Positions 1-64,000 of a stretch of 64,000 nucleotides of DNA are shown one piece after another. The notes under the pieces are model-generated. The model did no database searches and was not told the origin of the DNA. It was given only the letters and a program-made list of their open reading frames with translations. Positions within the stretch are counted from its first letter, which is position 1, and each line of letters begins with the position of its first letter. The translations under genes were made by a program, and so were the position numbers. This DNA is from Paraspadella gotoi (lineage: Eukaryota; Animalia; Chaetognatha), in NCBI GenBank assembly GCA_051294375.1, contig CM119269.1, positions 23,231,497 through 23,295,496 on the forward strand. The letters are read 5' to 3'.

Positions 1-272
1 ACTCTCTTTTGTTGTGTTTCTTCTCTCTCTCTCTCTCTTTCTCTCTCTGCTCTATTTATCTCTCTTTCTCTCTCTTTATCTCTATCCTCTCTCCTCTCTC
101 TTTTATCTCTCATCTCTCTCTCTCTTTAACATTATATATCATATATCTAATATCTCTCTCTCTCTTCTCTCTCTATCTATATTTATCTCTCTTTCGTCTC
201 TCTCTCTCTTTATTCTCTTCTCTCTCTCTCTTTACTCTCTCTCTCTCTCTCTCTTACATATTATATATATCT

Positions 273-316
<44 letters not shown>

Positions 317-329
317 TTATATATCTCTT

Positions 330-363
<34 letters not shown>

Positions 364-471
364 TTCTCTCTCTTTAATCTCTCTCTCTCCTTATCTCTCT
401 CTTCTCTCTCTCTCTTTATCTCTCTCTCTTTCTCTCTCTTTATCTCCTCTCTCTTATCTCTCTCTTCATCT

Positions 472-506
<35 letters not shown>

Positions 507-516
507 TCTCTCTCTC
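1..516. repeat. Degenerate (CT)n microsatellite
   Basis: Near-continuous CT dinucleotide tract; the Leu/Ser ORFs over it are artefacts. Confidence 0.95.
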
Positions 517-639
517 TCGCCTCACAAAGAGAGAGGAAATCATCATTCTTCTTCGTNNNNNNNNNNNNNNNNNNNNNNNNNTCGTCTCACAGTGATTTTT
601 GTTTTGTGAAACTTCGTCTAATAGTTTCTTTTCTTTTTG

Positions 640-945
640 GTTATCGTCGTCCTCGTCGTCGTCGTCTTCATCGTCGTCGTCGTCGTAGACATCTTCTTCG
701 TTGTCGTCGTCGTCTTCTTCATCATCATCGTTGTCGTCTTCAGCATCGTCCTCATCATCATCGTCTTCGACGTCATCTTCATTATCATCGTCGTCTTCAT
801 CATCTTTGTTGTTGTCGTCTTCAGCATCGTCGTCGTTGTTTTCTTCTTCATTGTTTTTGTCATCGTTATCATCATCATCGTCGTTGTCGTCTTCATCGTC
901 GTCGTCGTCTTCATCACTATCGTCTTCGTCATCGTCGTCATCGTT
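640..945. repeat. Degenerate (GTC/ATC)n trinucleotide tract
   Basis: tcgtcg/tcatca runs giving homopolymeric ORFs in several frames. Confidence 0.9.
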
Positions 946-1589
946 TTTTTATTGTTCTTTTAATGTTATTATTATTGTTATTGTTTGTCTTATTGTTATT
1001 TCTTCCTTACATCGTTTTTCTTCCACGATTTTCTTAAAACCTTAACCTCCATGTCCTGATCCAATAAAACCTTGCCCTAACTTTTTTGCCATGTCTTTCT
1101 CTCCGTGGAATGCTTCTCTCCTGCTTGAATTCTCTTTGCGATCCTTTCCACCTTGTCCTCTCCTCTCAGGCTTGTCTTCTGATCTTTTTATTAGCTTTTA
1201 ACCATGTCTAATCCTCTCAGACATGCAATTCTCACCATGTCTAATACTCTCTCTGCCATGCCATTCTCACCTTGTCTAATCCTCTCAGCCATGTCATCGT
1301 CCAATATCCCCGAATGAGTCATGATTCTTTTCCATCTTTTTTCTCCGAATCTTCGTCTCATGATTTCGTGAAAATCAGAGCGAAGAAGGATGTTGTTGTT
1401 GTTGTTGTTGTCGTCGTTGTTGACGGAGACGTTGCCGATAGCTCAAAAGGAGAAAAAAATAGGAGATATGATTTATCTTAATTATTTATCTATTAATTAT
1501 TTATTTATCTATTAATTATTTATCTATTATTTATCTATTATTTATTTATCTATTAATTATTTATCTATTAATTATTTTATCTATAATCA

Positions 1590-2120
1590 ACAATGACGAC
1601 GACGATGACAACGATGACAACAATGAAGAGAACAACGATGAAGACGACAACAACAAAGTCAACAGAAATGATGTCGACGATGACAATAATAGCAACGAAG
1701 AGAACGACAATGAAGACGACGACAACAATAAATTATGATGACGACAACGACAACAGCAATGAAGAAAACGACAATGAAGACGACAACTACGACCAAGTCG
1801 ACAGAAATGATGACGACGATGACAATGATAGCAACGAAGAGAATGACAATGAAGACGACGACAACAATAAATTATGATGACGACAACGACAACAGCAATG
1901 AAGAAAACGACAATGAAGACGACGACGACGACCAAGTCGACAGAAATGATGACGACGATGACAGCAACGAAGAGAAAGATGATGAAGTCAACAGAAACGA
2001 TGACGACGATGATGACGACAGCAACAAAGAGGACAACGATGAAGCTGACGTCGACGAAGTCAACAAAAACGATGACGACGACGAAGTCAACAGAAACGAC
2101 AAGGACGACGACAACGACAT
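1590..2120. repeat. (GAC/GAT/AAC)n tract with ~139-bp higher-order tandem period
   Basis: ataaattatgatgacgacaacgacaacagcaatgaagaaaacg occurs at 1728 and 1867. Confidence 0.8.
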
Positions 2121-2402
2121 CAATTGCTTGAACTACTTCCCTCTTTCTCTTCTCGTTTCTCCCAAGTGTCTCGTAAATTCTTCAATTATTAAGACTTTTG
2201 TCTCTCGAAAAAACTGTCGGGCTTAATGTCGTCGTCGTCGTCGTCGTTGTCATCGTCGTTGTTGTCGTCGTCATCGTTCTCTTCGTCGTAAGTAATGAAT
2301 TTTCAGTTTTCTAAAAGTAGACGTCAATTTCTATAACTCATTTCGTTTTCTCTCTTTTTGTCTTTTCCTTCTTCTCGAACGATTTGAAATGTTAACTAGA
2401 GG

Positions 2403-2454
<52 letters not shown>

Positions 2455-2458
2455 ATAC

Positions 2459-5400
2459 CTCCATCCGCCATCCTCTTTCTCTTCCCTCTACAGACAAGTC
2501 CTCCACAGACATTTTCCTCTTCTTCCTCGCATTCCTCCATCGCTTTGTCAATCAGTTGGTCCACTCTCCAACGTCCGGGACCGAAGCCGCAAGGGTTGGC
2601 CACGCAGCCGTTGGCGCCGCCCTCGCGGCCCGTCGGGTTGCGCATCGTCTGTTGGGCAGGGGGGAGGGAAAAAACTATTGGACTGCTCATTTTTTTTCAT
2701 AGAGCCTCGTTTCTTAGTCTAATATGCATATTATCGGACGTTTTGATAAAAACTTATTTAATTATCTTAAAACTTCATTGCCATTAAACTTTTTAACATT
2801 AAAGTATTTAGTTTTTAAAAAAATTTTAGGGATTTTTTTATGATTATTTTGGATTTATGAGATTAAACGAATTCTATCAAATCAACAAATTAAAAAAAAA
2901 ATTAGAAAAAGTTAGAATTTTGCTTCAACGAATTTTATTTATATACGGACATGTTTCGACTATTTTGGTTGCAAGTCTTCATCAGCGTTTACAGTTTATA
3001 AAACTGTTCTAAATCTTTTTCTAAATTTCCAAACAAAATTTAATCTTTGACCAAGCAATCATGCAATCAATCAATCAATCAATTGTATTATTTTTGAACG
3101 CTTTAATACTTGACGTTTTTCGTTTTTTACTGTTTTTGGTTTTTAGTCGGATCTGCTTATCAGCAGTCCGACTCTATAATTCACTTTGTCGGTCCATCGG
3201 TCCGCCCCCTCAATATTGTCAGGCACACACTTATATATGTCGTCTTTATTTACTAGCTTCCTGTAATAATGACGAATCTATTAGCCACTAATATATTAAA
3301 AGAGGATTGAGTATCATTATGATTATATTAAATAACGTGAAACAACGAAAAATAAAACGGGAGACAGAGAGAGGAATTACAAATTGTTACGCGGCCAAAA
3401 ATCAGCGATGAAGAATTCCAAGCGATCGGAAAACTCAAAAAGCATTTGTTTACAATCGGCGAAGGCCGACGTCGGTCTATTTGTAAAATACAAGACCGAG
3501 ATTTTGTAATAAATACTTTAATATTCTGGGGGGGGGAAAAACAAAATCATGTCAGAACATCGAATTATGATAAATTATGCCAAAAAAAAACTATGATGTC
3601 CGTGTCTCTGTCTGTCTGTCCTGTCTGTCTGTCTGTTCTGTCTGTCTGTCCGTCCGGTCCCTCCGTCCTCGTCCGTCCCACCTTAGCAAAAAACACCAAT
3701 TACTCGTGATTGGATGGATGGATTTGAATGAAATTTGTGTGGGTAGGAAGTGTGTGTTAGCTGGATATGAAGTTTCGGTGGAATCGTTCGAGTGGAAATG
3801 AGTTTAAATGGAAAAAACAACAAAAATATATTGAACACCAATTGCTCATGAGTGGAAGGGGCAATTGACCTTGAATTTGGTATGTGGGTAAAAAAGTGTG
3901 TGATTAAGCTGGAAATCATGTTTTGATGGAATCGTCTTAGTGGAAATGAGTTTAAATGGAAAAAACAAAAAACCTGATTCACTAATTGATTATGCTTATT
4001 TTTCCTTTTATATCAAATGTAAATTCAGGATGTATTAATAAATCAAATAATTAATAAATTAGTCAATTAATTAATAAATAATTAATTAATCAGTCAATAA
4101 ATCAAGTCAATCATTATCGGCATTATTCTCATCGTCGTCATTGCTTTTGTCATGGTTAGTGACGAAAAGACCTAAAAACAAACATTTGGGATCATTTAAT
4201 TAATTAATTGCCTAATTAATTAATTAATTAACTTGAATAATTTGATTATTAATTAATTAATTACCGATAATGATCGTGGGCAGATCCGACATTGTTTGCT
4301 CAAACTTGTTATGATATTAACATCTTTGAACTTTCTTGAACGTTATATTTTATAGTTTTTTATGAATTAGTTCATAACATTAAAAAAATGTAATGAAATA
4401 TTATATCTTTATCAGTGAAGTTTTATTTAACTGTGTTACAGTCTTTTACGCTGTTATTTATTCCGTTACCCTTCCAGTCTTTTTAAGCTGTTGTTGATAC
4501 TGTTACTGTTATTGTATTGTGTTAATATCGTTTTTGATATTAATAAAAAAAAATATCCCATTGAAGTCGCATCGATAAGCAACTTCATAAGAAAGTCCTT
4601 TTGGTCGGTCTGTCTTTCTGTTTGTTCACGGATGTATATTAAATTTGTAAAGGTAAAAGTCTTTCTGACAAAACTTTTGTCGTTGCTGAAACTCCAATGA
4701 GATTGTAAAAAAAATATGAAAAGGATAATTGGGCTCTCTCTTCCAATTGCGACCGATTTCTGTTCCTTATCCTAAATTAAACTGTGACGTTAACCCTAAT
4801 CTATTACTAAACCTATTTATGAAGAAATAAATTTTGTCATATTTGATAAAACGACTTTCGTGTTAATTTTTATAGCGACTCATGTCAAAACATTTTTGTA
4901 CGCGTGAAACGAGGACTCACCAGTGAAAAAATCTATAACATTTTCTGCATTAACTCTTTTACCATAAACCTAAGTGCTTATCACTAATCACTAATTACTA
5001 ATCCCTTATACTAAACCTTAATTTAATTCTTAAACTAATCCCTTATTATAACTTTAAACTTAATATTTTGTGTATAAACTATCGATTTCGTTGCGTTTTG
5101 AAATTTATAAATTCGTTGATAAAAACAAATAAATTGTTTTTTCTCCTAAACTTAATATTTAAAATTAAACTTAAAAATAAGCCCATGAATAGAAACAAGG
5201 ACGCTTCCTTCTTTTTCCTTCTTTCTTTTTATTTTTCTTTCTTTCCTTTTTTTCTCTTTTTTCTTCCTCCTTTTTCTTCCAAACTCTTGAATTAATTCAA
5301 AACCCAAAAAAGAGAAAAAAAAATTCAGGTTAAAAAAGAAAAAAAAAAGAGAAAAAAAAGAAAAAAAAGATTAAAGTCGAGAGGGAAAACTGGAGGGAAA

Positions 5401-6075
5401 AATACTGACGACGACGATGAAGACGACGATGACGACGATGACGACGTTAACTACGACGATGATGATAACGATGATGACGACGACAACGATGACGATGACG
5501 ACCGGGACGACAGAGACGAGGACGACAACAATAAAGACATTGTAGTGGTAGTATTTCATACCCCGCTACTCGTCCGGGAATCAGCAGCACCTATGGCGCC
5601 GGAGGTAGCACGAGCTCCTCCCAACCCAAAGGACTCGGGTTCGCGCCCTGCTGATTCACACAAGTAAAATCGGGACGGGGCGTCTAACCCACCTGTAGTG
5701 TCGGACTACAGCCCGATCCGGCATCGTCTTCTACAACATCGATAAAGATGACAGTTATGACGATAATGACGACAACGATGAAAAAGCCGACCACGACAAT
5801 GAAGACGACGACGATGATAATGACGACAGCGACGACGACGACGACGACGACTACGAAGTCAGGATCCACGGAGAAAACTTTTCAACTCGAGGGAAAAAGT
5901 TGAGGGATTTTGAGGTCGAAAGGTGGAAGAAGAGAGAAGGGGGAAAGAGAGAGAGAGAGAGAGAATGGAATGGGTTTTCTTTGAAAAAAGATTCGTTTAA
6001 CCAGAAGAAACGAGACTTCATCTTCAGACAAACGAAAACATGGATTTTTGTTGTTGTTGTTGTTGTCGTTTCCCG

Positions 6076-6138
<63 letters not shown>

Positions 6139-7019
6139 CATCCACTGCTTCAACGCGAAATCTTGAAAATCTTTTTTCTTCATTTTCTCCCCGAATTTTT
6201 TTTCATCAAAATGCGGTGATCACGTGACTGGTGTGAATTCTTAAGTATCTTCCCAATTTTGTTGCTTGTTTTCTAAGACAGTTTCTTACTTGTTCTTTGC
6301 TTGTTACATGCTTGTATCTTTCTTTCTTTTTACTTTCTTTCTTTTTTTCTTTCGTCTTAAAATTTCTCAATTAGTTCTTTTACCTCCATTACTAATAGAT
6401 ACTGGATAATGGATAATGGATCATAGCATTAGACTTTTAACATTTTTTAAAGGCAACAAAAAATATATAACTATAAAAATAAGATTCTCCAACATGAAAA
6501 ATATACATTCATTAAAAAACTAAGCTATTTTTGCCCCCTGGATTTGGTCATGCAATAGTGGGTTATGGCTTCCATATAATTCACAAGAAAATAAACATAG
6601 CAAGTCCCTTCAACACTTTTTTTTTTCTTTTAATCAAAATTTTAAATCATATTTTTTCTTTATTTAAGTAAAGTTTTCTTTTTTCAATTTTTCTTTTCAT
6701 CTTTAAAATCGAACCATAGATCGGGAAGAAGAGAAGGAGAGAGAGAGAGAGAGAGAGNNNNNNNNNNNNNNNNNNNNNNNNNNNNNNNNNNNNNNNNNNN
6801 NNNNNNNNNNNNNNNNNNNNNNNNNNNNNNNNNNNNNNNNNNNNNNNNNNNNNNNNNNNNNNNNNNNNNNNNNNNNNNNNNNNNNNNNNNNNNNNNNNNN
6901 NNNNNNNNNNNNNNNNNNNNNNNNNNNNNNNNNNNNNNNNNNNNNNNNNNNNNNNNNNNNNNNNNNNNNNNNNNNNNNNNNNNNNNNNNNNNNNNNNNNN
7001 NNNNNNNNNNNNNNNNNNN

Positions 7020-7054
<35 letters not shown>

Positions 7055-7533
7055 TCAACAATTCCAAAGGCATCTCTCACTTTGCGTCGCTCATTGAAAC
7101 GAAAAGATGCGACTAAATCGGCTCTTTTTCTTTTTCCGCCATTTTCTCTTCTATGTAATTAGTTTATTTTGTCATACATACCAACAATCATTCTTTCATT
7201 CATTCATTCANNNNNNNNNNATCTTTATAATTTTTTACTTATTTACTTTCCTTTTTCTTCCTTTTTCCTTTCCTCTCCCTTTTCCTTTCCTTTCCTCCAC
7301 TTCTCCCCCAGCCCCTTAACTCACCCTCAAATCAGCCACGTTTCCTTCCCCAACCAGATCCGTACATCCCTCCGTCTGACCGCGACAATTTCCTCTGTAG
7401 CAAAAAGCCTTTTCGTGCGATCGCGTGACGCAGACTTCCCCGTTGGGTTTGTGCCGGACTCGGCAGTCGCCGGAATCCCCGGTGCAGACGTCGTTCTGTG
7501 TGAGAGGGAGAAGGGGAGGAGAGAGGGAGCGAA

Positions 7534-7575
<42 letters not shown>

Positions 7576-8200
7576 TTGATTTGATTTGAATGATTTGTAA
7601 TGCTCAAAAATGTGACAGTTAAAACATTAACAAAACGGTACATAAATTTATGTACAAACAAACAAAAAGAAAGAGAGGAAGAGAGGGAGAGAGGGAGAGA
7701 AAGGGAAAGAGAGAGGGAGGGCGAGAGAGAGAGGGATAGAGAGGGAGAGAAAGGGGGGGAGAGAGAGAGAGAGGAAGAGAAGGGTTAAGAGGAACAGAAA
7801 GGAAGGAGACAACTTTTTAGTTTTATGTTGTTTTTTTTTGTGCCTTTATTATATTTTGATTCATTTGATGTCATTTTATCTTTATTTTAATTCGTGATTA
7901 AAAACAATTTGTTATTTTTAATTCTTATTAAAAATGTGACATAAACAAAACAAGGAAATTAAATTCCGATTATTACGTTCGCATTATCAGGTTTTTTTTT
8001 TTTAAATAGAAAGCTAACATAGTAACATAGTGACAAAGTAACATCTTCGCTTTGACAAAAACGACGACGACGACAGCGACGACGACGACGAGGACGACGA
8101 CGACGACGAAAACGATCAAATCCTCACCGATTCTGTTTTTCAAAACAAATTTGTTGTTGATCGTTTCTATCGTCGTCTCATTGAAAGATCTGGTCGCGAT

Positions 8201-8288
<88 letters not shown>

Positions 8289-8428
8289 GAGGGGACATAC
8301 AGACTATTTGCGATGATCAAACATCATTGGTGATATTGTCGTCATAATCATCATCATCTTTGTCGTCTTCGTTTTACTCATTAATTTCCTCATTGTCATC
8401 GTCTTCATCATCGTCGTCGTCATCTTCA

Positions 8429-8459
<31 letters not shown>

Positions 8460-11400
8460 TAAATCTTCAAAACGATCGTCAACTTTGATAAACGAGTTTC
8501 TCTTTAATTTGTTTATTCCCTGGAAACATTGCAGCTTGGGGGAGGAGGAGGAAGAGGAGGAGGAGGAGGAAGAGAAGGAGAAGGAGGAAGAAGAGAAGAG
8601 AAAGGAGGAGAAAGAGGAGGAATAGAGAAAGGAGGAAGAGGAGGAGGAAGAGGGAGGAAAGAGAGAGCAAGGTTGAGAAGAAGTGAAAGAGGAAGGAGTA
8701 AAACAGTAACAGTTTTTATTTTTTTATGATTTCACCTTTTTTGTTTTTAGGTTTTTTTTGTATATCTGTTTTTGTTTTGATCGTCAACTAAAAATTTTCT
8801 TTTTTTTTGCAAAACAATGGAAAAAACGTGTTGTCGTCGTCGTCATCGTTCTCTTCCTCCTCTTTATAATATTCTTTTCTTCTTCTTTATCTTTATATAT
8901 TCCCAGATGTATTTGCTGAAAGCGTCCCTTTTAGATTTCTAATTCTTAAACATAATTAATTAATTATATCTATAATATCTTTCTCTAATCAAATGTTAAT
9001 TCTATCATTAACTTTTATTCCTAATCCTAAATTAATCCCTAATTCGAATTCGTAATCTAATCTTTAATATTAAACCAAAAAACAATTAAAGTTGAAATTG
9101 AGCGCTTTTGGAAATAAGTGCCACATTTCCTATTTTTTCTAAAATCCCAAAATATTTTCTTCTTCCTAAATCTGTTTTCTTAATTTCCTTAAATTCCAAA
9201 ACTTTTTCTCTACATATGACATATGATATGATATGATATACATATGATATGTATAACCGATTTGTATATATATCTGTATAAGCGATAAACATTCTCCCTC
9301 TCTCTCTGNNNNNNNNNNNNNNNNNNNNNNNNNNNNNNNNNNNNNNNNNNNNNNNNNNNNNNNNNNNNNNNNNNNNNNNNNNNNNNNNNNNNNNNNNNNN
9401 NNNNNNNNNNNNNNNNNNNNNNNNNNNNNNNNNNNNNNNNNNNNNNNNNNNNNNNNNNNNNNNNNNNNNNNNNNNNNNNNNNNNNNNNNNNNNNNNNNNN
9501 NNNNNNNNNNNNNNNNNNNNNNNNNNNNNNNNNNNNNNNNNNNNNNNNNNNNNNNNNNNNNNNNNNNNNNNNNNNNNNNNNNNNNNNNNNCTTTCTCGTT
9601 TGATTCATAACAAATCAAATCGCGAGTTTTGTTATGATTTTCTCGCGGGATTTATGATTTTGCATTTAGATTTATGATTTGGCATTTAGATTTATGATTT
9701 GGCATTTAGATTTATGATTTGGAATTTAGATTTACCGAATTCCGAATCAGGATTTGTTCAGTGGCACCAAAAGAAGCATTGATTTACGACTAAATTATAC
9801 TAGTTTGTAATTTTATACAAGTGCAAAGCGCTGATCAATAATAAATAAATAAGACGCTAAGTAAGCCTCATGTAGTACTCTAGGTCACCCACTGGAAACA
9901 TAAAAGTTTGGAACCGGACTTGGAAAATTGCCAGTTTTATTAAGGCGGGGCTTACTGCCTTTCTCTTCCCGGGACCTCGTGGTCATGATCCAATGAGCCA
10001 TCGAGATTAAACTGAAAGGAGGTCCAATGGTAGGGGAAACCGTTACGAATGAAACTTAAAATCTTACCCCTAAAGGTTCTCTCAAGATCAAACCAAACCC
10101 ACGAGCCAAACAACNNNNNNNNNNNNNNNNNNNNNNNNNNNNNNNNNNNNNNNNNNNNNNNNNNNNNNNNNNNNNNNNNNNNNNNNNNNNNNNNNNNNNN
10201 NNNNNNNNNNNNNNNNNNNNNNNNNNNNNNNNNNNNNNNNNNNNNNNNNNNNNNNNNNNNNNNNNNNNNNNNNNNNNNNNNNNNNNNNNNNNNNNNNNNN
10301 NNNNNNNNNNNNNNNNNNNNNNNNNNNNNNNNNNNNNNNNNNNNNNNNNNNNNNNNNNNNNNNNNNNNNNNNNNNNNNNNNNNNNNNNNNNNNNNNNNNN
10401 NNNNNNNNNNNNNNNNNNNNNNNNNNNNNNNNNNNNNNNNNNNNNNNNNNNNNNNNNNNNNNNNNNNNNNNNNNNNNNNNNNNNNNNNNNNNNNNNNNNN
10501 NNNNNNNNNNNNNNNNNNNNNNNNNNNNNNNNNNNNNNNNNNNNNNNNNNNNNNNNNNNNNNNNNNNNNNNNNNNNNNNNNNNNNNNNNNNNNNNNNNNN
10601 NNNNNNNNNNNNNNNNNNNNNNNNNNNNNNNNNNNNNNNNNNNNNNNNNNNNNNNNNNNNNNNNNNNNNNNNNNNNNNNNNNNNNNNNNNNNNNNNNNNN
10701 NNNNNNNNNNNNNNNNNNNNNNNNNNNNNNNNNNNNNNNNNNNNNNNNNNNNNNNNNNNNNNNNNNNNNNNNNNNNNNNNNNNNNNNNNNNNNNNNNNNN
10801 NNNNNNNNNNNNNNNNNNNNNNNNNNNNNTTTTCCCACCAACCAAACCCACCACTGGCACTAGTGGCACTAGCCAAACCACCGATCAACCGACTAACCAA
10901 CCAGCTAACCAATCACCGGACTAACCCTAACCCTAACCCTTTAAACCGCCAACCTCCCACGTCTCACCATGTCTCCCATGTCTCCCACGTCTCACCATGT
11001 CGCAGTCATCGTCTCTTTTCTTGTTGCAAATTTCTCCTTTTTTCCTGAACTTGCATCCAACGCAACAAGGACCGATGTTGCATTCTGCTCCTTCCTTCAA
11101 AACGCAGCGGTCCGTGCAGCAACCCGTCCCTTGAATATTAATGAGAATAATATATTAATATAGTAATAATTAATTAATAATAATAATCTCGGTAAGGCGG
11201 GTCACAATTTTTTTTTAATAGAGTGAGCATCTATTTTGAAATAAAAAAATAAATAGGTAAAACAAATATACATAATTATTTTTAAATATTTATTCATCGA
11301 TAGCGTGAACGGAAAGGCGAAACAATTTTTTAAACATTCCTTTATTTTTTTCATTATCAATTCAGGTGGCCTGCAAAAAGTATAATATTTTTATCATTAT

Positions 11401-12224
11401 TTGTTTCCTTTCAATTCGTTGTGTTTGATAATATCGTTGTATTGTTGTAATCTCAATTTAAAAACGTCTTCTAATATTTTTATCATAATTAAGTAAAAAA
11501 GGAGTTAAAAATCACCATCATCGTCTTTTGAATATTTTATTGACCAAGAAACCCTAAGAATTTAAAAAAGTTGTAATTATATATTATTATTGTAATCTTT
11601 ATAGCATCAAAATAAAAGTATTCAAATTTAAATTTTAATTTATTAGTAGATATTAGCCTTATTTTCCAAGAATAGCCATTTTTTAAAATTTTTCTAAAAA
11701 TTATGTTAATTTTTTAAAGATTCGGTTTAATGGTTAAGCTTAAGCATTAAGTATTTGGTTATTGATTAAGGTTAGAGATTTGGATTAGGGGCTTGGGTTA
11801 GAGGTAAGGTTAGAAATTAGGATAATGGTTGGTTAGGTATTAGTTTAATTATTGGTTAGGGATTGGTTTAATGATTGGTAAGGGATTGGTTTAATGATTG
11901 GTAAGGGATTGGTTTACTGATTGGTTAGGGATTGGTTTAATGATTGGTTAGGGAATGGTTTAATGATTTGTTAAGGATTGGGTTATAAGTTACAGTACAT
12001 GTTGAGATTAAATATAAAGATTAAAATTAAATTAAGGGATAAATCAAGAGAAACAAGAGCTGAGAGACAAAACCTTTATTTTCGCACTGCTCTCCCGCAT
12101 CGATCTTTCCATTGCCGCAACAAGTTTGCATCAACTTCTCAATGCTGTCGTATTTATCCCGTCGGTTGTAGAGGCATTTGTGAAGGCCCGCCTGGAGAGG
12201 AGGGGGCAGGGATGAGTGTATTGT

Positions 12225-12312
<88 letters not shown>

Positions 12313-14815
12313 TCATAAGTAAAGTCAATATCCGCAAATGAACAGTCGCTCCACACCCAGGACATTCTCGAATCGATAAGTGGCGACATGATGCATTTCT
12401 TTGTGCGCCCTCTCAACTTCTTCCCGCTGGGCAATGTGCAAGTGCAGCCCCGAGACGGTCTGGCACCCGAGGCGGCCACGATCCGGGCGATGACGCCCCT
12501 GAGGTCGTCAGAGCCGATAAAATTTAAATGCTAATTTAATTTAATTTAATTTAATTTAATTTAATTTAATTTAATTTAAATGCTAATTCATACAGCATTG
12601 AAAAAATCTATCGTGAGCTTAGATTATAGCATCAAAATATTTTTGGTTAAAAATGCTTCATTCTTTTTTTTTTGAAATTTTAAATTTTATTGATGGATTC
12701 TGACAAAGCATAAATAGTTAAACAAAAATATAATTACAGCTTTTAAAAATTATTAGTTTTCTCCATAAAAATGTAAAAAAAAATAACAATGATTCTGATT
12801 TTTTTACGGTTTTTCTTATTTTTGACCCACTTATTATAAAAATATTTAAAACAGAATTATACTCTTTGCAGAGATTTATTTGTTTATTTATCTGAATCTA
12901 ACCTTTTCTCCAAAAAAAGTCTTTCACATATGTAAATAAATATTAAAAACAATTAATTACTAGGCTATAGAGCCATATAAGAACTTTTTTGACCTGAGGC
13001 CCCAGTCGTGTTGAGCCCCGAGGCTGTGACCCAATTCGTGGGAGATGGTGAGACCCACTTCCCAGAGGTCGGAGGATGAAGGAGCGCTCGAGATGCTGTG
13101 GAGGGGAGGGCAATGGAGAGAGGAGGAAGGGCAGAGGGAGATGAGGGGAGAGGGGGAGAGAAGAGAGGGAAGAGGGAGAGAAGATGGGAGTGGGAAGGGA
13201 AAAAAGAGGGAGGAAAGGGAAAGGTCATATTTTTCTATTTCAGCCTAAATTCAGAACTAAATAAAGTTTTCGGTTTAAAGTTTAGGTTAAGGGTTATAGA
13301 TTAGGGTTAGGGGTTCGGGTTAAGGATCTGGTCAGCGATTTAGTTGGGGATTAGGGATTAGGCTTTGGATAATTTAGTTAGGGATTAGTGATTAATGGTT
13401 AGGGATTAAGGATTAGGGATTAAAGATTAAGGATTAAGGAATAATGATTAAGGATTATGAATTAAAGAATAAAGATTAAGAATTAGATATTAGGGATTAA
13501 AGATTAAGGATTAGAGATTAAGGATTAGGGATTTTAGTTAATGATTAAGGATTAAGATAAGATATTAGGTTAACGATTAAATGTTTAAGTTCAAGATTTG
13601 AGGATTAGGAAACAGAAACGGAGAGCTTTCGGAATATAGTGCCTACAATACTTTTCCCCAACCCCTTATTTCTCTATTTTCTTTTTCTTTCCTTACCTCA
13701 CGGAACTGTCCCAGTTACAGACGGAATAAGTTCTCGACTTTCCCAGAATGCAATGCTTCCCATGGCAGAATTGTTGTCCTGTGACCAACATAGTGTGGTC
13801 AGATAGCTTCATCGGTCCATTCGGTTCCCGACAGATCATCTTCGATCTGTACTCCTTCACGCAGGACAAGTAGTTTGACGAGAATTTGTTGTTGTTCGAA
13901 GAGTAAACACTTTTGGAACATTTTGAGGGACTGAATCCGTACTGATAGAAGAAAAGAGATAATTGTTTAAAAGCTATTAAAGTATTTTTTTTAGTTGCTT
14001 CGCGAGTACTCGTACTCTTTAAGTCACTTTTCGATCGGTTTGTTCGCCTTTCGGTCGGTCGGTCGGTCGGTCAGGGCGGTCGGTTCGTCGGTCCGGTCGG
14101 TCGGTCGTCGGTCGGTCGGTCGTCGTCGGTCGGTCGGGTCGGCGTCGGTCGTCGGCTTCGGTCGGCTGCACGGCCGCCGGTGTCGGTCGGTCGGCTCGGT
14201 CGGTCGTCGCTCCGTCGGTCGGTCGGTCGGATCGTCGCGTCGGTCGGTCGGTCGGTCGGTCGGTCGGTCGGGTCCAGGCGGGTCGGTCGGTCGGTCGGTC
14301 GGTCGTCGTCGGTCGGTCGGTCGGTTCGGTCGGTCGTCGTCGGTCCGTCGGTTCGGTCGTCGTCGAGTCGGATGTCCTGGTCGTTCGGTCGGTCGTGTCG
14401 GCGTCGGTCTCAGGGCGGTCGGGATCGGTCGGTGCGGTCGCGTCGTCAGTCGATCGGATCGGCTCGGATCGGCATAGCGGGCGGTCGGTCGGCGTCGGAT
14501 CGGGTCGGTCGGTAGTCGGTCGTGTCGGTCGGTGTCGGTCGGTCGGTCGGAATCGGTCGGTCGGTCGGTCGGATCGGTCGGTCGGTATTTCTGTCCGTTG
14601 GTCGGTCTCATGTTGGATGCTCATTTGTTGAAACAGGAATAGAACCTTAAATCTAAGAGACTGCTAGCGCTAGTTTTTGGTTTTAAAGAAAACTATAAAG
14701 AGTAAAAGTCGAGATTCCAATGCAGCGCGTGTCGAAGATATTTCAAAATACGCGATGCAAAAGAATTTGGTTTTTCTTTGTTCCCGTCACATTAATGTAA
14801 CATTAAACATCAAAG

Positions 14816-14866
<51 letters not shown>

Positions 14867-15666
14867 TCAATGTGTATGACAAAGAACTTGACATTGAGCG
14901 GCTTCCAAACGACATTGATAAATGCCACTAGACTCGCGACTCTCTGATTAACTTTCGTTCGGTCGTTTTTGAAAGATGAAGACAACTTTTTGTCGACGAG
15001 AATGTAAAGTTCTACGAACCTGAGGAAAAAATCAATTAAATCAATCAATCAATCAATCAATCTAATCAATCAATCAATCAATCAATCAAATTAATCGATT
15101 ATTCCATCAACCATTCAAATCAAACTAATCAATTTAATCAATCAAATAAATCAATTAATCCCTCAATCAATCAATCAATCAATCAATCAAATTAATCAGT
15201 TATTCCATCAACCAATAAAATAAATAAAACAATAAAATCAGTCAACCAATCAATCAAATTAATTGATTATTCCATCAACCATTCAAATCAAACTAATCAA
15301 TCAATCAATCAAATCAATCAATTAATCCCTCAATCAATCAATCAATCAAATTAATCAGTTATTCCATCAACCAATAAAATAAATAAAACAATCAAATCAA
15401 CCAATGAAATTAATTCAAATCACAATGACCTTCTCATGATAGTCGAATCCTTGACATTATCTCCCCCTTGTCTTATTCTCGTTTTATTTTCGACGATCGA
15501 CTCGAATTGATTTCGGATCGAAGTCAAAGTTGCGTTGTCGTCGACGTCGAAGTCGTCATCGCCTTCGAACGAAATCGTCTCGCTCTCTGTCGTCGTTGAC
15601 TCCGTCTCTGTCGTCGTTTCGTTGGTGGACGCCTTGTTGGGATAGAAAGAGCGATGATGATGATGT

Positions 15667-15697
<31 letters not shown>

Positions 15698-15961
15698 AAG
15701 GATGATTACGATGATGATGATGATTAGGCTGAGAACGATCAAACGATAATTGATATGAATGAATCGGTTAATCCTTAGAAACCACTCAATCAATCAATAA
15801 ATTAAATAATCATAACAAATATTCAAAAAATCAATCAACCAATCAATAGTTTGAAAAAAAACAAAAAACAAAAACAATCAATCTCATAACGAAATAATCA
15901 ATTGATCATCCAAAGATTCAATCATTCTATCAATCAAACAATCAATCAAACCCCACGATCG

Positions 15962-16002
<41 letters not shown>

Positions 16003-17770
16003 CTCTCACTTCCTCCTCCACGATCCCGACTTTAGCGATCAAATGTTTCCTTTTCTCTCCCTCGTCTTTCGTCCAGAGTCGAAATCCTTCTCCCTTCCGC
16101 CGCAAGAGGCCGTCGAGTCGCTGTTCGCAAAGGTTGAGGACGCCGACGTCTTCCTCCAGGTTGATGGGGCTGTTGCGCTCGTTGATGTGGTCGTTGATGT
16201 GGTCAGCTTGGCTGAATCGGGCGTGGTAGAGGCAGATGGACTCGACGACGGGGAGCGCGGTGTCCTCGGGTCCTGAAGGAGGGAAGGGAGGAAAGAAGGA
16301 GAGAGAAGAGGAAGGGAGGAAAGAAGGAAAGAGAGGAGGAAGGGAGGAAAGAAGGAGAGAGAGGAGGAAGGGAGGAAAGAAGGAGAGAGAAGAAGTGAGG
16401 GAGAGGAGAGAAGAGAGAATAAAACATAGACTCTCCAAAATCAGGGGGATGATAAATCATTGATTAAATGAATGAATATTTATTATATTGGTTTAACTAA
16501 TATCTCTTCCTCCCTCTCCCTCCAATCCGCTCCCCTTAACCATCCTTCGATCGCTCCTTGTCTCCTTTCTCATCCCGCTCCTCCGCCCTTCCCCCTCTCC
16601 CTCCCACTCCCCTCCCTCTAACCATCCTCCCATCGATCCTCGTGCCCTTTCTCGTCTCGCTCCGACAGCCCGACTCCTGCTCCATAAACCGCATCTTGTC
16701 GCTGGAGCAAAATCTTGAAAGGAGTCGAATTGAAAGCGAAGAAGGAGAGAGAAGTCAGGCGAGGATAGCGATAAACCATCTTTGTCGTCTTGTCGGCCGA
16801 ACCTGTCGGGTACATGAAGGGGGATGTCGGCTTAGGACATCCGTTTTAGTTGTTGTTGTTGTGGCTTTAATTGGAATCGTGACTTTGGTTGTGGACATTG
16901 TGTTGTCGCTGTTGAAATATTATGATTGTGGTTGAGATATTTGTTATAATTGAAATAGTTGTAGCCCACGTCGTCATAGAAATTTCCGTCAGTTAATGTC
17001 GTAGTGATTCTAGTTTATTGAATTTTTGTTGATGTTTTGTTTATGTTTATTGAAGTCGTGTTTTTGGTAGTTCTTGTTATAACTATCGTTGTCGTTGTCG
17101 CTGTTGTTGTTGTGATTATAATTTTGCTCGTCGTTGTTATTCTCGCTTAATTTCTTTCGTTTTCACAAGTTTTCATTGCTGTTAATGCTACAGTTAGTCT
17201 TAATGCTGCAGTAAAGGCTGTTTGTCCTGCTGTCGCTGTTGCGAATGTCCTTACCCGTCAAAAGTGAGATCTTTGTCGGCATCTGAGTGATGACTACCGG
17301 TTCGGAAAAAGTTGGATCGAATTTTTCGTAATTTGGATAAATGGATTCGAGCGTTGGAAGAGGATCGTCATCCGCAAATCTAGATATGCAAAGAATTCGT
17401 TATTTATACAATTTATTTAAAAATTAAAGGTCACGCCAGTAGTCACTTAGATTCGAGTCAGCGAAAATAACAAAAGAGCAACAAAATTTAAGCTGAATTA
17501 ACTTTTGGGTCACGTGATCGCTTTTTACCTTCAAACCAAATATGAATTAAATTCATGAAAGAATCAATGAATAAAGACTGGCTCACCTGATTGGTTCTGC
17601 CAACGTTTTTCCGAATCCATTTTCTGCCGCCAAGCACTGATGATGCCATATCAACTAAGCAAGCAAATAAATGTCTGATCAATCAATGGGCCAATCAAGA
17701 TTGACAGGTCTTAAAATGACAAGATTTTTCTAAAACCTACTTGAAGGAAGAGAAATACACGAAGCGGCAT
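2459..17770 (-). CDS. ADAM/reprolysin (M12B) metalloprotease-disintegrin, multi-exon; 3' end unresolved
   Basis: Phase-compatible GT-AG exons 17770-17741, 17654-17587, 17379-17255, 16802-16623, 16272-16010, 15632-15430, 15019-14866, 13941-13697, 13095-12994, 12498-12312, 12191-12074, 11129-10996, 7495-7325 and probably 2648-2459. Signal peptide MPLRVFLFLQLIWHHQCLA; prodomain (LSFFAFNSTPFKILL, CLYHA); RFVELYILVD; zinc motif HELGHSLGAQHD; Met-turn CIM and WSDCS; disintegrin CGNGKIDAGEQC..CCTDRC..GPCCVGC..CDMNDVCTGDSGDC; Cys-rich FCYRGNC and ECEEEEENVCGGLVC. Confidence 0.9.
2941..2993 (-). ncRNA. Minimal type-I hammerhead ribozyme (Penelope-like-element type)
   Basis: Minus strand reads UGUAAACG CUGAUGA A GACU..AGUC GAAA CAUG UC^CGUAUAU: intact core, stem II GACU/AGUC, palindromic ACAUGU stem III, stem I ACG/CGU. 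Confidence 0.7.
3445..3990 (+). mobile_element. DINE-1/HINE-like non-autonomous element relic
   Basis: Hairpin tcggcgaaggccga, (GTCT/GTCC)n tract 3600-3680, then ggatggatttgaatgaaatttg and an internal direct repeat (gtggaaatgagtttaaatggaaaaaacaa twice). Confidence 0.45.
5541..5735 (+). mobile_element. Solo LTR (internally deleted) of tRNA-promoter/twister TRIM family
   Basis: TG..CA ends, TSD ACAT (5537-5540/5736-5739), A-box TGGCGCCGGAGG, B-box GGTTCGCGCC, twister-like 5' part 5672-5720 truncated in L4. Confidence 0.7.
13985..14790 (+). mobile_element. HINE/Helitron-like element with expanded (GGTC)n satellite
   Basis: Begins ttttttagttgcttcgcgagt; (GGTC)n at about 14050-14590; the 14585-14672 block is homologous in reverse to about 55780-55910. 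Confidence 0.55.
15030..15420. repeat. (AATC)n satellite with internal duplication
   Basis: aatc runs; ttattccatcaacc block repeated four times. Confidence 0.85.
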
Positions 17771-17842
17771 CTTTGAAAAGAAGAAAAAGATGATCTTTTG
17801 TTCATAGAAGAATTTTCCGAACTTCTTAGATGTTAAATCAGG

Positions 17843-18098
17843 GGCCTTATTTTTCCAGAACGCCCCGTTTCATCATAAATTTGGAAAATAAATTAATGTT
17901 TTTTAAAATTAAGAATTAAGTTAAAGGGATTTGTTAAGGAATATTGTTTAAAATTAGGGGGTGTATGTTTAAAAATTGGGATAAGGAATTAAGAATTGAG
18001 TAATAAATTTAAAAACATAGCTACAATTAAATATTAAATTTAAACTTAAATTCTGGGATAAAAGAAACAGGAATGGGTCGCTCTGGGAAAAAAGAGCC
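17843..18098. mobile_element. MITE-like element with GGCCTTATTTTCCAGAACGCCCC-type TIRs
   Basis: Left ggccttattttt-ccagaacgcccc, right gggtcgctctgggaaaaaagagcc; the same motif recurs many times in the window. Confidence 0.55.
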
Positions 18099-18315
18099 AA
18101 CTTGTTTTTGGTATTCAACTTGCGATCTTTACTGATGCCATTATGATGATGTTAATCAACGATTTAAACATATTTGTTCATTTAATGTTTTTTGATTAAA
18201 TGTTTTTCCTACCCTCGACCCTAAAATTATTCTTTGAAGCGAATTCGCATGAAAATTTGGTAAAGGGTAGAAGTATGAATAGATCGTTCTGGAGAGAGAG
18301 AGAGAGAGAGTGAGA

Positions 18316-18347
<32 letters not shown>

Positions 18348-19632
18348 AACAGTTTGAAGTACACTACAAGCTAAATTAACAATCTTTACAAAACTTCCAT
18401 ACAGTTACATACAGTAAAGCAAAAACCTAAAATTATTTTTCTTTTAATTAGATTTTTAATTGAAATTAGTATTTTAATTGAAATGATTAGGTTAAGTTAA
18501 TGATGGATTAGTGATGGAGGTCTTAAACAACTAAAGACAGTTCCAAGTCAGGGGCAAGATAAATTATTCAGGATTAGGGATTTAAATTAGGGATAATTTA
18601 AATTAGGGTTTACGGTTTGGGATACGTTTATAAGTTAAAAAACTTATATAGGTCAAATATTAAAGTTAAATTCTGGGTTGAACAAACAGAAATGTCATCT
18701 CGTCTTCCTTCTCATTCTCTCTTTCTCATTCTCCTCTTCTTCCTACTCTTATTTCTTCATTCTTCTCTTCCTCCTCTTGCTCCTCCTTTCCCTCCTACTT
18801 TTCTTCCTCCTCCTTTTCCTCCTCCTTTTCTTCCTCCTCTTCCTCTTTCTCTTCCTCCTCCTCCTCCTTCTGTTTCTCCTTATCGTCCTCTTCCTCAACA
18901 TCCTCTTCCTCCTCCTCTTCCTGCTCTTTTTCCTCCTCCTCTTTCTCCTCTTCATCCTCCGCCTCATTCTTTTCTTCTTCCTCTTTCTCTTCCTCCTTTT
19001 GCTCCTCCTCATCTTTTCCTCCTCCTCCTCTTCTTCCTCCTCCTCTTCCTTATCCTTTTTATATTCCTCCTCTTCCTCCTCCTCTTCCTCTTAATTGATC
19101 TACCGAGATTAATATTTTCCTCCTCATTTATCACAAGAGACAAATTTGAAAAAGACAATTGAGCAGCAATAATGACGACGACGACGACGACGACGAATTC
19201 ATCGCTATCGTCATCATCATCATCATCATCATCATCATAAAAATCATTATCATCATCATAAATACAATCATCCTCATTAAAATCATTATCATCATCATCA
19301 TCATCTTAATCATCCTAATCATCATAAAAATCTTTATCATCGTCATAAATATAATCATCATCATCATTAAAATCATTATCAACATCATCATCTTAATAAT
19401 CATAATGATCCTTAAAATCTTAATCATTATCATCATATAATCATCATCATCATAATCTTCATTTCCTTATCATTTTCCTGCTTTTTCTCATCATGTATTT
19501 TAAGTTTTGATTAAATATATGAATAATTGTTTTATTAATAAATTTGATAAATTTGTTTACTTTTAAACTTTCCAAATTTGTTCTTTCATGCAAAACTATT
19601 CAATCTTTCAATATATGTCATTGAAAACAAAA

Positions 19633-19681
<49 letters not shown>

Positions 19682-19900
19682 TCCCTCGCTCTATGGAAGG
19701 GGCGTTGATCCAAGTTGTCTTCATTCACTCAGAAAAATCTTTGTTAAATGGATAAAAAATAAAGGAAATAATAAAAAAATAAGTGAAAAAATAAGAAAAA
19801 ATATAAAAATAAATAAGGAATGTACAGCGTATACATACAATATAATATATCAAAAATTATTGTAATTTTTTTTTCAATTTTTTCAACCTCATATTTTAGG

Positions 19901-22900
19901 ATGAAAAAAATTGTTGAGAGCGTTTTCGTCGGCGGAGCCACTGGGGAAAAACAGCAACTCGAAAACGGTTATCCAATTTTTGCACTATTTTCCCAGAGCG
20001 CCCCGTTTCTGTTGCTTTATCCTTAAATATTTTTTTAAATTTATAACCTAAATTATTACTCTATTTCCTAACCTCAATCCCTAATCTTAATCCTAAACGC
20101 TAACCCTAAATATTTATACTTAATTTTGTACTTTAACCTTGAACCTTAAACCGTAATCATTAACCCTAATCTTTAACCCTAATCACTAACCTAAACCTTA
20201 ATCTTAATAACTAACCTAATCCCAAACTTAATCTGTAACCCTGACCTCTAACTTAATCATTAACTCTGGAAATTAACTTAATACCGAGTTTAAGATAAAA
20301 AGGGGCGTTCTGAGTAAATAAGGCCGTTTTTTCTTACTCGAATTTTAGACTTTTATAACGATGGCGGCGGCGGCGGCGGCGGCGGCGGCGGGAGCGGCGG
20401 CGGCGACGGCGGCAGCGGCAGCGGCGACTTCATCAAACGGATCGTCGAGAGATGCTCTTTGAAAATCTTGCGCACGACTTTGCTAGGAATTATTCTCTTG
20501 TTTCTTTTTGCAGGTATGTATGTATATTTTTTTACATTGTGTATACATGGTTTATATTGTTTTTCATCTCTTTCAAGTAACATTGAAAATATAAATCCCT
20601 GCCCAAGCATCAAAGGACCTTTTTCCTTAAATGCTAAAATTAAGAAAGATAAAGTTTTCTCTATTTTATACAGGGTTTTTGACAGGGTTTATGACAGGGT
20701 TTTTGACAGGGTTTATTACGAGAGAATAGTTTATCATACTAGAATAAAATTAAAATAATATTTCTAATTTACTGAATCTTAGCTTCTGATCGATACAAAG
20801 TTTGATAAAAATCTTTTTTAAAATTTTAATATTTTTTTTCCCACAACAAATTAGGTTCATAATTAATAGTTCATAGTTAATAGTTCATAGTTAATGTTCA
20901 TAATTAAACCATCAAGTATATATAATTAGTTGTTAAACATTCTAATTCTTAAATTTTATTCACATTTTCTTAAATTCTCCAATCTTATTTTTAAAAGGTC
21001 TCATTCATTTCTGGTCTTCCCCGGGAGGAGGACAAATCTTCATCTCAATGAAAGATTCGCTGCTGAAAATAAAATCTTCCGCGGATGAAATCATGAACGT
21101 CAATAAATTTGGGAAATGTCCCTCCAGACGGTGGAGGTTCACTGGGCCTCCAGGTGGGTTAGTAATGGGTCATTTAACACTGGTCCATTCAATCAAAACT
21201 GTTCATTGATCAGAGTCAGGAACACTGGGAGTTAACTGGAGTTGTGATTGGAGCTACGATGGTCATTCTATGTATTATTTCCTTGTAAATTTGATGGAGG
21301 CCATAATCAACCAAAGCCAGCTAAAATTTAACTTGTTTTTGGAAGGAGAAATGAGAATGAGAAAAGAGAATTTGTTGATAAGATAAGTTAATTCTCGCAT
21401 TGGCTGAAAGTATGAAACAAATCTTTAGAATAAGATAACATTTTTAAAGTGAATAACGCATTAGTGGGCTGAACATGACTTCTGTAACGTCTTGAACCCC
21501 CTCTAGCAGCCATGGAACACATTGAGCTCACGGGTCACGTCTGACATAACAATCATTAATTGTGGGGTGAGGAATTCTCTTCAAAATAAGCTCAAGCGAG
21601 TATTTTTTTTTAATTCTTGAACCCAACAGGAATAGATTCAAGCTGCTATCTGTACAGTAGAGAGCCAATGACTTTTGAGAACGCGCGAATTTTCTGCAAA
21701 CGTATGGGCGGAGATTTAGTTGCTATTGAATCAGCAGATGAAGATCATTTCGTTCAAAATGAATTAGGCATAAAAAGTAAGACTCCAAATACAATTTTTA
21801 AAATTGACTAAAGTAGTATATATGCATGATAAAAAATTTAGTAATGGTTTTATGGTATTTTAACCAAATTTGTCAAAGAAACGACCTATTTTGTAAACTA
21901 ACTCAAAAATTATGTATTTTGATAATTCCCTCTACTTTAAGGGTATTCGAGCAAACCTGCATGGATCGGAGCGACTGATGCTAATGAAGGAAGTGTTTGG
22001 GTTTGGGTAAGCACTGGGGAAGTTCTTCCCTATGCCAATTGGGAAACTAAAACAGCGACAGATCAGAAAGTAAAAACACCGCACTGCGCAACTATGGAAA
22101 TGGTGCCATATAATAGAAAGGACACCTGGCGCAAAGAAAGTTGCAACGAACTCCGTCTGCCCCTCTGTGAATTTTCAATCAAATCAAACACTCTGAATGA
22201 TAAGGACAAGGACTCGACTGAAAAGAGCATCTGCCCGCGTCCCTCTTCAACATCTTGTTATGTGCCAGTAGCATCACGTCTCAGTTGGCGAAAGGCGGAA
22301 CAAATTTGCATGATGAAGGGAGGGTATCTGGCAACCGTTGATTCCATGGAGGAGGAACACTTTTTGATGAACGTCACAAAAGGTGGGAAACATTTCAAGG
22401 AAGATTTATAGACTAACAATTGATTTAACATGATTGTATTTTCAATTGCCACTGCAGATTTTTTATCTAAACTTTCGGAAAAGCAAAGAAAACTAATTAC
22501 TGATTCAACTTGGTTCGTTGGTGCCAAGACTGTTAATGGGATTTGGAGATGGTTTAGTAATCAAAGAAAACTCTCAGACAGGCAAGAAAATTCAAGCCAA
22601 TTCTAACGTAGACTTTTCAATAATTAGTCTAAGCATTGTTTTAATACAGATTTCACAAGTCACTGGATAAATTTTATTTAAATCCAAACATAACCTCATG
22701 TTTAACTTTGGATCCAAAAATCAGTAAGAAATATGATGTTTGAATGTTTTGAATATGTTTTCAACATTTAATGTATTTATTTGTTCTCTTTTAATTCAGG
22801 ATCCACGAATACACTATGGTTTCCTCAATCATGTGAACATCTAAAACCTTTAATTTGCGAAGTTCCAAATCCAGATATAAAAATGTCAGAGGTTGTCAAT

Positions 22901-23957
22901 ATGACTTGCTTTTTTTTAATATATAAATATGACTAAAGAATCAGTATCTTTTAATCAACAAATAACCTAATGAACAATTGTTTATTGATCCTTTTTGTTT
23001 CCTTAGATACTTGATGAGTTCAATTCTCCTAACCACACCCAAGGATTTGCCTTTGAGTCTGATTGCCCAACTGATGATGGTTGTTACATTGCAGTTCTGA
23101 CAGAAACAAGCTGGAGCAATGCTCGACGTCACTGTGCAACGCTGTTCAAGGTAAAGAAATTCACTGTGCAACCTTCATTCAACTGAGTCATTGTTGTAAT
23201 CTTTAAAAGGGGCCCTGAAAAACCAGGTAATGTGACCATAAACTAAAAGCAAACAGTAGCAGCCTAGATTTAATTCATTTCTCTAAAATTGAAATGAATA
23301 TTAAATAATAAATGAATAATTAAATGTTTTATTTCTGAACATATTGATCTAAAAATGAAAGAATGTCATATGTAAATCAGATGAATGAAATCGATGAACG
23401 AATCAACACCAGTTTCTTCGCCACACCCCCCCCTTAGATTGTTGGAAATCTGGCTTCTTTTGAAACCAAACAGTCAGGAACTGCATTGGAGCGAATGTCA
23501 AAACGAAATCCTTTACTGAAAGAACTGGATTTTTGGACATCGGGAAGAAAAGCGCTTGGCGAAACGCGGTATTCAAAACCAGCAAAATTGGAAGCTAATA
23601 ACACTGACGCTCGGTAAGGGGGTTAGGCTAAGAATAATAATTGCTTCACCTTTATTGAGTCGAAAAATATTTTGTTTATAAAATTGAATTAAATCTCGCA
23701 GCAATTCTTCTTACAACTGGATCCAAATAGCTTATGATAAAATGTTCAACATACAAGGATTGAAAATTGTTAGTCGACCTTACGCGGATGATGACCAATG
23801 CGTCTTTTTAAGATACTCGGACGATGAGAAATACGATACTTTTTTTCGTCGTGCTGAAAATTGTGGTGATTGGAAAGCTTTTCTCTGTGAATTCACTTCG
23901 ACTCTTGATAAAATTGTGGATTCAACTGAAAAAATCTCTAGATTCGGACTTGCTTAA
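19901..23957 (+). CDS. Type-II membrane protein with three C-type lectin-like domains (paralog 1)
   Basis: Exons 19901-19967, 20349-20513 (TM TTLLGIILLFLFAG), 20998-21153, 21630-21776, 21942-22382, 22458-22581 (GC donor), 22650-22723, 22800-22891, 23007-23150, 23438-23613, 23702-23957. CTLD motifs SCY..TFENARIFC..GGDLVAIES, AWIGATD, W..ESC..PLCE; SWRKAEQIC..GGYLATVDS, WFVG; SWSNARRHC..GNLASF, FWTSG, AFLCE. Confidence 0.88.
19982..20325. mobile_element. MITE-like element filled with degenerate TAACCC repeats, occupying most of intron 1
   Basis: TIRs gcactattttt-cccagagcgcccc / ggggcgttctgagtaaataaggcc around (T)AACCCT-like repeats. Confidence 0.6.
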
Positions 23958-24300
23958 AACAGACAAAACTTTCAAATGTCTAAAAGAAAAAAAAACAGTG
24001 TTAGGCCCTATTTTCCAAAGTTGCCCTTTTTCAGTTTAGGATTAATTGACTTTTTTAGTTTGGTTAAGTATTAAGAGAAAAGTCCAGGTTTTGCACTAAG
24101 GATTGTCCTACTGTATACCCAGAAATCAGGTTCACTTTAGTAATACTTAATAATGCTTATAGCGCGCGAAAAATTCAAAATTATGATGTAAATTATCATT
24201 TATTAGAATTCTAAATATAGTTTCTTTAGTAAATAACAATTTCAGTTTCTTGCTCCATATTCTTTATGTGTTGTTTGAACTTAACGATCTGCATTGAACA

Positions 24301-27300
24301 ATGGACACAACCGGAGTTATGAATTTTAGCAAAAAAGTCAAAAATGGTTAGTTTTTGGGGTTTTTTTTGCACGTCTCAGAATTTTACAATACAAAAGAAA
24401 ATATTTTAACAAAACTACGTTTTTTCTTTCAGAATTTCATCAGATGACAGGAAGATTAGAAAAAAAGAATGGATTTCAAGTGAAAAAGAAAAATAACTTC
24501 TGCTCCGCAAAAATTTTACAAATTCTTCTGCTCTTTGTTATTCTGCTTTTTATTCTCACCGGTGAATAATTAATATTTTATACATTGAAATAATTTTCAT
24601 TCTTTTGACCATTTACTATTTGCAGCCTTGGTGCGTTTTTGGAGTTTCAGAAGAAGTGATCGATTTTCTGTTGTATCAGAAATTAATTCTGTTTTAACTC
24701 AAATTCAAATTTCGATGAGAAATTATTCGATCGTGAATCAACATAGTTTGTGTCCCTCCAATCAATGGACTCACGTGGGACCACCTGGTAAGTTAACAAA
24801 GAACCAAGAAGGTAGGGTCACATTGAATTCATGCCAAACCAATATTTATCCCTTTAGGTTATGAATCCAGCTGTTACAAAGTGGCACACTCTAAAATGTC
24901 TTGGTCGGATGCACGAAAATATTGTCAAAATTTGGGTGGTGATCTCATCTCGGTCGAAACCAAAAACGAAGAGGCTTACATACAAAATTTACTCAAAACT
25001 TCTGGTCAGAAAATTTCTTTCGAGTATTTACTTAAACATTACATACTGCAATAAATAAAATAATAAATGAAAATTTCAAGATTATGCAAAAACATTTTGG
25101 ACCGGAGGCACCAACGCTAACGAAGCTCAATCTTGGGTCTGGATTGCAACGGGCCAACTCGTCCAAAACGCTTGGCACGAAGTTGAGGCTGAAAAATTGA
25201 AAGGCAACACAGACTGCGCTTTCATCACGAAGAGATATAAACAATTCTTGGACGCTGGTGACTGCCATGATCTTCACGCTCCCATTTGTGAAGTCATGAT
25301 TGAAAAACGGGAATTTGAACGACATTATGAAACTCGTTGTCCCCATGAGACGGCGAGTTCGTGCTACATTATAGTCAAGGACAAACTGTCTTGGGATGGA
25401 GCAGAAAAAGTCTGTTTAAAAAAGGGCGGTTACTTGGCAACCGTGGACTCGGTGACGGAAGAAAATTTTTTTATCACCGTAACTGAAGGTTTGGATAATT
25501 TAATATCAATGTTAAAGATATTTTGCCTCATGTCGCGCTTTCCCTTTTTTGGTCAATATTTTTAACGGCCATTTTGAGTTAATTTCAGTCGTGCTTGTTA
25601 TTAAAACTCACAAAGTGTTTTGTTCGAAGAAACATCGTTTTTACGAAATAAAACGTTTCAACCTTTATTACACAACTTTTTCTTGGCGACTCACGTTGAG
25701 ACAATTCGTCCGCGCTGGCATGAGAATAAGCTTGTTTATTGAATGAATATATAACTTTTTATTAGTTGTAATAATTATATTTTCCTTCATGTTTAAAGGA
25801 TATAAAATTGGTCTGGATGGAATGTACTACAAGGAGCATAAACATTATTTGAAATTTGACGAAGCGCGGAAGGTCTGTGAGAGAGAAGGAGCAGTCATCG
25901 CAATGCCATCGACAGAAACGACCCAAGAATTTCTAGGAAACTTTCGACAAATTTGGTTGGGCATCGTTGATGAAGATGGCGACGGGAACTTTACATTCAT
26001 TGATGGATCAAAGATAGAAAAGTACTATTGGTCTAAATACAATAGAGATGAAAAATATCCATGTGTTGTGAAGGCTTACCAATCTCAGTGGATAAGCTAT
26101 CGATGTGACTTTTGGAACAAGTTTGTTTGCCAGCGTAAAGGTCAGTCTATTGAGTGTAATAAACTATATTATGCAGCGAGTTGTAGAACACCACCTTGAC
26201 CATTGTTTTTAGTGATAAACTTTTATTTCGTATATACAACTTTTTAAAGTTTGTAATAGTCAAAGTAGTTTTTTTAATGAGCTTAGTCAAAATTAAAATT
26301 GAGTACTTGCTCAAACAAAATTGTATACATTTTTGAGGATTGATGAATGAATGATGAATGAATGAAAGATGAAAAAAAAAATTAAACTATAGAAATTAAT
26401 TATTGAAATTTTTAATTTTAAGACTAGATTTTAGGGCGTTGAAGAATAACGAAATATAACAAATCAAGTGAGTACATAGCTATTTTAGTGTAATAAAGTC
26501 TGTAGAATTCGATGATGATAACCATTTTCTTGTATAGTCTCATCTTCTTTGTCGGAAATGGCGATTTTTGCAGCATATAAGGTGTTATTAAAATGGAGCA
26601 AACATTGTAGAGTATAAGAAACTCAAATTATTAAGATTTTATAAAAGCCATATTTAACTTGCATAATATGAAAATAAAGACCCATATAAATATTTTGGTA
26701 AGTTTATTTACAAATTTATATTTTTTATTATAGTTTGTTAGCTATATTTATTATAAATAATAAAAATTAAGCTAAAGTGAAAAAATAAAAAAATTAAAAT
26801 TTTAAAACCGGATTTGAATTCCTTACAAAAAGTTGATATAAGAAAGTATAATCCATTTTAAAAAATTCTTTCATTAAGTAGATTAAAAATATTAAAAATT
26901 ATTATTTTTGTTTAATTTTTCAATTTTTGGCTTAAAATTATAGTTTTTCTGAATTTTGACCTAAAGCCAACAGTGAGATGCCCCATTCAATGGGCATCAC
27001 AGGCAACCCGGCTGTTGCCATAATATCAACTTTTTGCAAAGAATGCAAATCCATGAAAAAAATTTTGAAATTATTATTTTTTAACTTTAACCTAATTTTT
27101 ACTCATAATTATTAATAAATATAGTTAACTAACTTTTTATAAAACATAAAATTTAGAAATAAACTTACCAAAATATTTTTATAAGTCTTTATTTTTATAG
27201 TTCAAAAGCTCATATAAATTTTATAAAATTTTAATAATTTGATTTATCATAACTTATAATGCTTTTGCTATTTATAACAATTTTATATACATTAAAAACC

Positions 27301-30300
27301 GTCATTTCCGACAAGAAAGATAAAATTATACAAAAAAATGGTCATCACAATCGAATTCTACAGACTACATTATACTAAAATGCTATGTACCTCAGTTGAT
27401 TTGTTATATTTTGTTATTTTTCAACGCTCTACTAGATTTAGAGAGCCTGTAAAATAGCGTCTACACAAAGTACAATTATTTTTTAAATATTTTGATGATA
27501 AGTGGGTCAAAAATAAGAAAAACTGTACAGGTTGTTATTACTACTATCTAGAAAGAAAGTATATGACATTTTTAATAAAAGATATCTACTCAAAAACTTA
27601 TTTGATTTAAAACAAATTAAAATGTTTCTAAATCTACATTGAATTTTTTTTAAGTAGCTTCCTTCTATTTTTTTGTAGGCCAAATCGTTTAGAAGTTACA
27701 GGCAAAAAAATATAGTTACTTCAAATAAAAAATGGCGAAAAAAATGTATTTAATTTTCTACCATTTTTGGTATTTAGTTATTTATATTTATTTTAAATAG
27801 AATTAATTATTTTTTATATTTTTTTAATTTGGTAATGCTAAAGGCCTTGCACCTCTTTCTGGTTTAAAAAAGTCTTATTATAGCTCTAAGAAAAGAGGGA
27901 AAGATGCGCAACATCAACATCGGGGCTGAGAAGAATTCTTTTAAAGATGTCAAAAAACATTTCACTGTCATACCTCAATTTGCTGTATAAGAACATACCC
28001 AGTCAAATGCAGTCAGTAGTCGATGCCAAAGAAGGGTATACCAAATATTGAGAATATTTACCCATGTTTTGTATACTCTTTATTAAATAAATGAATTATG
28101 TCATATACTTTTTTCCTAGATAGTATTTTATTAAATTTTATCAGTTTTTTTGTATTTTGACTGAAAAAAATATGATAATTTTTTAAACTTGTAATAATTG
28201 TTTAACTTTTCTTTTTCTATCAGAATACATTCAAACTTTTAAGATTAACAAAAAACTTATCATTGTATAGTACTATTATAGTTTAATAGCAACTATAACA
28301 GGCCTAAAACTTCAAGACAAAAGTATGGAAACTCTCCCATGCTTATTTTAATTTTGTACTTCTGATGCATGTAAGTTTTCAAAGTGATTAAAAAACTAAA
28401 AAGTATAAAACATATTCAAATTGACAACAATAGTCTGAGAGTATAGACAGGGAAAAATCAATTATGTTTCAGTAAAAAAATACAATAAAATAATTTGTTA
28501 AACTGAAATTTTATTTCACATTTGCAAAATTTATCTTTTACAGTAATTCATTTGTTGTTTTTCCAAAAATCAATAATCCATTTTTTTTTCCACAGAAAAG
28601 ATCCCCATTCTTCCTGTAGCCTTCAAGAATGGTCAAGCCGGTGCAACGTCCACTGCCTACCACTTCTCCGCCAATAATGCGTTTCAACCTGCGGCTATAA
28701 GAGGGTGGAGAAACAATTACCGTCATTCCTTCCCGCAGACCATTTGGTATAAATTCAAGAAGGCGAAGAGGATCGTCCGCTTTGGTTTTTTGGGTGGAAA
28801 GTACAACCAAAACACGAGTCCTCAAAAGATTGAATTTGTCGCTTCCAATGATTGTGGCGATTGGAAAGTTTTGGCCAAAGAGACGATGAAATTCACCAGA
28901 AATGGAGAAGAAAAAGTCTTTAATGTTGAAGACAAAAATATTGGATACTTTTTCTGCTACGGAATCAGAGTTTTGAAGACAAAACGGTCAAGATATGTCG
29001 ATTTAGAAAATATCAAAATGTGGGATAGCTTCTCCGATGGTAAGTAATTAGTCATTTTACCAAAAATAAAATATAGTGTACTTGATATTAGGAAAAGGTC
29101 ATGAAAAGATGGGGTTAGAAGTCTTTTTACTATACCGTCTGAAGAATTACTCATGAAATTGTTTTACTCTAATTGTGTTCTCATTTTGCTCAATGGTTGT
29201 GACGTTAAGACTATTTTAGCTAAAGACATGAACAAACTCAATGTAGCTATCAATGATGGCAAAAAAAGAAATTTGGATTTAACAGATGGGAAAGTATTCG
29301 TGACTTATGTAGCTTCTTTGGTTACCAGGACATTTTCACTATGTTTAACAAATGTAGAAAAAATTGTATTACAAAGATCTATTTGTCGAAAAACACGGTG
29401 CTCAATGGAATAATTCCTTTCTCTACTATTTAATGAATTACAGATCTGGTCAAAAAAGCATTTTATTTCGTTATTAGAAGGAAAACAATACTTTTTAGGA
29501 CTCAGTTAATTAATACATTATCGGACCGCTTCCTTGCTATGAGGGAGAGAGTCTGTGCAAATATGAAGGGTTTTATAATTTTCTTGATTTTGACGAATGT
29601 CATGGCATTTTACTGCAAAATGTCCCTTTTCATCCTTCACCAGACATTTTTAATGATGTTGCAGTCAGGCAAGTTTCCAGGCACCACGATCCCATTTTCC
29701 TCATGACATTTTTGGGTGACTTTGGCTTTGTATCCAGGAACTCAATCCTCTTTGAAAAGTCGCTTATTCACTGTTGAATGACTGGCAACAATTCTTATTC
29801 TTTCCATTTTTTTCTCAACTGGCTTGCAGAAGCCTTTCAGTCTTGAGGTCATCGTCCTTGCTCTGTGGACATGCAAGGCCGCCTGGTTCCAACAGCTCGT
29901 CCAAGGTCTCCAATTGGTTTGAATTGGTTGACAACTCTGCAGATGGCTGAAAGAGAAAAATGAAACCCAGCCTTCAAAAGATTAACAATTTCAGCTTTCT
30001 TTTTGGGGTTTAGCTGTTTTGAAGTTTCCATGGTAAAAAATCACAAAAAAATAAAAAAACAAAGATGAATAAAAAATAAAAAAAAGAAATTGTAAAAAAA
30101 AAAGTCAATCCTTTTTTTATTTTAAAATATTTAGCCTAAAAACCTCGTCATGGGCTCGAATGAAAGATATTTGTCTTGGCTTTCAAAGTTTTAATTAATA
30201 GGACGACAGACAAGCGAGATATTAGGGGGTTTAAAGTTTAAACATTTTGACCAGATATCTGTATTCTGTTTTGTGTTTCGTTTTTTTTTGTTTCGACCTA

Positions 30301-31257
30301 GTCTTGCTTGATGTTATTGTCTGTAATGAAATTAGTCCCTTAGTTTCCTATACTTACACCATTCTGCAAGTCCATTCTGTCTGGGAACGCTAGAATAGTA
30401 TTAACAGATGGTTTGAATATGAATTGTTTGCCAAGAAAACAATGACAATTAATAAAGACATTGATTTTGTGTCACTAAATTCTATAATTGTGAAAATAAT
30501 ATAGAAGATATCCAAATAATTAACTATAACAAACCAACATATACATTTAGGTCCTCGCATAACTGAGAAATCTTCCAAAAACAGAGCAGCGTCAAAGTGG
30601 TTCGAAAAAAATGCGGACAATTTTTACCCTGTTCCGCAAAAATGGTTCGTGGGTGGGAGACGCTACATGGGCGATTGGCGTTGGTTCAGTAATCAGAGGA
30701 AAATCAGTAAACGGTACAACAATTGGAAAGACTGTGTTGCTGTAAGACAGAGAAAGTGTTGCTTTTAAAATTGAATTTTTTTTTTAACTTTAGATATTTT
30801 GGAAACATATTGGGGAACGAGACTGAAGTGGCGGTTGTTGAAGATGAAACGAACGATAAATGTTTGGTCTTTGCATTAGAAATAGGTGGGAATTGTAAAT
30901 ATTAAATCATACGTAAAACCAAATAAACATAATTTTTTCGATCTTCAGTAATAATTATATATTTAGATTTTCAGCTATTATTTTTTGATAGACTTAATTT
31001 CCTGAAAAAAACCTGCCAGGAGCTTCACGACCAAACCACTGGCTGGCTGAACCGTGTTATCTTCTCTTTCCTTCAATTTGCGAAATTCCTAATCCCGCGC
31101 TCAAAGGATATTTCTCTCAGGTTATCAGTCGCTCCATAAAAATAAGACTTTTTTAAAAAGTTCAATTTTTAAACATAATTTTTCAAATGCTCTTTCACTT
31201 TATTTTTTTTCATCCGATAATTTTAATATTTATTTTTAATTTTCCATTTTTCTCTTT

Positions 31258-31312
<55 letters not shown>

Positions 31313-33170
31313 ACTTTCTTTCCCTCTCTCTCTTCCTTCCTCTCTCTTTCTGCTACCCTCTCTACTTAGGCGGAACAGGTAACAAACTAACAGAAGTCCG
31401 GTATAGATATTGTTAATTAAAGATGTTTATTGTTTTTATCGTTAAAATATAGTTAAACGCATGGATACTACTATTTTATATTTTCTATATACTATATAAT
31501 GTCATTCTTATAAAGCTTGAAAAGTTAGATAAAGGTTTTATTATTTTGGCCCACCTTACTCTCTACTTCTTACTTTGTTCCCCTCTTCCTCTCTCTCCCT
31601 CTCCTTCTCCCACTCTCCCTCCTCCCTCTTCTTCTCTCCTCCTCCATCTCTTCCTTCTCCCTCCTCCCTCTTCCCTCACCCTCTCTCTTCCCGCTCTCTC
31701 CCTCCCTTCTCTCCCTCTTTCTTTCTCTCCCGCCCTCCCTTTTCCTCCTCTCCCCTCTCCTCCTCTCTCTTCTCCTCCCTATCTCCCCTTTCTGCCCCTC
31801 TCTCCCTCCCTCTCTCCCTCTCTCTCTCTCCCTCTCTCTCCCCCTCTCCCTCCCTCTCTCCCTCCTCTCTTCCTCTCCTCTCTCCGCTCCCTCTCTCCCT
31901 CTTTCTTCTCCCTCCTCTCTCCCTCTCTCTCCCCCCCCTCTCCTCCCTCTCTTCCTCATCCCTCTCTCCCCCACTCTCTTTTCTCTCTCTTCTCCCTCTT
32001 CCTCCTTCCTTCCTCTCCTCAAATCTCCGACGACTTCAACACTTCTCCCCGCTCCCTCTCCCTTCCTCTCTCCACGCCCACCTCTTCTGCGCCACGCCCA
32101 CTCGCTGCTTCGCCCCCGTCCGTCTGGAGACGACCTGGCGATCCGCCATCACCGCCTGTTCATCGGCAAAGCCTGTCTCTGGCCGCCTGGCGTCTCTAGA
32201 AAATGTTGAGGACGTTTGGTTCCTGGAAAAGAAAATGGCGAAGGAGACAAACTTGGCTGGAATGTCTTTTTGGGTGAGTGAAGGTCAGACTTTACAATGT
32301 TTTTAAATTTATAGTACTATATTTCTAATACTTTGCTTTATCTTTTTTAATTTCAATTATCATTTGCTAGCAACTCTCTATAAAACAAAAAAAATAGTTC
32401 ATTATAACCAGACTTGTCTTCAAGATCACAAAAAGTACGTTTCATCTTCCTTTTTTTGTATAAATTTCAGGCAATACTTTTTACCAAACAAATTTTAAAA
32501 GATTAAAATCAAATGTGATTTTTAATTTTTAATTAGGCTCAAATAAATCTTATTAAAATTTAAAATAAAAAATAATCTATAGGCTATTGAGTTTCAGAAT
32601 TTCTATATTTTAAAAATATTTAACAAGAAAGGAAAAAAGAAAGTGTAATAAGCTAACTAAATTTAACTTAGTCAAGGTAGTGGTCTTTTCATACAATTGA
32701 AACATTCTTAGAGCGAGACTCGGAGAGAGTCTTGATTGAAAGATTGCAGGGACCTGCTATGTCATTATCTTGTAAGAGTGATGGAGGCCTTAAACCACCA
32801 AAGCCTGTCCATTGTCCAAAATGAGGGGCAAGATAGCCAATTTAATTTTTATAAGGGTTGTACCAATTTCATAATAATCTACCCCCAGGTGGCCGGTCGT
32901 AAAGCAGCTTGGAGCCCTCAGTGGGCGTGGCCAATCAACGCAACGACGGAAACGACGATAGATGTCGCTGCATTCGACATCATAGACAAAGACGTAGACA
33001 GCATTTCTGAGAAATGCCTCTTCGCTGAAGTGGGCGTGGTTGACTGGGAAAGAGATGAAGATAACAACGGCGACGTCAGCTGGAAAGCGGCCCCCTGCAG
33101 CGGCTGGCGCGGTTACATCTGCGAATTCTCTTCTGATGTCACTGAACAGTTGAAGGAGCTGTGGACTTGA
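24301..33170 (+). CDS. Type-II membrane protein with three C-type lectin-like domains (paralog 2)
   Basis: Exons 24301-24346, 24433-24561 (TM ILLLFVILLFILT), 24626-24787, 24858-25004, 25081-25488, 30551-30713, 30794-30885, 31020-31120, about 32023-32273 (damaged acceptor/frameshift), 32889-33170. Intron positions and phases match paralog 1 through CTLD2 (GPPG|, GGYLATVDS, WRWFSNQRK, ICE.PNP). Confidence 0.85.
25799..26140 (+). CDS. Single-exon complete C-type lectin domain (cassette or nested-gene exon)
   Basis: AG|..G|GTCAGT, phase 1-1; KFDEARKVC..GAVIAMP..QIWLGIVD..FTFIDGS..YYW..C..W..C..KFVCQ. Confidence 0.85.
26432..27431. mobile_element. Foldback-type non-autonomous hAT element
   Basis: TAGGGCGTTG...CAACGCTCTA termini, 8-bp TSD CTAGATTT (26424-26431/27432-27439), imperfect inverted arms of about 400 bp. 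Confidence 0.85.
27544..28123. mobile_element. Tc1/mariner-type MITE (copy 1)
   Basis: TIR CTATCTAG..AAAGTATATGACA, flanking TA; homologous to 45918-46475. Confidence 0.85.
28596..29039 (+). CDS. F5/8 type C (discoidin/galactose-binding-like) domain exon
   Basis: AG|..G|GTAAGT, phase 1-1; ATSTAYHFSANNAF..GW..FPQTIWYKFKKAKRIVRFGF..SPQKIEFVASNDCGDWKVL..FFCYGIRV. Confidence 0.75.
29441..30261 (-). mobile_element. Internally deleted Tc1-like transposon
   Basis: TA-flanked imperfect TIRs CAGAT(AT)CTGGTCAAAA; ORF 30031-29849 resembles a transposase N-terminal HTH (KKAEIVNLLKAG..SLSAICRVV..GTRRP) and ends in stops. Confidence 0.7.
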
Positions 33171-33357
33171 ATGACGTTACAATGCGTTACAATAACTCAT
33201 AGACCCTCGGATTTTATAATTGTATTTCACTTTATTTTTGTATTAATGTAAGAGCTTTGGATTATCTTCATTTCAATGACAAATTTAATAATAGAAAAAA
33301 AAACATTAATTTTTAAAGTTTTTTTTATTTTCAATTGAAAATTCTTTTGAAGGAGTC

Positions 33358-33416
<59 letters not shown>

Positions 33417-33459
33417 GTTCCCTCAAGGTGGCGTCTTCGTCGTTATCGTCGTCATCTTT

Positions 33460-33496
<37 letters not shown>

Positions 33497-33932
33497 ACGT
33501 CCTCTTCCACATAACAAAAACTCTAACAAAAATATGAAACGTCTTTTTTTAAGAAACTCGATAATATACAAGGTGATCCAAAGAATATATTACGTACTCA
33601 ATGAACTTTACTCATGCTTGTTTATTGGTTCAATAATATTTAATATTATTAAAATTTACTTATTAATTTCAAACCTTTTCCATTTGTAGAATTAAAATTG
33701 TAATTTTTTTTCATTCAAAATATACTTTTTTCTATTTCTTTTCTCTTCCTCCTCTTCTTGCTCCTCCTCCTCCTTTTCCTCTTCCTCTTATCCTCCTCTT
33801 CTTCCTCTCTCTCCTCCTCCGCCTCCTCTTCCTCCTCTTCTTCTTCCTCCTCTTCCTCCAACTCATTTTTCCCCACCGAGCGACTTACATCCGCCTTCGT
33901 TTTAGGAGAAAGAAAAATGCTCTCTCTCTTTC

Positions 33933-33964
<32 letters not shown>

Positions 33965-36900
33965 ATCTATTCTATATAATATCTTCTCTCTACTAACTCC
34001 ATCTTTCTGATCTGTTCCTTCTCTCTCTCTCTCTCTCTCTCTCTCTGCTCTCGTCTCTCTCTCTCTCTCTCTCCTCCGTCTTCTCTCTCTCCCCTCTCTA
34101 CTCCTCTCTCTCGTCCTCTCTCTCTCCCTCGGCGTGGTATTTCCATTTGAAGCGGACCGGGCCCTCGGTTCCCACACAACGAGTCACGCGGCCAGCTCTA
34201 TGCTTCCGCCGTCTTCTGTCTCTCTCTCTCTTTCTCATCCACACTCTTTCAACACACCCAACTCTTTGTTCAAGCGTCGACTCTCGGTTCCTCTCTCCTC
34301 TCTCTCTCTCCGTCTCCTCTCTCTATCTCTCTCTCTTCTTCCTCATCTCATCATCGCCCCCTCTGTCCAAGATACCTTTAAGGCCGAAAAGTAATGGACG
34401 GGAGAATGAATGAGAACAGAGCGAGAGAGAGAGATAGAGCGAGAGCAGAGGAGGAGGAGAGAAACAAGAAAACGAGGAGATAGGAGAGGGGAGACGGAGA
34501 GAGTGACCGTCACTGTGGTTCTTCCAATTCAGTACGCGCCATATACATCCTCGGATTCCCGCTACCAACGAAGTAAATCTTAGCAATACAACGCCACTTC
34601 CCGACATCTACTCGGGATAGGCATACAAACAACATGTGCAAACAAAGGCGACTGCCCAAGCGAACTTCCATATCGTCATTTGTTAGCCGGTCGTTTTTAT
34701 AAAAAATTTAGATAATGTCAAACTAGATAAAAATACGTGATTCTTTAAGGAATCAAGTATTCGTTTGCCTAACAAGTATTTTCTAACAACAGAAGAACAA
34801 AAGAGATGAATGTTGTTATTGAAGCTCATGTTGCTCGTGAACGTAGACGTATTCTCATCCTTCTCCTCTGTTCAGTCTTTACCGTCCACAATTCCGGGCG
34901 CGTAGGCTGCTGCTCTCAGAGACTGCCTGCGCCGCGGCGCGTGTCTGCTGCGTCGCTGGGGCGAGCGTGTCGTCCAGGCGTCTGCGCGGCGCTCCGGGTC
35001 TCTCGTCTGCTCCGGCTCTCGCTCTCCAGTCTCTCGCTCTGTCTTCTGTCTCCTCTCTCGTCTCTCTCTTTCTTCTTTCTCTCCGTCATCTTCTGCCTGT
35101 CTCTTGCTCGATATTCCAATCAAATACGTGAAGAAAAGTTCCTGATTTCTAATAAATTATTTTGTGTTAGTAAACATCAACAGGTCGGAACGAACTGTCG
35201 TTGACAGGGGATGAAGCTTCTGTCAGGGTCATTTCCTTGTCACCTTTAAGGCTGCATATTTATTTTTGGTATGAAATTAAAATTAATAACCAACGTATCG
35301 TTGCCCCTGACTTTGTCGACAGTCTTGGCACTTCTTTAAGGGTTCCGCGTAGCAGAACGTGTGCAATGTTGAAACAAAAACGAACTCTTGTCCACTGATT
35401 GTTCGCAAGCGTTGTTACATACAAGATATTGAGATTAACTTTCTACCAACAACAACAAATTAGGGGCCGAACCGAAGGATTTGTTAAAAACATCTCCACG
35501 CGGTTTCGTAATGATAAAATGGACCATTGGCCCACTTTTAGCCAAAAAAATTATGTCCAGTGTTTTGTCCATTTTTACTGTACAGACTGTCTGATGCTTT
35601 GACATGCAGGGGGGAAAGGAGACATTGAGAAAAACAAGATTTAAGCTTTCGGAAATCCGGTTACTTTCTTAATCGTTCTTTTACCTGCTGGGTAAATTTA
35701 TTAGCTTAGAATCATTTATAGTTGTGCCTATGAATTACAGTTCTTAAAGTTAACAAGTCGAAAACATGTGTTGCACGTTGTACTTCAGTCTTGTATCTAT
35801 AATTTGTTAAAAAACAAAAATAAATCAAAATGGTTGAAATTAAACGAAATTATAGTCCATTGAGATAAGCTTTTTAGGACACCTATAAATTTAACTCAGA
35901 TAAAAAAAATTTTCTGGTGGTGTCAGCGTGCGGTACGGGAAGCACCAAATAATTTTTTAAAGACGTCTTTTAATTTGATGGACTTTTTTGGTGATTGCGA
36001 TTATTTTTGATAAAGGAGGAATATTTCTCACAGTCATTTATTAGTTGTAAAAAGATGAGGGTCATACTGACCCTTGATTAATAGAAAAAAGAAACCCGCT
36101 TCCTTTAATTCCACTGGAAAGGCATGCAGGCACTTGGTTTTTTTTTCTGCACAAATCGAGACAGATTTTGGCGGGGAAATTTGTTGTCCACGGCAAATCT
36201 GTCGCATTACTCAATTGCTAGTCAACCAAAAATTGAAAGCAGCGAATCATCTGCGTACCACCCGTTGATTTGTCTTTCTTATACATGGATTTTAAATATT
36301 TCTTTGTATTTAGCTCAATTAATCGTAGTGAGAGCAAAAAATAGGAAAAGGGGAAACAAGCAAGGAAATGGGAGAGAAATGAAAGAGAGGGTGGAAAGGC
36401 CAGATAAAAAAAGGTAGGAAAATGGGGACAAATAGTGAACATATTGTACAGGTAGAGAAGAAGAGGGGAGAAAATGGAAAGAAAAGGGAAAAAAGGGAAT
36501 GAATCGAAAATGAGAAAAAAAGAGGTAGGGAAAGTGGCAGTAGTGAGGAAAAAGGTAGGGGCCAAGAACAACGGATAAGTGCCACTAGCGGTGAGAAGTA
36601 AGGAGGAATAGTAGGAAGGAAGGAAAATTAAAGTTAAGCAGAAGAAAAGAGGCAAAGAAAAATCTTATAGGAAAGCGTATGCAAAGGAAAAAATTGTATC
36701 AGAGTAATGTGGCGTCGTTGATCCTGAAAATGCTTGTTGGTGTAAGTGTGGATTTCGCGACGCACAGGCGGCTCCCGGCCGTCGAGGTAGAAAGGAGACA
36801 GAGCGATCTTTATAAGGATTTCGATTCTTTAAAAGACCATCTGTACGCATAAGAATTCAAGCATTGCACTTTCTTTCTAAATTAAGCAGCTTAAGAGATT

Positions 36901-39900
36901 AGGTTTTGAACAAGCATTGAAGAAATCATGTCTTCTACCGGTCGTTCGTTTTGTAACTCATAGAAATTTACCGCTGGGAAATTCTAAGTGATAAGAAGGG
37001 AGATAACTGTGAGACTACCGGGTGTTTTTTAAAATGAAGAAAAGCTTCGTACTAAACGCCAAATTGAGATGAAGAAATATTGTAAGATTATTGAATGTTT
37101 CTTAGATCTTCGCGGTTGTCTAAAAGACACTGATTTGTAGTGCGAAACGCTTAAGCCTTCATCACTTTACAGAGACAATGACATAGAGCAGTTTCGCCTG
37201 CAAGCTTTCAATCAGACTCCCTTCAGCAGTACTGCGTATTGATTGCTAGTTCATAATAATAATAAGTGAGGATAATGGAATACGGATGAGTATATGAATA
37301 AGTAATAATACATACAATCATAATAAGTTAATAATAATGAATGCAATAACTAATAATAATTAATAAAAACCGAAAATTCTCTGCTGTTAAACTAATAAGT
37401 CATCTTTTTCTATAATAGTTTTTTAGAATGATTCTTTGCTAACTAACGGCCAAGTACGTTTACAAAAGAGCGCCGCCATGTTAAGATCTTAATTTAAAAA
37501 ATGTAGTAGGTTATAAAGGTATCGATTACAGGTTAGAGCTCAGGAAGAAGTTAGTTTTTAAGGGAATTTTGATTAACAGATTTGGTTAACAGTTAGTAGT
37601 TTGGATAGGAGATTTTTGATAGGGATAGGTTGGTAAGGGTTGATTGTTTAGGGTTAAAAAGAGTTGTGATTTGGATAAGGCGTTTAGGTTAAGGAATTAT
37701 GGTTTGCTTAGGAAAGTCTAGGAATTGGATTAATATATGTTAAGATAAGGGTGGAGGAATGTAGGTGCTTATCCTATTTTTATCTGTTCGTTTCTGCCTT
37801 GTGTGTTTCGTGGATTCCATTGGGCTGATTTCGAGACGGTTCTGTGCGCCTAGGGGAGGGCCCGACCGTCACACTCGACTCTCCTCTCGTGAAGTTTGCT
37901 CTCTCTCCTGTCTTCTCTCTCTCGTCGTCTCTCCTGTCGTCCTTGCCCTCTCTGGTCTCCGTGCTAATGTGTTCTGTCGTCCTCGTCTCGGCTCTTCGTC
38001 TCCTCGGTCTCCCTCCGGTCGTGGCGTCGATTCATAACGTGTGATTTTTGCAAATGCGACCGCCCGAATTAGGATTTAGTATTAGGCCTGGATCAGACGT
38101 TGTAGAAGATTTTGGGATGGAACAACAGCAGGAACGCTCCTTGGGCTTGCAGGAGGGACGAGAGGGAGAGAGATGGAGCTGGAGGGGTAGAGAGAGACGA
38201 GAGAGGGTAGGAGCAGAGGAGAGAGGAAGAGTCAGGCGTTAGAGCAGGAGGAGCGAGAGAGAGAGGCGTGTGTGGTGTCGATTTGCGCCTTTAATCTGCT
38301 CGTGTTTATTGTGTTTGCTTGCCGTCTGCCCTACCCTGGAGCTAAATCTTTTGTGTCTATTCTCTGAAGGTCACCCAGCGGAAGTGGTCGGGCTGACGGG
38401 AATCACTTTGTTGATGAGGGTTTTGCATCTATGCACTACATCAGTCGCGCTGCATGGTCATCCACTCTGATCACTCGGTCTCTAGGTTTAGCTGCGCATT
38501 GTAGCGACTACGATAGATCATCGAACTCCATGGCTGCACGCTATCGACATCGCCATGGATAGTGACGCATATTCAACATCGACCGTCCATGATGGTGCGT
38601 TGTGGACCATGGCGGCTCAGCGTATGCAAGACGAACCCTCAACGGAACATGCGATTCTCGGAGTAGGGTCCATCAGATTAGCTCACTTGGAGCCATCATC
38701 AGAAGAGTTTTGATCCTAGTGGCATAGAGCCGCATCAGTAGACGATAATCCACTTGACGTCATCGGCTGATCATCACTCATCCATGCTCATGCAGGCATG
38801 CGATACTTGATCATCATCATATCAGTCATCTGCATAGGATCGATCTATGGCATCTTGCATCCGCAGGTATTGCGCAGCCGGCGTCTGTGAGACTTATAAG
38901 TGTGGCGCTTCTGGGTTTTGCCGATCCTCATGTAATGTCAGGAGTTTATCCTTTGAGATTTCAATGGTCGCGTGATTTCCTGGTGACATGTGTAAGTTTT
39001 TCGTTAGTTTAAAGTCTATGTAGAGTATGGCGAATGAGATCGTTTTTCCAGCCAGGAGGTTACTCGGGTGGTTAGTGCGTGGGGGGGTGTGGTGTGTTGC
39101 GGTTGTTGGTCGGGACGTTGGTGGTGTGTTGGGTGTGGGGTGGTTGTTTTGTTGTTTTGTGTGGGGTTTTGTTGGTGGTTTGTGGTTGTGTGGTGGTTGG
39201 CTGTTTGGTGGGGGGGGTGGGGGGTGTGAGGGGGGTGGGGTTTGGGTTGTTTTGTGGTGGGGTGGAGTTGTGTAGTTGTTGCGGTGTGGTGGATGTGCTT
39301 GGGCCGCAGCTGTTTAGGGTGGCCGTCGGCTGCCGCGGTGGGGCATGGCACTGTGCTTGCCGCTAGCTGGTTTTCTTCGCACTAGCCGACGCCTCCGCTT
39401 CCTCTTCAGAGTGAGTTGTGACCGTTGCCGTAACCCGAGCAGAGGCGCGTGCAGGCCGGAGCACTGGGGCCGGGTGGGGGCGGGGGAGGTGGCGGGTGGA
39501 GTAACGCTATGGAGGGTCAACGTTTAGGTGGGGGCCTGGCTCGTGCGTTCCGTGGGGTAGACCGAGTGCTTGTCCGCCACTCTCACTCATCCACCGGGGC
39601 GCGCAGAGGATCGTGCGCGCGCGGGCTGTGCCGGGAGAAACTGAGGCCATCGGTGGCGTCTCATTGCGGATAGAAGCTCGGAGCAGGCGTCTGCGCGCCA
39701 TGTATGAGCGCCCCGTTGGCGGCAGCAGTCGACCACGTACAGGCTTTCTGGGCTTCGTAATTGGACAACTCCATCCCATATCGCGTGTACGTCCGAGGCG
39801 GTCTACGCCTGCGTGTCTGTCCTGCGGCGAAGAGCCGTCTGAGGACGAGCTGGGCCGGTAGAGACCGCCTTGGGCGGCGCTGGACAAAGAACAGACCTCA

Positions 39901-42900
39901 AGTCCTGTGGTTCAACAGCCAGGACGTTCCACATGTTTGCTGAGGGCGTAATGAGGAATTACGGATAGTTGGTCCAATCGGTTCTGGTTTCTTACGTGCG
40001 GCCTTGCCCTGCGAGCAGGGCCACCTTAGGCGCCTTATCGCAGCAGGTATGCTAGATCGTATGGATGATACGTTTACCTCTGGTAGTCTGCCGCTTACTT
40101 GAGTGTCGCGGCAGTGTCCCACGTTTCACAATCTGGGTTATGTTTACTAAGATCACCAGCCTAGATTCGTTTTCTGACTGCGAACTTTTGGATCAACAGC
40201 CCTTTTTGCTTTTTAAAACCTAAGATTCCGTCTTTTATTCTGCATACTCGTGCATACCGGTGCGCACGTGAGTCTCTACTTTAAGGCTTTTCTTCTGGTA
40301 CGAAGAGTACAGTCGTATAACTTTTTCGTTGTTAGCACGCGTTCCTCTGTCTCAAGCTGTCCCTTTCTTCAATTGCGCCTTATTTCCAGAGAAAGTTAAA
40401 GAATTAGATTGAAATTAAAGAAGTTATTTGTGATAAGGGTTAGAGGTTAAGAAGTTAGGTTATAAATTACTCTTAATACTAATTAAAAGTATTGCTAGTA
40501 AACCGCTACGAAATATGTATGTAAAATGAGATTGAAGATCAATATTAAAAATTAAAGCACACATTTGTAATATCCCGGGTGCTGCCGGGTGCGGCGGGGG
40601 CTGGGTCTGGTGCTTGTATTGTTGTATACAAGGGTAAAATGTAAAAATGTAAAAAAATGTAGAAAAGGAGACAAGGAAATGACAATCCAATAAGGAAAAA
40701 GTCTACAGCAATGTTTTGNNNNNNNNNNNNNNNNNNNNNNNNNGAGAGAGAGAGAGAAAGAGAGATAGAGAGAGAGAGAGAGTGACGTCACTGTGTGTCT
40801 TCAATTCAGTACGCGCCATATAACATCTCGGATTCCGCCTACCAACAAGTAAATCTTACAAACGCCATTCGACATACGATGCCATACAACATGTGGCAAA
40901 CAAAAGATGCCAGCGAACCTTTCATCGTATTTTTAACCTTTTTTAAAAAATTTAGATAATTCAACTAAATAAAAATATTCTTTAAACAATATCTTTCTAA
41001 AATATTTTAACAACAGAAGAAAAAGAGAATGAATTTGTTATTGAACTCAATGTTGCGTGAACAATTTATCTCTCTCTCTCTTTCTCACTCACTCTCTCTC
41101 TCTCTCTCTNNNNNNNNNNNNNNNNNNNNNNNNNNNNNNNNNNNNNNNNNNNNNNNNNNNNNNNNNNNNNNNNNNNNNNNNNNNNNNNNNNNNNNNNNNN
41201 NNNNNNNNNNNNNNNNNNNNNNNNNNNNNNNNNNNNNNNNNNNNNNNNNNNNNNNNNNNNNNNNNNNNNNNNNNNNNNNNNNNNNNNNNNNNNNNNNNNN
41301 TCTCTCTCTCTTTCTTTCTCTCTCTCTCTCTGTCTCTCTCATTTCAATGCAAATTACGTGAAAGAAAATTCCTGATTTCTAATAAATTATTTTTGTGTTA
41401 GTAAAATCAAAGTCGGACGACTGTGTTAAGGGGATGAATTCTTCAGGGTCATTTTTACTTTACTGCTATTATTTATTGTATGAAATTAATTAATTAAACA
41501 AACTATCTTGCCCCTGACTTTGGACAGTCTTTGGTCCTTTTAAGGTTCCGCGTACAAACGTTGCATTTAGGAAAAAAACGGACTCTTTCCACTATTGCTT
41601 CCAATGTCCATTGTTACTTACAATATGATTAAACTTTCTACCACAACACAAAATAGACCGAACGAAGGCATTGTTAAAACATCTCCACGCGTTTCTAATG
41701 ATAAAAATAGGACCATTTTGCCACTTTAGCCAAAAAAATTATGTCCATTTTTGTCCATTTTACTTACGACTTCTGAATTTGAATGCAAGGAAAGTGAGAA
41801 AAAATTTTTATCTTTTGGAAAATCCAGTTCTTTTCTTATCTTCTTTACCTCTGGTAAATTTTATTAGGCTTAAATCATTTATAGTCTTGCCTATGAATTA
41901 ATTTTAAAGTTAACAAGGTCAAAAAAGTTGCAGTTTCAGTCTTTATCATAATTTTGTTAAACAAAAATTAAAATCAAATTGGTGAAATTAAACAGAAAAT
42001 ATAGCCCTATTGAATTAAGCTTTAACACCTATAAAATTTATTCAAAAAACTTTTTCTGGTTTAGCACAAATAATTTTTAAAGACGTCTTTTATAAATTTG
42101 TGGACTTTTGTGACTTGCCATTTTATTTTTTGATAAAGCAGAAATATTTTTCAACTCATTTTCATAGTTTTAAAAGATGAGGTAACATACTGCACCTTTG
42201 ATTTATATAAAAAAAAACCGCTTCCTTTTAATCCACTAGGATAAGCATCAAGGACTTGTTTTTTCTTCAAAATCGACAGCATTTTGCGAAATTTTCCGCA
42301 AAATCTGTCGATTTACTTAAAATTTGCTAGGCAACCCAAAATTGAAAGAAAAATCATGCGCTACTTTGATTTTCTTTCTTATAATGCAATTTTAAATATT
42401 TCTTATTGATTTTGCCTCAATGTAACGTATGAGTGAGAGAAAATAGGAAAGGGGAAAACAAGAAAAGGCAGAAGGGAGAGAATGAAGAAGAGGTGAAATG
42501 GCACCAAAAAAAAGCCAGAGCAAATGCGGAGAAAAAATAATGATGTGAATACAATGTGTAAGGCTAAGAAAAGACGGGAAAAAATGGAAAGAAAAAAAAG
42601 GGAGAAAAAAGGAATGAAATGAAAATGAGGAAAAAAAAGGTGAGGAAAGTGCTATGCAGTGAACCGAAAAAGGTAGGGCGCCAAAAAAACGGTAAGTGAC
42701 AGCGTGAGAAGTAAAGGAGGAAAGAGGAAGAGGAAAATAAAGTAATGAGAAGAAAGAAGAGGCAAAGAAAAATTATCAGGAAAGCGTATCATCAAAGGAA
42801 AAAATTGATCATTATAAGTGGCGTCTTACCTTAAAATATTGTTGTGTAAGTGTAAAAGACGATGCAGGATTCTTATATAGGAATTCTCGATTCTTTAAAA

Positions 42901-43307
42901 ATATCTATCTGTACCATAAAATTCAAGGCATACTTTTTTTCTAAAATATAAGCAGTTACATAGATTAAGATTGACAAGCATGAAGAAATCATGTCTTACC
43001 GTGGTTTTTTAACTCATAGAAATTTACCTGGGAAGCTTCTAAATGATAAGAAGGAAGGATAACTTTGAGACACCCGTTTTTTTTTTTTTTTTTAAATGAA
43101 AGGAAAGCTTCGCTTAACTAACAATGAGATCAAGGAATATGCGTAATTATTGAAGGTTCAGATTTACGTTGCTCTAAAAAGACGACTTGATTGATATGCG
43201 AAACCTTAAGCCTCCATCACTTTTACAAGACAATGACATAGCAGTTCCCTGCAAGCTTTCAATCAAGACTCCCTCACAGTCTCGTTTATTCAATAATAAT
43301 AATAATG

Positions 43308-43386
<79 letters not shown>

Positions 43387-43819
43387 CCGAAAATTTCTCT
43401 GCTTTAACTAATAATATCTTTTTTATAATAGTTTTTTATTTTCTAGGCAATATTTACAAAAAGCGCCCCATTTTAATCTAAATTTAAAATTAGTTAGTTT
43501 TTTTAAGTTTAAAGATTCGATTAAAGGTTAGAGTCAAGAGTTAGTTTAGGGATTTGATTAACGATTTGGTTAAAGTTTAGTATTTGGGATAGAGATTTTG
43601 GATAGGGATTAGGTTAAGGGTTATGTTTAGGTTAAAAAGTTAGTGATTTGGATAGGGTTTAGGTTAAGGATTATGGTTAGGTTAAAAGGTTAGAGAATTG
43701 GATTATATGTTAAGGATAAGGGTGAGGAATTAGGTTATACCTTTTTTATTTTCTTTTCTTTGTTTCTGATCCCATTGGGCTGATTCAACGGTTCTCGTCC
43801 CTGGAGGCCGACGTCACAC

Positions 43820-43892
<73 letters not shown>

Positions 43893-43999
43893 ATCTCTCT
43901 CTCGATTCATTGATTTTCATCGAACCGAATTAGATTTAGTTTTACCTCAACTTGAAAAGATTTGGGATGGAACAAAGAGAACGCCCCTTTGCGAGAGAG

Positions 44000-44039
<40 letters not shown>

Positions 44040-44272
44040 GTGTGTGTGATTGCGCCTTAATTCTGTTTTTTTTTCCGCTGCCCTATATATTTTGTTATTT
44101 TGAGGTACCCTTTTTCATCATCACAATCATCATCGATCATCATCATCATCATCATCATCATATCATCATCATCATAATCAACAACATCATCATCATAATC
44201 AACAACATCATCAGCATCATTATCACCATCATCAACATTATCATCATCATCATCAACATAATCATTATCATT

Positions 44273-44313
<41 letters not shown>

Positions 44314-44441
44314 TTGCAATCCCATATGTGCTTCGGTTTCCATTAAAGTCAGTTTTCCTTTGAGATTCAGGTGCTGATGTAAATGTTAAAGTTTTTCGAT
44401 TAGTTAATGTAGAATGGAAGAGATTCACAAGTCGGTGATGC

Positions 44442-44711
44442 TGTAGTCGGGCATTGCCTAGTTTCACCCCTCTTTCAGTTGTGACCCGGTGGCTCATTGA
44501 GTAAAGCCATCAGCTCATGACCACTAGGTACTGGGTTCAATCCCAATCCGGTACCTACCCTGCGGGAAGAGTGAGGACGGCCGTAAGCCGCCTTGGGGGC
44601 GTGGCAAACCCTCAAGCCTGGTTCCAAGCCCAGGACCCGTTCCATGTTTGCTAGAGGGGGTTATAGAAATTACGGATAGTCATCTTCTGCCCACTTAGCG
44701 CCTTATCCACA
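44442..44711 (+). mobile_element. Solo LTR of tRNA-promoter/twister TRIM family
   Basis: TG..CA, TSD ATGC (44438-44441/44712-44715), A-box TGGCTCATTGAG, B-box GGTTCAATCCC, twister-like motif downstream. Confidence 0.8.
44562..44640 (+). ncRNA. Type-P5 twister-like ribozyme
   Basis: P5 GCGGG/CCCGU; GA-GGA pairs with UCC of L4 UUCCAAGC; U^AA at 44584; GCC; P3 UUGGGGG/CCCUCAA; P4 CCUGG/CCAGG. Confidence 0.75.
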
Positions 44712-45439
44712 ATGCTGATGTTGATACTGATGTTCACATCTGGTTATGTTTCTAACTCCAGCCTAGGAATTCGTGCGATTTTGGATCAACTCTTTTTTTA
44801 TTTAAAATCCTAAGATTCGTTTTTATTCTGCATACTCGTGCATACCGGTGCGCATAGTCTCTAACTTTATTTTCTTCTGGTACATCGTATAACTTTTTCG
44901 TTGTTCCACGCAGTTCCTTGTCTCAAGTGTCCCTTCTCTTCAATTGCGCCTTATTTTCCAAGAAATTAAAGATTAGATTGAAATTAAAGAGTTAGTTTGT
45001 GAATAGGGTTAGAGGTTAGAGTTAGAGTTATAAATTACTCTTAAATTACTATTAAAAGTATTGCTAGTAACCGCTACAATATGTATGTAAATGAGATTGA
45101 AGATCATATTTAAAATTAACCACACATTATGTAATATCTTGTATTGTTGTATACAAGGGTAAAATGTAAAAATGTAAAAAAAAATGTAGAAAGGAGACAA
45201 GGGAAATGACATCAATAAAAATCTACAGCAATGGTTTGATATTCTAAGAGAGACAAGAAAAAGAGAGAGAGAGAGAAANNNNNNNNNNGAGAGAGAGAGA
45301 GAGAGAGACGACCCCATCTAAAAGGCTTCCTTGTTTCTTTTTTTTTCCTTTTCTCAAAAGAGAAAAAGATTTCGTGGCGAAACTGAGATTCATGATATCA
45401 TGAGATATGAAAATGCATCTCTGTTTCTCTCTCTCTCTC

Positions 45440-45471
<32 letters not shown>

Positions 45472-45693
45472 TGTCTCTCTCTGTGTCTCTCTCTCTTTCT
45501 CTCTCTGTCTCTCTCCCTCCCTGTTCGCCCTACTTCATCGACTTGCCATACATATTTGCTTTGCTTCCTGCTTATATTTTTTTCTTTTACTTTTTTTTCT
45601 TTAGTTTCTCTTATAATTTAGTTTTTTTTCATTTTTTTATTATTATTTTGATATTTTCTTCAATAAATGTTTTTTTTCAAAAACAAATGAGTT

Positions 45694-45725
<32 letters not shown>

Positions 45726-45917
45726 GGGAGAGCGAATGCGAAACAAAGACAACGACGCCTTAAACAATTGCCTAAGTGGCTGACGTCCCTTGAATTTCTT
45801 AAAACCTTTTTTTTTTTTTAATATTTTTTTTGTCAGTTCTTACTTTGAGTCTTGTCATTATTTTGACATTGTCTTGTCATTGTCTTCTCCGGTCATTTAC
45901 GTTAGTGTCTATGTATA

Positions 45918-46475
45918 CTATCTAGGCAAAAAGTATATGACATTTTTAATAAAAGATATCTACTCGAAAACTTATTTAATTTTAAAAAAATCAGAACATT
46001 TCCGAAACTATATTGAATTTTTTTTCAGTAGCTTCCTTCTATTTTTTGTTGGTGAAATCGTTTAAAAGTTACAGGAAAAAAATATTGTTACTTCAAATAA
46101 AAAATGGTGCAAAAAAATATTTAATTTTCCACCATTTTTGGTATTTAGTTATTTATTTTTATTTTAAATAGAGTTAGTTATTTTTTTAATATTTTTTTAA
46201 TTTGGCAATGCTAAAGGCCTTGCACCTCTTTGTGGTTCAAAAAATTATTATTATAGCTCTCAGAAAAGAGGGAAAGATGCAGAATTGCGTTAAAGATGCT
46301 GAAAATCATTTCACTGTCATACCTTAATTTGCTGTATAAGAGCATACCAAGACAAAGGCAGGCAGTAGTTGATGCCGAGGAAGGGTATACCAAATATTGA
46401 GAATATCATCATGATGTTTTACCCATATTTTATATACTTTTTATTGAATATATCATATACTTTTTTCCTAGATAG
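45918..46475. mobile_element. Tc1/mariner-type MITE (copy 2)
   Basis: TA + CTATCTAGGCAAAAAGTATATGA ... TCATATACTTTTTTCCTAGATAG + TA; colinear with 27544-28123. Confidence 0.85.
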
Positions 46476-46908
46476 TATAGTATATTTGTTGACAACAAGT
46501 AGTTGAATCAATACGTCCAACATTTCATACACATACAAACAGATAATTCATAAATTATAATGTTTTACAATTTAATAAGCAAACAACTTCATCATTGTTG
46601 TGTCTAAATCTTATTAGACGATATTATTTTTAAATAATAAAACAAATTATTAATCAGTTATTTTTTTAGAAAAATACTTAGTAGAAGAAGGAGCTAATTC
46701 AAATAATAATTTGAATATTTTAAGCATCTGAATTAGTATTCGTGTAATTACAATGGCTTCCACATTTGTTTGTCTTGTAGTCATGGCTTCCACGGTTTTC
46801 TTTCTCGTTGTCATGGTTTCCACAGTTGTTTACGTCGCTAACGACTGCCATTAGTCTCGTTCTTAAATTCTCTCTTCTTTTTTTTGTGACTCAAAATTTG
46901 TTTCTCAG

Positions 46909-47555
46909 TATGGTGGACTAAAAATCCACCAACCGTTCATCAGCGGCCATTGGTGCCGGAGGCAAGTCATTCGCCTCCCAACCCAAAGGTCCGGGGTTCT
47001 AGCCCGGTGGTTAAGAGGGACGGGGCGCTTAACCCGCCTGTAACATGGTGTTACAGCCTGATCCGAAGCTCAGGGACTGCTTATATTGAACGGTTCTGTC
47101 ATTAACACTTATCAATAATTACTGTCTCTTCATTGGTGAGCCCGACTTCCGAACACAACAGCAACAACAACACTTTCAGGCGACAGGCCTCAACCTGGCA
47201 ATGCACTTTCCGCCCACAACACATCAGGCGACATGCCTCTACTTGGTGACAAACTTTCCATCAACAACAACAATTCACTGAAGAGACGCAACAGACTTCT
47301 CCCTACGGGAGGGGGGGATGTATGGTCGACTAAAAATCCACCAACCATTCATCAGCGGCCATTGGTGCCGGAGGCAAGTCATTCGCCTCCCAACCCAAAG
47401 GTCCGGGGTTCTAGCCCGGTGGTCGTCTGGCAGTTAAGAGGGACGGGGCGCTTAACCCGCCTGTAACATGGTGTTACAGCCTGATCCGAAGCTCAGGGAC
47501 TGCTTATATTGAACGGTTCTGTCATTAACACTTATCAATAATTACTGTCTCTTCA
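46909..47555 (+). mobile_element. TRIM (miniature LTR retrotransposon) A with tRNA-like promoter and twister in each LTR
   Basis: LTR1 46909-47132 (lacks initial TG, 11-nt deletion), PBS TGGTGAGCCCGAC 47134-47146, PPT GGGAGGGGGGGA, LTR2 47319-47555 (TG..CA), TSD TCAG. Confidence 0.88.
47430..47503 (+). ncRNA. Type-P5 twister-like ribozyme (LTR2 of TRIM A; partial copy 47011-47080 in LTR1)
   Basis: P5 GCAGUU/GACUGC; GA-CGG pairs with CCG of L4 UCCGAAGC; U^AA at 47453; P3 UGUAAC/GUUACA; P4 CCUGA/UCAGG. Confidence 0.78.
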
Positions 47556-47946
47556 TCAGTTTCGTTTTAGCTTTAGTTTTATTTGTTTTTTTTTGTTTTG
47601 TTTTGTTTGTTTTAGCTTTAGTTTTGTCTTTCTCGTTTTATTTTAAGTTTGATTTTAGTTTGAATGTAGTTTATATGTCAATATTAAAAAAAGGAAAATA
47701 GTATTTTAAATTAAATATATATCACTTGAGAATGATCTCATTTTGAGCATTTAACTTGTAGATCTTTTATTGTTGTATAAATATATTTTAATCTCTCTCT
47801 CTGTCTTAATCTAATCTCTTTTTAATCTCTCAGTTTTAATCTTGATTTAATCTCTCCCTATAACTTAATCTTAATCTAATCTCTCCCTTTAATTTAATCT
47901 TAATCCTATCTCTCCCTCTCTCTTAATCTTAATCTAATCTCTTGTT

Positions 47947-48013
<67 letters not shown>

Positions 48014-48407
48014 TTCATTTCAATTTGATCTCTCCAGGCCATTTAAATTATCTATCCGCCATTACGACTTTATCTCTGCCTCTCTCTTTCTTTTTCTTTT
48101 TTTTCTTTCTGTATCTTTATCTTTCTTTTTTTCTCACTCACTCCCTCTCTCTCTCTCATTCTTTCTCCTTCTCTCTCTCACTCTCTTTCTTTCTCCAAGT
48201 CCCTAACTTTATTCCCTAACCCAAACCTTAAACCTAATTTTCAACTAATAAAAAATTACTTAATTCCAAATATAAAATAGAAGAGGGCGTTTTGGGAAAA
48301 TGAGGCCAAAAATTCTTAGAGTCATACTCTTTGTGAAAGCTCACGCAACAGAGAAGGAAAACTTCTAACCCAATATTTATTCAGTTAAAATTATCAATTC
48401 AATTCTG

Positions 48408-48569
48408 TGACTCTATTGCAGAACTATATTGCAGAACTCTATTGCAGAACTCTATTGCAGAACTCTATTGCAGAACTCTATTGTAGAACTCTATTGCAGA
48501 ACTCTATTGCAGAACTCTATTGCAGAACTCTATTGCTGAACTCTATTGCAGAACTCTATTGCAGAACTC
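48408..48569. repeat. 14-bp minisatellite (AACTCTATTGCAGA), about 11 copies
   Basis: Direct tandem units visible. Confidence 0.9.
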
Positions 48570-49924
48570 TAACAAAAACTCAAATTCGATTTTTTTTTCA
48601 GATTCATACGAAATTTAAAAAAAAAATGTTTGAAAAAGTGCGGGGGGCCTTTGTTGGAAAAAACTGCCACAGGAACTAAACTGCTACTCGACAAAACCAA
48701 AAAAAAACAAAACCCAAAAAAAAAAGCTCAAAAGTGCCAAAAAACAAAACGAACATAAGAAAAACAACTACCGCTCCCTTCTCAAAAAACATTCCTAAAA
48801 TGTATAGGTAAGTGTCAATTTTATAACTTCATACAACAAATATGAAAATTATATATTCATTTAATGAATATGCAATTTTTCCCTGCTGACTTTGGAGAGG
48901 CTATAGGTTTAGGCCTCCCCCCTCTTATAAGATGATAACATAGCATATCATAGCAGGACCTTCTTGTAAGAAGATAACATAGAATATCATTGCAGGACCC
49001 TTTTCTCACAGTCTTGTTGAAGAACTGCTGGAGTAAAGAGCTTCCCTATTAATGAAGTGGTGTAATTTTTTTATAGTCTTAAAAATGTTTAAATTGACCA
49101 TAAAAGGAACATCCGTATGAGCTTCAAACAAAAAAGGACAACAAGCCTTGATAATTACTGCAAGGATTCCATCGTGATAAAAGGTCTCCCTTTGGGCCGC
49201 AGTAAGGGGCAGTGTCCATGGGAGCGACCCGAGTGAGCAGCAGTTTAAAATTCTTAAAAATTGGTCCTAAGGAAAACTTGTTTTATAGCTTTGTGGTGTT
49301 ACCCTTTCAGATATTCCCCCGGGAGCAATAAATAATTTAATTTTCATGGTTAAACCGAGTACCCTTAGGGCCCATACCTTCCCCTAGGAGTCACCCATCC
49401 AGCTGCCCCCCTCCCAGGGCGGTGCCTTTTTTGAGCGACGTTATATCTCAATTACTGAAAGCGTCTTTTGTTTTTGTCGGCAACGACGTCGTTTCCTGAA
49501 TCGGCTGCCGCCATCCTCTGACTTAATCTCGCGTTTTCTCATTTTCCAGCGAACACATTATGGCGATTTCTTGCATCATCTGTCTTATCGCTGTCGTCGT
49601 TACCACCTGGACACTGCTCATCGTTATGGAGGTCAGAGGAGAGGGTGGAAGGGGGAAAGAGGGAGGAAAGAGGGAGGAAAAAGAAAAGGAAGAAGGAAAG
49701 GAGTGAAAAGGGAAAGGGGAAAAAAAGAAAATGAGATAAAAGGAAAGTCAGGGCAAAAAAGAATGACAAAGGAAAAGGGAAAAGAGGAAGGATTAAAAGA
49801 AATGAGTTAAAAGGAAAGGGAAGGAAAAAAGTAAAAAGGGGGGAAAAAGGAAAAGGGAGAAAAAAAAGGAAAAGAAGAATAAAAGAAATAGAGAAATTGT
49901 TCAATCATTCATTCATTCGTTATT

Positions 49925-50550
49925 TCCCTCATTCATTCACTACAGGACATTTAATAATTTCCCTTTCATTCACTACAGGACATTTAATAATTTCCCTTTC
50001 ATTCACTACAGGACATTTAATAATTTCCCTTTCATTCATTACATGACATTTAATAATTTCCCTTTCATTCACTACAGGACATTTAATAATTTCCCTCATT
50101 CATTCGCTACAGGACATTTAATAATTTCCCTTTCATTTGCTACAGGACATTTAATAATTTCCCTCATTCATTCACTACAGGACATTTAATAATTTCCCTT
50201 TCATTCGCTACAGGACATTTAATAATTTCCCTTTCATTCACTACAGGACATTTAATAATTTCCCATTCATTCACTACAGAACATTTAATAATTTCCCTTT
50301 CATTCACTACAGGATATTTAATAATTTCCCTCATTCATTCGCTACAGGACATTTAATAATTTCCCTCATTCATTCGCTACAGGACATTTAATAATTTCCC
50401 TTTCATTTGCTACAGGACATTTAATAATTTCCCTTTCATTCGCTACAGGACATTTAATAATTTCCCTTTCCTTCACTACAGGACATTTAATAATTTCTCT
50501 CATTCATTCACTACAGGACATTTAATAATTTCCCTTTCATTCACTACAGG
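49925..50550. repeat. 33-35-bp minisatellite (TTCATTCACTACAGGACATTTAATAATTTCCCT), about 18 copies
   Basis: Direct tandem units visible. Confidence 0.9.
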
Positions 50551-50848
50551 TGATTCCCATCAGAAGGGCTATGACTCGGGCCTTTGAAGAAGTAAGAAAT
50601 GCACAGGAGGGAAATTCTGGAGGAGGAGGAGGAGGAGGGGGAGGAGGGATAGGATGAGGAGGAGGAGGAGGAGAAGGAGGAATAGGATGAGAGGAAGAAG
50701 AAGAAGATTAAAAGAAGGTGAGAGGCTTTCTTTTCCGAGAGTGCCCCATTTATGTTTTAATTTATTTCAGAGTTTAACTTTGACATTTAACATAAATATA
50801 TTTTTTAAACTTATAACCCAATCCTTAACCATAATTATTATAATTATT

Positions 50849-50945
50849 AAAAAATTCAACTAAATTCAGAATTTAAGAGTAGACGGGGCGTTCTAAGAAA
50901 ATAAGGCCCGTCTACTCTTAAATTCTGAATTTAGTTGAATTTTTT
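50849..50945. repeat. Perfect 39-bp inverted repeat with 19-nt spacer
   Basis: 50849-50887 is the exact reverse complement of 50907-50945. Confidence 0.9.
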
Positions 50946-51796
50946 TTTTAGTTTTGAGATTATGGTTATAAGTTAGAGTTGCGTTATAATTATGAATTAG
51001 TGTCAGAACTTAAGTTTAGGGACTGGGCGATAAGTTAGATTTTGGTTAGATAATGGTTTGATTATAGTTTAATTACTGTTCATTACCATTACATATTAAA
51101 GTTAAATTTAATTTCAGATATGGGGCGCTTTTGGGAAAGAGAGTCAACTCTTATTTGTTTTTAACAGGTGCTAAAAAATATGACCTGTTCACATTGTCGT
51201 TTTTGTAATGAATTCAACAATGACTACAAAAATAAACTACGGCCAAATTCACCAGTTTATTTGGATCACCGTGTAGCCAACGGTTAAGGTTACACTGACG
51301 TATGCAGTTTCTGCTTTTAATTGTAAGACTTTTTGTTTGAGAACTGACCCCATATCTGACCTGATCTGACCTCAGCATGATCTATGACCAGTTTGATCTG
51401 ATCTGACCTGATCTACTTTAACTAACTCTCTATCTCTCCCTCCGAGGTTCCCCACCAATATGTGTCTTGCAGTTCTTGTCTTGCAGTTCTTGGCCCGAGT
51501 TCATTGACTGTCATTAGTAGCGGACCTTAGCTTGAAGAATACTTTGTATCCAAGTTTGTGGACTCTCCTTTGACCACATTATTCTAATTTGTGGATCCAT
51601 TTGTGGATCTAATTTGTGGTCCGAACCCAACAGTTTTGAGGTCATTGAAACGATAAAACGGCATCGAGATGCAGGATTATGTATCCGAATAAAATGTACA
51701 TCAAGACTTTGTCAAATTTGGAATTTGTTTTGTTTAAGATTTTCTGCTTAAAGAAACTGATTAATATGGGAAATGGCTTATTTGTTATTTATTTAT

Positions 51797-53977
51797 GACA
51801 CAATGAAAAATGGCGTAACGTTAACTTGTTCCGTGCATAAAAAAAATTCACTGTTCAATATTATTATACTTCTTTTTATTTTTGAAACGTTATAGTTTCA
51901 TATGCTGATATCCAAAATATCAATGCAAAATCTTTTTTGTTTTTTGGTATATGACTGAATATAGGGTGAAAGATGATAAATTTTTTAAAAGTTACTTATT
52001 CATATTTATTCATAGAATTGTAATAGAAAAAAAATAATAGTACTAATAGTTAGTGTTATGTCTCAAATAGATGGAAAAAAAAACCTCATTTAAAAATTCG
52101 ATCGGGAAGTGGGTAACTAAGGCTTACCAATGGCATCCTCCACGCATTGTTCTCTCAAATAATTTTTTTTATTTAATACATTTGAAAGGGAAAAAAAGAA
52201 AATTTGGAATGCAGGTTGCAGAAAGGGTACAGATAATCTGGACTTATTGACATGATAACCATCTTTTAATATCTTGTGAAATGGGGGCAGTAAAGAAATC
52301 AAAAATTTTATCATTAAGTCAGTCAATGAACCCTTTCCAATGGGCTATTACAAAAAATATTTTTTCTTAATTAAAATGGATGATAAATAATAAAATTAAT
52401 TCCTTGCTATATAAAAAAAAATTATCAAAAAATTAACACAATGATGTTTTGCTTTGTCAAATATGTTACCAGCTATATAATTTTTTACAACTTTATATTG
52501 ATAAACAAGCAGTGTGTAAGCTTTTAGTTTGCAATTAAAGATAATGAAAAATGACAATTTTTTTTCACAGACAAGAAGGTAGATGTCCAGACTGTTTATA
52601 TCAAGCTGAAAACATTTTTGTATTTATCATTTTAATATTTAAAAATATATTATCAAGCTACAAATAAATTTTTGCTTGTTTTTACTTTAACTGAAAAATA
52701 TAAGCAATTTTATTAAATAAAAAAATTATAATAAACAAAATGTAATTCAGTCTTTCCTTTTTCAAATTACAAAGAAAAAAGAAAAATTCATATGTTTTCA
52801 TTGAAATTTTTAAAGCAAAAAACTGTTATACTTTAACTCTGATTTAAACAAAAGCTGTGTAAAGATTTATGGATTTAATTTAATAAAACTCTTTTAGAAA
52901 GTGGCCCATGTTAGGGCTTTAATTTGATACCACATCCACCTTGCTACCTCTCTTCTTTCAAAAGTATTTAAAAAATAAGTTTTTTAAATTACGCAGTACA
53001 AATCTTTGTTAAATAAAAATTTCGGCAAAGCGGGAGTATCTCACTTATTTCTGTGGTACAATACTTAAATTTCAAAATAAAACTTGATGAAAATTTTTTA
53101 GTCATTTAGAGACATATCACTTTCAGATGTACCCATCGTATAATAATTTATTATTTATTTTCCCCAAAAAAGCCTAATTAGAAAAGTTGAAATTTTTTCA
53201 ATTGTTGGGAAAAAAAATTTCATGACTATGCTCATTGAGAATAATGGTTTTGCATAGAAAATTAAAATATCAAAAAAATTAAAAAATCAGCCTCTAGAAA
53301 TCGAAAGGCTTGAGGCTGATTTTTTTAGAATTGCAAATTTTTTTTCCTGACTCATAATCCATTATTCTCAATTTTAAATATTTTTTTCCAAATCATTCAA
53401 TCAATTTTTTTTTATTAATTTAAATGTTTTTATGATGTTGTTTTGTTTGAAAGAATTGAAATAAGTGAAAAATATAGTAATTATATAAGGTTTTTGAAAT
53501 ACCTTTAAAATATTAATAAATTAGACACAAGGGAGTAAGCAGAGAAAACTCCCATTCATAAAGAAAATTGAAAATGAATTTGTCATATTGTTATTTAGAT
53601 TAATTAACTAATTACAAACAAATGATTCATATAAATTGAGGAAATGATGGGAAAAAATAATTCATCTTGGTCTGGGTAACTATTAGGTTATCGTTAAAGT
53701 TTTGTTTTTAATAATATTAATATTTTTTTGCATTTATAAAAAGCAATGGTCTAAAATTTTGTAAGCGTTTCGAGCTATTTGCTTCATCTTTTTTTACTAT
53801 TTTTTGATCTAGTTAGCTTTTTTGTTGATGCGTCAATGGTTATGGTCAGATTACAGATATGTCAGTAGGTATATCGCACATATTACAAAAGTAGTGATCA
53901 ATTAATTTGGCTCAGAAACGATTTTAAAGGGACAAAATCAGCACGAGACGTTTCGCCACGTTATTTTTCATTGTGTC
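51797..53977. mobile_element. Non-autonomous DNA transposon, ~2.2 kb
   Basis: TIRs GACACAATGAAAAAT/ATTTTTCATTGTGTC, flanking direct repeat TTATTTAT (low complexity), internal palindrome at about 53230-53375. Confidence 0.6.
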
Positions 53978-55245
53978 TTATTTATTTTAAAATCGCGCAT
54001 GTCCGGATATGAAAATATCATAGCAAAATATAAAAAAAATTCTGCCAGGAAAATAAAATTACAAATAATAGACAATAGATAATTTTACTATTTTGTTGTG
54101 ATAATAAAATATATTTTGCGGGGTTTATAATCGTAGCCAATGATTAAAAAACTGAGGGAGAATTAGTTTTTTCTTTAAAAATATTTTAAAATCTGTTTCA
54201 TAGAAAATTATTAGATTTTAGACAAAAAAGTAAATCTCGCGCGTTTAAAGTCTTCCAGAGTTTTGGGAAAAAAACGAGTTTTCTACTAAGGTGTTCATTA
54301 ATCTTATTTTTTTAAAAACTGTCTCCATTCGCCCACTGTTACATTTGTACGAAATGTAAAGTTGAACTTACGAATCGTAAAGATCGACTCAAACGGAGAA
54401 ATTCTTAAAAAAACGAACTTTGTTACATTTTTAACATTCTTACAAATAAATACATTTTTTGTTGAATTTTATATCTTTCATCACTATTTTCACGTTAATT
54501 AATATCACACACAGAAAAAACCAACAAAAACGGGAAAGTTGTTTCGGCACATCAGAACGAATTACAAATTATTTACAATATATACAGTGGATATACATTA
54601 ACTTTCATATTTTTTCTTTAATCACTTTCTCTCTCTTTGTAGTTTCAAGTCAGTTTATCGGATAACTTATATATTCTCACAAAAACTCATTCACGTTTTT
54701 TAATCAGCAAAAATTCATTTTGAATTTTACTATTTATTAAATTCATCAAAAATTTTCGCTGCTCGTGTAATTTTCACTCATTTGATAAAAAAGTAATTTT
54801 TGATTCAGATTTTTTCACTGAATCTGTTTTAAAAATTAGGGTCAGTATGTTTGTTCGTTAGATTTAAAATTGAACTCACGATTAATCAATTTTTTTGATA
54901 CTACATTTGGTTTTTTTTTAATCTATCATTTATTATACAAGAAAAGTTTTGAATGTATTTCTTAAATTCAAACAAATCAATGTTTAATTTTATAAAAATA
55001 TTATTTTTCACTGATGTATTGTAACAATCCTTGTTTTTACTCTTATTCGAAATTAAATAAAAATGTTTTAAAATGTTTTCCGCTTATTTATCAGGGTTTT
55101 TAGTTTAAAAACCGCGGGCTTAATATTTTGGAGCTAATGTATGGTTTGAACGAGTAACATGTCTTGTCATTGACAAACACATGGACATTCCATTCTTGTC
55201 TCTACCAACTTGTTTCCCACGATCTCTCTCTTTCTCTCTAACTCA

Positions 55246-55388
<143 letters not shown>

Positions 55389-55719
55389 ACGAAACTCAAT
55401 TTTCTTCACCTGTCGTCGTTAGGGCGTTCGGCTCAACCTCTAACCTCAACTCTCACCTTTTCTTTCTTTCTTTCTTTCCTTCCTTCCTTCTCTTCCTTCT
55501 TTCCTTCCTTCTTCTTCCTTCCTTTCTTCTTTCCTTTCTTCCTTCCTTTCCTTTCCTCTTTCCTTCCCTTCCTCTTCCTTTTCCTTCCTCCTTCTTTTTC
55601 TTTCTCCTTCCTTGTCCTCCTTCCTTCCTTTCCTCCTTCCTTCCTTCCTTTCCTTCCTTCCTTCCTTCCTTCGTTCCTTTGTAATGACTTACCTGTTTGC
55701 TAATTATTAACTAAAATAA

Positions 55720-55973
55720 CTTTCTTAGCACGCGTACGCACTGCATCTTTTATTCTTTATATTTTTAGAATGTCCTGAAAGCGGCGCTAGCAGTCACTTA
55801 GATTTGAAGTTTTATCTTATCTTAACGAATGAGCAACCAACTAGATGCGAGTTATGAGCATTTTTAACGTTAGTGGGACAGACCAACGGACAGACATACC
55901 GACCGACCGACTAACGAACATACCGACAGACCGAAAGAGCGACCGAAAAGAGACTCGCGGCGCAACTAAAAAG
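55720..55973 (-). mobile_element. HINE/Helitron-like element, second copy
   Basis: gcgctagcagtcacttagattt..gaccaacggacagacataccgaccgaccga..cgcggcgcaactaaaaa is the reverse homolog of 13985-14790. Confidence 0.55.
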
Positions 55974-57595
55974 AGACAGACTCTTTCTGACTTTGAAAAC
56001 ACAAAATGTTCTTCATTGAAGGAGAAATTTTTATTTTCTGCACAGAAAAAAAATATGAATAAAATAATCGATGCTTGCTTCGTCCTTTAAAAGGACAGAT
56101 GCTTGTGCAATAACCTATTCGTTTTATTTCGAATTTAACATGGTTGATTCATTATAAACAATAACAGCAAGTAAAACTAGAACTAACGTGAACGAACAAG
56201 GTGAATGTAAAGACAACATGTTAAGCTGAAGTTTAGCTTACTCAGTTGAAGATAACATTTTAAAAATAGCAGCTTGGATTAGATAAACGCACTAAGTGGC
56301 TGCTTGGTTTGTCATTTGTGATATCAGTAGATGCCATCATATCTGCTTGTAAGTTAAGTTAAGTTACCAATGCGCATATGTTAAAATATGTTAAAATATG
56401 TTAAAATATGAGGCTGCCCGTCCTATGAGTCTGACGAAGGAAAATGAGTTTGTCCCTCAGTCAAAATGCTTGTTTATGTTTATGCTTGTTTATGTTTATG
56501 CTTGACTATCATCAGCATTTGTTTTTTCGATACAAGAAAAACGACGCCAGGGACAAATTATTCCACGTCAGGATTGATTGATTGATTATCATAAACTTGT
56601 GTCAAAAACACGCTCGGGAAAATTAAATGAATTTTTAAAAAGTTCATTGTTCTCTATTTATCTTAAGTTGAAATTTATTCATTTAATCTATGAATTTTAG
56701 TTAAAAAAACCACGTAAATACAATAAAGTTTATTTCAAATAGAATATTTAGAATGAAAACATGCAACGCTATTTTAATAAAATTTTACAGGAATTAGACA
56801 TTAGAGGAGAACTAAGCTAACATCAAAAAATGTATATCACATCTAGGACAAAAATTTAAAACATTCCACAAGAAATACAATTAGGAAATAATGGCGTTTT
56901 GTCATCCAATGAAAAACAACACACATTTAAAAAACATTTAAATTGTCTTTTTGAAATGGGTTTCGCTGCACATTTAAATAATACAGAAATATTATTACAA
57001 TAGTAGTATATTACTACTTTTTGAATACAAATGAAATGGTTATTGTATATTTAATTAAAGCTAAAGAGTAAGAATTGAATTTAACTAAGCAGTGCACATT
57101 TAGAATAATGATTAAGTTCAGAAAGGGAATAAGATAGAAGAATGGATGCTAAAAAAAGGGAGAGATAGAAAAAGAGAGGGAGAGAGAGAGAAAGAGAAAG
57201 AGAGAAAAAGAAAGAGAAAGAGAGATACAAAAATAAATAGAGAGAAAGATAAAGAAAGAGAGAGAGAAAGAGAGAGAAAGAGAAAGACATAGAGAGAAAG
57301 TGAAAGAGAGAGATAAAGAGAAAGAGAGAGAGAAAGTGAGAGAGAGAGAAGATAGTTTCCTGACATTTTGACCTTTGTCCTAATAAACTATCAACGCTTT
57401 TTGACTGGTAGTCTTTTTTCCCAACCGCTTAAACGCTCAGCGACATGAACTTAACTTTGACCTTATTTTCCTAGAGTGTCCTATTTCTTTTTAAATTCGC
57501 AATTAAGTTAGTTTTTAAGTTTAAAAATTAAGTTACAGGTTAGGGTTTTGGATTAATATTACGGATTTAAGATTTTAAGAATTATAGTTAGGTAT

Positions 57596-57874
57596 CAGTA
57601 TAAAAGGAGATTGACCGATGCGGGTTTATTACCCCTCTACTTCTCATTCACCTCCTCTTCATCCTCCTCCAAGGGATTCGGGGCCGCGTTCACAAGGTTC
57701 ATTTCACCTTCTCTCTCTTTTCCTTTTTCACACTCATGATTTTTGTTATCGTATAGATTATCCTGCCGTCAATATATATTTTCCCGCATTCTCGTGACTT
57801 TACTTCCGGTTAGGATACCTTTTCAGAGTGGCGCCCAATGTGGGGCTCAAACCCATGACCCCAGGATTAAGAGT
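57596..57874 (-). mobile_element. Repeat headed by the 3' half of tRNA-Lys(CTT) including CCA (SINE-like or LTR+PBS relic)
   Basis: Minus strand 57874-57829 reads ACTCTTAATCCTGGGGTCATGGGTTTGAGCCCCACATTGGGCGCCA; the body is homologous to 60090-60335. Confidence 0.7.
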
Positions 57875-58026
57875 TCTTTTCAGAGGGTATATTACTTTTG
57901 TAACAGATTAAAGTAAAAATTAAGTTTTAAGATTAAGAAAATGAAATGAGGCGTTTTTGGAAAAGAGAGCTTTAAATTTTAACTTGTTAACCTTTCATCT
58001 CCTTAACTCCATTCCCTCTTCTCTCT

Positions 58027-61000
58027 TCAAGGCAATCCCGCAGGATAATGCTGAATATAAGGCTTGGGCACTTTTTGTACCTCCTCCGCCGGTCGTGACC
58101 CAAGCTTTAACAATCTGGCCTGTTCCTTCTCAAGCTGAGTCAGCTTGTCCCTCTCGGCTCTGACCCGCTCCTGTTGCCGCTTCAGTCCTAGTAGCAACTC
58201 CTCCCTCTGTGTCTGAGCTTGCTTCAGTTCAGCCCTCATCTGCTGGTAGTGCACTTCCAGCTCCTCTTCTTCCTGGCTACACTTGATCATCTCGTTGTTC
58301 AGGTGCTGCGAGTTCTGCTTGTGCACGTCCTGGAGCAGGGCGCCCATTTTGTTCAGCTCCTGTTCTTCCTTGCGACAAACTCGCTCCACTTCCTTCACAG
58401 CGGCCGTCAGTTCCTTGGAGGAGAGAGAGAGAGAGAGGTGATTGGTTAAGATAGGATTCTTCATCATCATCATAATTATCATCATCATTTTTATTATCAT
58501 CATCATCATCATCATCATCATCATTATCATCATCATCAACTATAAATCAATTACATTATTTCGGCTTTATTTTCTCAGAAAGCCGGAATTTAATTTTAAT
58601 CTTAATATTTATAGAAGAGTTGAAATGGATTCAACAACGATTTTCTTGTTCAAGCCTTCATCATGCTTGAACAAGAGCCGAAACATTTCCGTTATTATTA
58701 TTGTTTCAAATAAATCATTGTTGTCTGGTGGTCCTATTGTAGATTCGAACCCGAGATTAACGATCCACTCGGATCCATGCTAACTGATTAGCCATCTCAG
58801 ATTGATATATTTCTTATTTTGAAACTTCCTTATTATCAATTAAAATCATTTTAAAACTAGACAAATGAACAACCTATTTTTCAAGCAAATCAGCTGACTC
58901 AAGAGAAACTAATTCTTTAGTTCTGCTTGGAAAACAATTTCACTTAATCACAATTTAGTAACTCAACTGGAACCCATTATCGTTACTAATTTATTACTTA
59001 TTAATTATTTATGATGTTTGCCATTTTACTTGTTATTAATTTAATAATTAATTGATTGATTTATTTTGCTGTTTAGTCATATAGATATTGTAATTGCTTG
59101 ATGATAAAGCAATGGAATATCTATATGCTTTGATTATTTTATTAAGGTTGCTTTTTATTCATTAACCAAGCAAGTTGGTTTAAAAGCTTTTAATTCAAAG
59201 CTTGTAAACTTTGCAATCATTCCGAGATCCAAGACGCTCGTCAACTTCGTTGGATGACGCGCCACCTCAAAGTGAATTCAGGCCGCGCCATCTACACTAT
59301 CACCACAGATGGATTAAAGCTGTTTCTTTCACAGCGCCTCAGTGGCTCAGTGGACTAATGCACCATCCCAATGTGCGTCCCTGGTTCGAGCCCTGAGGTT
59401 GTCATGTAGAAAGTGGGATGGACCGGGTAACCCGCCTGTAGGCATGGGCCTACTGCCAGATCCAAAGCTCTGGACTACATGAACATGCTGTCTCGCTGTC
59501 GCCACGAGGTGACACCGCTGCGGGTGTGGCGCCCTGTAAAACCAGCCTCTTCAATGGTGAGCCCGACGTGATCCCGAACACGCAACCCGGCTGATAATAC
59601 TCCTCTGCCCTTGATGTGGTTTGAGCTACACAGCTGCACTCAAAGCAGGGCCACCAGAATGAAGAGAGGTTCAGCGGAGAGACATGCGCTTCATCCCCCT
59701 GCTTCGTACTCTCATATGCGAGAGTCCTGGGGGGGCTGTCTGGTGGTCCTATCACCACAGATGGATTAAAGCTGTTTTCTTTCACAGCGCCTCAGTGGCT
59801 CAGTGGACTAATGCACCATCCCAATGTGCGTCCCTGGTTCGAGCCCTGAGGTTGTCATGTAGAAAGTGGGATGGACGGCGGGTAACCCGCCTGTAGGCAT
59901 GGGCCTACTGCCAGATCCAAAGCTCTGGACTACATGAACATGCTGTCTCGCTGTCGCCACGAGTGACACCACCGCTGCGGTGTGGCGCCCTGTAAAACTC
60001 AGCCCTCTCAGTTGAATCCATTTCAAACTCGTCTCTAAATCTCAACCACAACGAAACAAAAGGATTATAATATCTAATCTTAATATTTACAGTATATAAG
60101 GTGATAGACAGACGCGGGTCTATTACCCCCTCCTTCTCATTCACCTCCTCTTCATCCTCCTCCCAGGGATTCGGGGCCGCGTTCACGAGATTCAGTTCAC
60201 CTTTCTCTCTTCTCCTACTCGTCTCTCTCCCTTTTTTTACCCTCATTTTTGTCTTCATATAGATTTTCTTTCCATCAATATATTAGTTTCCCACATTCTC
60301 GTCACTTTACTTCCGGTTAGGATACCTTTTCAGAGATTTAACCTAAACCTGTGTTTAAATTTAAAACTCAATCAATTACCCTAATCTAAAATTTTAACAT
60401 TATCTTAAACTCAAAACCTGAATACTTATCCATAATTTTTAACCCTAACCCCTAAACATAAACTTCTGTCCCTAACCCTAATTCCTAATCATAATTGCTA
60501 ACCTCATCCCTAAGAAAAATTATAAACCTAATTAATTAATCCCTAACCTTAACTTTAACCTAGTTCCCAATTAAAGATAAAATGGGTCGTTCTTGGAAAT
60601 TAATGCTTTTCTTCTCACCTTCTCCACAGTCTCTCCTTTTTCCACAGCCCTCATCACGTGATTGACATGGTCGTCATGTTCCCTAAACTTGGCGTGGAGA
60701 TCCCTGCGTTTGAAATCCTCCAAGGCCCTGGCTTCCTTGGCATCTCTCTCTTTTCGTCTTCCAGCCAACTCGCTTGTCCGCGATTTGAGGCGTCGCTTTG
60801 AGTGAAGTTCGATCTCCGTCTCTAGGGCGACCTCTTTGAAGCGGACCTTGGGAAGGGTAATACATCATTTCATTTACGGTTATTAGTTACTATTTATAAT
60901 TAATACTAATATATTATTGTAAAAATGATTTAAAATTATCTTAAAGACTTTTTTCTTTGGCACAACCAAAATTAAAAGATTTTTTTTTAATTAAAAATCC

Positions 61001-61873
61001 TATCATATCAGTTTGAATAAATATTTTTCATTATTTCGACACGTTAGGCAAAAACATAGTTTTAGAGTAACTAACTTAATTCCAAATTCAAGGTGAAATG
61101 GGTCATTCTGGGAAAAGAGAGCCCTACTTTTGTCTCTAATTCTTCTTCTCTTATTTTTCTTCTTTGTTTTTGATTGTCATCTGCTTTTTGTCTAATGTCC
61201 CTTTTGTCCAAATCGTGCTCTCGTTCGCGCGAAGTTAATGTGTCCTTAAAGATAAAATTATGTTTATAAAATTGGTTAATAGAAAAGATATCCATTCAAT
61301 TACTTGTCCCTGACTTTTAACAGGCAAACAAGATAAATATAAAGCAGGACCCTGCAAGCTTTTAATCAAGACAGTCTCACAGTCTCGTTTATTCACTCCC
61401 AGATTACCTGGCTTCCATATCAATAAAGTAGTATCATATTTCAAACAATGTTTCAATTGTATAAAAGAATCACTCCCTCATGAAATAGAGAATCCACACG
61501 TCTTTTGATTTAATCCTCTCTGTTATTTATGCAAAAAAGTTAATTCCTAAGTTTAAAGGGAGACTAATGCCAAATTTAAAATTCATGGAAAGAAAACTCT
61601 TAGGCTTAGCTTGTCTGCTTTTAACTGTCGCCTTCTCTCTTTCTTTCTCTTTATTTTTTGCTCTCTTTCTTTCTATTTCTTTTTTGCTCTCTCTCTCTCA
61701 CTCTCTCTCTAACTCTCTCTACCTCTCTCTACCTCTCTCTTTCTCTCTCTCTCTCTCTCCTTCTCTCTCTCCCTCTCTCTCTCTCTTTCTCCTCTTCACC
61801 TGCAATGTTTTTGCTTCTTTTTCCCGTCGCTTGCCTGTTCTATCTTCTCTTGTGTCTCTCTATCTCACTCACT

Positions 61874-61905
<32 letters not shown>

Positions 61906-63340
61906 CTCTTTACCTGCAATGTCTTTGCTTCTTTTTCCAGTTTCCGCTTTGCTCTTTCAATCTTCTCTGCTTTCTTTCCAAAAGCTTCGGTCTCAGATTC
62001 CAGTTTGGATCGAACCTGCAATGTCATTCTATGTCATTCAATCATCAATGTTGTAATTATTCTATCAAAATATCACAAAATCATCAATGACTCAATTAAA
62101 CTACTAAAAGATATAGAAAGGCATTGTCAAAGCGAAAATATGCCCAATAACAAAACAGAACATAAATCAATGGGACTTGAAATAATTTTCTAATATATGC
62201 AAATGAGATTGAGGAATTCAATCTCATTTAGTAATATTCTAAGAATCTGTCTTTTACAATTTATCAAATTAAAAAACAAAATTTAAATTATCCTTTTTTC
62301 AACTCCATTGTCTAAATAAAAAAAATGGCACCTGTGCTGACTCTCGGGCGCGGTGTACCTCGTCGTCTTTGAAGGTGGCGCTCACAGCGTCCTCTTGTTG
62401 TCGCTTTTTTAAAACCTAAAAACAAAATGACAAAGTAAAAAAAAAAGTCTGAAAGAGCCAATTCCCCCAACTAATTCTACAGCTTCATTTTTACATCATT
62501 CTAGCCACATTCTCTCTACATTCTCACCTCTGAGCAAAGAGCAATGGCCAGTTTCCCAACTCTTTCTGCAGCCTCATTCTCTTTTTCTTCTAGCTGCATT
62601 CTCTCTATATTCTCACCTCTGAGCAAAGAGCAATGGCCAGTTCTCCCAACTCTTTCTGCAGCCTCATTCTCTTTTATTCTAGCTGCATTCTCTCTATATT
62701 CTCACCTCTGAGCAAAGAGCAATGGCCAGTTCTCCCAACTCTTTCTGCAGCCTCATTCTCTTTTTATTCTAGCTGCATTCTCTCTACATTCTCACCTCTG
62801 AGCAAAGAGCAATGGCCAGTTCTCCCAACTCTTTCTGCAGCCTCATTCTCTTTTATTCTAGCTTCATTTCTCTTACATTCTCACCTCTGAGCAAAGAGCA
62901 ATGGCACGTTCTCCCAACTCTTTCTGCAGCCTCATTCTCTTTTTATTCTAGCTGCATTCTCTCTACATTCTCACCTCTGAGCAAAGAGCAATGGCCAGTT
63001 CTCCCAACTCTTTCTGCAGCCTCATTCTCTTTTTATTCTAGCTGCATTCTCTCATACATCTCACCTCTGAGCAAAGAGCAATGGCCAGTTCTCCCAACTC
63101 TTTCTGAAGCCTCATTCTCTTTTATTCTAGCTTCATCTCTCTACATTCTCACCTCTGAGCAAAGAGCAATGGGCCAGTTCTCCCAACTCTTTCTGCAGCC
63201 TCATTCTCTCTGTCTCCTTCTTCCTCAGTTTTGCTTCAAAATCTTCAACGAGTCTTTCGACTTCGATTCTTTTCATTTGCATCTCTTCTTCTTTTCCTCT
63301 GTAGCGACGACTTAAGTCCGTCTCATTGAGAAGAGCTTTT
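58027..63340 (-). CDS. Uncharacterised coiled-coil protein, partial (5' end probably outside the window)
   Basis: GT-AG exons 63340-63153, 62415-62332, 62015-61914, 61244-61128, 60846-60619, 58413-(58027) encode E/K/R/Q-rich heptads. The 63340 exon needs one base removed to splice in phase. Confidence 0.7.
59403..59481 (+). ncRNA. Type-P5 twister-like ribozyme (LTR1 of TRIM B)
   Basis: P5 CAUGUAG/CUACAUG; GA-UGG pairs with CCA of L4 UCCAAAGC; U^AA at 59428; P3 GUAGGC/GCCUAC; P4 CCAGA/UCUGG. Confidence 0.78.
59856..59936 (+). ncRNA. Type-P5 twister-like ribozyme (LTR2 of TRIM B)
   Basis: Same as the LTR1 copy except the linker is ACGGCGGG; U^AA at 59883. Confidence 0.75.
60090..60335 (-). 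repeat. Second copy of the 57596 repeat body, lacking the tRNA portion
   Basis: Shares ttctcattcacctcctcttcatcctcctc..ggattcggggccgcgttcac..ctttacttccggttaggataccttttcagag. Confidence 0.8.
62455..63208. repeat. 88-90-bp minisatellite made of an exon end plus its splice donor, about 8 copies
   Basis: ctcacctctgagcaaagagcaatgg at 62523, 62612, 62701, 62791, 62880, 62970, 63060 and 63148. Confidence 0.9.
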
Positions 63341-64000
63341 CTGGTGGAGGGAGAGGAAGAGGGAGGAGGAACAGGGCGGAGGGATGAGGAGGGAGGGGGA
63401 AGAGGGAGGGGGAAGAGTGAGGAAGAGTTAGGAGGAGGGAGGGGGAAGAGGGAGGAGGAAGAGGGAGGGAGAAGAGGGAGGAAGGGGGAAGGAAAATTAA
63501 AGCAAAGTAATACAAAGGTGGGAGGAAGGAAATAAAGAAAAGTGAAAGAAAATATAAATAACAAATGAACAAAGGTTGATATGTTAAAGTTAACAGAATT
63601 AGAGAGAGAGTAAATATATTTATATATATATATATAAATATAAATATAAAAATATATTTATATATATATATATATATATATTCAGAATCACATTAAATTT
63701 TTGTATTAAAGTTTTAGTTTGCAGTTGGGGGTTAGGGTTTAAGGTTATGGTTTAAGGTGAGGGTTCAGGGTTATAATTTAGGGTTTAGGGTTAGGGTTAA
63801 GGATTGAGTTATAAAGTTAGAAACATTTTAATTTAAATATTAAGCTTAAAATAAAAGGGATACAGGAACAGAAAGTGCGTGCTCTGAAAAAAGAGACAAA
63901 AAAAAATGGAAAACAAAATTTACTATCTTTTGTATCGATAAAATTTTTTTATCAGTTTTATTACTACAATAAAAAAGGGAAAATATATCGATTTCCTGAA

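What the first reader, a model, noticed from the sequence alone, without database searches (positions are those of the whole stretch)
44578..44583. Twister P1 is replaced by a 6-nt self-complementary linker, suggesting a dimer-activated ribozyme
Seen: between the T1 strand and the U^A site the copies have only CGGCCG (44578), GGCGCU (47447 and LTR1), GGCGUC (5679) or ACCGGG (59422). These are too short for a stable hairpin, but each is self-complementary (allowing G-U; the last via its CCGG core) although the sequences differ. The one exception is ACGGCGGG in TRIM B LTR2. P2 also looks non-canonical: 3 bp with a single bulged nucleotide in three subfamilies. Established: minimal Penelope hammerheads use a palindromic stem to cleave as dimers, and engineered twisters tolerate P1 shortening. 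Inference: P1 forms between two ribozymes, for example the two LTR copies of one transcript, so only full-length RNA is processed.
Basis: partly seen in the sequence, partly recalled or inferred. Interest (0 to 1): 0.85.

Follow-up and report, generated by a model that had tools for sequence, protein, structure and literature searches.

The report
Palindromic twister ribozyme in tiny retrotransposon
Small jumping elements in this stretch of DNA carry the fold of a twister self-cutting RNA whose first helix is replaced by a six-base self-complementary linker, which likely pairs with a second copy so that cutting would be boosted in transcripts holding two copies; cutting itself is untested.

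Summary
Observation confirmed. The five listed linkers and the 8-nt exception lie at the stated places, inside a twister-like fold of the P5 permutation with a covarying T1 pseudoknot and a 3-bp bulged P2. The hosts are Helenus-type TRIMs (tRNA-like head in the LTR, tRNA-Trp primer site, purine tract, 4-bp target duplication); 44578 is a solo LTR. New evidence favours selection on the palindrome. The 8-nt exception is not seen at 2% or more in public contigs. A diverged relative reads AUCGGU (inferred from variant rows). A decayed repeat that the finding does not list (32785) has the same fold with AGGCCU. Six distinct linkers give 17 of 18 canonical self-pairs, and the centre pair, which cannot form within one strand, is Watson-Crick in 6 of 6. 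Against strict dimer activation: published work shows twister P1 is dispensable, family B keeps only a 4-bp core, lineages share ancestry, and my energy models did not favour the dimer. Best reading (0.5): two copies rebuild P1 in a strand-swapped double twister, paralleling palindromic hammerheads. Strict 'only full-length RNA is cut': about 0.3. No cleavage or RNA data exist here.

The parts
44442..44711 (+). Family C solo LTR (TG...CA) with 4-bp target duplication ATGC on both sides
44490..44543 (+). tRNA-like head of family C: A-box-like (44490-44501) and B-box-like (44534-44543) motifs
   Evidence: ARAGORN calls no tRNA in the window
44562..44640 (+). Twister-like fold, P5 permutation: P5, P2 3' strand 44569-72, GA 44573-74, T1 strand 44575-77, linker, UAA 44584-86 (predicted cut 44584/44585), P2 5' strand, T2 GC, P3, P4 with L4 44622-29
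   Evidence: Rfam Twister-P5 16.3 bits, below gathering score 37.6
44578..44583 (+). 6-nt self-complementary linker CGGCCG in place of the P1 hairpin (the finding)
46909..47555 (+). TRIM A: LTR1 46909-47132, tRNA-Trp-type primer site from 47134, purine tract 47307-47318, LTR2 47319-47555, target duplication TCAG; very high-copy family
   Evidence: primer site compared by eye with PMC10886601 Fig. S2; 18,565 contigs laid in run X1
47024..47029 (+). Linker GGCGCU of TRIM A LTR1 (this copy lacks the P5 5' strand, 11-nt deletion); predicted cut 47030/47031
47429..47504 (+). Intact twister-like fold of TRIM A LTR2, linker GGCGCU 47447-47452, predicted cut 47453/47454, 423 nt from the LTR1 site
59297..60010 (+). 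TRIM B: LTR1 (5' end not matched) to 59553, tRNA-Trp-type primer site 59555-59572, G tract 59729-59735, LTR2 59737-60010; target duplication not found
59402..59482 (+). Intact twister-like fold of TRIM B LTR1, linker ACCGGG 59422-59427 (family majority), predicted cut 59428/59429
59875..59882 (+). 8-nt linker ACGGCGGG of TRIM B LTR2: 2-nt insertion relative to the family majority, predicted to misfold as a 6-bp hairpin over the cut site
5541..5720 (+). Truncated LTR related to family A with tRNA-like head and broken twister-like fold, linker GGCGUC 5679-5684
32767..32834 (+). Family E, not listed in the finding: decayed twister-like fold without P3, same bulged P2, T1 UGG/CCA, T2 AC/GU by column majority, linker AGGCCU 32785-32790; best copy carries a 7-nt duplication in L4
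18498..18561 (+). Second family E copy (linker AGGUCU); further decayed copies near 21270 (+) and 48900, 41500, 6545, 43206, 61328 (all -)

Best explanation
Each LTR of these small tRNA-headed retrotransposons holds a P5-type twister fold whose P1 hairpin is replaced by a 6-base self-complementary linker, and the linker likely pairs with the same linker of a second copy, probably the other LTR of the same transcript, to rebuild P1 in a strand-swapped double ribozyme that would cut at both U^A sites. Shown: the fold, its covarying helices, the fixed 6-nt length, the self-complementarity and the two-LTR layout. Inferred: RNA polymerase III starts at the tRNA-like head of LTR1 and reads through LTR2; the 5' half of ribozyme 1 pairs with the 3' half of ribozyme 2 and the reverse (a nested fold); a lone copy with its weak 3-bp P2 is slower; two cuts free a 423-455-nt unit that a host ligase could close into a circle for reverse transcription by a Gypsy-type partner, while a cut at LTR2 alone would make a normal R-U5-U3-R template. 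I commit to 'partner-assisted'; strict dependence is less likely (about 0.3).
For: Six distinct linkers from families C, A, D, B, a B relative and E give 17 of 18 canonical self-pairs; the centre pair, which cannot form in one strand, is Watson-Crick in 6 of 6 and occurs as both G-C and C-G; the one broken pair is an outer pair, as expected of a frayed duplex rather than a small hairpin. Three different all-G/C inner tetramers occur (GGCC, GCGC, CCGG) and all are palindromes (chance 0.007 if independent); composition-keeping permutations give 0.014 for C, A, B and 0.0025 with E. Only offset 0 of 41 is self-complementary in 4 of 4 families. Two linkers found after the hypothesis was fixed fit it: the B relative (9 of 135 possible double changes would give full pairing) and family E (column majority of 7 copies). 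The 8-nt exception is not seen at 2% or more. The fold is maintained: T1 has three different pairs at its top position and E has a compensated T2. Six distinct phage P5 twisters (8 of 18 loci fetched) all keep 17-23-nt P1 hairpins. With P2 swapped, linker 1 and linker 2 of the unmodified TRIM A transcript form all 6 pairs in a nested fold. Precedent: palindromic short stem III hammerheads act as dimers (PMC4209133; PMC6765202; PMC7229834).
Against: P1-less twisters cleave at almost wild-type rate (PMC5408937; PMC6154101), and P1 length, energy and imperfections had no effect on cleavage in the CHiTA survey (PMC11662667), so no need for a partner follows from known biochemistry. Energy models do not favour the dimer once misfolded dimers are counted: gap 6.6-7.6 kcal/mol per ribozyme against 6.6-9.3 for monomers; real linkers are not extreme among permutations (fractions 0.13-0.45); phage controls with flanks span 1.8-8.6 as monomers; in the whole transcript swapped minus local is -0.5 (A) and +3.2 (B). 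The homogeneous family B has an A.G outer pair, and the B relative's duplex is weak (-3.1 kcal/mol). The lineages share ancestry (C and E share GGCC; A and D share GGCG; B and its relative share A-CGG), so the probabilities above overstate independence: one double change at the centre pair and one at pair 2-5 carry most of the weight. The B relative's linker is inferred from variant rows, not read as a sequence. No RNA ends, cleavage or circle data exist.
Confidence: 0.5

Rival explanations
1. Each copy cuts as a monomer. The linker is a shrunken P1 (one closing pair plus a tetraloop, or an open tether), and its palindromic look is a G/C-rich leftover of a former hairpin plus chance.
For: P1 is dispensable in twister. 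About 12.5% of GC-rich 6-mers pass the inner test. Outer-pair changes (C-G versus A-U in C and E) are equally explained by a closing pair in cis. Energy models give no dimer advantage.
Against: The outer pair, which this model needs most, is the one broken in family B, while the inner pairs are never broken. The 1-bp hairpin is predicted to be less stable than the open linker. Canonical P5 twisters keep long P1 hairpins. The published P1-less constructs, as described in the reviews read, had truncated free ends, not a 6-nt tether.
Confidence: 0.27
2. The palindrome is selected for RNA-RNA pairing that has nothing to do with catalysis: dimerisation of the genomic RNA for packaging in the helper's particle (like the 6-nt palindromic dimer-initiation loops of retroviruses, recalled), or holding the cut ends for ligation. 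Cleavage is monomeric.
For: Explains the covariation without conflicting with P1 dispensability. After cutting, the linker would sit at the free 3' end of the unit RNA.
Against: The palindrome lies exactly at the P1 position and keeps a fixed length. It also occurs in family E, whose copies share a 3' end and vary at the 5' end, with no LTR pair seen in the window.
Confidence: 0.15
3. The fold no longer cuts: it is a captured relic whose structure is kept for another reason (RNA stability, 3' end protection) or merely inherited.
For: No Rfam twister match for A or B at E up to 10 and 16.3 of 37.6 bits for C. P2 has 3 rather than 4 pairs, and a review notes the suggestion that changing P2 length may disturb the active site. 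P2 pairing probability is about 0 in 2D models of 3 of 3 window cores against 0.2-0.98 in 6 phage controls.
Against: The catalytic positions (G-A, U^A-A) and both pseudoknots are intact in C, A and B, with compensatory T1 changes and a compensated T2 in E. In the B relative 6 of 6 scorable changes avoid the 8 core positions (P=0.06). P2 imperfections were tolerated in CHiTA.
Confidence: 0.08

Closest known systems
Type-P5 twister ribozyme (Rfam RF02684, clan CL00120)
   Same: Order of strands (P5 open, P2 3' strand, G-A, T1 strand, P1 position, UAA, P2 5' strand, T2, P4/L4), conserved L1 and L4 bases, both pseudoknots.
   Different: P1 hairpin (17-23 nt in 6 of 6 phage examples) replaced by a 6-nt palindrome; P2 3 bp plus a bulge instead of 4 bp; P3 present in C, A, B; below or absent from Rfam scoring.
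Minimal / short-stem-III type I hammerheads of Penelope-like elements and amphibian retrozymes that cleave as dimers (PMC4209133; PMC7229834; Lunse et al. via PMC6765202)
   Same: The helix next to the cut site is reduced to a short palindrome, and copies lie in tandem on one transcript.
   Different: Different ribozyme class; hammerheads need stem III whereas twister P1 is reported dispensable; dimer dependence is shown there and untested here.
Helenus TRIMs (Kojima 2024, PMC10886601)
   Same: Two short LTRs with a tRNA-like A/B-box head, tRNA primer site (Trp type occurs in wasp Helenus), purine tract, 4-bp target duplication in animals, under 1 kb, solo LTRs.
   Different: A twister-like fold follows the tRNA-like head. 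The paper's main text has no 'twister' or 'palindrom', and six L4 motifs gave 2 unrelated hits in its supplement (line breaks can hide some).
Plant LTR retrozymes (PMC4918200)
   Same: A ribozyme in each LTR of a non-coding LTR element with primer site, purine tract and 4-bp duplication; two cuts would free a unit-length RNA.
   Different: Type III hammerhead and tRNA-Met primer there; twister-like fold, tRNA-Trp primer and an internal tRNA-like promoter here; circular RNA shown there, untested here.
T-variant twisters of Perere-3 / RTE 5' ends (PMC8501958; PMC7761336)
   Same: Twister in a retrotransposon with a weak or missing P1.
   Different: P1-type permutation at the element's 5' end with P1 completed by flanking DNA; no palindrome or dimer mentioned (0 hits for 'dimer', 'palindrom').

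Membership tests
Twister ribozyme, type P5 (RF02684) | P5 circular permutation of strands | tested here: met
Twister ribozyme, type P5 (RF02684) | Conserved U^A-A and G-A of loop L1, conserved L4 bases | tested here: met
   3 of 3 intact families; column majority in E; broken in 5679
Twister ribozyme, type P5 (RF02684) | Pseudoknots T1 (3 bp) and T2 (2 bp) | tested here: met
   T1 pairs G-C/C-G/U-A at the top position, T2 intact; T2 A-U/C-G in E
Twister ribozyme, type P5 (RF02684) | P2 of four base pairs | tested here: not met
   3 bp plus one bulge in C, A, B and E
Twister ribozyme, type P5 (RF02684) | P1 as a stem-loop | tested here: not met
   6-nt linker; 1-bp closure unfavourable
Twister ribozyme, type P5 (RF02684) | Rfam gathering score 37.6 bits | tested here: not met
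   16.3 bits for C; no twister match for A or B. Filed as a twister-like variant, not as an RF02684 member
Twister ribozyme, type P5 (RF02684) | Site-specific self-cleavage at U^A | not testable with these tools
   only contigs were available, no raw RNA reads
Helenus TRIM | Two LTRs, short non-coding element | tested here: met
   A 647 bp, B about 715 bp; LTR pairs 94.5% and 96.5% identical; no ORF of 150 aa over them
Helenus TRIM | tRNA-like A and B boxes in the LTR | tested here: met
   (C, A, B, D); not called as tRNA
Helenus TRIM | tRNA-complementary primer site and purine tract | tested here: met
   17 of 18 (B) and 12 of 13 (A) matches by eye to the tRNA-Trp site in PMC10886601 Fig. S2; purine tracts
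Helenus TRIM | 4-bp target duplication (animal families) | tested here: met
   A and solo LTR C; not found for B, whose LTR1 5' end is altered
Helenus TRIM | RNA polymerase III transcription from the tRNA-like head | not testable with these tools
   no T4 run between the LTR1 head and the end of LTR2 in A; one in B that differs between its LTRs
LTR retrozyme | Hammerhead ribozyme in each LTR | tested here: not met
   twister-like fold instead; no hammerhead match in Rfam scans
LTR retrozyme | Unit-length circular RNA | not testable with these tools
   a circle junction would equal LTR sequence; contigs cannot show it
Dimer-cleaving palindromic ribozymes (as in Penelope hammerheads) | Short palindrome in place of the helix next to the cut site, covarying across families | tested here: met
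   17 of 18 pairs, 6 linkers, related lineages
Dimer-cleaving palindromic ribozymes (as in Penelope hammerheads) | Dimer is the favoured active fold | tested here: inconclusive
   searches suggested it; the fairer models did not
Dimer-cleaving palindromic ribozymes (as in Penelope hammerheads) | Cleavage depends on a second copy | not testable with these tools
   needs kinetics

The most novel reading that the evidence does not exclude
A natural twister that is switched on only by strand-swapping with a second copy, so that two-LTR transcripts of a tRNA-promoter TRIM are cut (and circularised) while thousands of solo LTRs stay silent: the same palindrome trick that Penelope hammerheads use, evolved separately in a second ribozyme class and spread between unrelated mobile elements.
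Probability: 0.3. Interest if true: 0.85.

Novelty: new variant of a known kind. Interest (0 to 1): 0.68.

Why it matters
If true, it is a dimer-dependent twister, which none of my ten literature searches brought up, and it would overturn the working rule that twister P1 is dispensable for at least one natural form. It would show convergent use of a palindromic helix as a copy-number sensor in two ribozyme classes, and give a compact two-input RNA switch. Even if the ribozyme works as a monomer, the element joins two known kinds not found together in the papers I read: a Helenus-type polymerase III TRIM and an LTR retrozyme, with a twister variant that Rfam misses. The test is cheap: 80-nt and 600-nt transcripts.

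Tried and rejected
Relatives in public collections: the linker-agnostic pattern gave 0 loci in viral contigs, 13 in metagenomes and 5 in prokaryote genomes; a looser pattern gave 17 viral loci. None of these 35 has more than 3 of 5 P4 pairs, so all were dropped as chance. Of 18 viral loci for canonical twisters, 8 with a full 4-bp P2 in the P5 order were kept and 10 dropped as P1-type or unclear parses. No whole genome is held, so the genome-wide palindrome count could not be done. No RNA holder listed; X9 is only a guessed RNA run; runs X12 and X13 laid nothing on family B and X10 laid 2 contigs on family A. For family A, none of the 40 variant rows shown falls in the linker, but 46 rows were hidden. 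Idea that the linker is selected to pair with the downstream P2/T2 strand as an off-switch: rejected, registers differ and real linkers misfold no better than permutations (fractions 0.4, 0.52, 1.0). First energy comparison appeared to favour the dimer (gap 1.1-2.4 versus 7.0-9.3 kcal/mol); it ignored misfolded dimers and was overturned. I first dismissed the 32780 match as chance and reversed this after the profile hit (E=0.004) and the copy table. The 39840 copy is an indel-rich duplicate of the 44578 region and was not counted. Identity of the family E element: no Pfam match, no homologue among longer proteins, only two repetitive proteins in the representative search; unresolved. The Naiad supplement (PMC8557442) showed no clear twister in 30 of 39 motif places displayed, one strand only. 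The CHiTA supplement, which lists tested twisters and may hold similar variants, was too large to read. Lunse et al. 2017 is not held; Kosutic et al. 2015 and Roth et al. 2014 were not read.

Full report
Check of the observation. The window is microsatellite-rich, about 35% G+C DNA with no genome held. At 44578-44583 the + strand reads CGGCCG between a G-A-GGA segment and UAA. A twister pattern that leaves the linker free matches 5 loci (10 parses) in the window and nothing in 100 shuffles. In the three intact families (C = 44578, A = 47447, B = 59422) P5, P3 and P4 form; T1 pairs three of three with a different top pair in each family (G-C, C-G, U-A); T2 is intact; P2 is three pairs around one bulged base. 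Rfam scores C at 16.3 bits on Twister-P5 (gathering 37.6) and gives no twister match for A, B or the whole window. So this is a real twister-like fold in the P5 order, outside the Rfam model because P1 and P2 are altered.

The host elements. A (46909-47555) has two LTRs, a primer site matching the tRNA-Trp site printed in PMC10886601 Fig. S2 (12 of 13 by eye; 17 of 18 for B), a purine tract and a 4-bp target duplication; B has the same layout with an altered 5' end; 44578 lies in a solo LTR (44442-44711) with a 4-bp duplication; 5679 is a truncated relative of A. Each LTR carries a tRNA-like head with A- and B-box-like motifs just upstream of the ribozyme. This meets the structural definition of Helenus TRIMs (PMC10886601; parts 1-4 of 6 of the text read). 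That paper does not contain 'twister', 'palindrom' or 'dimer', and six L4 motifs gave 2 unrelated hits in its supplement. Family A is very abundant in runs of the same organism (18,565 contigs laid in X1), family B less so (400). The two predicted cut sites are 423 nt (A) and 455 nt (B) apart, and A has no run of four T between the LTR1 head and the end of LTR2.

Is the palindrome more than chance? One linker is weak evidence: 12.5% of 2,654 GC-rich 6-mers in the window have a self-complementary inner four with a Watson-Crick centre. Three new results strengthen the case. First, laying public contigs on B showed no insertion at 2% or more, and the deepest X9 contig across the site (99 nt) has no differences from LTR1, so the 8-nt exception is probably a private change. 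Second, rows that share one contig (3,622 nt, 15 differences over 84 nt) change linker positions 2 and 6, giving AUCGGU, which self-pairs at all three positions; this is inferred from variant rows, and 9 of 135 possible double changes would do so. Its six scorable changes all miss the eight core positions (P=0.06). Third, a linker-free scan hit 32780. I first took it for chance, but a profile scored it at E=0.004, and seven decayed copies give, column by column, a complete fold without P3: P5, the same bulged P2, T1 UGG/CCA, T2 changed on both sides to AC/GU, P4, and linker majority A7/7 G5/7 G6/7 C6/7 C5/7 U5/7 (an eighth copy with an internal deletion was left out). Six distinct linkers now give 17 of 18 canonical pairs; the centre pair is Watson-Crick in 6 of 6, as G-C twice and C-G four times; the only broken pair is an outer one. 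Composition-keeping permutations give 0.014 (C, A, B) or 0.0025 (with E), and of 41 offsets around the linker only the linker register passes in 4 of 4 families. These numbers treat lineages as independent, which they are not: C and E share GGCC, A and D share GGCG. The weight rests on one double change at the centre pair and one at pair 2-5. I put selection for pairing between copies at about 0.7 (judgement).

Comparison set. Eight of 18 viral loci are canonical P5 twisters (6 distinct); all have 17-23-nt P1 hairpins and 4-bp P2. No relative of the short-linker form was found among 35 pattern hits in metagenomes, viral contigs and prokaryote genomes.

Mechanism. In one transcript the order is 5' half 1, linker 1, 3' half 1 ... 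5' half 2, linker 2, 3' half 2. Pairing 5' half 1 with 3' half 2 and 3' half 1 with 5' half 2 is nested, and under that constraint linkers 1 and 2 of the unmodified A transcript form all six pairs. Each active site would then be built from both copies with the 6-bp duplex as a shared P1, as drawn for double hammerheads (PMC4209133, passages). Transcription from the tRNA-like head, circle formation and mobilisation by a Gypsy partner are inferred from Helenus and plant retrozyme papers (PMC10886601; PMC4918200, passages). If a lone copy cut quickly it would cut before the second LTR was made and the palindrome would not be selected; so selection on it implies a slow monomer (inference). The weak P2 fits this: pairing probability about 0 in 3 of 3 cores against 0.2-0.98 in 6 phage cores (two-dimensional models without pseudoknots).

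Results against this reading. Twisters lacking P1 cleave at almost wild-type rate (PMC5408937, passages; PMC6154101, passages), and in the CHiTA survey P1 length, energy and imperfections did not affect cleavage (PMC11662667: abstract, passages, section 32 part 1 of 2 and section 33; supplement unreadable). My energy models do not support a dimer advantage when misfolded dimers are allowed (6.6-7.6 versus 6.6-9.3 kcal/mol; linkers not extreme among permutations), nor in the whole transcript (-0.5 and +3.2, both on damaged copies). Family B has only a 4-bp core and the B relative a -3.1 kcal/mol duplex. The named copy at 44578 has no partner in cis. There are no RNA-end data.

Relation to what is known. 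It works like the palindromic short-stem hammerheads of Penelope elements and amphibian retrozymes (PMC4209133; PMC6765202, passages; PMC7229834, passages; Lunse et al. 2017 not held) and sits like the hammerhead of plant LTR retrozymes. It is not an RF02684 member by score, P1 or P2. Twisters at RTE 5' ends are of another type (PMC8501958, abstract and passages; PMC7761336, passages). PMC10085705 (passages) reports no new twister permutation, and PMC8557442 (passages) no canonical hammerhead in Naiads. Ten searches of an open-access library (listings only beyond the papers named) showed no dimer-dependent twister and no twister in a TRIM; subscription papers are not covered. Unchecked AI notes from other genomes describe P5 twisters with palindromic P1 in Naiad tails; I could not test them and do not count them as support. 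Whether family E is such a tail stayed unresolved. The retroviral dimer-loop analogy, the role names of catalytic bases and the labels C, D, E are recalled or mine.

Verdict. Observation confirmed; interpretation partly supported. Partner-assisted cleavage 0.5, monomer 0.27, non-catalytic dimerisation 0.15, dead fold 0.08. New variant of a known kind; interest 0.68.

Noticed in passing
window 34508-40574 versus 40786-45138: A 4-6 kb block is present twice at 74-82% identity with many small indels; the first copy looks like uncorrected long-read sequence and holds a garbled copy of the 44578 LTR near 39840.
   Followed up: partly
window 46905-46912: LTR1 of TRIM A starts at TATGG without the TG seen at LTR2; loose-end consensus rows in three runs also show no clear TG before it, so the loss may be family-wide. 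Unexplained.
   Followed up: partly
run X9 record 13 laid on window 59392-59475: A 3,622-nt contig carries a diverged family B ribozyme (15 differences); it could be an autonomous partner or a host transcript. Its sequence could not be read.
   Followed up: no
window 32675-32840 and copies at 6521, 18504, 21183, 41492, 43206, 48870, 61319: An old repeat (family E) whose copies share a 3' end just after the twister-like fold and vary at the 5' end; a stop-free frame runs through some copies but matches no protein family.
   Followed up: partly
window 21449-21518 (-) and 9850-10020 (-): Further decayed fragments of the family C LTR; ribozyme missing or too damaged to parse.
   Followed up: partly
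window 46900-47560: In run X1 the variant places of family A are dominated by C>T (23) and G>A (21), as expected from decay of methylated CpG.
   Followed up: no
window 50826-50968: A long inverted repeat with partial matches at 17842, 18610 and 20245, possibly a small DNA transposon.
   Followed up: no
window 49889-50568 and 62457-63218: Tandem arrays with units of about 33 nt and about 90 nt.
   Followed up: no
window 32922-33170: An 82-codon stop-free frame rich in acidic residues and cysteines, perhaps a host exon; no Pfam match.
   Followed up: partly
L014, L016, L018, L020, L023, L027, L030, L031: Canonical type-P5 twisters in viral contigs, used here as controls.
   Followed up: yes

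What the first reader, a model, noticed from the sequence alone, without database searches (positions are those of the whole stretch)
46909..47555. Miniature LTR retroelement whose LTRs fuse a tRNA-like Pol III promoter to a twister ribozyme (candidate animal twister 'LTR retrozyme')
Seen: two near-identical ~230-bp LTRs, a PBS, a polypurine tract, a 4-bp TSD (TCAG) and no coding capacity. Each LTR holds a tRNA-like module (acceptor GCGGCCA/TGGTCGT in LTR2, A/B boxes), directly followed by a motif with the twister hallmarks (GA-NNN, U^AA, GCC, P3, P4, L4 UNNNAAGC) in P5-permuted order. Established: TRIMs with tRNA-like LTRs and 4-bp TSDs in animals (Helenus type) are known, as are plant LTR retrozymes with hammerheads in both LTRs. 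I do not know of the tRNA-promoter + twister + TRIM combination being described. Inference: a Pol III transcript cut in both LTRs (47030/47031 and 47453/47454) would release a 423-nt unit carrying PBS and PPT that could circularise and be reverse-transcribed in trans. LTR1 of this copy has lost the 5' strand of P5 and may be impaired.
Basis: partly seen in the sequence, partly recalled or inferred. Interest (0 to 1): 0.92.

Follow-up and report, generated by a model that had tools for sequence, protein, structure and literature searches.

The report
Twister ribozyme in animal mini-retrotransposon LTRs
A small, gene-less, many-copy jumping element in an animal genome carries in each end repeat a tRNA-like segment followed by a conserved twister-ribozyme-type fold, which likely lets it cut its own RNA and possibly close it into a circle, a design I found described only for plant elements that use a different ribozyme.

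Summary
Confirmed and extended. 46909-47555 is a 647-bp non-coding LTR element (two LTRs, tRNA-Trp-type PBS, PPT, TCAG target duplication) of a many-copy family. Each LTR holds a tRNA-like module followed by a P5-permuted twister-type fold. The window holds two further, diverged families in the same layout (B, 59297-60010; D, solo LTR 44442-44711) and a fragment (C). Across A, B and D the catalytic G/A positions are invariant and 7 of 17 pairs change on both sides, including the pseudoknot; 0 of 20,000 shuffles of either LTR tested give the fold. It is a variant twister: P2 is one step short, P1 is a palindrome (suggesting cleavage as a dimer), and Rfam's threshold is not reached. Cleavage, Pol III transcription and circles are untested; this copy's LTR1 is damaged. 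The published Helenus-2 LTRs of Synergus wasps carry, by my eye, an unremarked hammerhead in the same slot with the same primer. Ten literature searches found no twister in an LTR element. The scan's earlier notes report similar palindromic P5 twisters in clam Naiad elements, none in an LTR element. Verdict: new variant, Helenus layout with retrozyme logic.

The parts
46905..46908 (+). left target-site duplication TCAG (element A)
   Evidence: family 5' ends pile up at 46909
46909..47132 (+). element A, LTR1 (TA...CA); lacks 11 nt present in LTR2 at 47422-47432 (end of acceptor helix and most of the 5' strand of P5)
   Evidence: this allele is rare in the family (depth 6,502 at 47010 against 3,033,777 at 47426, run X1)
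46943..47015 (+). tRNA-Gly(CCC)-like module of LTR1 (degenerate A box 46951-46962, B box 46995-47005); predicted internal Pol III promoter
   Evidence: ARAGORN -ps80 only; boxes read from sequence
47017..47080 (+). twister-type fold of LTR1, core intact, P5 damaged; predicted cut 47030/47031
   Evidence: substitute P5 has pair probability about 0.07 in context
47134..47146 (+). primer-binding site, tRNA-Trp type (12 of 13 nt)
   Evidence: compared by eye with the tRNA-Trp / Gypsy-32_NVi PBS in Fig. S2 of PMC10886601
47307..47318 (+). polypurine tract
47319..47555 (+). element A, LTR2 (TG-TA...CA)
   Evidence: family 3' end at the equivalent place 47132 (165 loose ends in X1, 40 in X9, 1 in X10)
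47355..47427 (+). tRNA-like module of LTR2 with 7-bp acceptor-like helix
47430..47503 (+). complete P5-permuted twister-type fold: P5 47430-34/47499-503; P2 47440-41/47456-57; G47442-A47443; T1 47444-46/47486-88; palindromic P1 47447-52; U47453^A47454 A47455; T2 47459-60/47491-92; P3 47461-79; P4 47480-84/47493-97; L4 47485-92
47556..47559 (+). right target-site duplication TCAG
59297..60010 (+). element B: second two-LTR family (LTR1 59297-59553 with its first 12 nt replaced, PBS 59555-59572 = 17 of 18 nt of the tRNA-Trp PBS, G-tract to 59735, LTR2 59737-60010), canonical A and B boxes, twister folds at 59404-59482 and 59857-59937, predicted cuts 59428/59429 and 59883/59884 (455-nt unit)
   Evidence: 67% identical to A over the shorter LTR
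44442..44711 (+). element D: solo LTR of a third family (TG...CA, ATGC duplication at 44438-41 and 44712-15), tRNA-like module, twister fold about 44562-44640, predicted cut 44584/44585, palindromic P1 44578-83
   Evidence: found by descriptor; found by a model built from A and B only, E about 1e-7; sub-threshold Rfam Twister-P5 match, 16.3 bits against 37.6, E 0.48; 3' end agrees with end of homology to a copy at 21449-21518
5541..5712 (+). fragment C: 5' part of a related LTR (starts TG), tRNA-like module and twister fold broken off inside L4

Best explanation
This is a non-coding miniature LTR retrotransposon of the Helenus layout whose LTRs each hold a tRNA-like module followed by a conserved, variant twister-ribozyme fold; the module likely acts as an internal Pol III promoter, the fold likely self-cleaves, and the RNA released between the two cuts would be ligated into a circle and reverse-transcribed by a Gypsy helper. 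Steps: (1, inferred) transcription starts at the tRNA module of LTR1 and runs through the element, which has no T4 run on the + strand until the flank at 47565 (shown). (2, inferred) The two twisters cut at U^A. Because P1 is a 6-nt palindrome that cannot close a hairpin (shown), they would work best as a pair, swapping P1 strands between LTR1 and LTR2, as amphibian hammerheads with a palindromic loop do. (3, inferred) The 423-nt unit has PBS, PPT and exactly one LTR's worth of sequence but no terminal repeat (shown), and its two ends re-form P5 and are held together (predicted fold); a host ligase of the RtcB type would close it. (4, inferred) tRNA-Trp primes at the PBS (match shown), RT runs across the junction without a first strand jump, and Gypsy integrase leaves the 4-bp duplication (shown). 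This particular copy is probably impaired in LTR1.
For: Anatomy and termini. Fold conserved in three families 59-67% identical over the shorter LTR: 97.1% of 68 cells paired, 7 of 17 pairs changed on both sides, 2 of 3 T1 pseudoknot pairs among them, 0 of 500 shuffles as high, best slid control 51.5% (4 rows, 3 independent families, P5 left out because it is out of register in the alignment, though present in each family with different letters). General base G, the following A, U^A-A, T2 and L4 AAGC invariant, which are the elements that did not tolerate change in a test of about 2,600 natural twisters, whereas P1 and P2 imperfections and lengths did not lower cleavage (PMC11662667 section 32). 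D was found without being used to build the descriptor or model R2 and is a weak full-length match to Rfam Twister-P5. P1 fully self-complementary in A, C and D (6 of 6), central 4 of 6 in B LTR1, cofold -8.3, -6.3, -10.7, -8.1 kcal/mol, no monomer hairpin; about 0.05 per hexamer by chance. Precedent for double cleavage, circle and Gypsy RT in plant LTR retrozymes (PMC4918200 section 11) and for dimer-dependent cleavage and RtcB ligation in animals (PMC7229834 passages). Same slot filled by a type III hammerhead in Helenus-2_SyJa and -2_SyUm, the only two Helenus entries with an exact tRNA-Trp PBS 11-mer in the supplement (read by eye).
Against: No cleavage, transcription or circle data. P2 has 3 nt instead of 4 in all families; a structural review says P2 has four pairs and that adding or deleting one was suggested to disrupt the active site (PMC5408937); in phage contigs 3 to 5 of 15 matches to a 4-nt-P2 pattern look like true twisters against at most 1 of 8 for a 3-nt P2. 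A and B give no Rfam twister hit. Nearest-neighbour folding prefers a competing hairpin that buries T1' and the P2 strand (probability 0.94 in A; RNAalifold picks it too), although it shows no compensatory change and 3 of its 6 pairs break in D. B LTR2 has an 8-nt non-palindromic P1 and a T4 run at 59775 upstream of its twister. G47488A, which breaks a T1 pair, stands at 14% of depth in run X1 with no partner change among the 40 of 59 rows shown. Family A's A box is degenerate. Twisters without P1 cleave near wild-type rate, so a dimer may not be needed.
Confidence: 0.5

Rival explanations
1. The twister is active, but the template is a linear RNA cut at one LTR only. A cut in LTR2 alone would make the 3' end in place of a Pol III terminator (R = tRNA module plus half the twister, 88 nt); a cut in LTR1 alone would make the 5' end from any read-through transcript, as twisters do at the head of Perere-3 (R = 47031-47132). 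Reverse transcription would then be ordinary.
For: Both products keep a terminal repeat and need no ligase (sequence logic). No terminator in A or D, whereas most published animal Helenus LTRs end in a T-run just after the B box (by eye, supplement parts 5-9). The competing hairpin could slow cleavage so that single cuts are common. 5'-end formation by twisters is published for S. mansoni (PMC8501958).
Against: Both LTRs carry the same ribozyme, so single cutting needs kinetic luck; a palindromic P1 in A, C and D points to paired cleavage.
Confidence: 0.27
2. The fold is conserved for a non-catalytic job (RNA dimerisation or packaging through the palindrome, or protection of an end) and cleaves slowly or not at all because P2 is short.
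For: 3-nt P2 and missing P1 helix; Rfam threshold not reached; palindromes serve as dimerisation signals in retroelement RNAs (recalled, no call).
Against: The unpaired catalytic G and A residues are invariant across three families while paired positions vary; a hammerhead occupies the same slot in two wasp Helenus families.
Confidence: 0.16
3. The twister was captured once from an RTE or Penelope-like element or a SINE and is a neutral passenger in the LTR.
For: P3 of A and B begins like P3 of the S. mansoni Perere-3 twisters (table); Kojima proposes SINE insertion as the origin of Helenus.
Against: At 59-67% LTR identity a neutral passenger would not keep 97% of pairs with 7 two-sided changes. 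Capture may explain the origin but not the upkeep.
Confidence: 0.05
4. Chance resemblance of a GC-rich LTR to the twister consensus, or an alternative register in which CCC pairs with GGG and no general-base G is left.
For: No Rfam hit for A; A and B both read GGG-A before T1'.
Against: 0 of 20,000 shuffles per LTR; 0 of 17 chance pattern matches have the helices; D reads AGT-GA with GCC on the other strand, which fits only the register that keeps the catalytic G.
Confidence: 0.02

Closest known systems
Helenus / TRIMp3 (Kojima 2024, PMC10886601; main text parts 1-4 of 6, supplement parts 1 and 5-10 of 11 read, whole supplement term-searched)
   Same: Non-coding TRIM under 1 kb, tRNA-like sequence with A and B boxes in the LTR, PBS, PPT, 4-bp duplication in animals, Gypsy-type PBS; tRNA-Trp PBS as in Helenus-2_SyJa; TA-starting LTRs occur among its entries.
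   Different: No ribozyme is described for Helenus ('twister' 0, 'self-cleav' 0, 'hammerhead' only in a reference). Here 80-160 nt with a twister fold follow the tRNA module instead of a T-run. I saw no twister in the animal consensus sequences; two wasp families carry a hammerhead that the paper does not remark on.
Plant LTR retrozymes (Cervera et al. 2016, PMC4918200; passages and sections 10-11 read)
   Same: Non-autonomous LTR element, one self-cleaving motif per LTR, PBS, PPT, 4-bp duplication, unit-length RNA without an R region, proposed circle and Gypsy RT.
   Different: Plants, type III hammerhead, tRNA-Met PBS, 600-1000-nt circles, no tRNA-like promoter described; circles shown there, untested here.
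Metazoan non-LTR retrozymes (Cervera and de la Pena 2020, PMC7229834; review PMC7761336; passages read)
   Same: Animal, 170-400-nt units bounded by ribozymes; amphibian ones have a one-pair helix capped by a palindromic loop and cleave as dimers; schistosome repeats include a tRNA.
   Different: Type I hammerheads in tandem repeats, stated to lack LTR, PBS and PPT.
Type-P5 twister ribozyme (Rfam RF02684; Roth et al. 2014, not read; review PMC5408937 and PMC11662667, sections read)
   Same: Strand order, G-A, U^A-A, T1, T2, L4 U-NNN-AAGC, P3, P4, P5.
   Different: P2 one step shorter, P1 replaced by a palindrome, below Rfam threshold, cleavage untested.
Twister T-variants at the 5' end of Perere-3 (Liu et al. 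2021, PMC8501958; abstract, sections 5, 17, 19 read, supplement term-searched)
   Same: Twister serving a retroelement; similar start of P3.
   Different: Non-LTR (RTE) element, type P1, 4-bp P2, single ribozyme at the 5' end.

Membership tests
Helenus (TRIMp3) | Non-coding TRIM shorter than 1000 bp with two LTRs | tested here: met
   647 bp, two LTRs, no long ORF
Helenus (TRIMp3) | tRNA-derived sequence with A and B boxes in the LTR | tested here: met
   B canonical, D near-canonical, A degenerate; ARAGORN -ps80 calls modules in 4 of 4 LTRs of A and B, none at -ps90
Helenus (TRIMp3) | PBS and PPT between the LTRs | tested here: met
   tRNA-Trp type PBS, 12 of 13 (A) and 17 of 18 (B); PPT 47307-47318
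Helenus (TRIMp3) | 4-bp target-site duplication in animals | tested here: met
   TCAG (A), ATGC (D); none recoverable for B, whose 5' end is replaced
Helenus (TRIMp3) | Transcription by RNA polymerase III | not testable with these tools
   also unproven for Helenus itself
LTR retrozyme | Self-cleaving motif in each LTR of a non-coding LTR element with PBS, PPT and 4-bp duplication | tested here: met
   as a fold, not as activity
LTR retrozyme | The ribozyme is a (type III) hammerhead | tested here: not met
   twister-type fold; no hammerhead hit in Rfam scans of A, B, D
LTR retrozyme | tRNA-Met PBS, plant host | tested here: not met
   tRNA-Trp PBS; window holds C-type lectin exons and looks animal (inference)
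LTR retrozyme | Accumulation of unit-length circular RNA | not testable with these tools
   only assembled contigs were available
Twister ribozyme, type P5 | Conserved catalytic residues (G-A in L1 3' side, U^A-A) and L4 loop | tested here: met
   invariant in A, B, D
Twister ribozyme, type P5 | Two pseudoknots T1 and T2, stem P4, closing stem P5 | tested here: met
   T1 3 of 3 pairs in 5 of 5 complete motifs, two-sided changes in T1 and P4; P5 5-8 bp, damaged in A LTR1
Twister ribozyme, type P5 | Stem P2 of four base pairs | tested here: not met
   3 nt on the 5' strand, 2 pairs plus a mismatch, in 5 of 5 motifs; one-column deletion on both strands against RF02684
Twister ribozyme, type P5 | Stem P1 closed as a hairpin | tested here: not met
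   6-nt palindrome, no monomer hairpin; P1 is dispensable in vitro
Twister ribozyme, type P5 | Rfam RF02684 gathering score | tested here: not met
   A, B no hit at E 10; D 16.3 of 37.6 bits
Twister ribozyme, type P5 | Site-specific self-cleavage at U^A | not testable with these tools
   needs in vitro assay

The most novel reading that the evidence does not exclude
An unrecognised animal lineage of Pol III-driven 'LTR retrozymes', mobilised by tRNA-Trp-primed Gypsy elements, in which the ribozyme slot behind the tRNA module is interchangeable (a twister here, a type III hammerhead in Synergus wasp Helenus-2), and in which a natural short-P2 twister works as an obligate dimer so that the two LTRs cut only together and hand their ends to a ligase.
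Probability: 0.35. Interest if true: 0.9.

Novelty: new variant of a known kind. Interest (0 to 1): 0.8.

Why it matters
Retrozymes are defined by hammerheads, and the animal ones are stated to lack LTR, PBS and PPT; twisters are known from retroelements only at the head of non-LTR elements in the papers I could search. If it cleaves, this is an animal LTR retrozyme, a twister inside a true LTR, and a natural twister variant (short P2, palindromic P1) that Rfam misses, which would mean many more are hidden in animal repeats. It also offers an answer to an open point about Helenus: how a Pol III transcript that starts inside the LTR gets defined ends and a template that regenerates the whole LTR. 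A dimer-dependent twister would be a new tool part. The family has very many copies, so circles, if made, should be easy to detect.

Tried and rejected
Rfam scans of A and B at E 10: no twister or tRNA. ARAGORN default: 0 genes in the window. No whole genome is held, so no genome-wide copy collection or helper search was possible. Pattern scan of viral contigs: 0; of metagenome contigs: 17 matches, all chance, kept only as a negative control (best score with model R1 among the 23 of 40 fetched loci searched, 14.9 bits). Phage collection blastn: no match. Sequencing runs: no RNA holder listed; X9 is only a guessed RNA run and contigs cannot show ends or circles; X11 (small share) holds one 110-nt piece and is not used. 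A per-position variant table for the LTR2 twister core beyond the 40 of 59 rows was not obtained, so whether G47488A is compensated within family A stays open. Host identification: one unnamed homologue; Pfam finds C-type lectin domains in 2 of 6 proteins tested; 'decapod-like' is only my impression from the microsatellite load. Self-priming: no complement of the PBS 10-mer on the + strand of the window. Competing hairpin as the conserved structure: rejected, no two-sided change and 3 of 6 pairs broken in D. Twister in published Helenus: not seen by term search or by eye in supplement parts 5-9; fungal parts 2-4 were only term-searched, and motifs split by line ends could be missed. Exact short motifs of this variant are absent from the S. 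mansoni T-variant supplement; the supplement of PMC11662667, which lists about 2,600 tested twisters including crustacean ones, was too large to read and may hold tested short-P2 variants. Repbase and Dfam could not be searched. Weak model hit at 32767 (E 0.001 with R1, 0.19 with R2) lacks the core and was dropped. One search was uninformative.

Full report
1. The observation. The element is there as described. LTR1 (46909-47132) and LTR2 (47319-47555) are identical at 222 of 224 aligned bases; LTR1 lacks 11 nt that LTR2 has at 47422-47432. CA ends LTR1 and is followed by one base and a PBS at 47134; a purine tract at 47307-47318 precedes LTR2; TCAG flanks both ends. The three + frames are closed by stops. 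The PBS matches the tRNA-Trp / Gypsy-32_NVi PBS printed in Fig. S2 of the Helenus paper at 12 of 13 nt. Public runs show a many-copy family: 9 of 13 listed runs hold half or more of the words, from 3 studies of one organism (the best holder may be the source of the window); 18,552 contigs of run X1 lie on the stretch, with summed depth of 0.3 to 3.6 million over the element against 157-243 in the left flank (no copy number, by the tool's own caution); loose ends pile up behind 47132 (165 in X1, 40 in X9, 1 in X10) and before 46909 (66 in X1, 14 in X9; 16 before 46908 in X1). The 11-nt deletion of LTR1 is a rare allele (depth 6,502 against 3,033,777). The host is an animal by inference (C-type lectin exons); no genome is held.

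2. The tRNA-like module. ARAGORN finds nothing by default or at -ps90, but at -ps80 calls tRNA-Gly(CCC)-like modules in 4 of 4 LTRs of A and B. In LTR2 a 7-bp acceptor-like helix forms with probability 0.98-0.99 at 6 pairs, and many family copies carry C at 47423 and 47426, which turns its G-U pairs into G-C (22% and 66% of depth in X1). The A box of A is degenerate and its B box has one mismatch; B has canonical boxes and D nearly so. There is no T4 run on the + strand of A or D; B has one at 59775.

3. The twister-type fold. Rfam does not see it in A or B. By hand it maps onto the P5 permutation: P5, P2', G-A, T1', linker, U^A-A, P2, T2, P3, P4, L4, P4', P5'. The decisive evidence came from outside the finding's coordinates. 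blastn within the window found a second two-LTR element B (59297-60010) with the same PBS (17 of 18 nt) and a fragment C. A pairing-based descriptor then found 5 motifs on the + strand and none on the - strand; the fifth, D, is invisible to blastn from A or B and lies in a solo LTR (44442-44711, TG...CA, ATGC duplication) directly behind its own tRNA-like module. D's 3' end coincides with the end of homology to another copy at 21449. The descriptor gives 0 hits in 20,000 dinucleotide shuffles of A LTR2 and 0 in 20,000 of B LTR2; 17 of 17 metagenome matches to the same conserved letters lack P3 and P4 together. A covariance model built from A and B alone finds C (E 4e-8) and D (E 1e-7), next best 0.13 (E-values rough). 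D is also a full-length but sub-threshold match to Rfam Twister-P5 (16.3 bits, threshold 37.6, E 0.48). The LTRs of A, B and D are 59-67% identical over the shorter sequence. On their alignment (4 rows, 3 families; A LTR1 and C left out) 97.1% of 68 cells pair, 7 of 17 pairs change on both sides, 0 of 500 shuffles reach that, and slid controls reach at most 51.5%. T1 has three different, fully paired versions. With so few rows and a structure read from these sequences the shuffle count is not a probability, but the pseudoknot changes are hard to obtain otherwise. All catalytic and L4 positions are invariant. Within family A the commonest changes shown fall in the P3 loop and the linker before P5; none of the 40 rows shown (of 59) touches a catalytic base, but G47488A in T1 stands at 14% with no partner change visible.

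4. How it departs from a canonical twister. P2 has 3 nt on its 5' strand in 5 of 5 motifs (2 pairs and a mismatch), against 4 in the S. mansoni table and in the review that calls P2 four pairs and cites a suggestion that deletion disrupts the active site (PMC5408937). In phage contigs a 4-nt pattern gave 3 to 5 true-looking twisters of 15 matches, a 3-nt pattern at most 1 of 8. On the other side, a test of about 2,600 natural twisters found no relation between cleavage and the length or imperfections of P1 or P2, but sensitivity in the pseudoknots, catalytic bases and L4, which are intact here (PMC11662667 section 32; its supplement could not be read). D excludes the register in which CCC pairs with GGG and no catalytic G remains. 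P1 is a 6-nt linker that cannot close a hairpin but is fully self-complementary in A, C and D and centrally so in B LTR1; B LTR2 is an exception. This recalls amphibian hammerheads with one pair capped by a palindromic loop that cleave as dimers (PMC7229834). A competing hairpin is favoured by energy models but shows no covariation and breaks in D; it may act as an off state.

5. Mechanism. Shown: layout, ends, PBS, PPT, absence of a terminator in A, conservation of the fold. Inferred: Pol III transcription from the module in LTR1, cleavage at both U^A sites (I put active cleavage at about 0.8), release of a 423-nt unit with no terminal repeat whose ends re-form P5 (predicted), ligation, tRNA-Trp-primed reverse transcription around the circle by a Gypsy helper, integration with a 4-bp duplication. 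This is the published model for plant LTR retrozymes (PMC4918200 section 11). I give it 0.5. Single cuts at either LTR also leave usable linear templates (0.27); a non-catalytic role takes 0.16. CsRN1-clade Gypsy elements are common in crustaceans (PMC3587641, passages), and I recall them as tRNA-Trp-primed, but neither the host group nor the helper was identified. This copy's LTR1 has lost most of the P5 5' strand, and a substitute helix is improbable in context (0.07), so it is probably impaired.

6. Comparison. It meets every testable Helenus criterion, and works like an LTR retrozyme without being a member (twister, not hammerhead; Trp, not Met; animal). The Helenus paper does not mention ribozymes in these elements. 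Reading its animal consensus sequences (supplement parts 5-9) I saw no twister; most LTRs end in a T-run soon after the B box. Two entries, Helenus-2_SyJa and -2_SyUm, instead carry what by eye is a complete type III hammerhead behind the tRNA module, and they are the only two with an exact tRNA-Trp PBS 11-mer. That a second ribozyme class fills the same slot with the same primer supports a real need for self-cleavage there, though I could not run those sequences through a model. Animal retrozymes are stated to lack LTR, PBS and PPT; twisters are reported at the 5' end of RTE elements.

7. Novelty. Ten full-text searches and passages of PMC13725137, PMC6765202 and PMC10085705 gave no twister in an LTR element and no animal LTR retrozyme; the library lacks most subscription papers, and Repbase and Dfam were not searchable. 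PMC7761336 mentions insect elements with type III hammerheads as work in preparation, so the wasp case may be known to that group. The scan's own notes describe P5 twisters with palindromic P1 in clam Naiad (Penelope-like) tails and P1 twisters on RTE derivatives, unchecked by me, and nothing for this sequence or for an LTR element. Verdict: real, new variant of a known kind, interest 0.8.

Noticed in passing
PMC10886601 supplement, DataS1.fa, Helenus-2_SyJa-LTR and Helenus-2_SyUm-LTR: A complete type III hammerhead core (GUC site, three helices, complementary loops 1 and 2) directly 3' of the tRNA module, in the two Helenus entries with a tRNA-Trp PBS; the paper does not mention it. Read by eye, not run through a model. 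Their internal regions do contain T4 runs.
   Followed up: partly
PMC10886601 supplement, Ajax-1_NGe-LTR and Ajax-1_LiLo-LTR: Both hold a stretch resembling the L1/P2 half of this twister variant, but with C at the general-base position and no proper L4 loop in the LTR; chance or a decayed relative.
   Followed up: no
window 46909 and 47319-47321: Family A integrates with a TA start although the 3' LTR reads TG-TA after the PPT, and only one base separates CA from the PBS: asymmetric end processing.
   Followed up: partly
window 21449-21518 (- strand): Decayed 3' part of a D-family LTR, 79% identical over 72 nt, without tRNA module or twister.
   Followed up: partly
L036 about 101-149 (- strand), phage contig: Possible P1-type twister with a 3-nt P2 5' strand and a 5-bp P4; the only one of 8 such matches with a P4.
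   Followed up: no
window 21941-26199, 28577-29047: Exons with C-type lectin and F5/8-like domains of a host gene.
   Followed up: partly
window 47176-47269: Two 46-nt imperfect direct repeats (76%) inside the internal region of element A, each with a small hairpin.
   Followed up: no
window 44733-44900 and 40125-40328: A separate repeat (75% over about 200 nt) just downstream of solo LTR D.
   Followed up: no
window 48396-48570: Minisatellite with a 13-nt unit.
   Followed up: no

What the first reader, a model, noticed from the sequence alone, without database searches (positions are those of the whole stretch)
59297..60010. Second, sequence-divergent TRIM subfamily keeps the same architecture with compensatory ribozyme changes
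Seen: the LTRs and internal region are largely unlike TRIM A, yet the order tRNA-like module, twister, CA, PBS, PPT is the same. The PBS is 18 nt (TGGTGAGCCCGACGTGAT), one mismatch from the classical tRNA-Trp PBS. Across subfamilies the pairings covary: pseudoknot T1 CGG/CCG, UGG/CCA, GGA/UCC; P4 CCUGA/UCAGG, CCAGA/UCUGG, CCUGG/CCAGG; P3 and P5 differ in sequence but remain paired. Inference: selection maintains the ribozyme fold. Predicted monomer between cleavage sites (59428 and 59883) is 455 nt.
Basis: partly seen in the sequence, partly recalled or inferred. Interest (0 to 1): 0.85.

Follow-up and report, generated by a model that had tools for sequence, protein, structure and literature searches.

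The report
Twister-ribozyme mini-retrotransposon in an animal
A short non-coding jumping element in an animal genome carries, in each of its two end repeats, a tRNA-like promoter motif and a conserved twister-ribozyme fold that likely cuts its RNA into a roughly 450-base piece predicted to close into a circle, a design our literature searches found described only for plant elements with a different ribozyme.

Summary
Element B spans 58724-60010, not 59297-60010. It has a GTTG target-site duplication (TSD), and its 5' LTR is split by a nested 559-bp insertion. It is a young non-coding TRIM, probably high-copy, with a tRNA-like module in each LTR, a tRNA-Trp PBS (17/18 to bee tRNA-Trp) and a PPT. 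That makes it a Helenus-type element (Kojima 2024). The new feature is a type-P5 twister fold in each LTR. Across three divergent families (A, B, solo LTR C), 12 of 23 pairs change on both sides while the catalytic positions stay invariant. Rfam does not call it at threshold. P2 is bulged, and P1 is a 6-nt zero-loop palindrome in 5 of 5 copy types, which suggests cutting as a two-copy dimer. Best reading: an animal, probably Pol III, LTR retrozyme. Two cuts would free a ~452-455-nt RNA that is ligated into a circle and reverse-transcribed by a Gypsy (CsRn1-like) partner. Read by eye, the two published Trp-primed Helenus LTRs carry an unreported type-III hammerhead in the same slot. Cleavage, expression, circles, the host tRNA and the partner are untested.

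The parts
58720..58723 (+). left TSD GTTG of element B
   Evidence: Repeated at 60011-60014. A contig joint 58720->60012 in run X1 shows the host sequence with a single GTTG, from an allele or a paralogous host repeat.
58724..58737 (+). first 14 nt of the 5' LTR (begins TCTGG, not TG)
   Evidence: Identical to the 3' LTR start at 59739. Contig loose ends begin at 59739 in X5 (7 contigs) and X6 (6 contigs).
58738..59296 (-). nested 559-bp insertion with TGTAGAT/ATCTACA ends and a CTAT duplication; solo-LTR-like
59301..59553 (+). rest of the 5' LTR, ending in CA
   Evidence: 264 of 264 aligned columns identical to the 3' LTR; 8 indels of 1-3 nt
59336..59399 (+). tRNA-like module: 7-bp acceptor-like stem, box A at 59343, box B at 59383; predicted Pol III promoter
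   Evidence: fold z -4.0. ARAGORN finds no tRNA in the window and none in B at a relaxed threshold.
59402..59482 (+). type-P5 twister-like fold: P5 59402-09/59475-82, P2 59413-16/59431-33, G59417, T1 59419-21/59462-64, palindromic P1 59422-27, predicted cut U59428/A59429, P3, P4 59456-60/59469-73
59555..59572 (+). primer-binding site for tRNA-Trp
   Evidence: 17 of 18 to A. mellifera tRNA-Trp; the mismatch is shared with family A
59554..59738 (+). 185-bp non-coding internal region
   Evidence: no Pfam hit in overlapping frames
59720..59735 (+). polypurine tract ending in G7, followed by a 3-nt spacer
   Evidence: sequence
59739..60010 (+). 3' LTR (272 bp) with the second tRNA-like module (59789-59852) and twister (59855-59937; predicted cut after U59883); this copy has a 2-nt insertion in P1
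60011..60014 (+). right TSD GTTG
46909..47555 (+). family A full element (LTRs 46909-47132 and 47321-47555, TSD TCAG, 13-nt Trp PBS, twister in both LTRs)
44442..44711 (+). family C solo LTR (TG..CA, TSD ATGC) with tRNA-like module and twister
   Evidence: Rfam Twister-P5 16.3 bits, E 0.27, below the gathering score of 37.6
5541..5721 (+). copy D: 3'-truncated, A-related LTR with tRNA-like module and a damaged twister
   Evidence: Model R1 21.2 bits
32766..32836 (+). copy E: decayed twister-like fold in an older repeat, with no tRNA-like head seen
   Evidence: Model R1 27.1 bits

Best explanation
This is a non-autonomous LTR retroelement (Helenus-type TRIM) with a conserved twister fold in each LTR, and it likely works as an animal retrozyme: transcription predicted from the tRNA-like Pol III promoter would be cut at both twisters, and the freed ~452-455-nt RNA would be ligated into a circle that a Gypsy partner likely reverse-transcribes. 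Shown: LTR pair, TSD, PBS, PPT, tRNA-like boxes, twister fold with compensatory changes in three families, and palindromic P1. Inferred: (1) Pol III starts at the tRNA-like module of the 5' LTR. (2) Both twisters cut U/A. P1 is a zero-loop palindrome that cannot close as a hairpin, so it is probably formed by pairing between the two LTR copies, which would tie the first cut to the arrival of the second LTR. (3) The P5 permutation keeps the monomer's two ends paired, presenting 5'-OH and 2',3'-cyclic phosphate to an RtcB-type ligase. (4) The cut monomer has no terminal repeat, so reverse transcription from tRNA-Trp would run round the circle instead of strand-transferring. (5) A CsRn1-like Gypsy integrase inserts the cDNA with a 4-bp TSD.
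For: Covariation in 12 of 23 pairs, 0 of 500 shuffles. Core positions match the Rfam Twister-P5 consensus and the published S. mansoni twisters, including a similar P3 (Table 1 of PMC8501958). A phage twister that passes Rfam has the same 3-nt P2 strand, UAA-CCC-GC. The P1 6-mer self-pairs in 5 of 5 copy types (-6.3 to -10.7 kcal/mol; 4% of 1954 background 6-mers reach -6), including D and E, which were found by a model without P1 pairs. P5 pairs across the monomer ends with probability ~0.95 (B) and ~0.8 (A). Precedents: circle-as-template model for plant LTR retrozymes (PMC4918200 Discussion); RtcB ligation of animal retrozymes (PMC7229834); dimer cleavage by PLE hammerheads with palindromic loops (PMC6765202); Trp PBS plus 4-bp TSD in the CsRn1 clade (PMC2582038). 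Read by eye, both Trp-primed Helenus LTRs in Kojima's DataS1 hold a type-III hammerhead in the same slot.
Against: No cleavage, transcript or circle was observed. Rfam misses A and B even at E 10 and scores C at only 16.3 bits. P2 is 3 bp with a bulge where the canonical stem has 4 bp. P1-less twisters cleave inefficiently (PMC8501958). Model R1 scored the true phage twister at 23 bits, no better than chance loci. The predicted circle is unusually stable for B (z -4.2) but not for A (z -0.9). Two-copy cofolding showed an inter-strand P1 for B and C but not for A. Covariation rests on three sequences. No partner element was found in the window (0 RT or integrase hits among 118 of 147 frames scanned).
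Confidence: 0.6

Rival explanations
1. The twister is active but serves only as a 3'-end former. Productive templates are linear Pol III transcripts cut only in the 3' LTR, which leaves a ~90-nt R repeat (tRNA-like module to cut site) for ordinary strand transfer.
For: Weak P1 and bulged P2 could make the first cut slow. Many of the published animal Helenus LTRs read have a T-run just after the tRNA-like module, and A, B and C lack one there, so the ribozyme could replace it.
Against: Both LTR copies are the same sequence, so nothing obvious spares the first; an inter-copy P1 would activate both. The test for T4 depletion was not significant (P 0.12 for A).
Confidence: 0.2
2. The fold is kept for a non-catalytic role, such as RNA dimerisation or packaging through the palindrome (like a retroviral kissing loop, recalled) or protection of the RNA.
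For: Conserved GC-rich palindrome; sub-threshold Rfam score.
Against: The unpaired catalytic positions (UAA, GA) and both pseudoknots are invariant or covary in A, B and C, which a plain packaging signal would not require.
Confidence: 0.12
3. The tRNA-plus-twister block is a passenger left by a SINE or RTE 5' end inserted into an ancestral LTR, and is now decaying.
For: Kojima proposes SINE insertion as the origin of Helenus. P3 resembles RTE-linked twisters. Copies D and E are decayed.
Against: RTE twisters are type P1, whereas these are P5-permuted. Flanks have diverged to chance level while the pairings compensate.
Confidence: 0.08

Closest known systems
Helenus / TRIMp3 (Kojima 2024, PMC10886601)
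   Same: Short TRIM with a tRNA-like box A/box B module in the LTRs, PBS, PPT, 4-bp TSD in animals and Gypsy-type primer; tRNA-Trp PBS known in gall-wasp families.
   Different: The main text never mentions a twister, and 'ribozyme' appears once, in a reference. No twister L4 motif was found in DataS1. Here a twister follows the tRNA-like module, and A and B start TA/TC instead of TG.
Plant LTR retrozymes (Cervera 2016, PMC4918200)
   Same: Ribozyme at the same place in both LTRs, PBS, PPT, 4-bp TSD, no ORF, and a monomer without an R repeat.
   Different: Those use type-III hammerheads, a tRNA-Met PBS and probably a Pol II promoter (PMC12029980), and occur in plants with 600-1000-nt RNAs. Here: animal host, twister, tRNA-Trp PBS, tRNA-like promoter, ~420-455 nt.
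Twister type P5 (Rfam RF02684) and S. mansoni RTE twisters (PMC8501958)
   Same: UAA cut site, GA, T1, T2, P4/L4; P3 resembles the schistosome P3.
   Different: Below Rfam threshold; both P3 and P5 present; P2 bulged; P1 a zero-loop palindrome; sits in an LTR rather than at a LINE 5' end.
Animal non-LTR retrozymes and Schistosoma SINE-like repeats (PMC7229834; PMC6765202)
   Same: Small ribozyme-cut RNAs, RtcB circles, dimeric cleavage, and Pol III in the schistosome case.
   Different: Tandem repeats with type-I hammerheads, lacking LTR, PBS and PPT.

Membership tests
TRIM | two short LTRs, PBS, PPT, TSD, no coding region | tested here: met
Helenus (TRIMp3) | tRNA-like sequence with box A and box B in the LTR | tested here: met
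   against the motifs in PMC10886601 section 3.5; A's box A departs at one position
Helenus (TRIMp3) | 4-bp TSD and PBS to a tRNA 3' end (animal type) | tested here: met
   TSDs GTTG, TCAG and ATGC; PBS 17/18
Helenus (TRIMp3) | Pol III transcription | not testable with these tools
   Also unvalidated for the published families
Helenus (TRIMp3) | sequence homology to a described family | not tested
   DataS1 read by eye and by short motifs only (parts 1 and 5-10 of 11)
LTR retrozyme | self-cleaving-ribozyme motif at the same site in both LTRs | tested here: met
   (fold only)
LTR retrozyme | type-III hammerhead and tRNA-Met PBS | tested here: not met
   Twister fold and Trp PBS; it works like a retrozyme but is not a member as defined
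LTR retrozyme | cleavage and accumulation of circular RNA | not testable with these tools
   Only contigs were available
Twister P5 (RF02684) | score at the Rfam gathering threshold | tested here: not met
   C 16.3 vs 37.6 bits; A and B no hit
Twister P5 (RF02684) | conserved core (UAA, GA, GC, L4) with T1, T2 and P4 | tested here: met
Twister P5 (RF02684) | 4-bp P2 | tested here: not met
   3 bp plus a bulge in A, B and C; a passing phage twister also has the 3-nt strand, without the bulge
Twister P5 (RF02684) | P1 stem of at least 2 bp | tested here: inconclusive
   No hairpin possible; self-duplex possible between two copies
CsRn1-clade dependence | autonomous partner with the same PBS and TSD in the host | not testable with these tools
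   No genome held; none found in the window

The most novel reading that the evidence does not exclude
Animals have their own LTR retrozymes: Pol III, tRNA-Trp-primed TRIMs with an exchangeable ribozyme slot (twister here, hammerhead in gall-wasp Helenus). This one uses a dimeric twister that cuts only when both LTRs are transcribed, releasing a circular RNA template.
Probability: 0.35. Interest if true: 0.9.

Novelty: new variant of a known kind. Interest (0 to 1): 0.77.

Why it matters
It would give eukaryotic twister ribozymes a role in LTR retrotransposition, extend LTR retrozymes from plants to animals, and join two classes described separately (Helenus and retrozymes). It makes the circle-as-template model of LTR reverse transcription testable in a young element of about 724 bp. 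It also predicts a natural two-copy twister, which the palindrome search of the held library did not turn up.

Tried and rejected
No whole genome is held, so there was no all-copy alignment, host tRNA search or partner search. Rfam gave nothing at gathering on the window and no twister at E 10 on B or A. ARAGORN found no tRNA. No RNA holder is listed among 9 runs; X9 is only guessed to be RNA, so its coverage was not used as evidence of expression. Per-position variation across copies is known only from the truncated tables. A pattern scan of viral contigs gave 2 loci, both one phage twister. Metagenome contigs gave 41 loci; 40 were scanned with Rfam and 1 held a twister, the same phage sequence; no animal relatives were found. 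The reciprocal test with model R1 did not separate the phage twister from chance loci. T-run depletion was not significant. Folding z-scores of the isolated ribozymes were weak, -0.3 to -2.3, with pseudoknots not modelled. A homolog search of the neighbouring exon gave 1 unnamed hit and no taxonomy. Rejected: a TG start with a 2-bp TSD (fits B only; A and the loose ends at 59739 do not); C as a SINE (it has TG..CA ends and an ATGC TSD); the Ajax 'taacccgcc' match as a twister (no P4/L4 seen). PMC5785218 is not held.

Full report
Setting. The window is AT-rich, microsatellite-rich DNA with C-type lectin and disintegrin exons (Pfam, 118 of 147 candidate frames scanned), so the host is an animal. 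No whole genome is held.

Its first 14 nt lie at 58724-58737, followed by a 559-bp insertion with TGTAGAT/ATCTACA ends and a CTAT duplication, and the LTR resumes at 59301. GTTG flanks the whole element (58720-23, 60011-14). A contig joint in run X1 shows the host sequence with one GTTG; this may come from a paralogous host repeat rather than an allele. The LTRs are identical in 264 of 264 aligned columns and differ by 8 indels of 1-3 nt, so the insertion is very young and some indels may be assembly errors. The 5'-LTR form of the ribozyme matches a deep X9 contig without differences. The bin holding the 3'-LTR form is nearly uncovered in X6 and X9 but not in X1 and X5. In X1, 1631 contigs were laid, 665 at 99% or more. 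One X6 contig over the internal region has depth 2277, against about 15-25 for most other listed X6 contigs, which suggests many near-identical copies, although the tool warns that depth is not copy number. A and B begin TA/TC directly after their TSDs, and loose ends of 7 (X5) and 6 (X6) contigs begin at the same base (318 rows of that table not shown). C begins TG.

PBS and partner. The PBS matches the bee tRNA-Trp 3' end in Kojima's Fig. S2 at 17 of 18 positions. A has the same mismatch in a 13-nt PBS, so the host tRNA may differ there; this is untested. A Trp PBS with a 4-bp TSD is typical of the CsRn1 Gypsy clade (passages of PMC2582038). The partner is inferred; no RT or integrase domain was found in the window.

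The twister. A descriptor written after seeing the motif hits 5 places, all in LTRs of A, B and C, against 0.09 per shuffled window. On the three-family alignment, 65 of 68 cells pair and 12 of 23 pairs change on both sides. These are all five P5 pairs between A and B, two in T1, two in P4, two in P3 and one in P2. Shuffles give 4.3 (0 of 500 reached 12) and slid partners at most 2. C's P5 is one column out of register, which accounts for two of the three unpaired cells. With three rows and a structure read from them, this is suggestive rather than a formal test. Outside the ribozyme the families are at or near chance similarity. Rfam misses A and B and scores C at 16.3 bits against a cut-off of 37.6; the P5 model has no room for a P3 hairpin. 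There are two departures from the canon. First, P2 has three pairs and a bulge; a phage twister that passes Rfam has the same short strand but no bulge. Second, P1 is six bases that can pair only with a second copy. This holds in A, B, C and in two decayed copies, D and E, found by a model that has no P1 pairs; 4% of 1954 background 6-mers self-pair as well as the weakest of them. The copies are related, so the five are not independent. The idea of two-copy pairing came from an earlier AI note on a Naiad element (e1-9132506) and was tested here only on these sequences. Cofolding shows the inter-copy P1 for B and C but not A.

Mechanism. The likely cycle is Pol III transcription from the tRNA-like module, cuts after U59428 and U59883, and release of a 455-nt monomer (452 without three extra bases; 423 for A). 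The monomer ends are predicted to stay paired through P5 (probability 0.95 for B and 0.8 for A). Such a monomer has no R repeat, which is the argument for a circular template in plant retrozymes (Discussion of PMC4918200 read). Animal non-LTR retrozymes are ligated by RtcB in vitro (passages of PMC7229834), and PLE hammerheads with palindromic short loops likely cleave as dimers (passages of PMC6765202). Against this reading: nothing here shows transcription, cleavage or circles; P1-less twisters are inefficient (PMC8501958 parts 1 and 3 of 9 read); only B's circle is more stable than shuffles (z -4.2, A -0.9, 60 shuffles); and model R1 did not single out the phage twister. The main rival is a single cut in the 3' LTR with ordinary strand transfer.

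Relation to known elements. By Kojima's definition (PMC10886601; main text parts 2-4 of 6 and supplement parts 1 and 5-10 of 11 read) this is a Helenus-type TRIM. The text has no 'twister' and one 'ribozyme', in a reference. Exact searches of DataS1 for twister motifs found no L4 motif (line breaks can hide matches), and I saw none by eye in the animal LTRs. The only two families with a Trp PBS, Helenus-2_SyJa and Helenus-2_SyUm (close relatives, so one case), show by eye a complete type-III hammerhead after the tRNA-like module: GUC site, CUGAUGA and GAAAC core, three helices and complementary loops. The hammerhead consensus is recalled and this was not scored by a program. A 2026 preprint still places LTR retrozymes primarily in plants with type-III hammerheads (passages of 10.64898/2026.07.22.740005; its supplements are closed). 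Searches for a twister in an LTR element and for a palindromic twister dimer listed no such report; most listed papers were seen only as listings. Passages of PMC12542633, PMC5052635, PMC12029980 and PMC10085705, and part 2 of PMC7761336, were read. The original twister paper (Roth 2014) and Repbase were not read or searched, so these motifs may sit unremarked in earlier twister lists.

Verdict. The element is a new variant joining Helenus and retrozyme features. My estimates: conserved twister fold about 0.9, active cleavage about 0.75, circular intermediate about 0.55-0.6, obligate dimer about 0.4. Interest 0.77.

Noticed in passing
PMC10886601 DataS1, Helenus-2_SyJa-LTR and Helenus-2_SyUm-LTR: By eye, an unreported type-III hammerhead with a 12-bp loop-loop complement sits after the tRNA-like module in the only two Trp-primed Helenus families.
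   Followed up: partly
window 58738-59296 (-): Nested 559-bp solo-LTR-like insertion with 7-bp inverted ends, a CTAT duplication and box A/B-like motifs at its end. It landed about 36 nt upstream of B's tRNA-like module and holds a very high-depth repeat near 59110-59182.
   Followed up: partly
window 58607-58635 and 60011-60040: B sits inside a MITE-like repeat with ~30-bp inverted arms (90% identical).
   Followed up: partly
window 46909, 58724, 59739: A and B begin TA/TC rather than TG, although TG precedes the 3' LTR after the PPT; this suggests unusual left-end processing by the integrase.
   Followed up: partly
window 46909-47132: A's 5' LTR lacks 11 nt, including most of the 5' strand of P5, so that copy may be impaired.
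   Followed up: no
window 32714-32836, with fragments at 43206-43284, 61328-61387, 37151-37222, 21268-21318, 18510-18561, 48893-48945: An older repeat family (E) with a decayed twister-like fold and palindromic P1; no tRNA-like head seen and element type unknown.
   Followed up: partly
window 58030-58416 (-): Coiled-coil-like exon with one 70% identical unnamed homolog; B lies about 300 bp away on the opposite strand, likely in an intron.
   Followed up: partly
L001:1969-2032, L002, L024: Phage type-P5 twister with a 3-nt P2 strand that passes Rfam.
   Followed up: partly
window 21600-26200 and 28577-29044: Cluster of C-type lectin exons and an F5/8-like domain; disintegrin exon at 10936-11154.
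   Followed up: no
window 35061-37933 vs 41301-43867; 49922-50550; 62457-63209: An old ~2.9-kb duplication (74% identical) and two tandem arrays.
   Followed up: no
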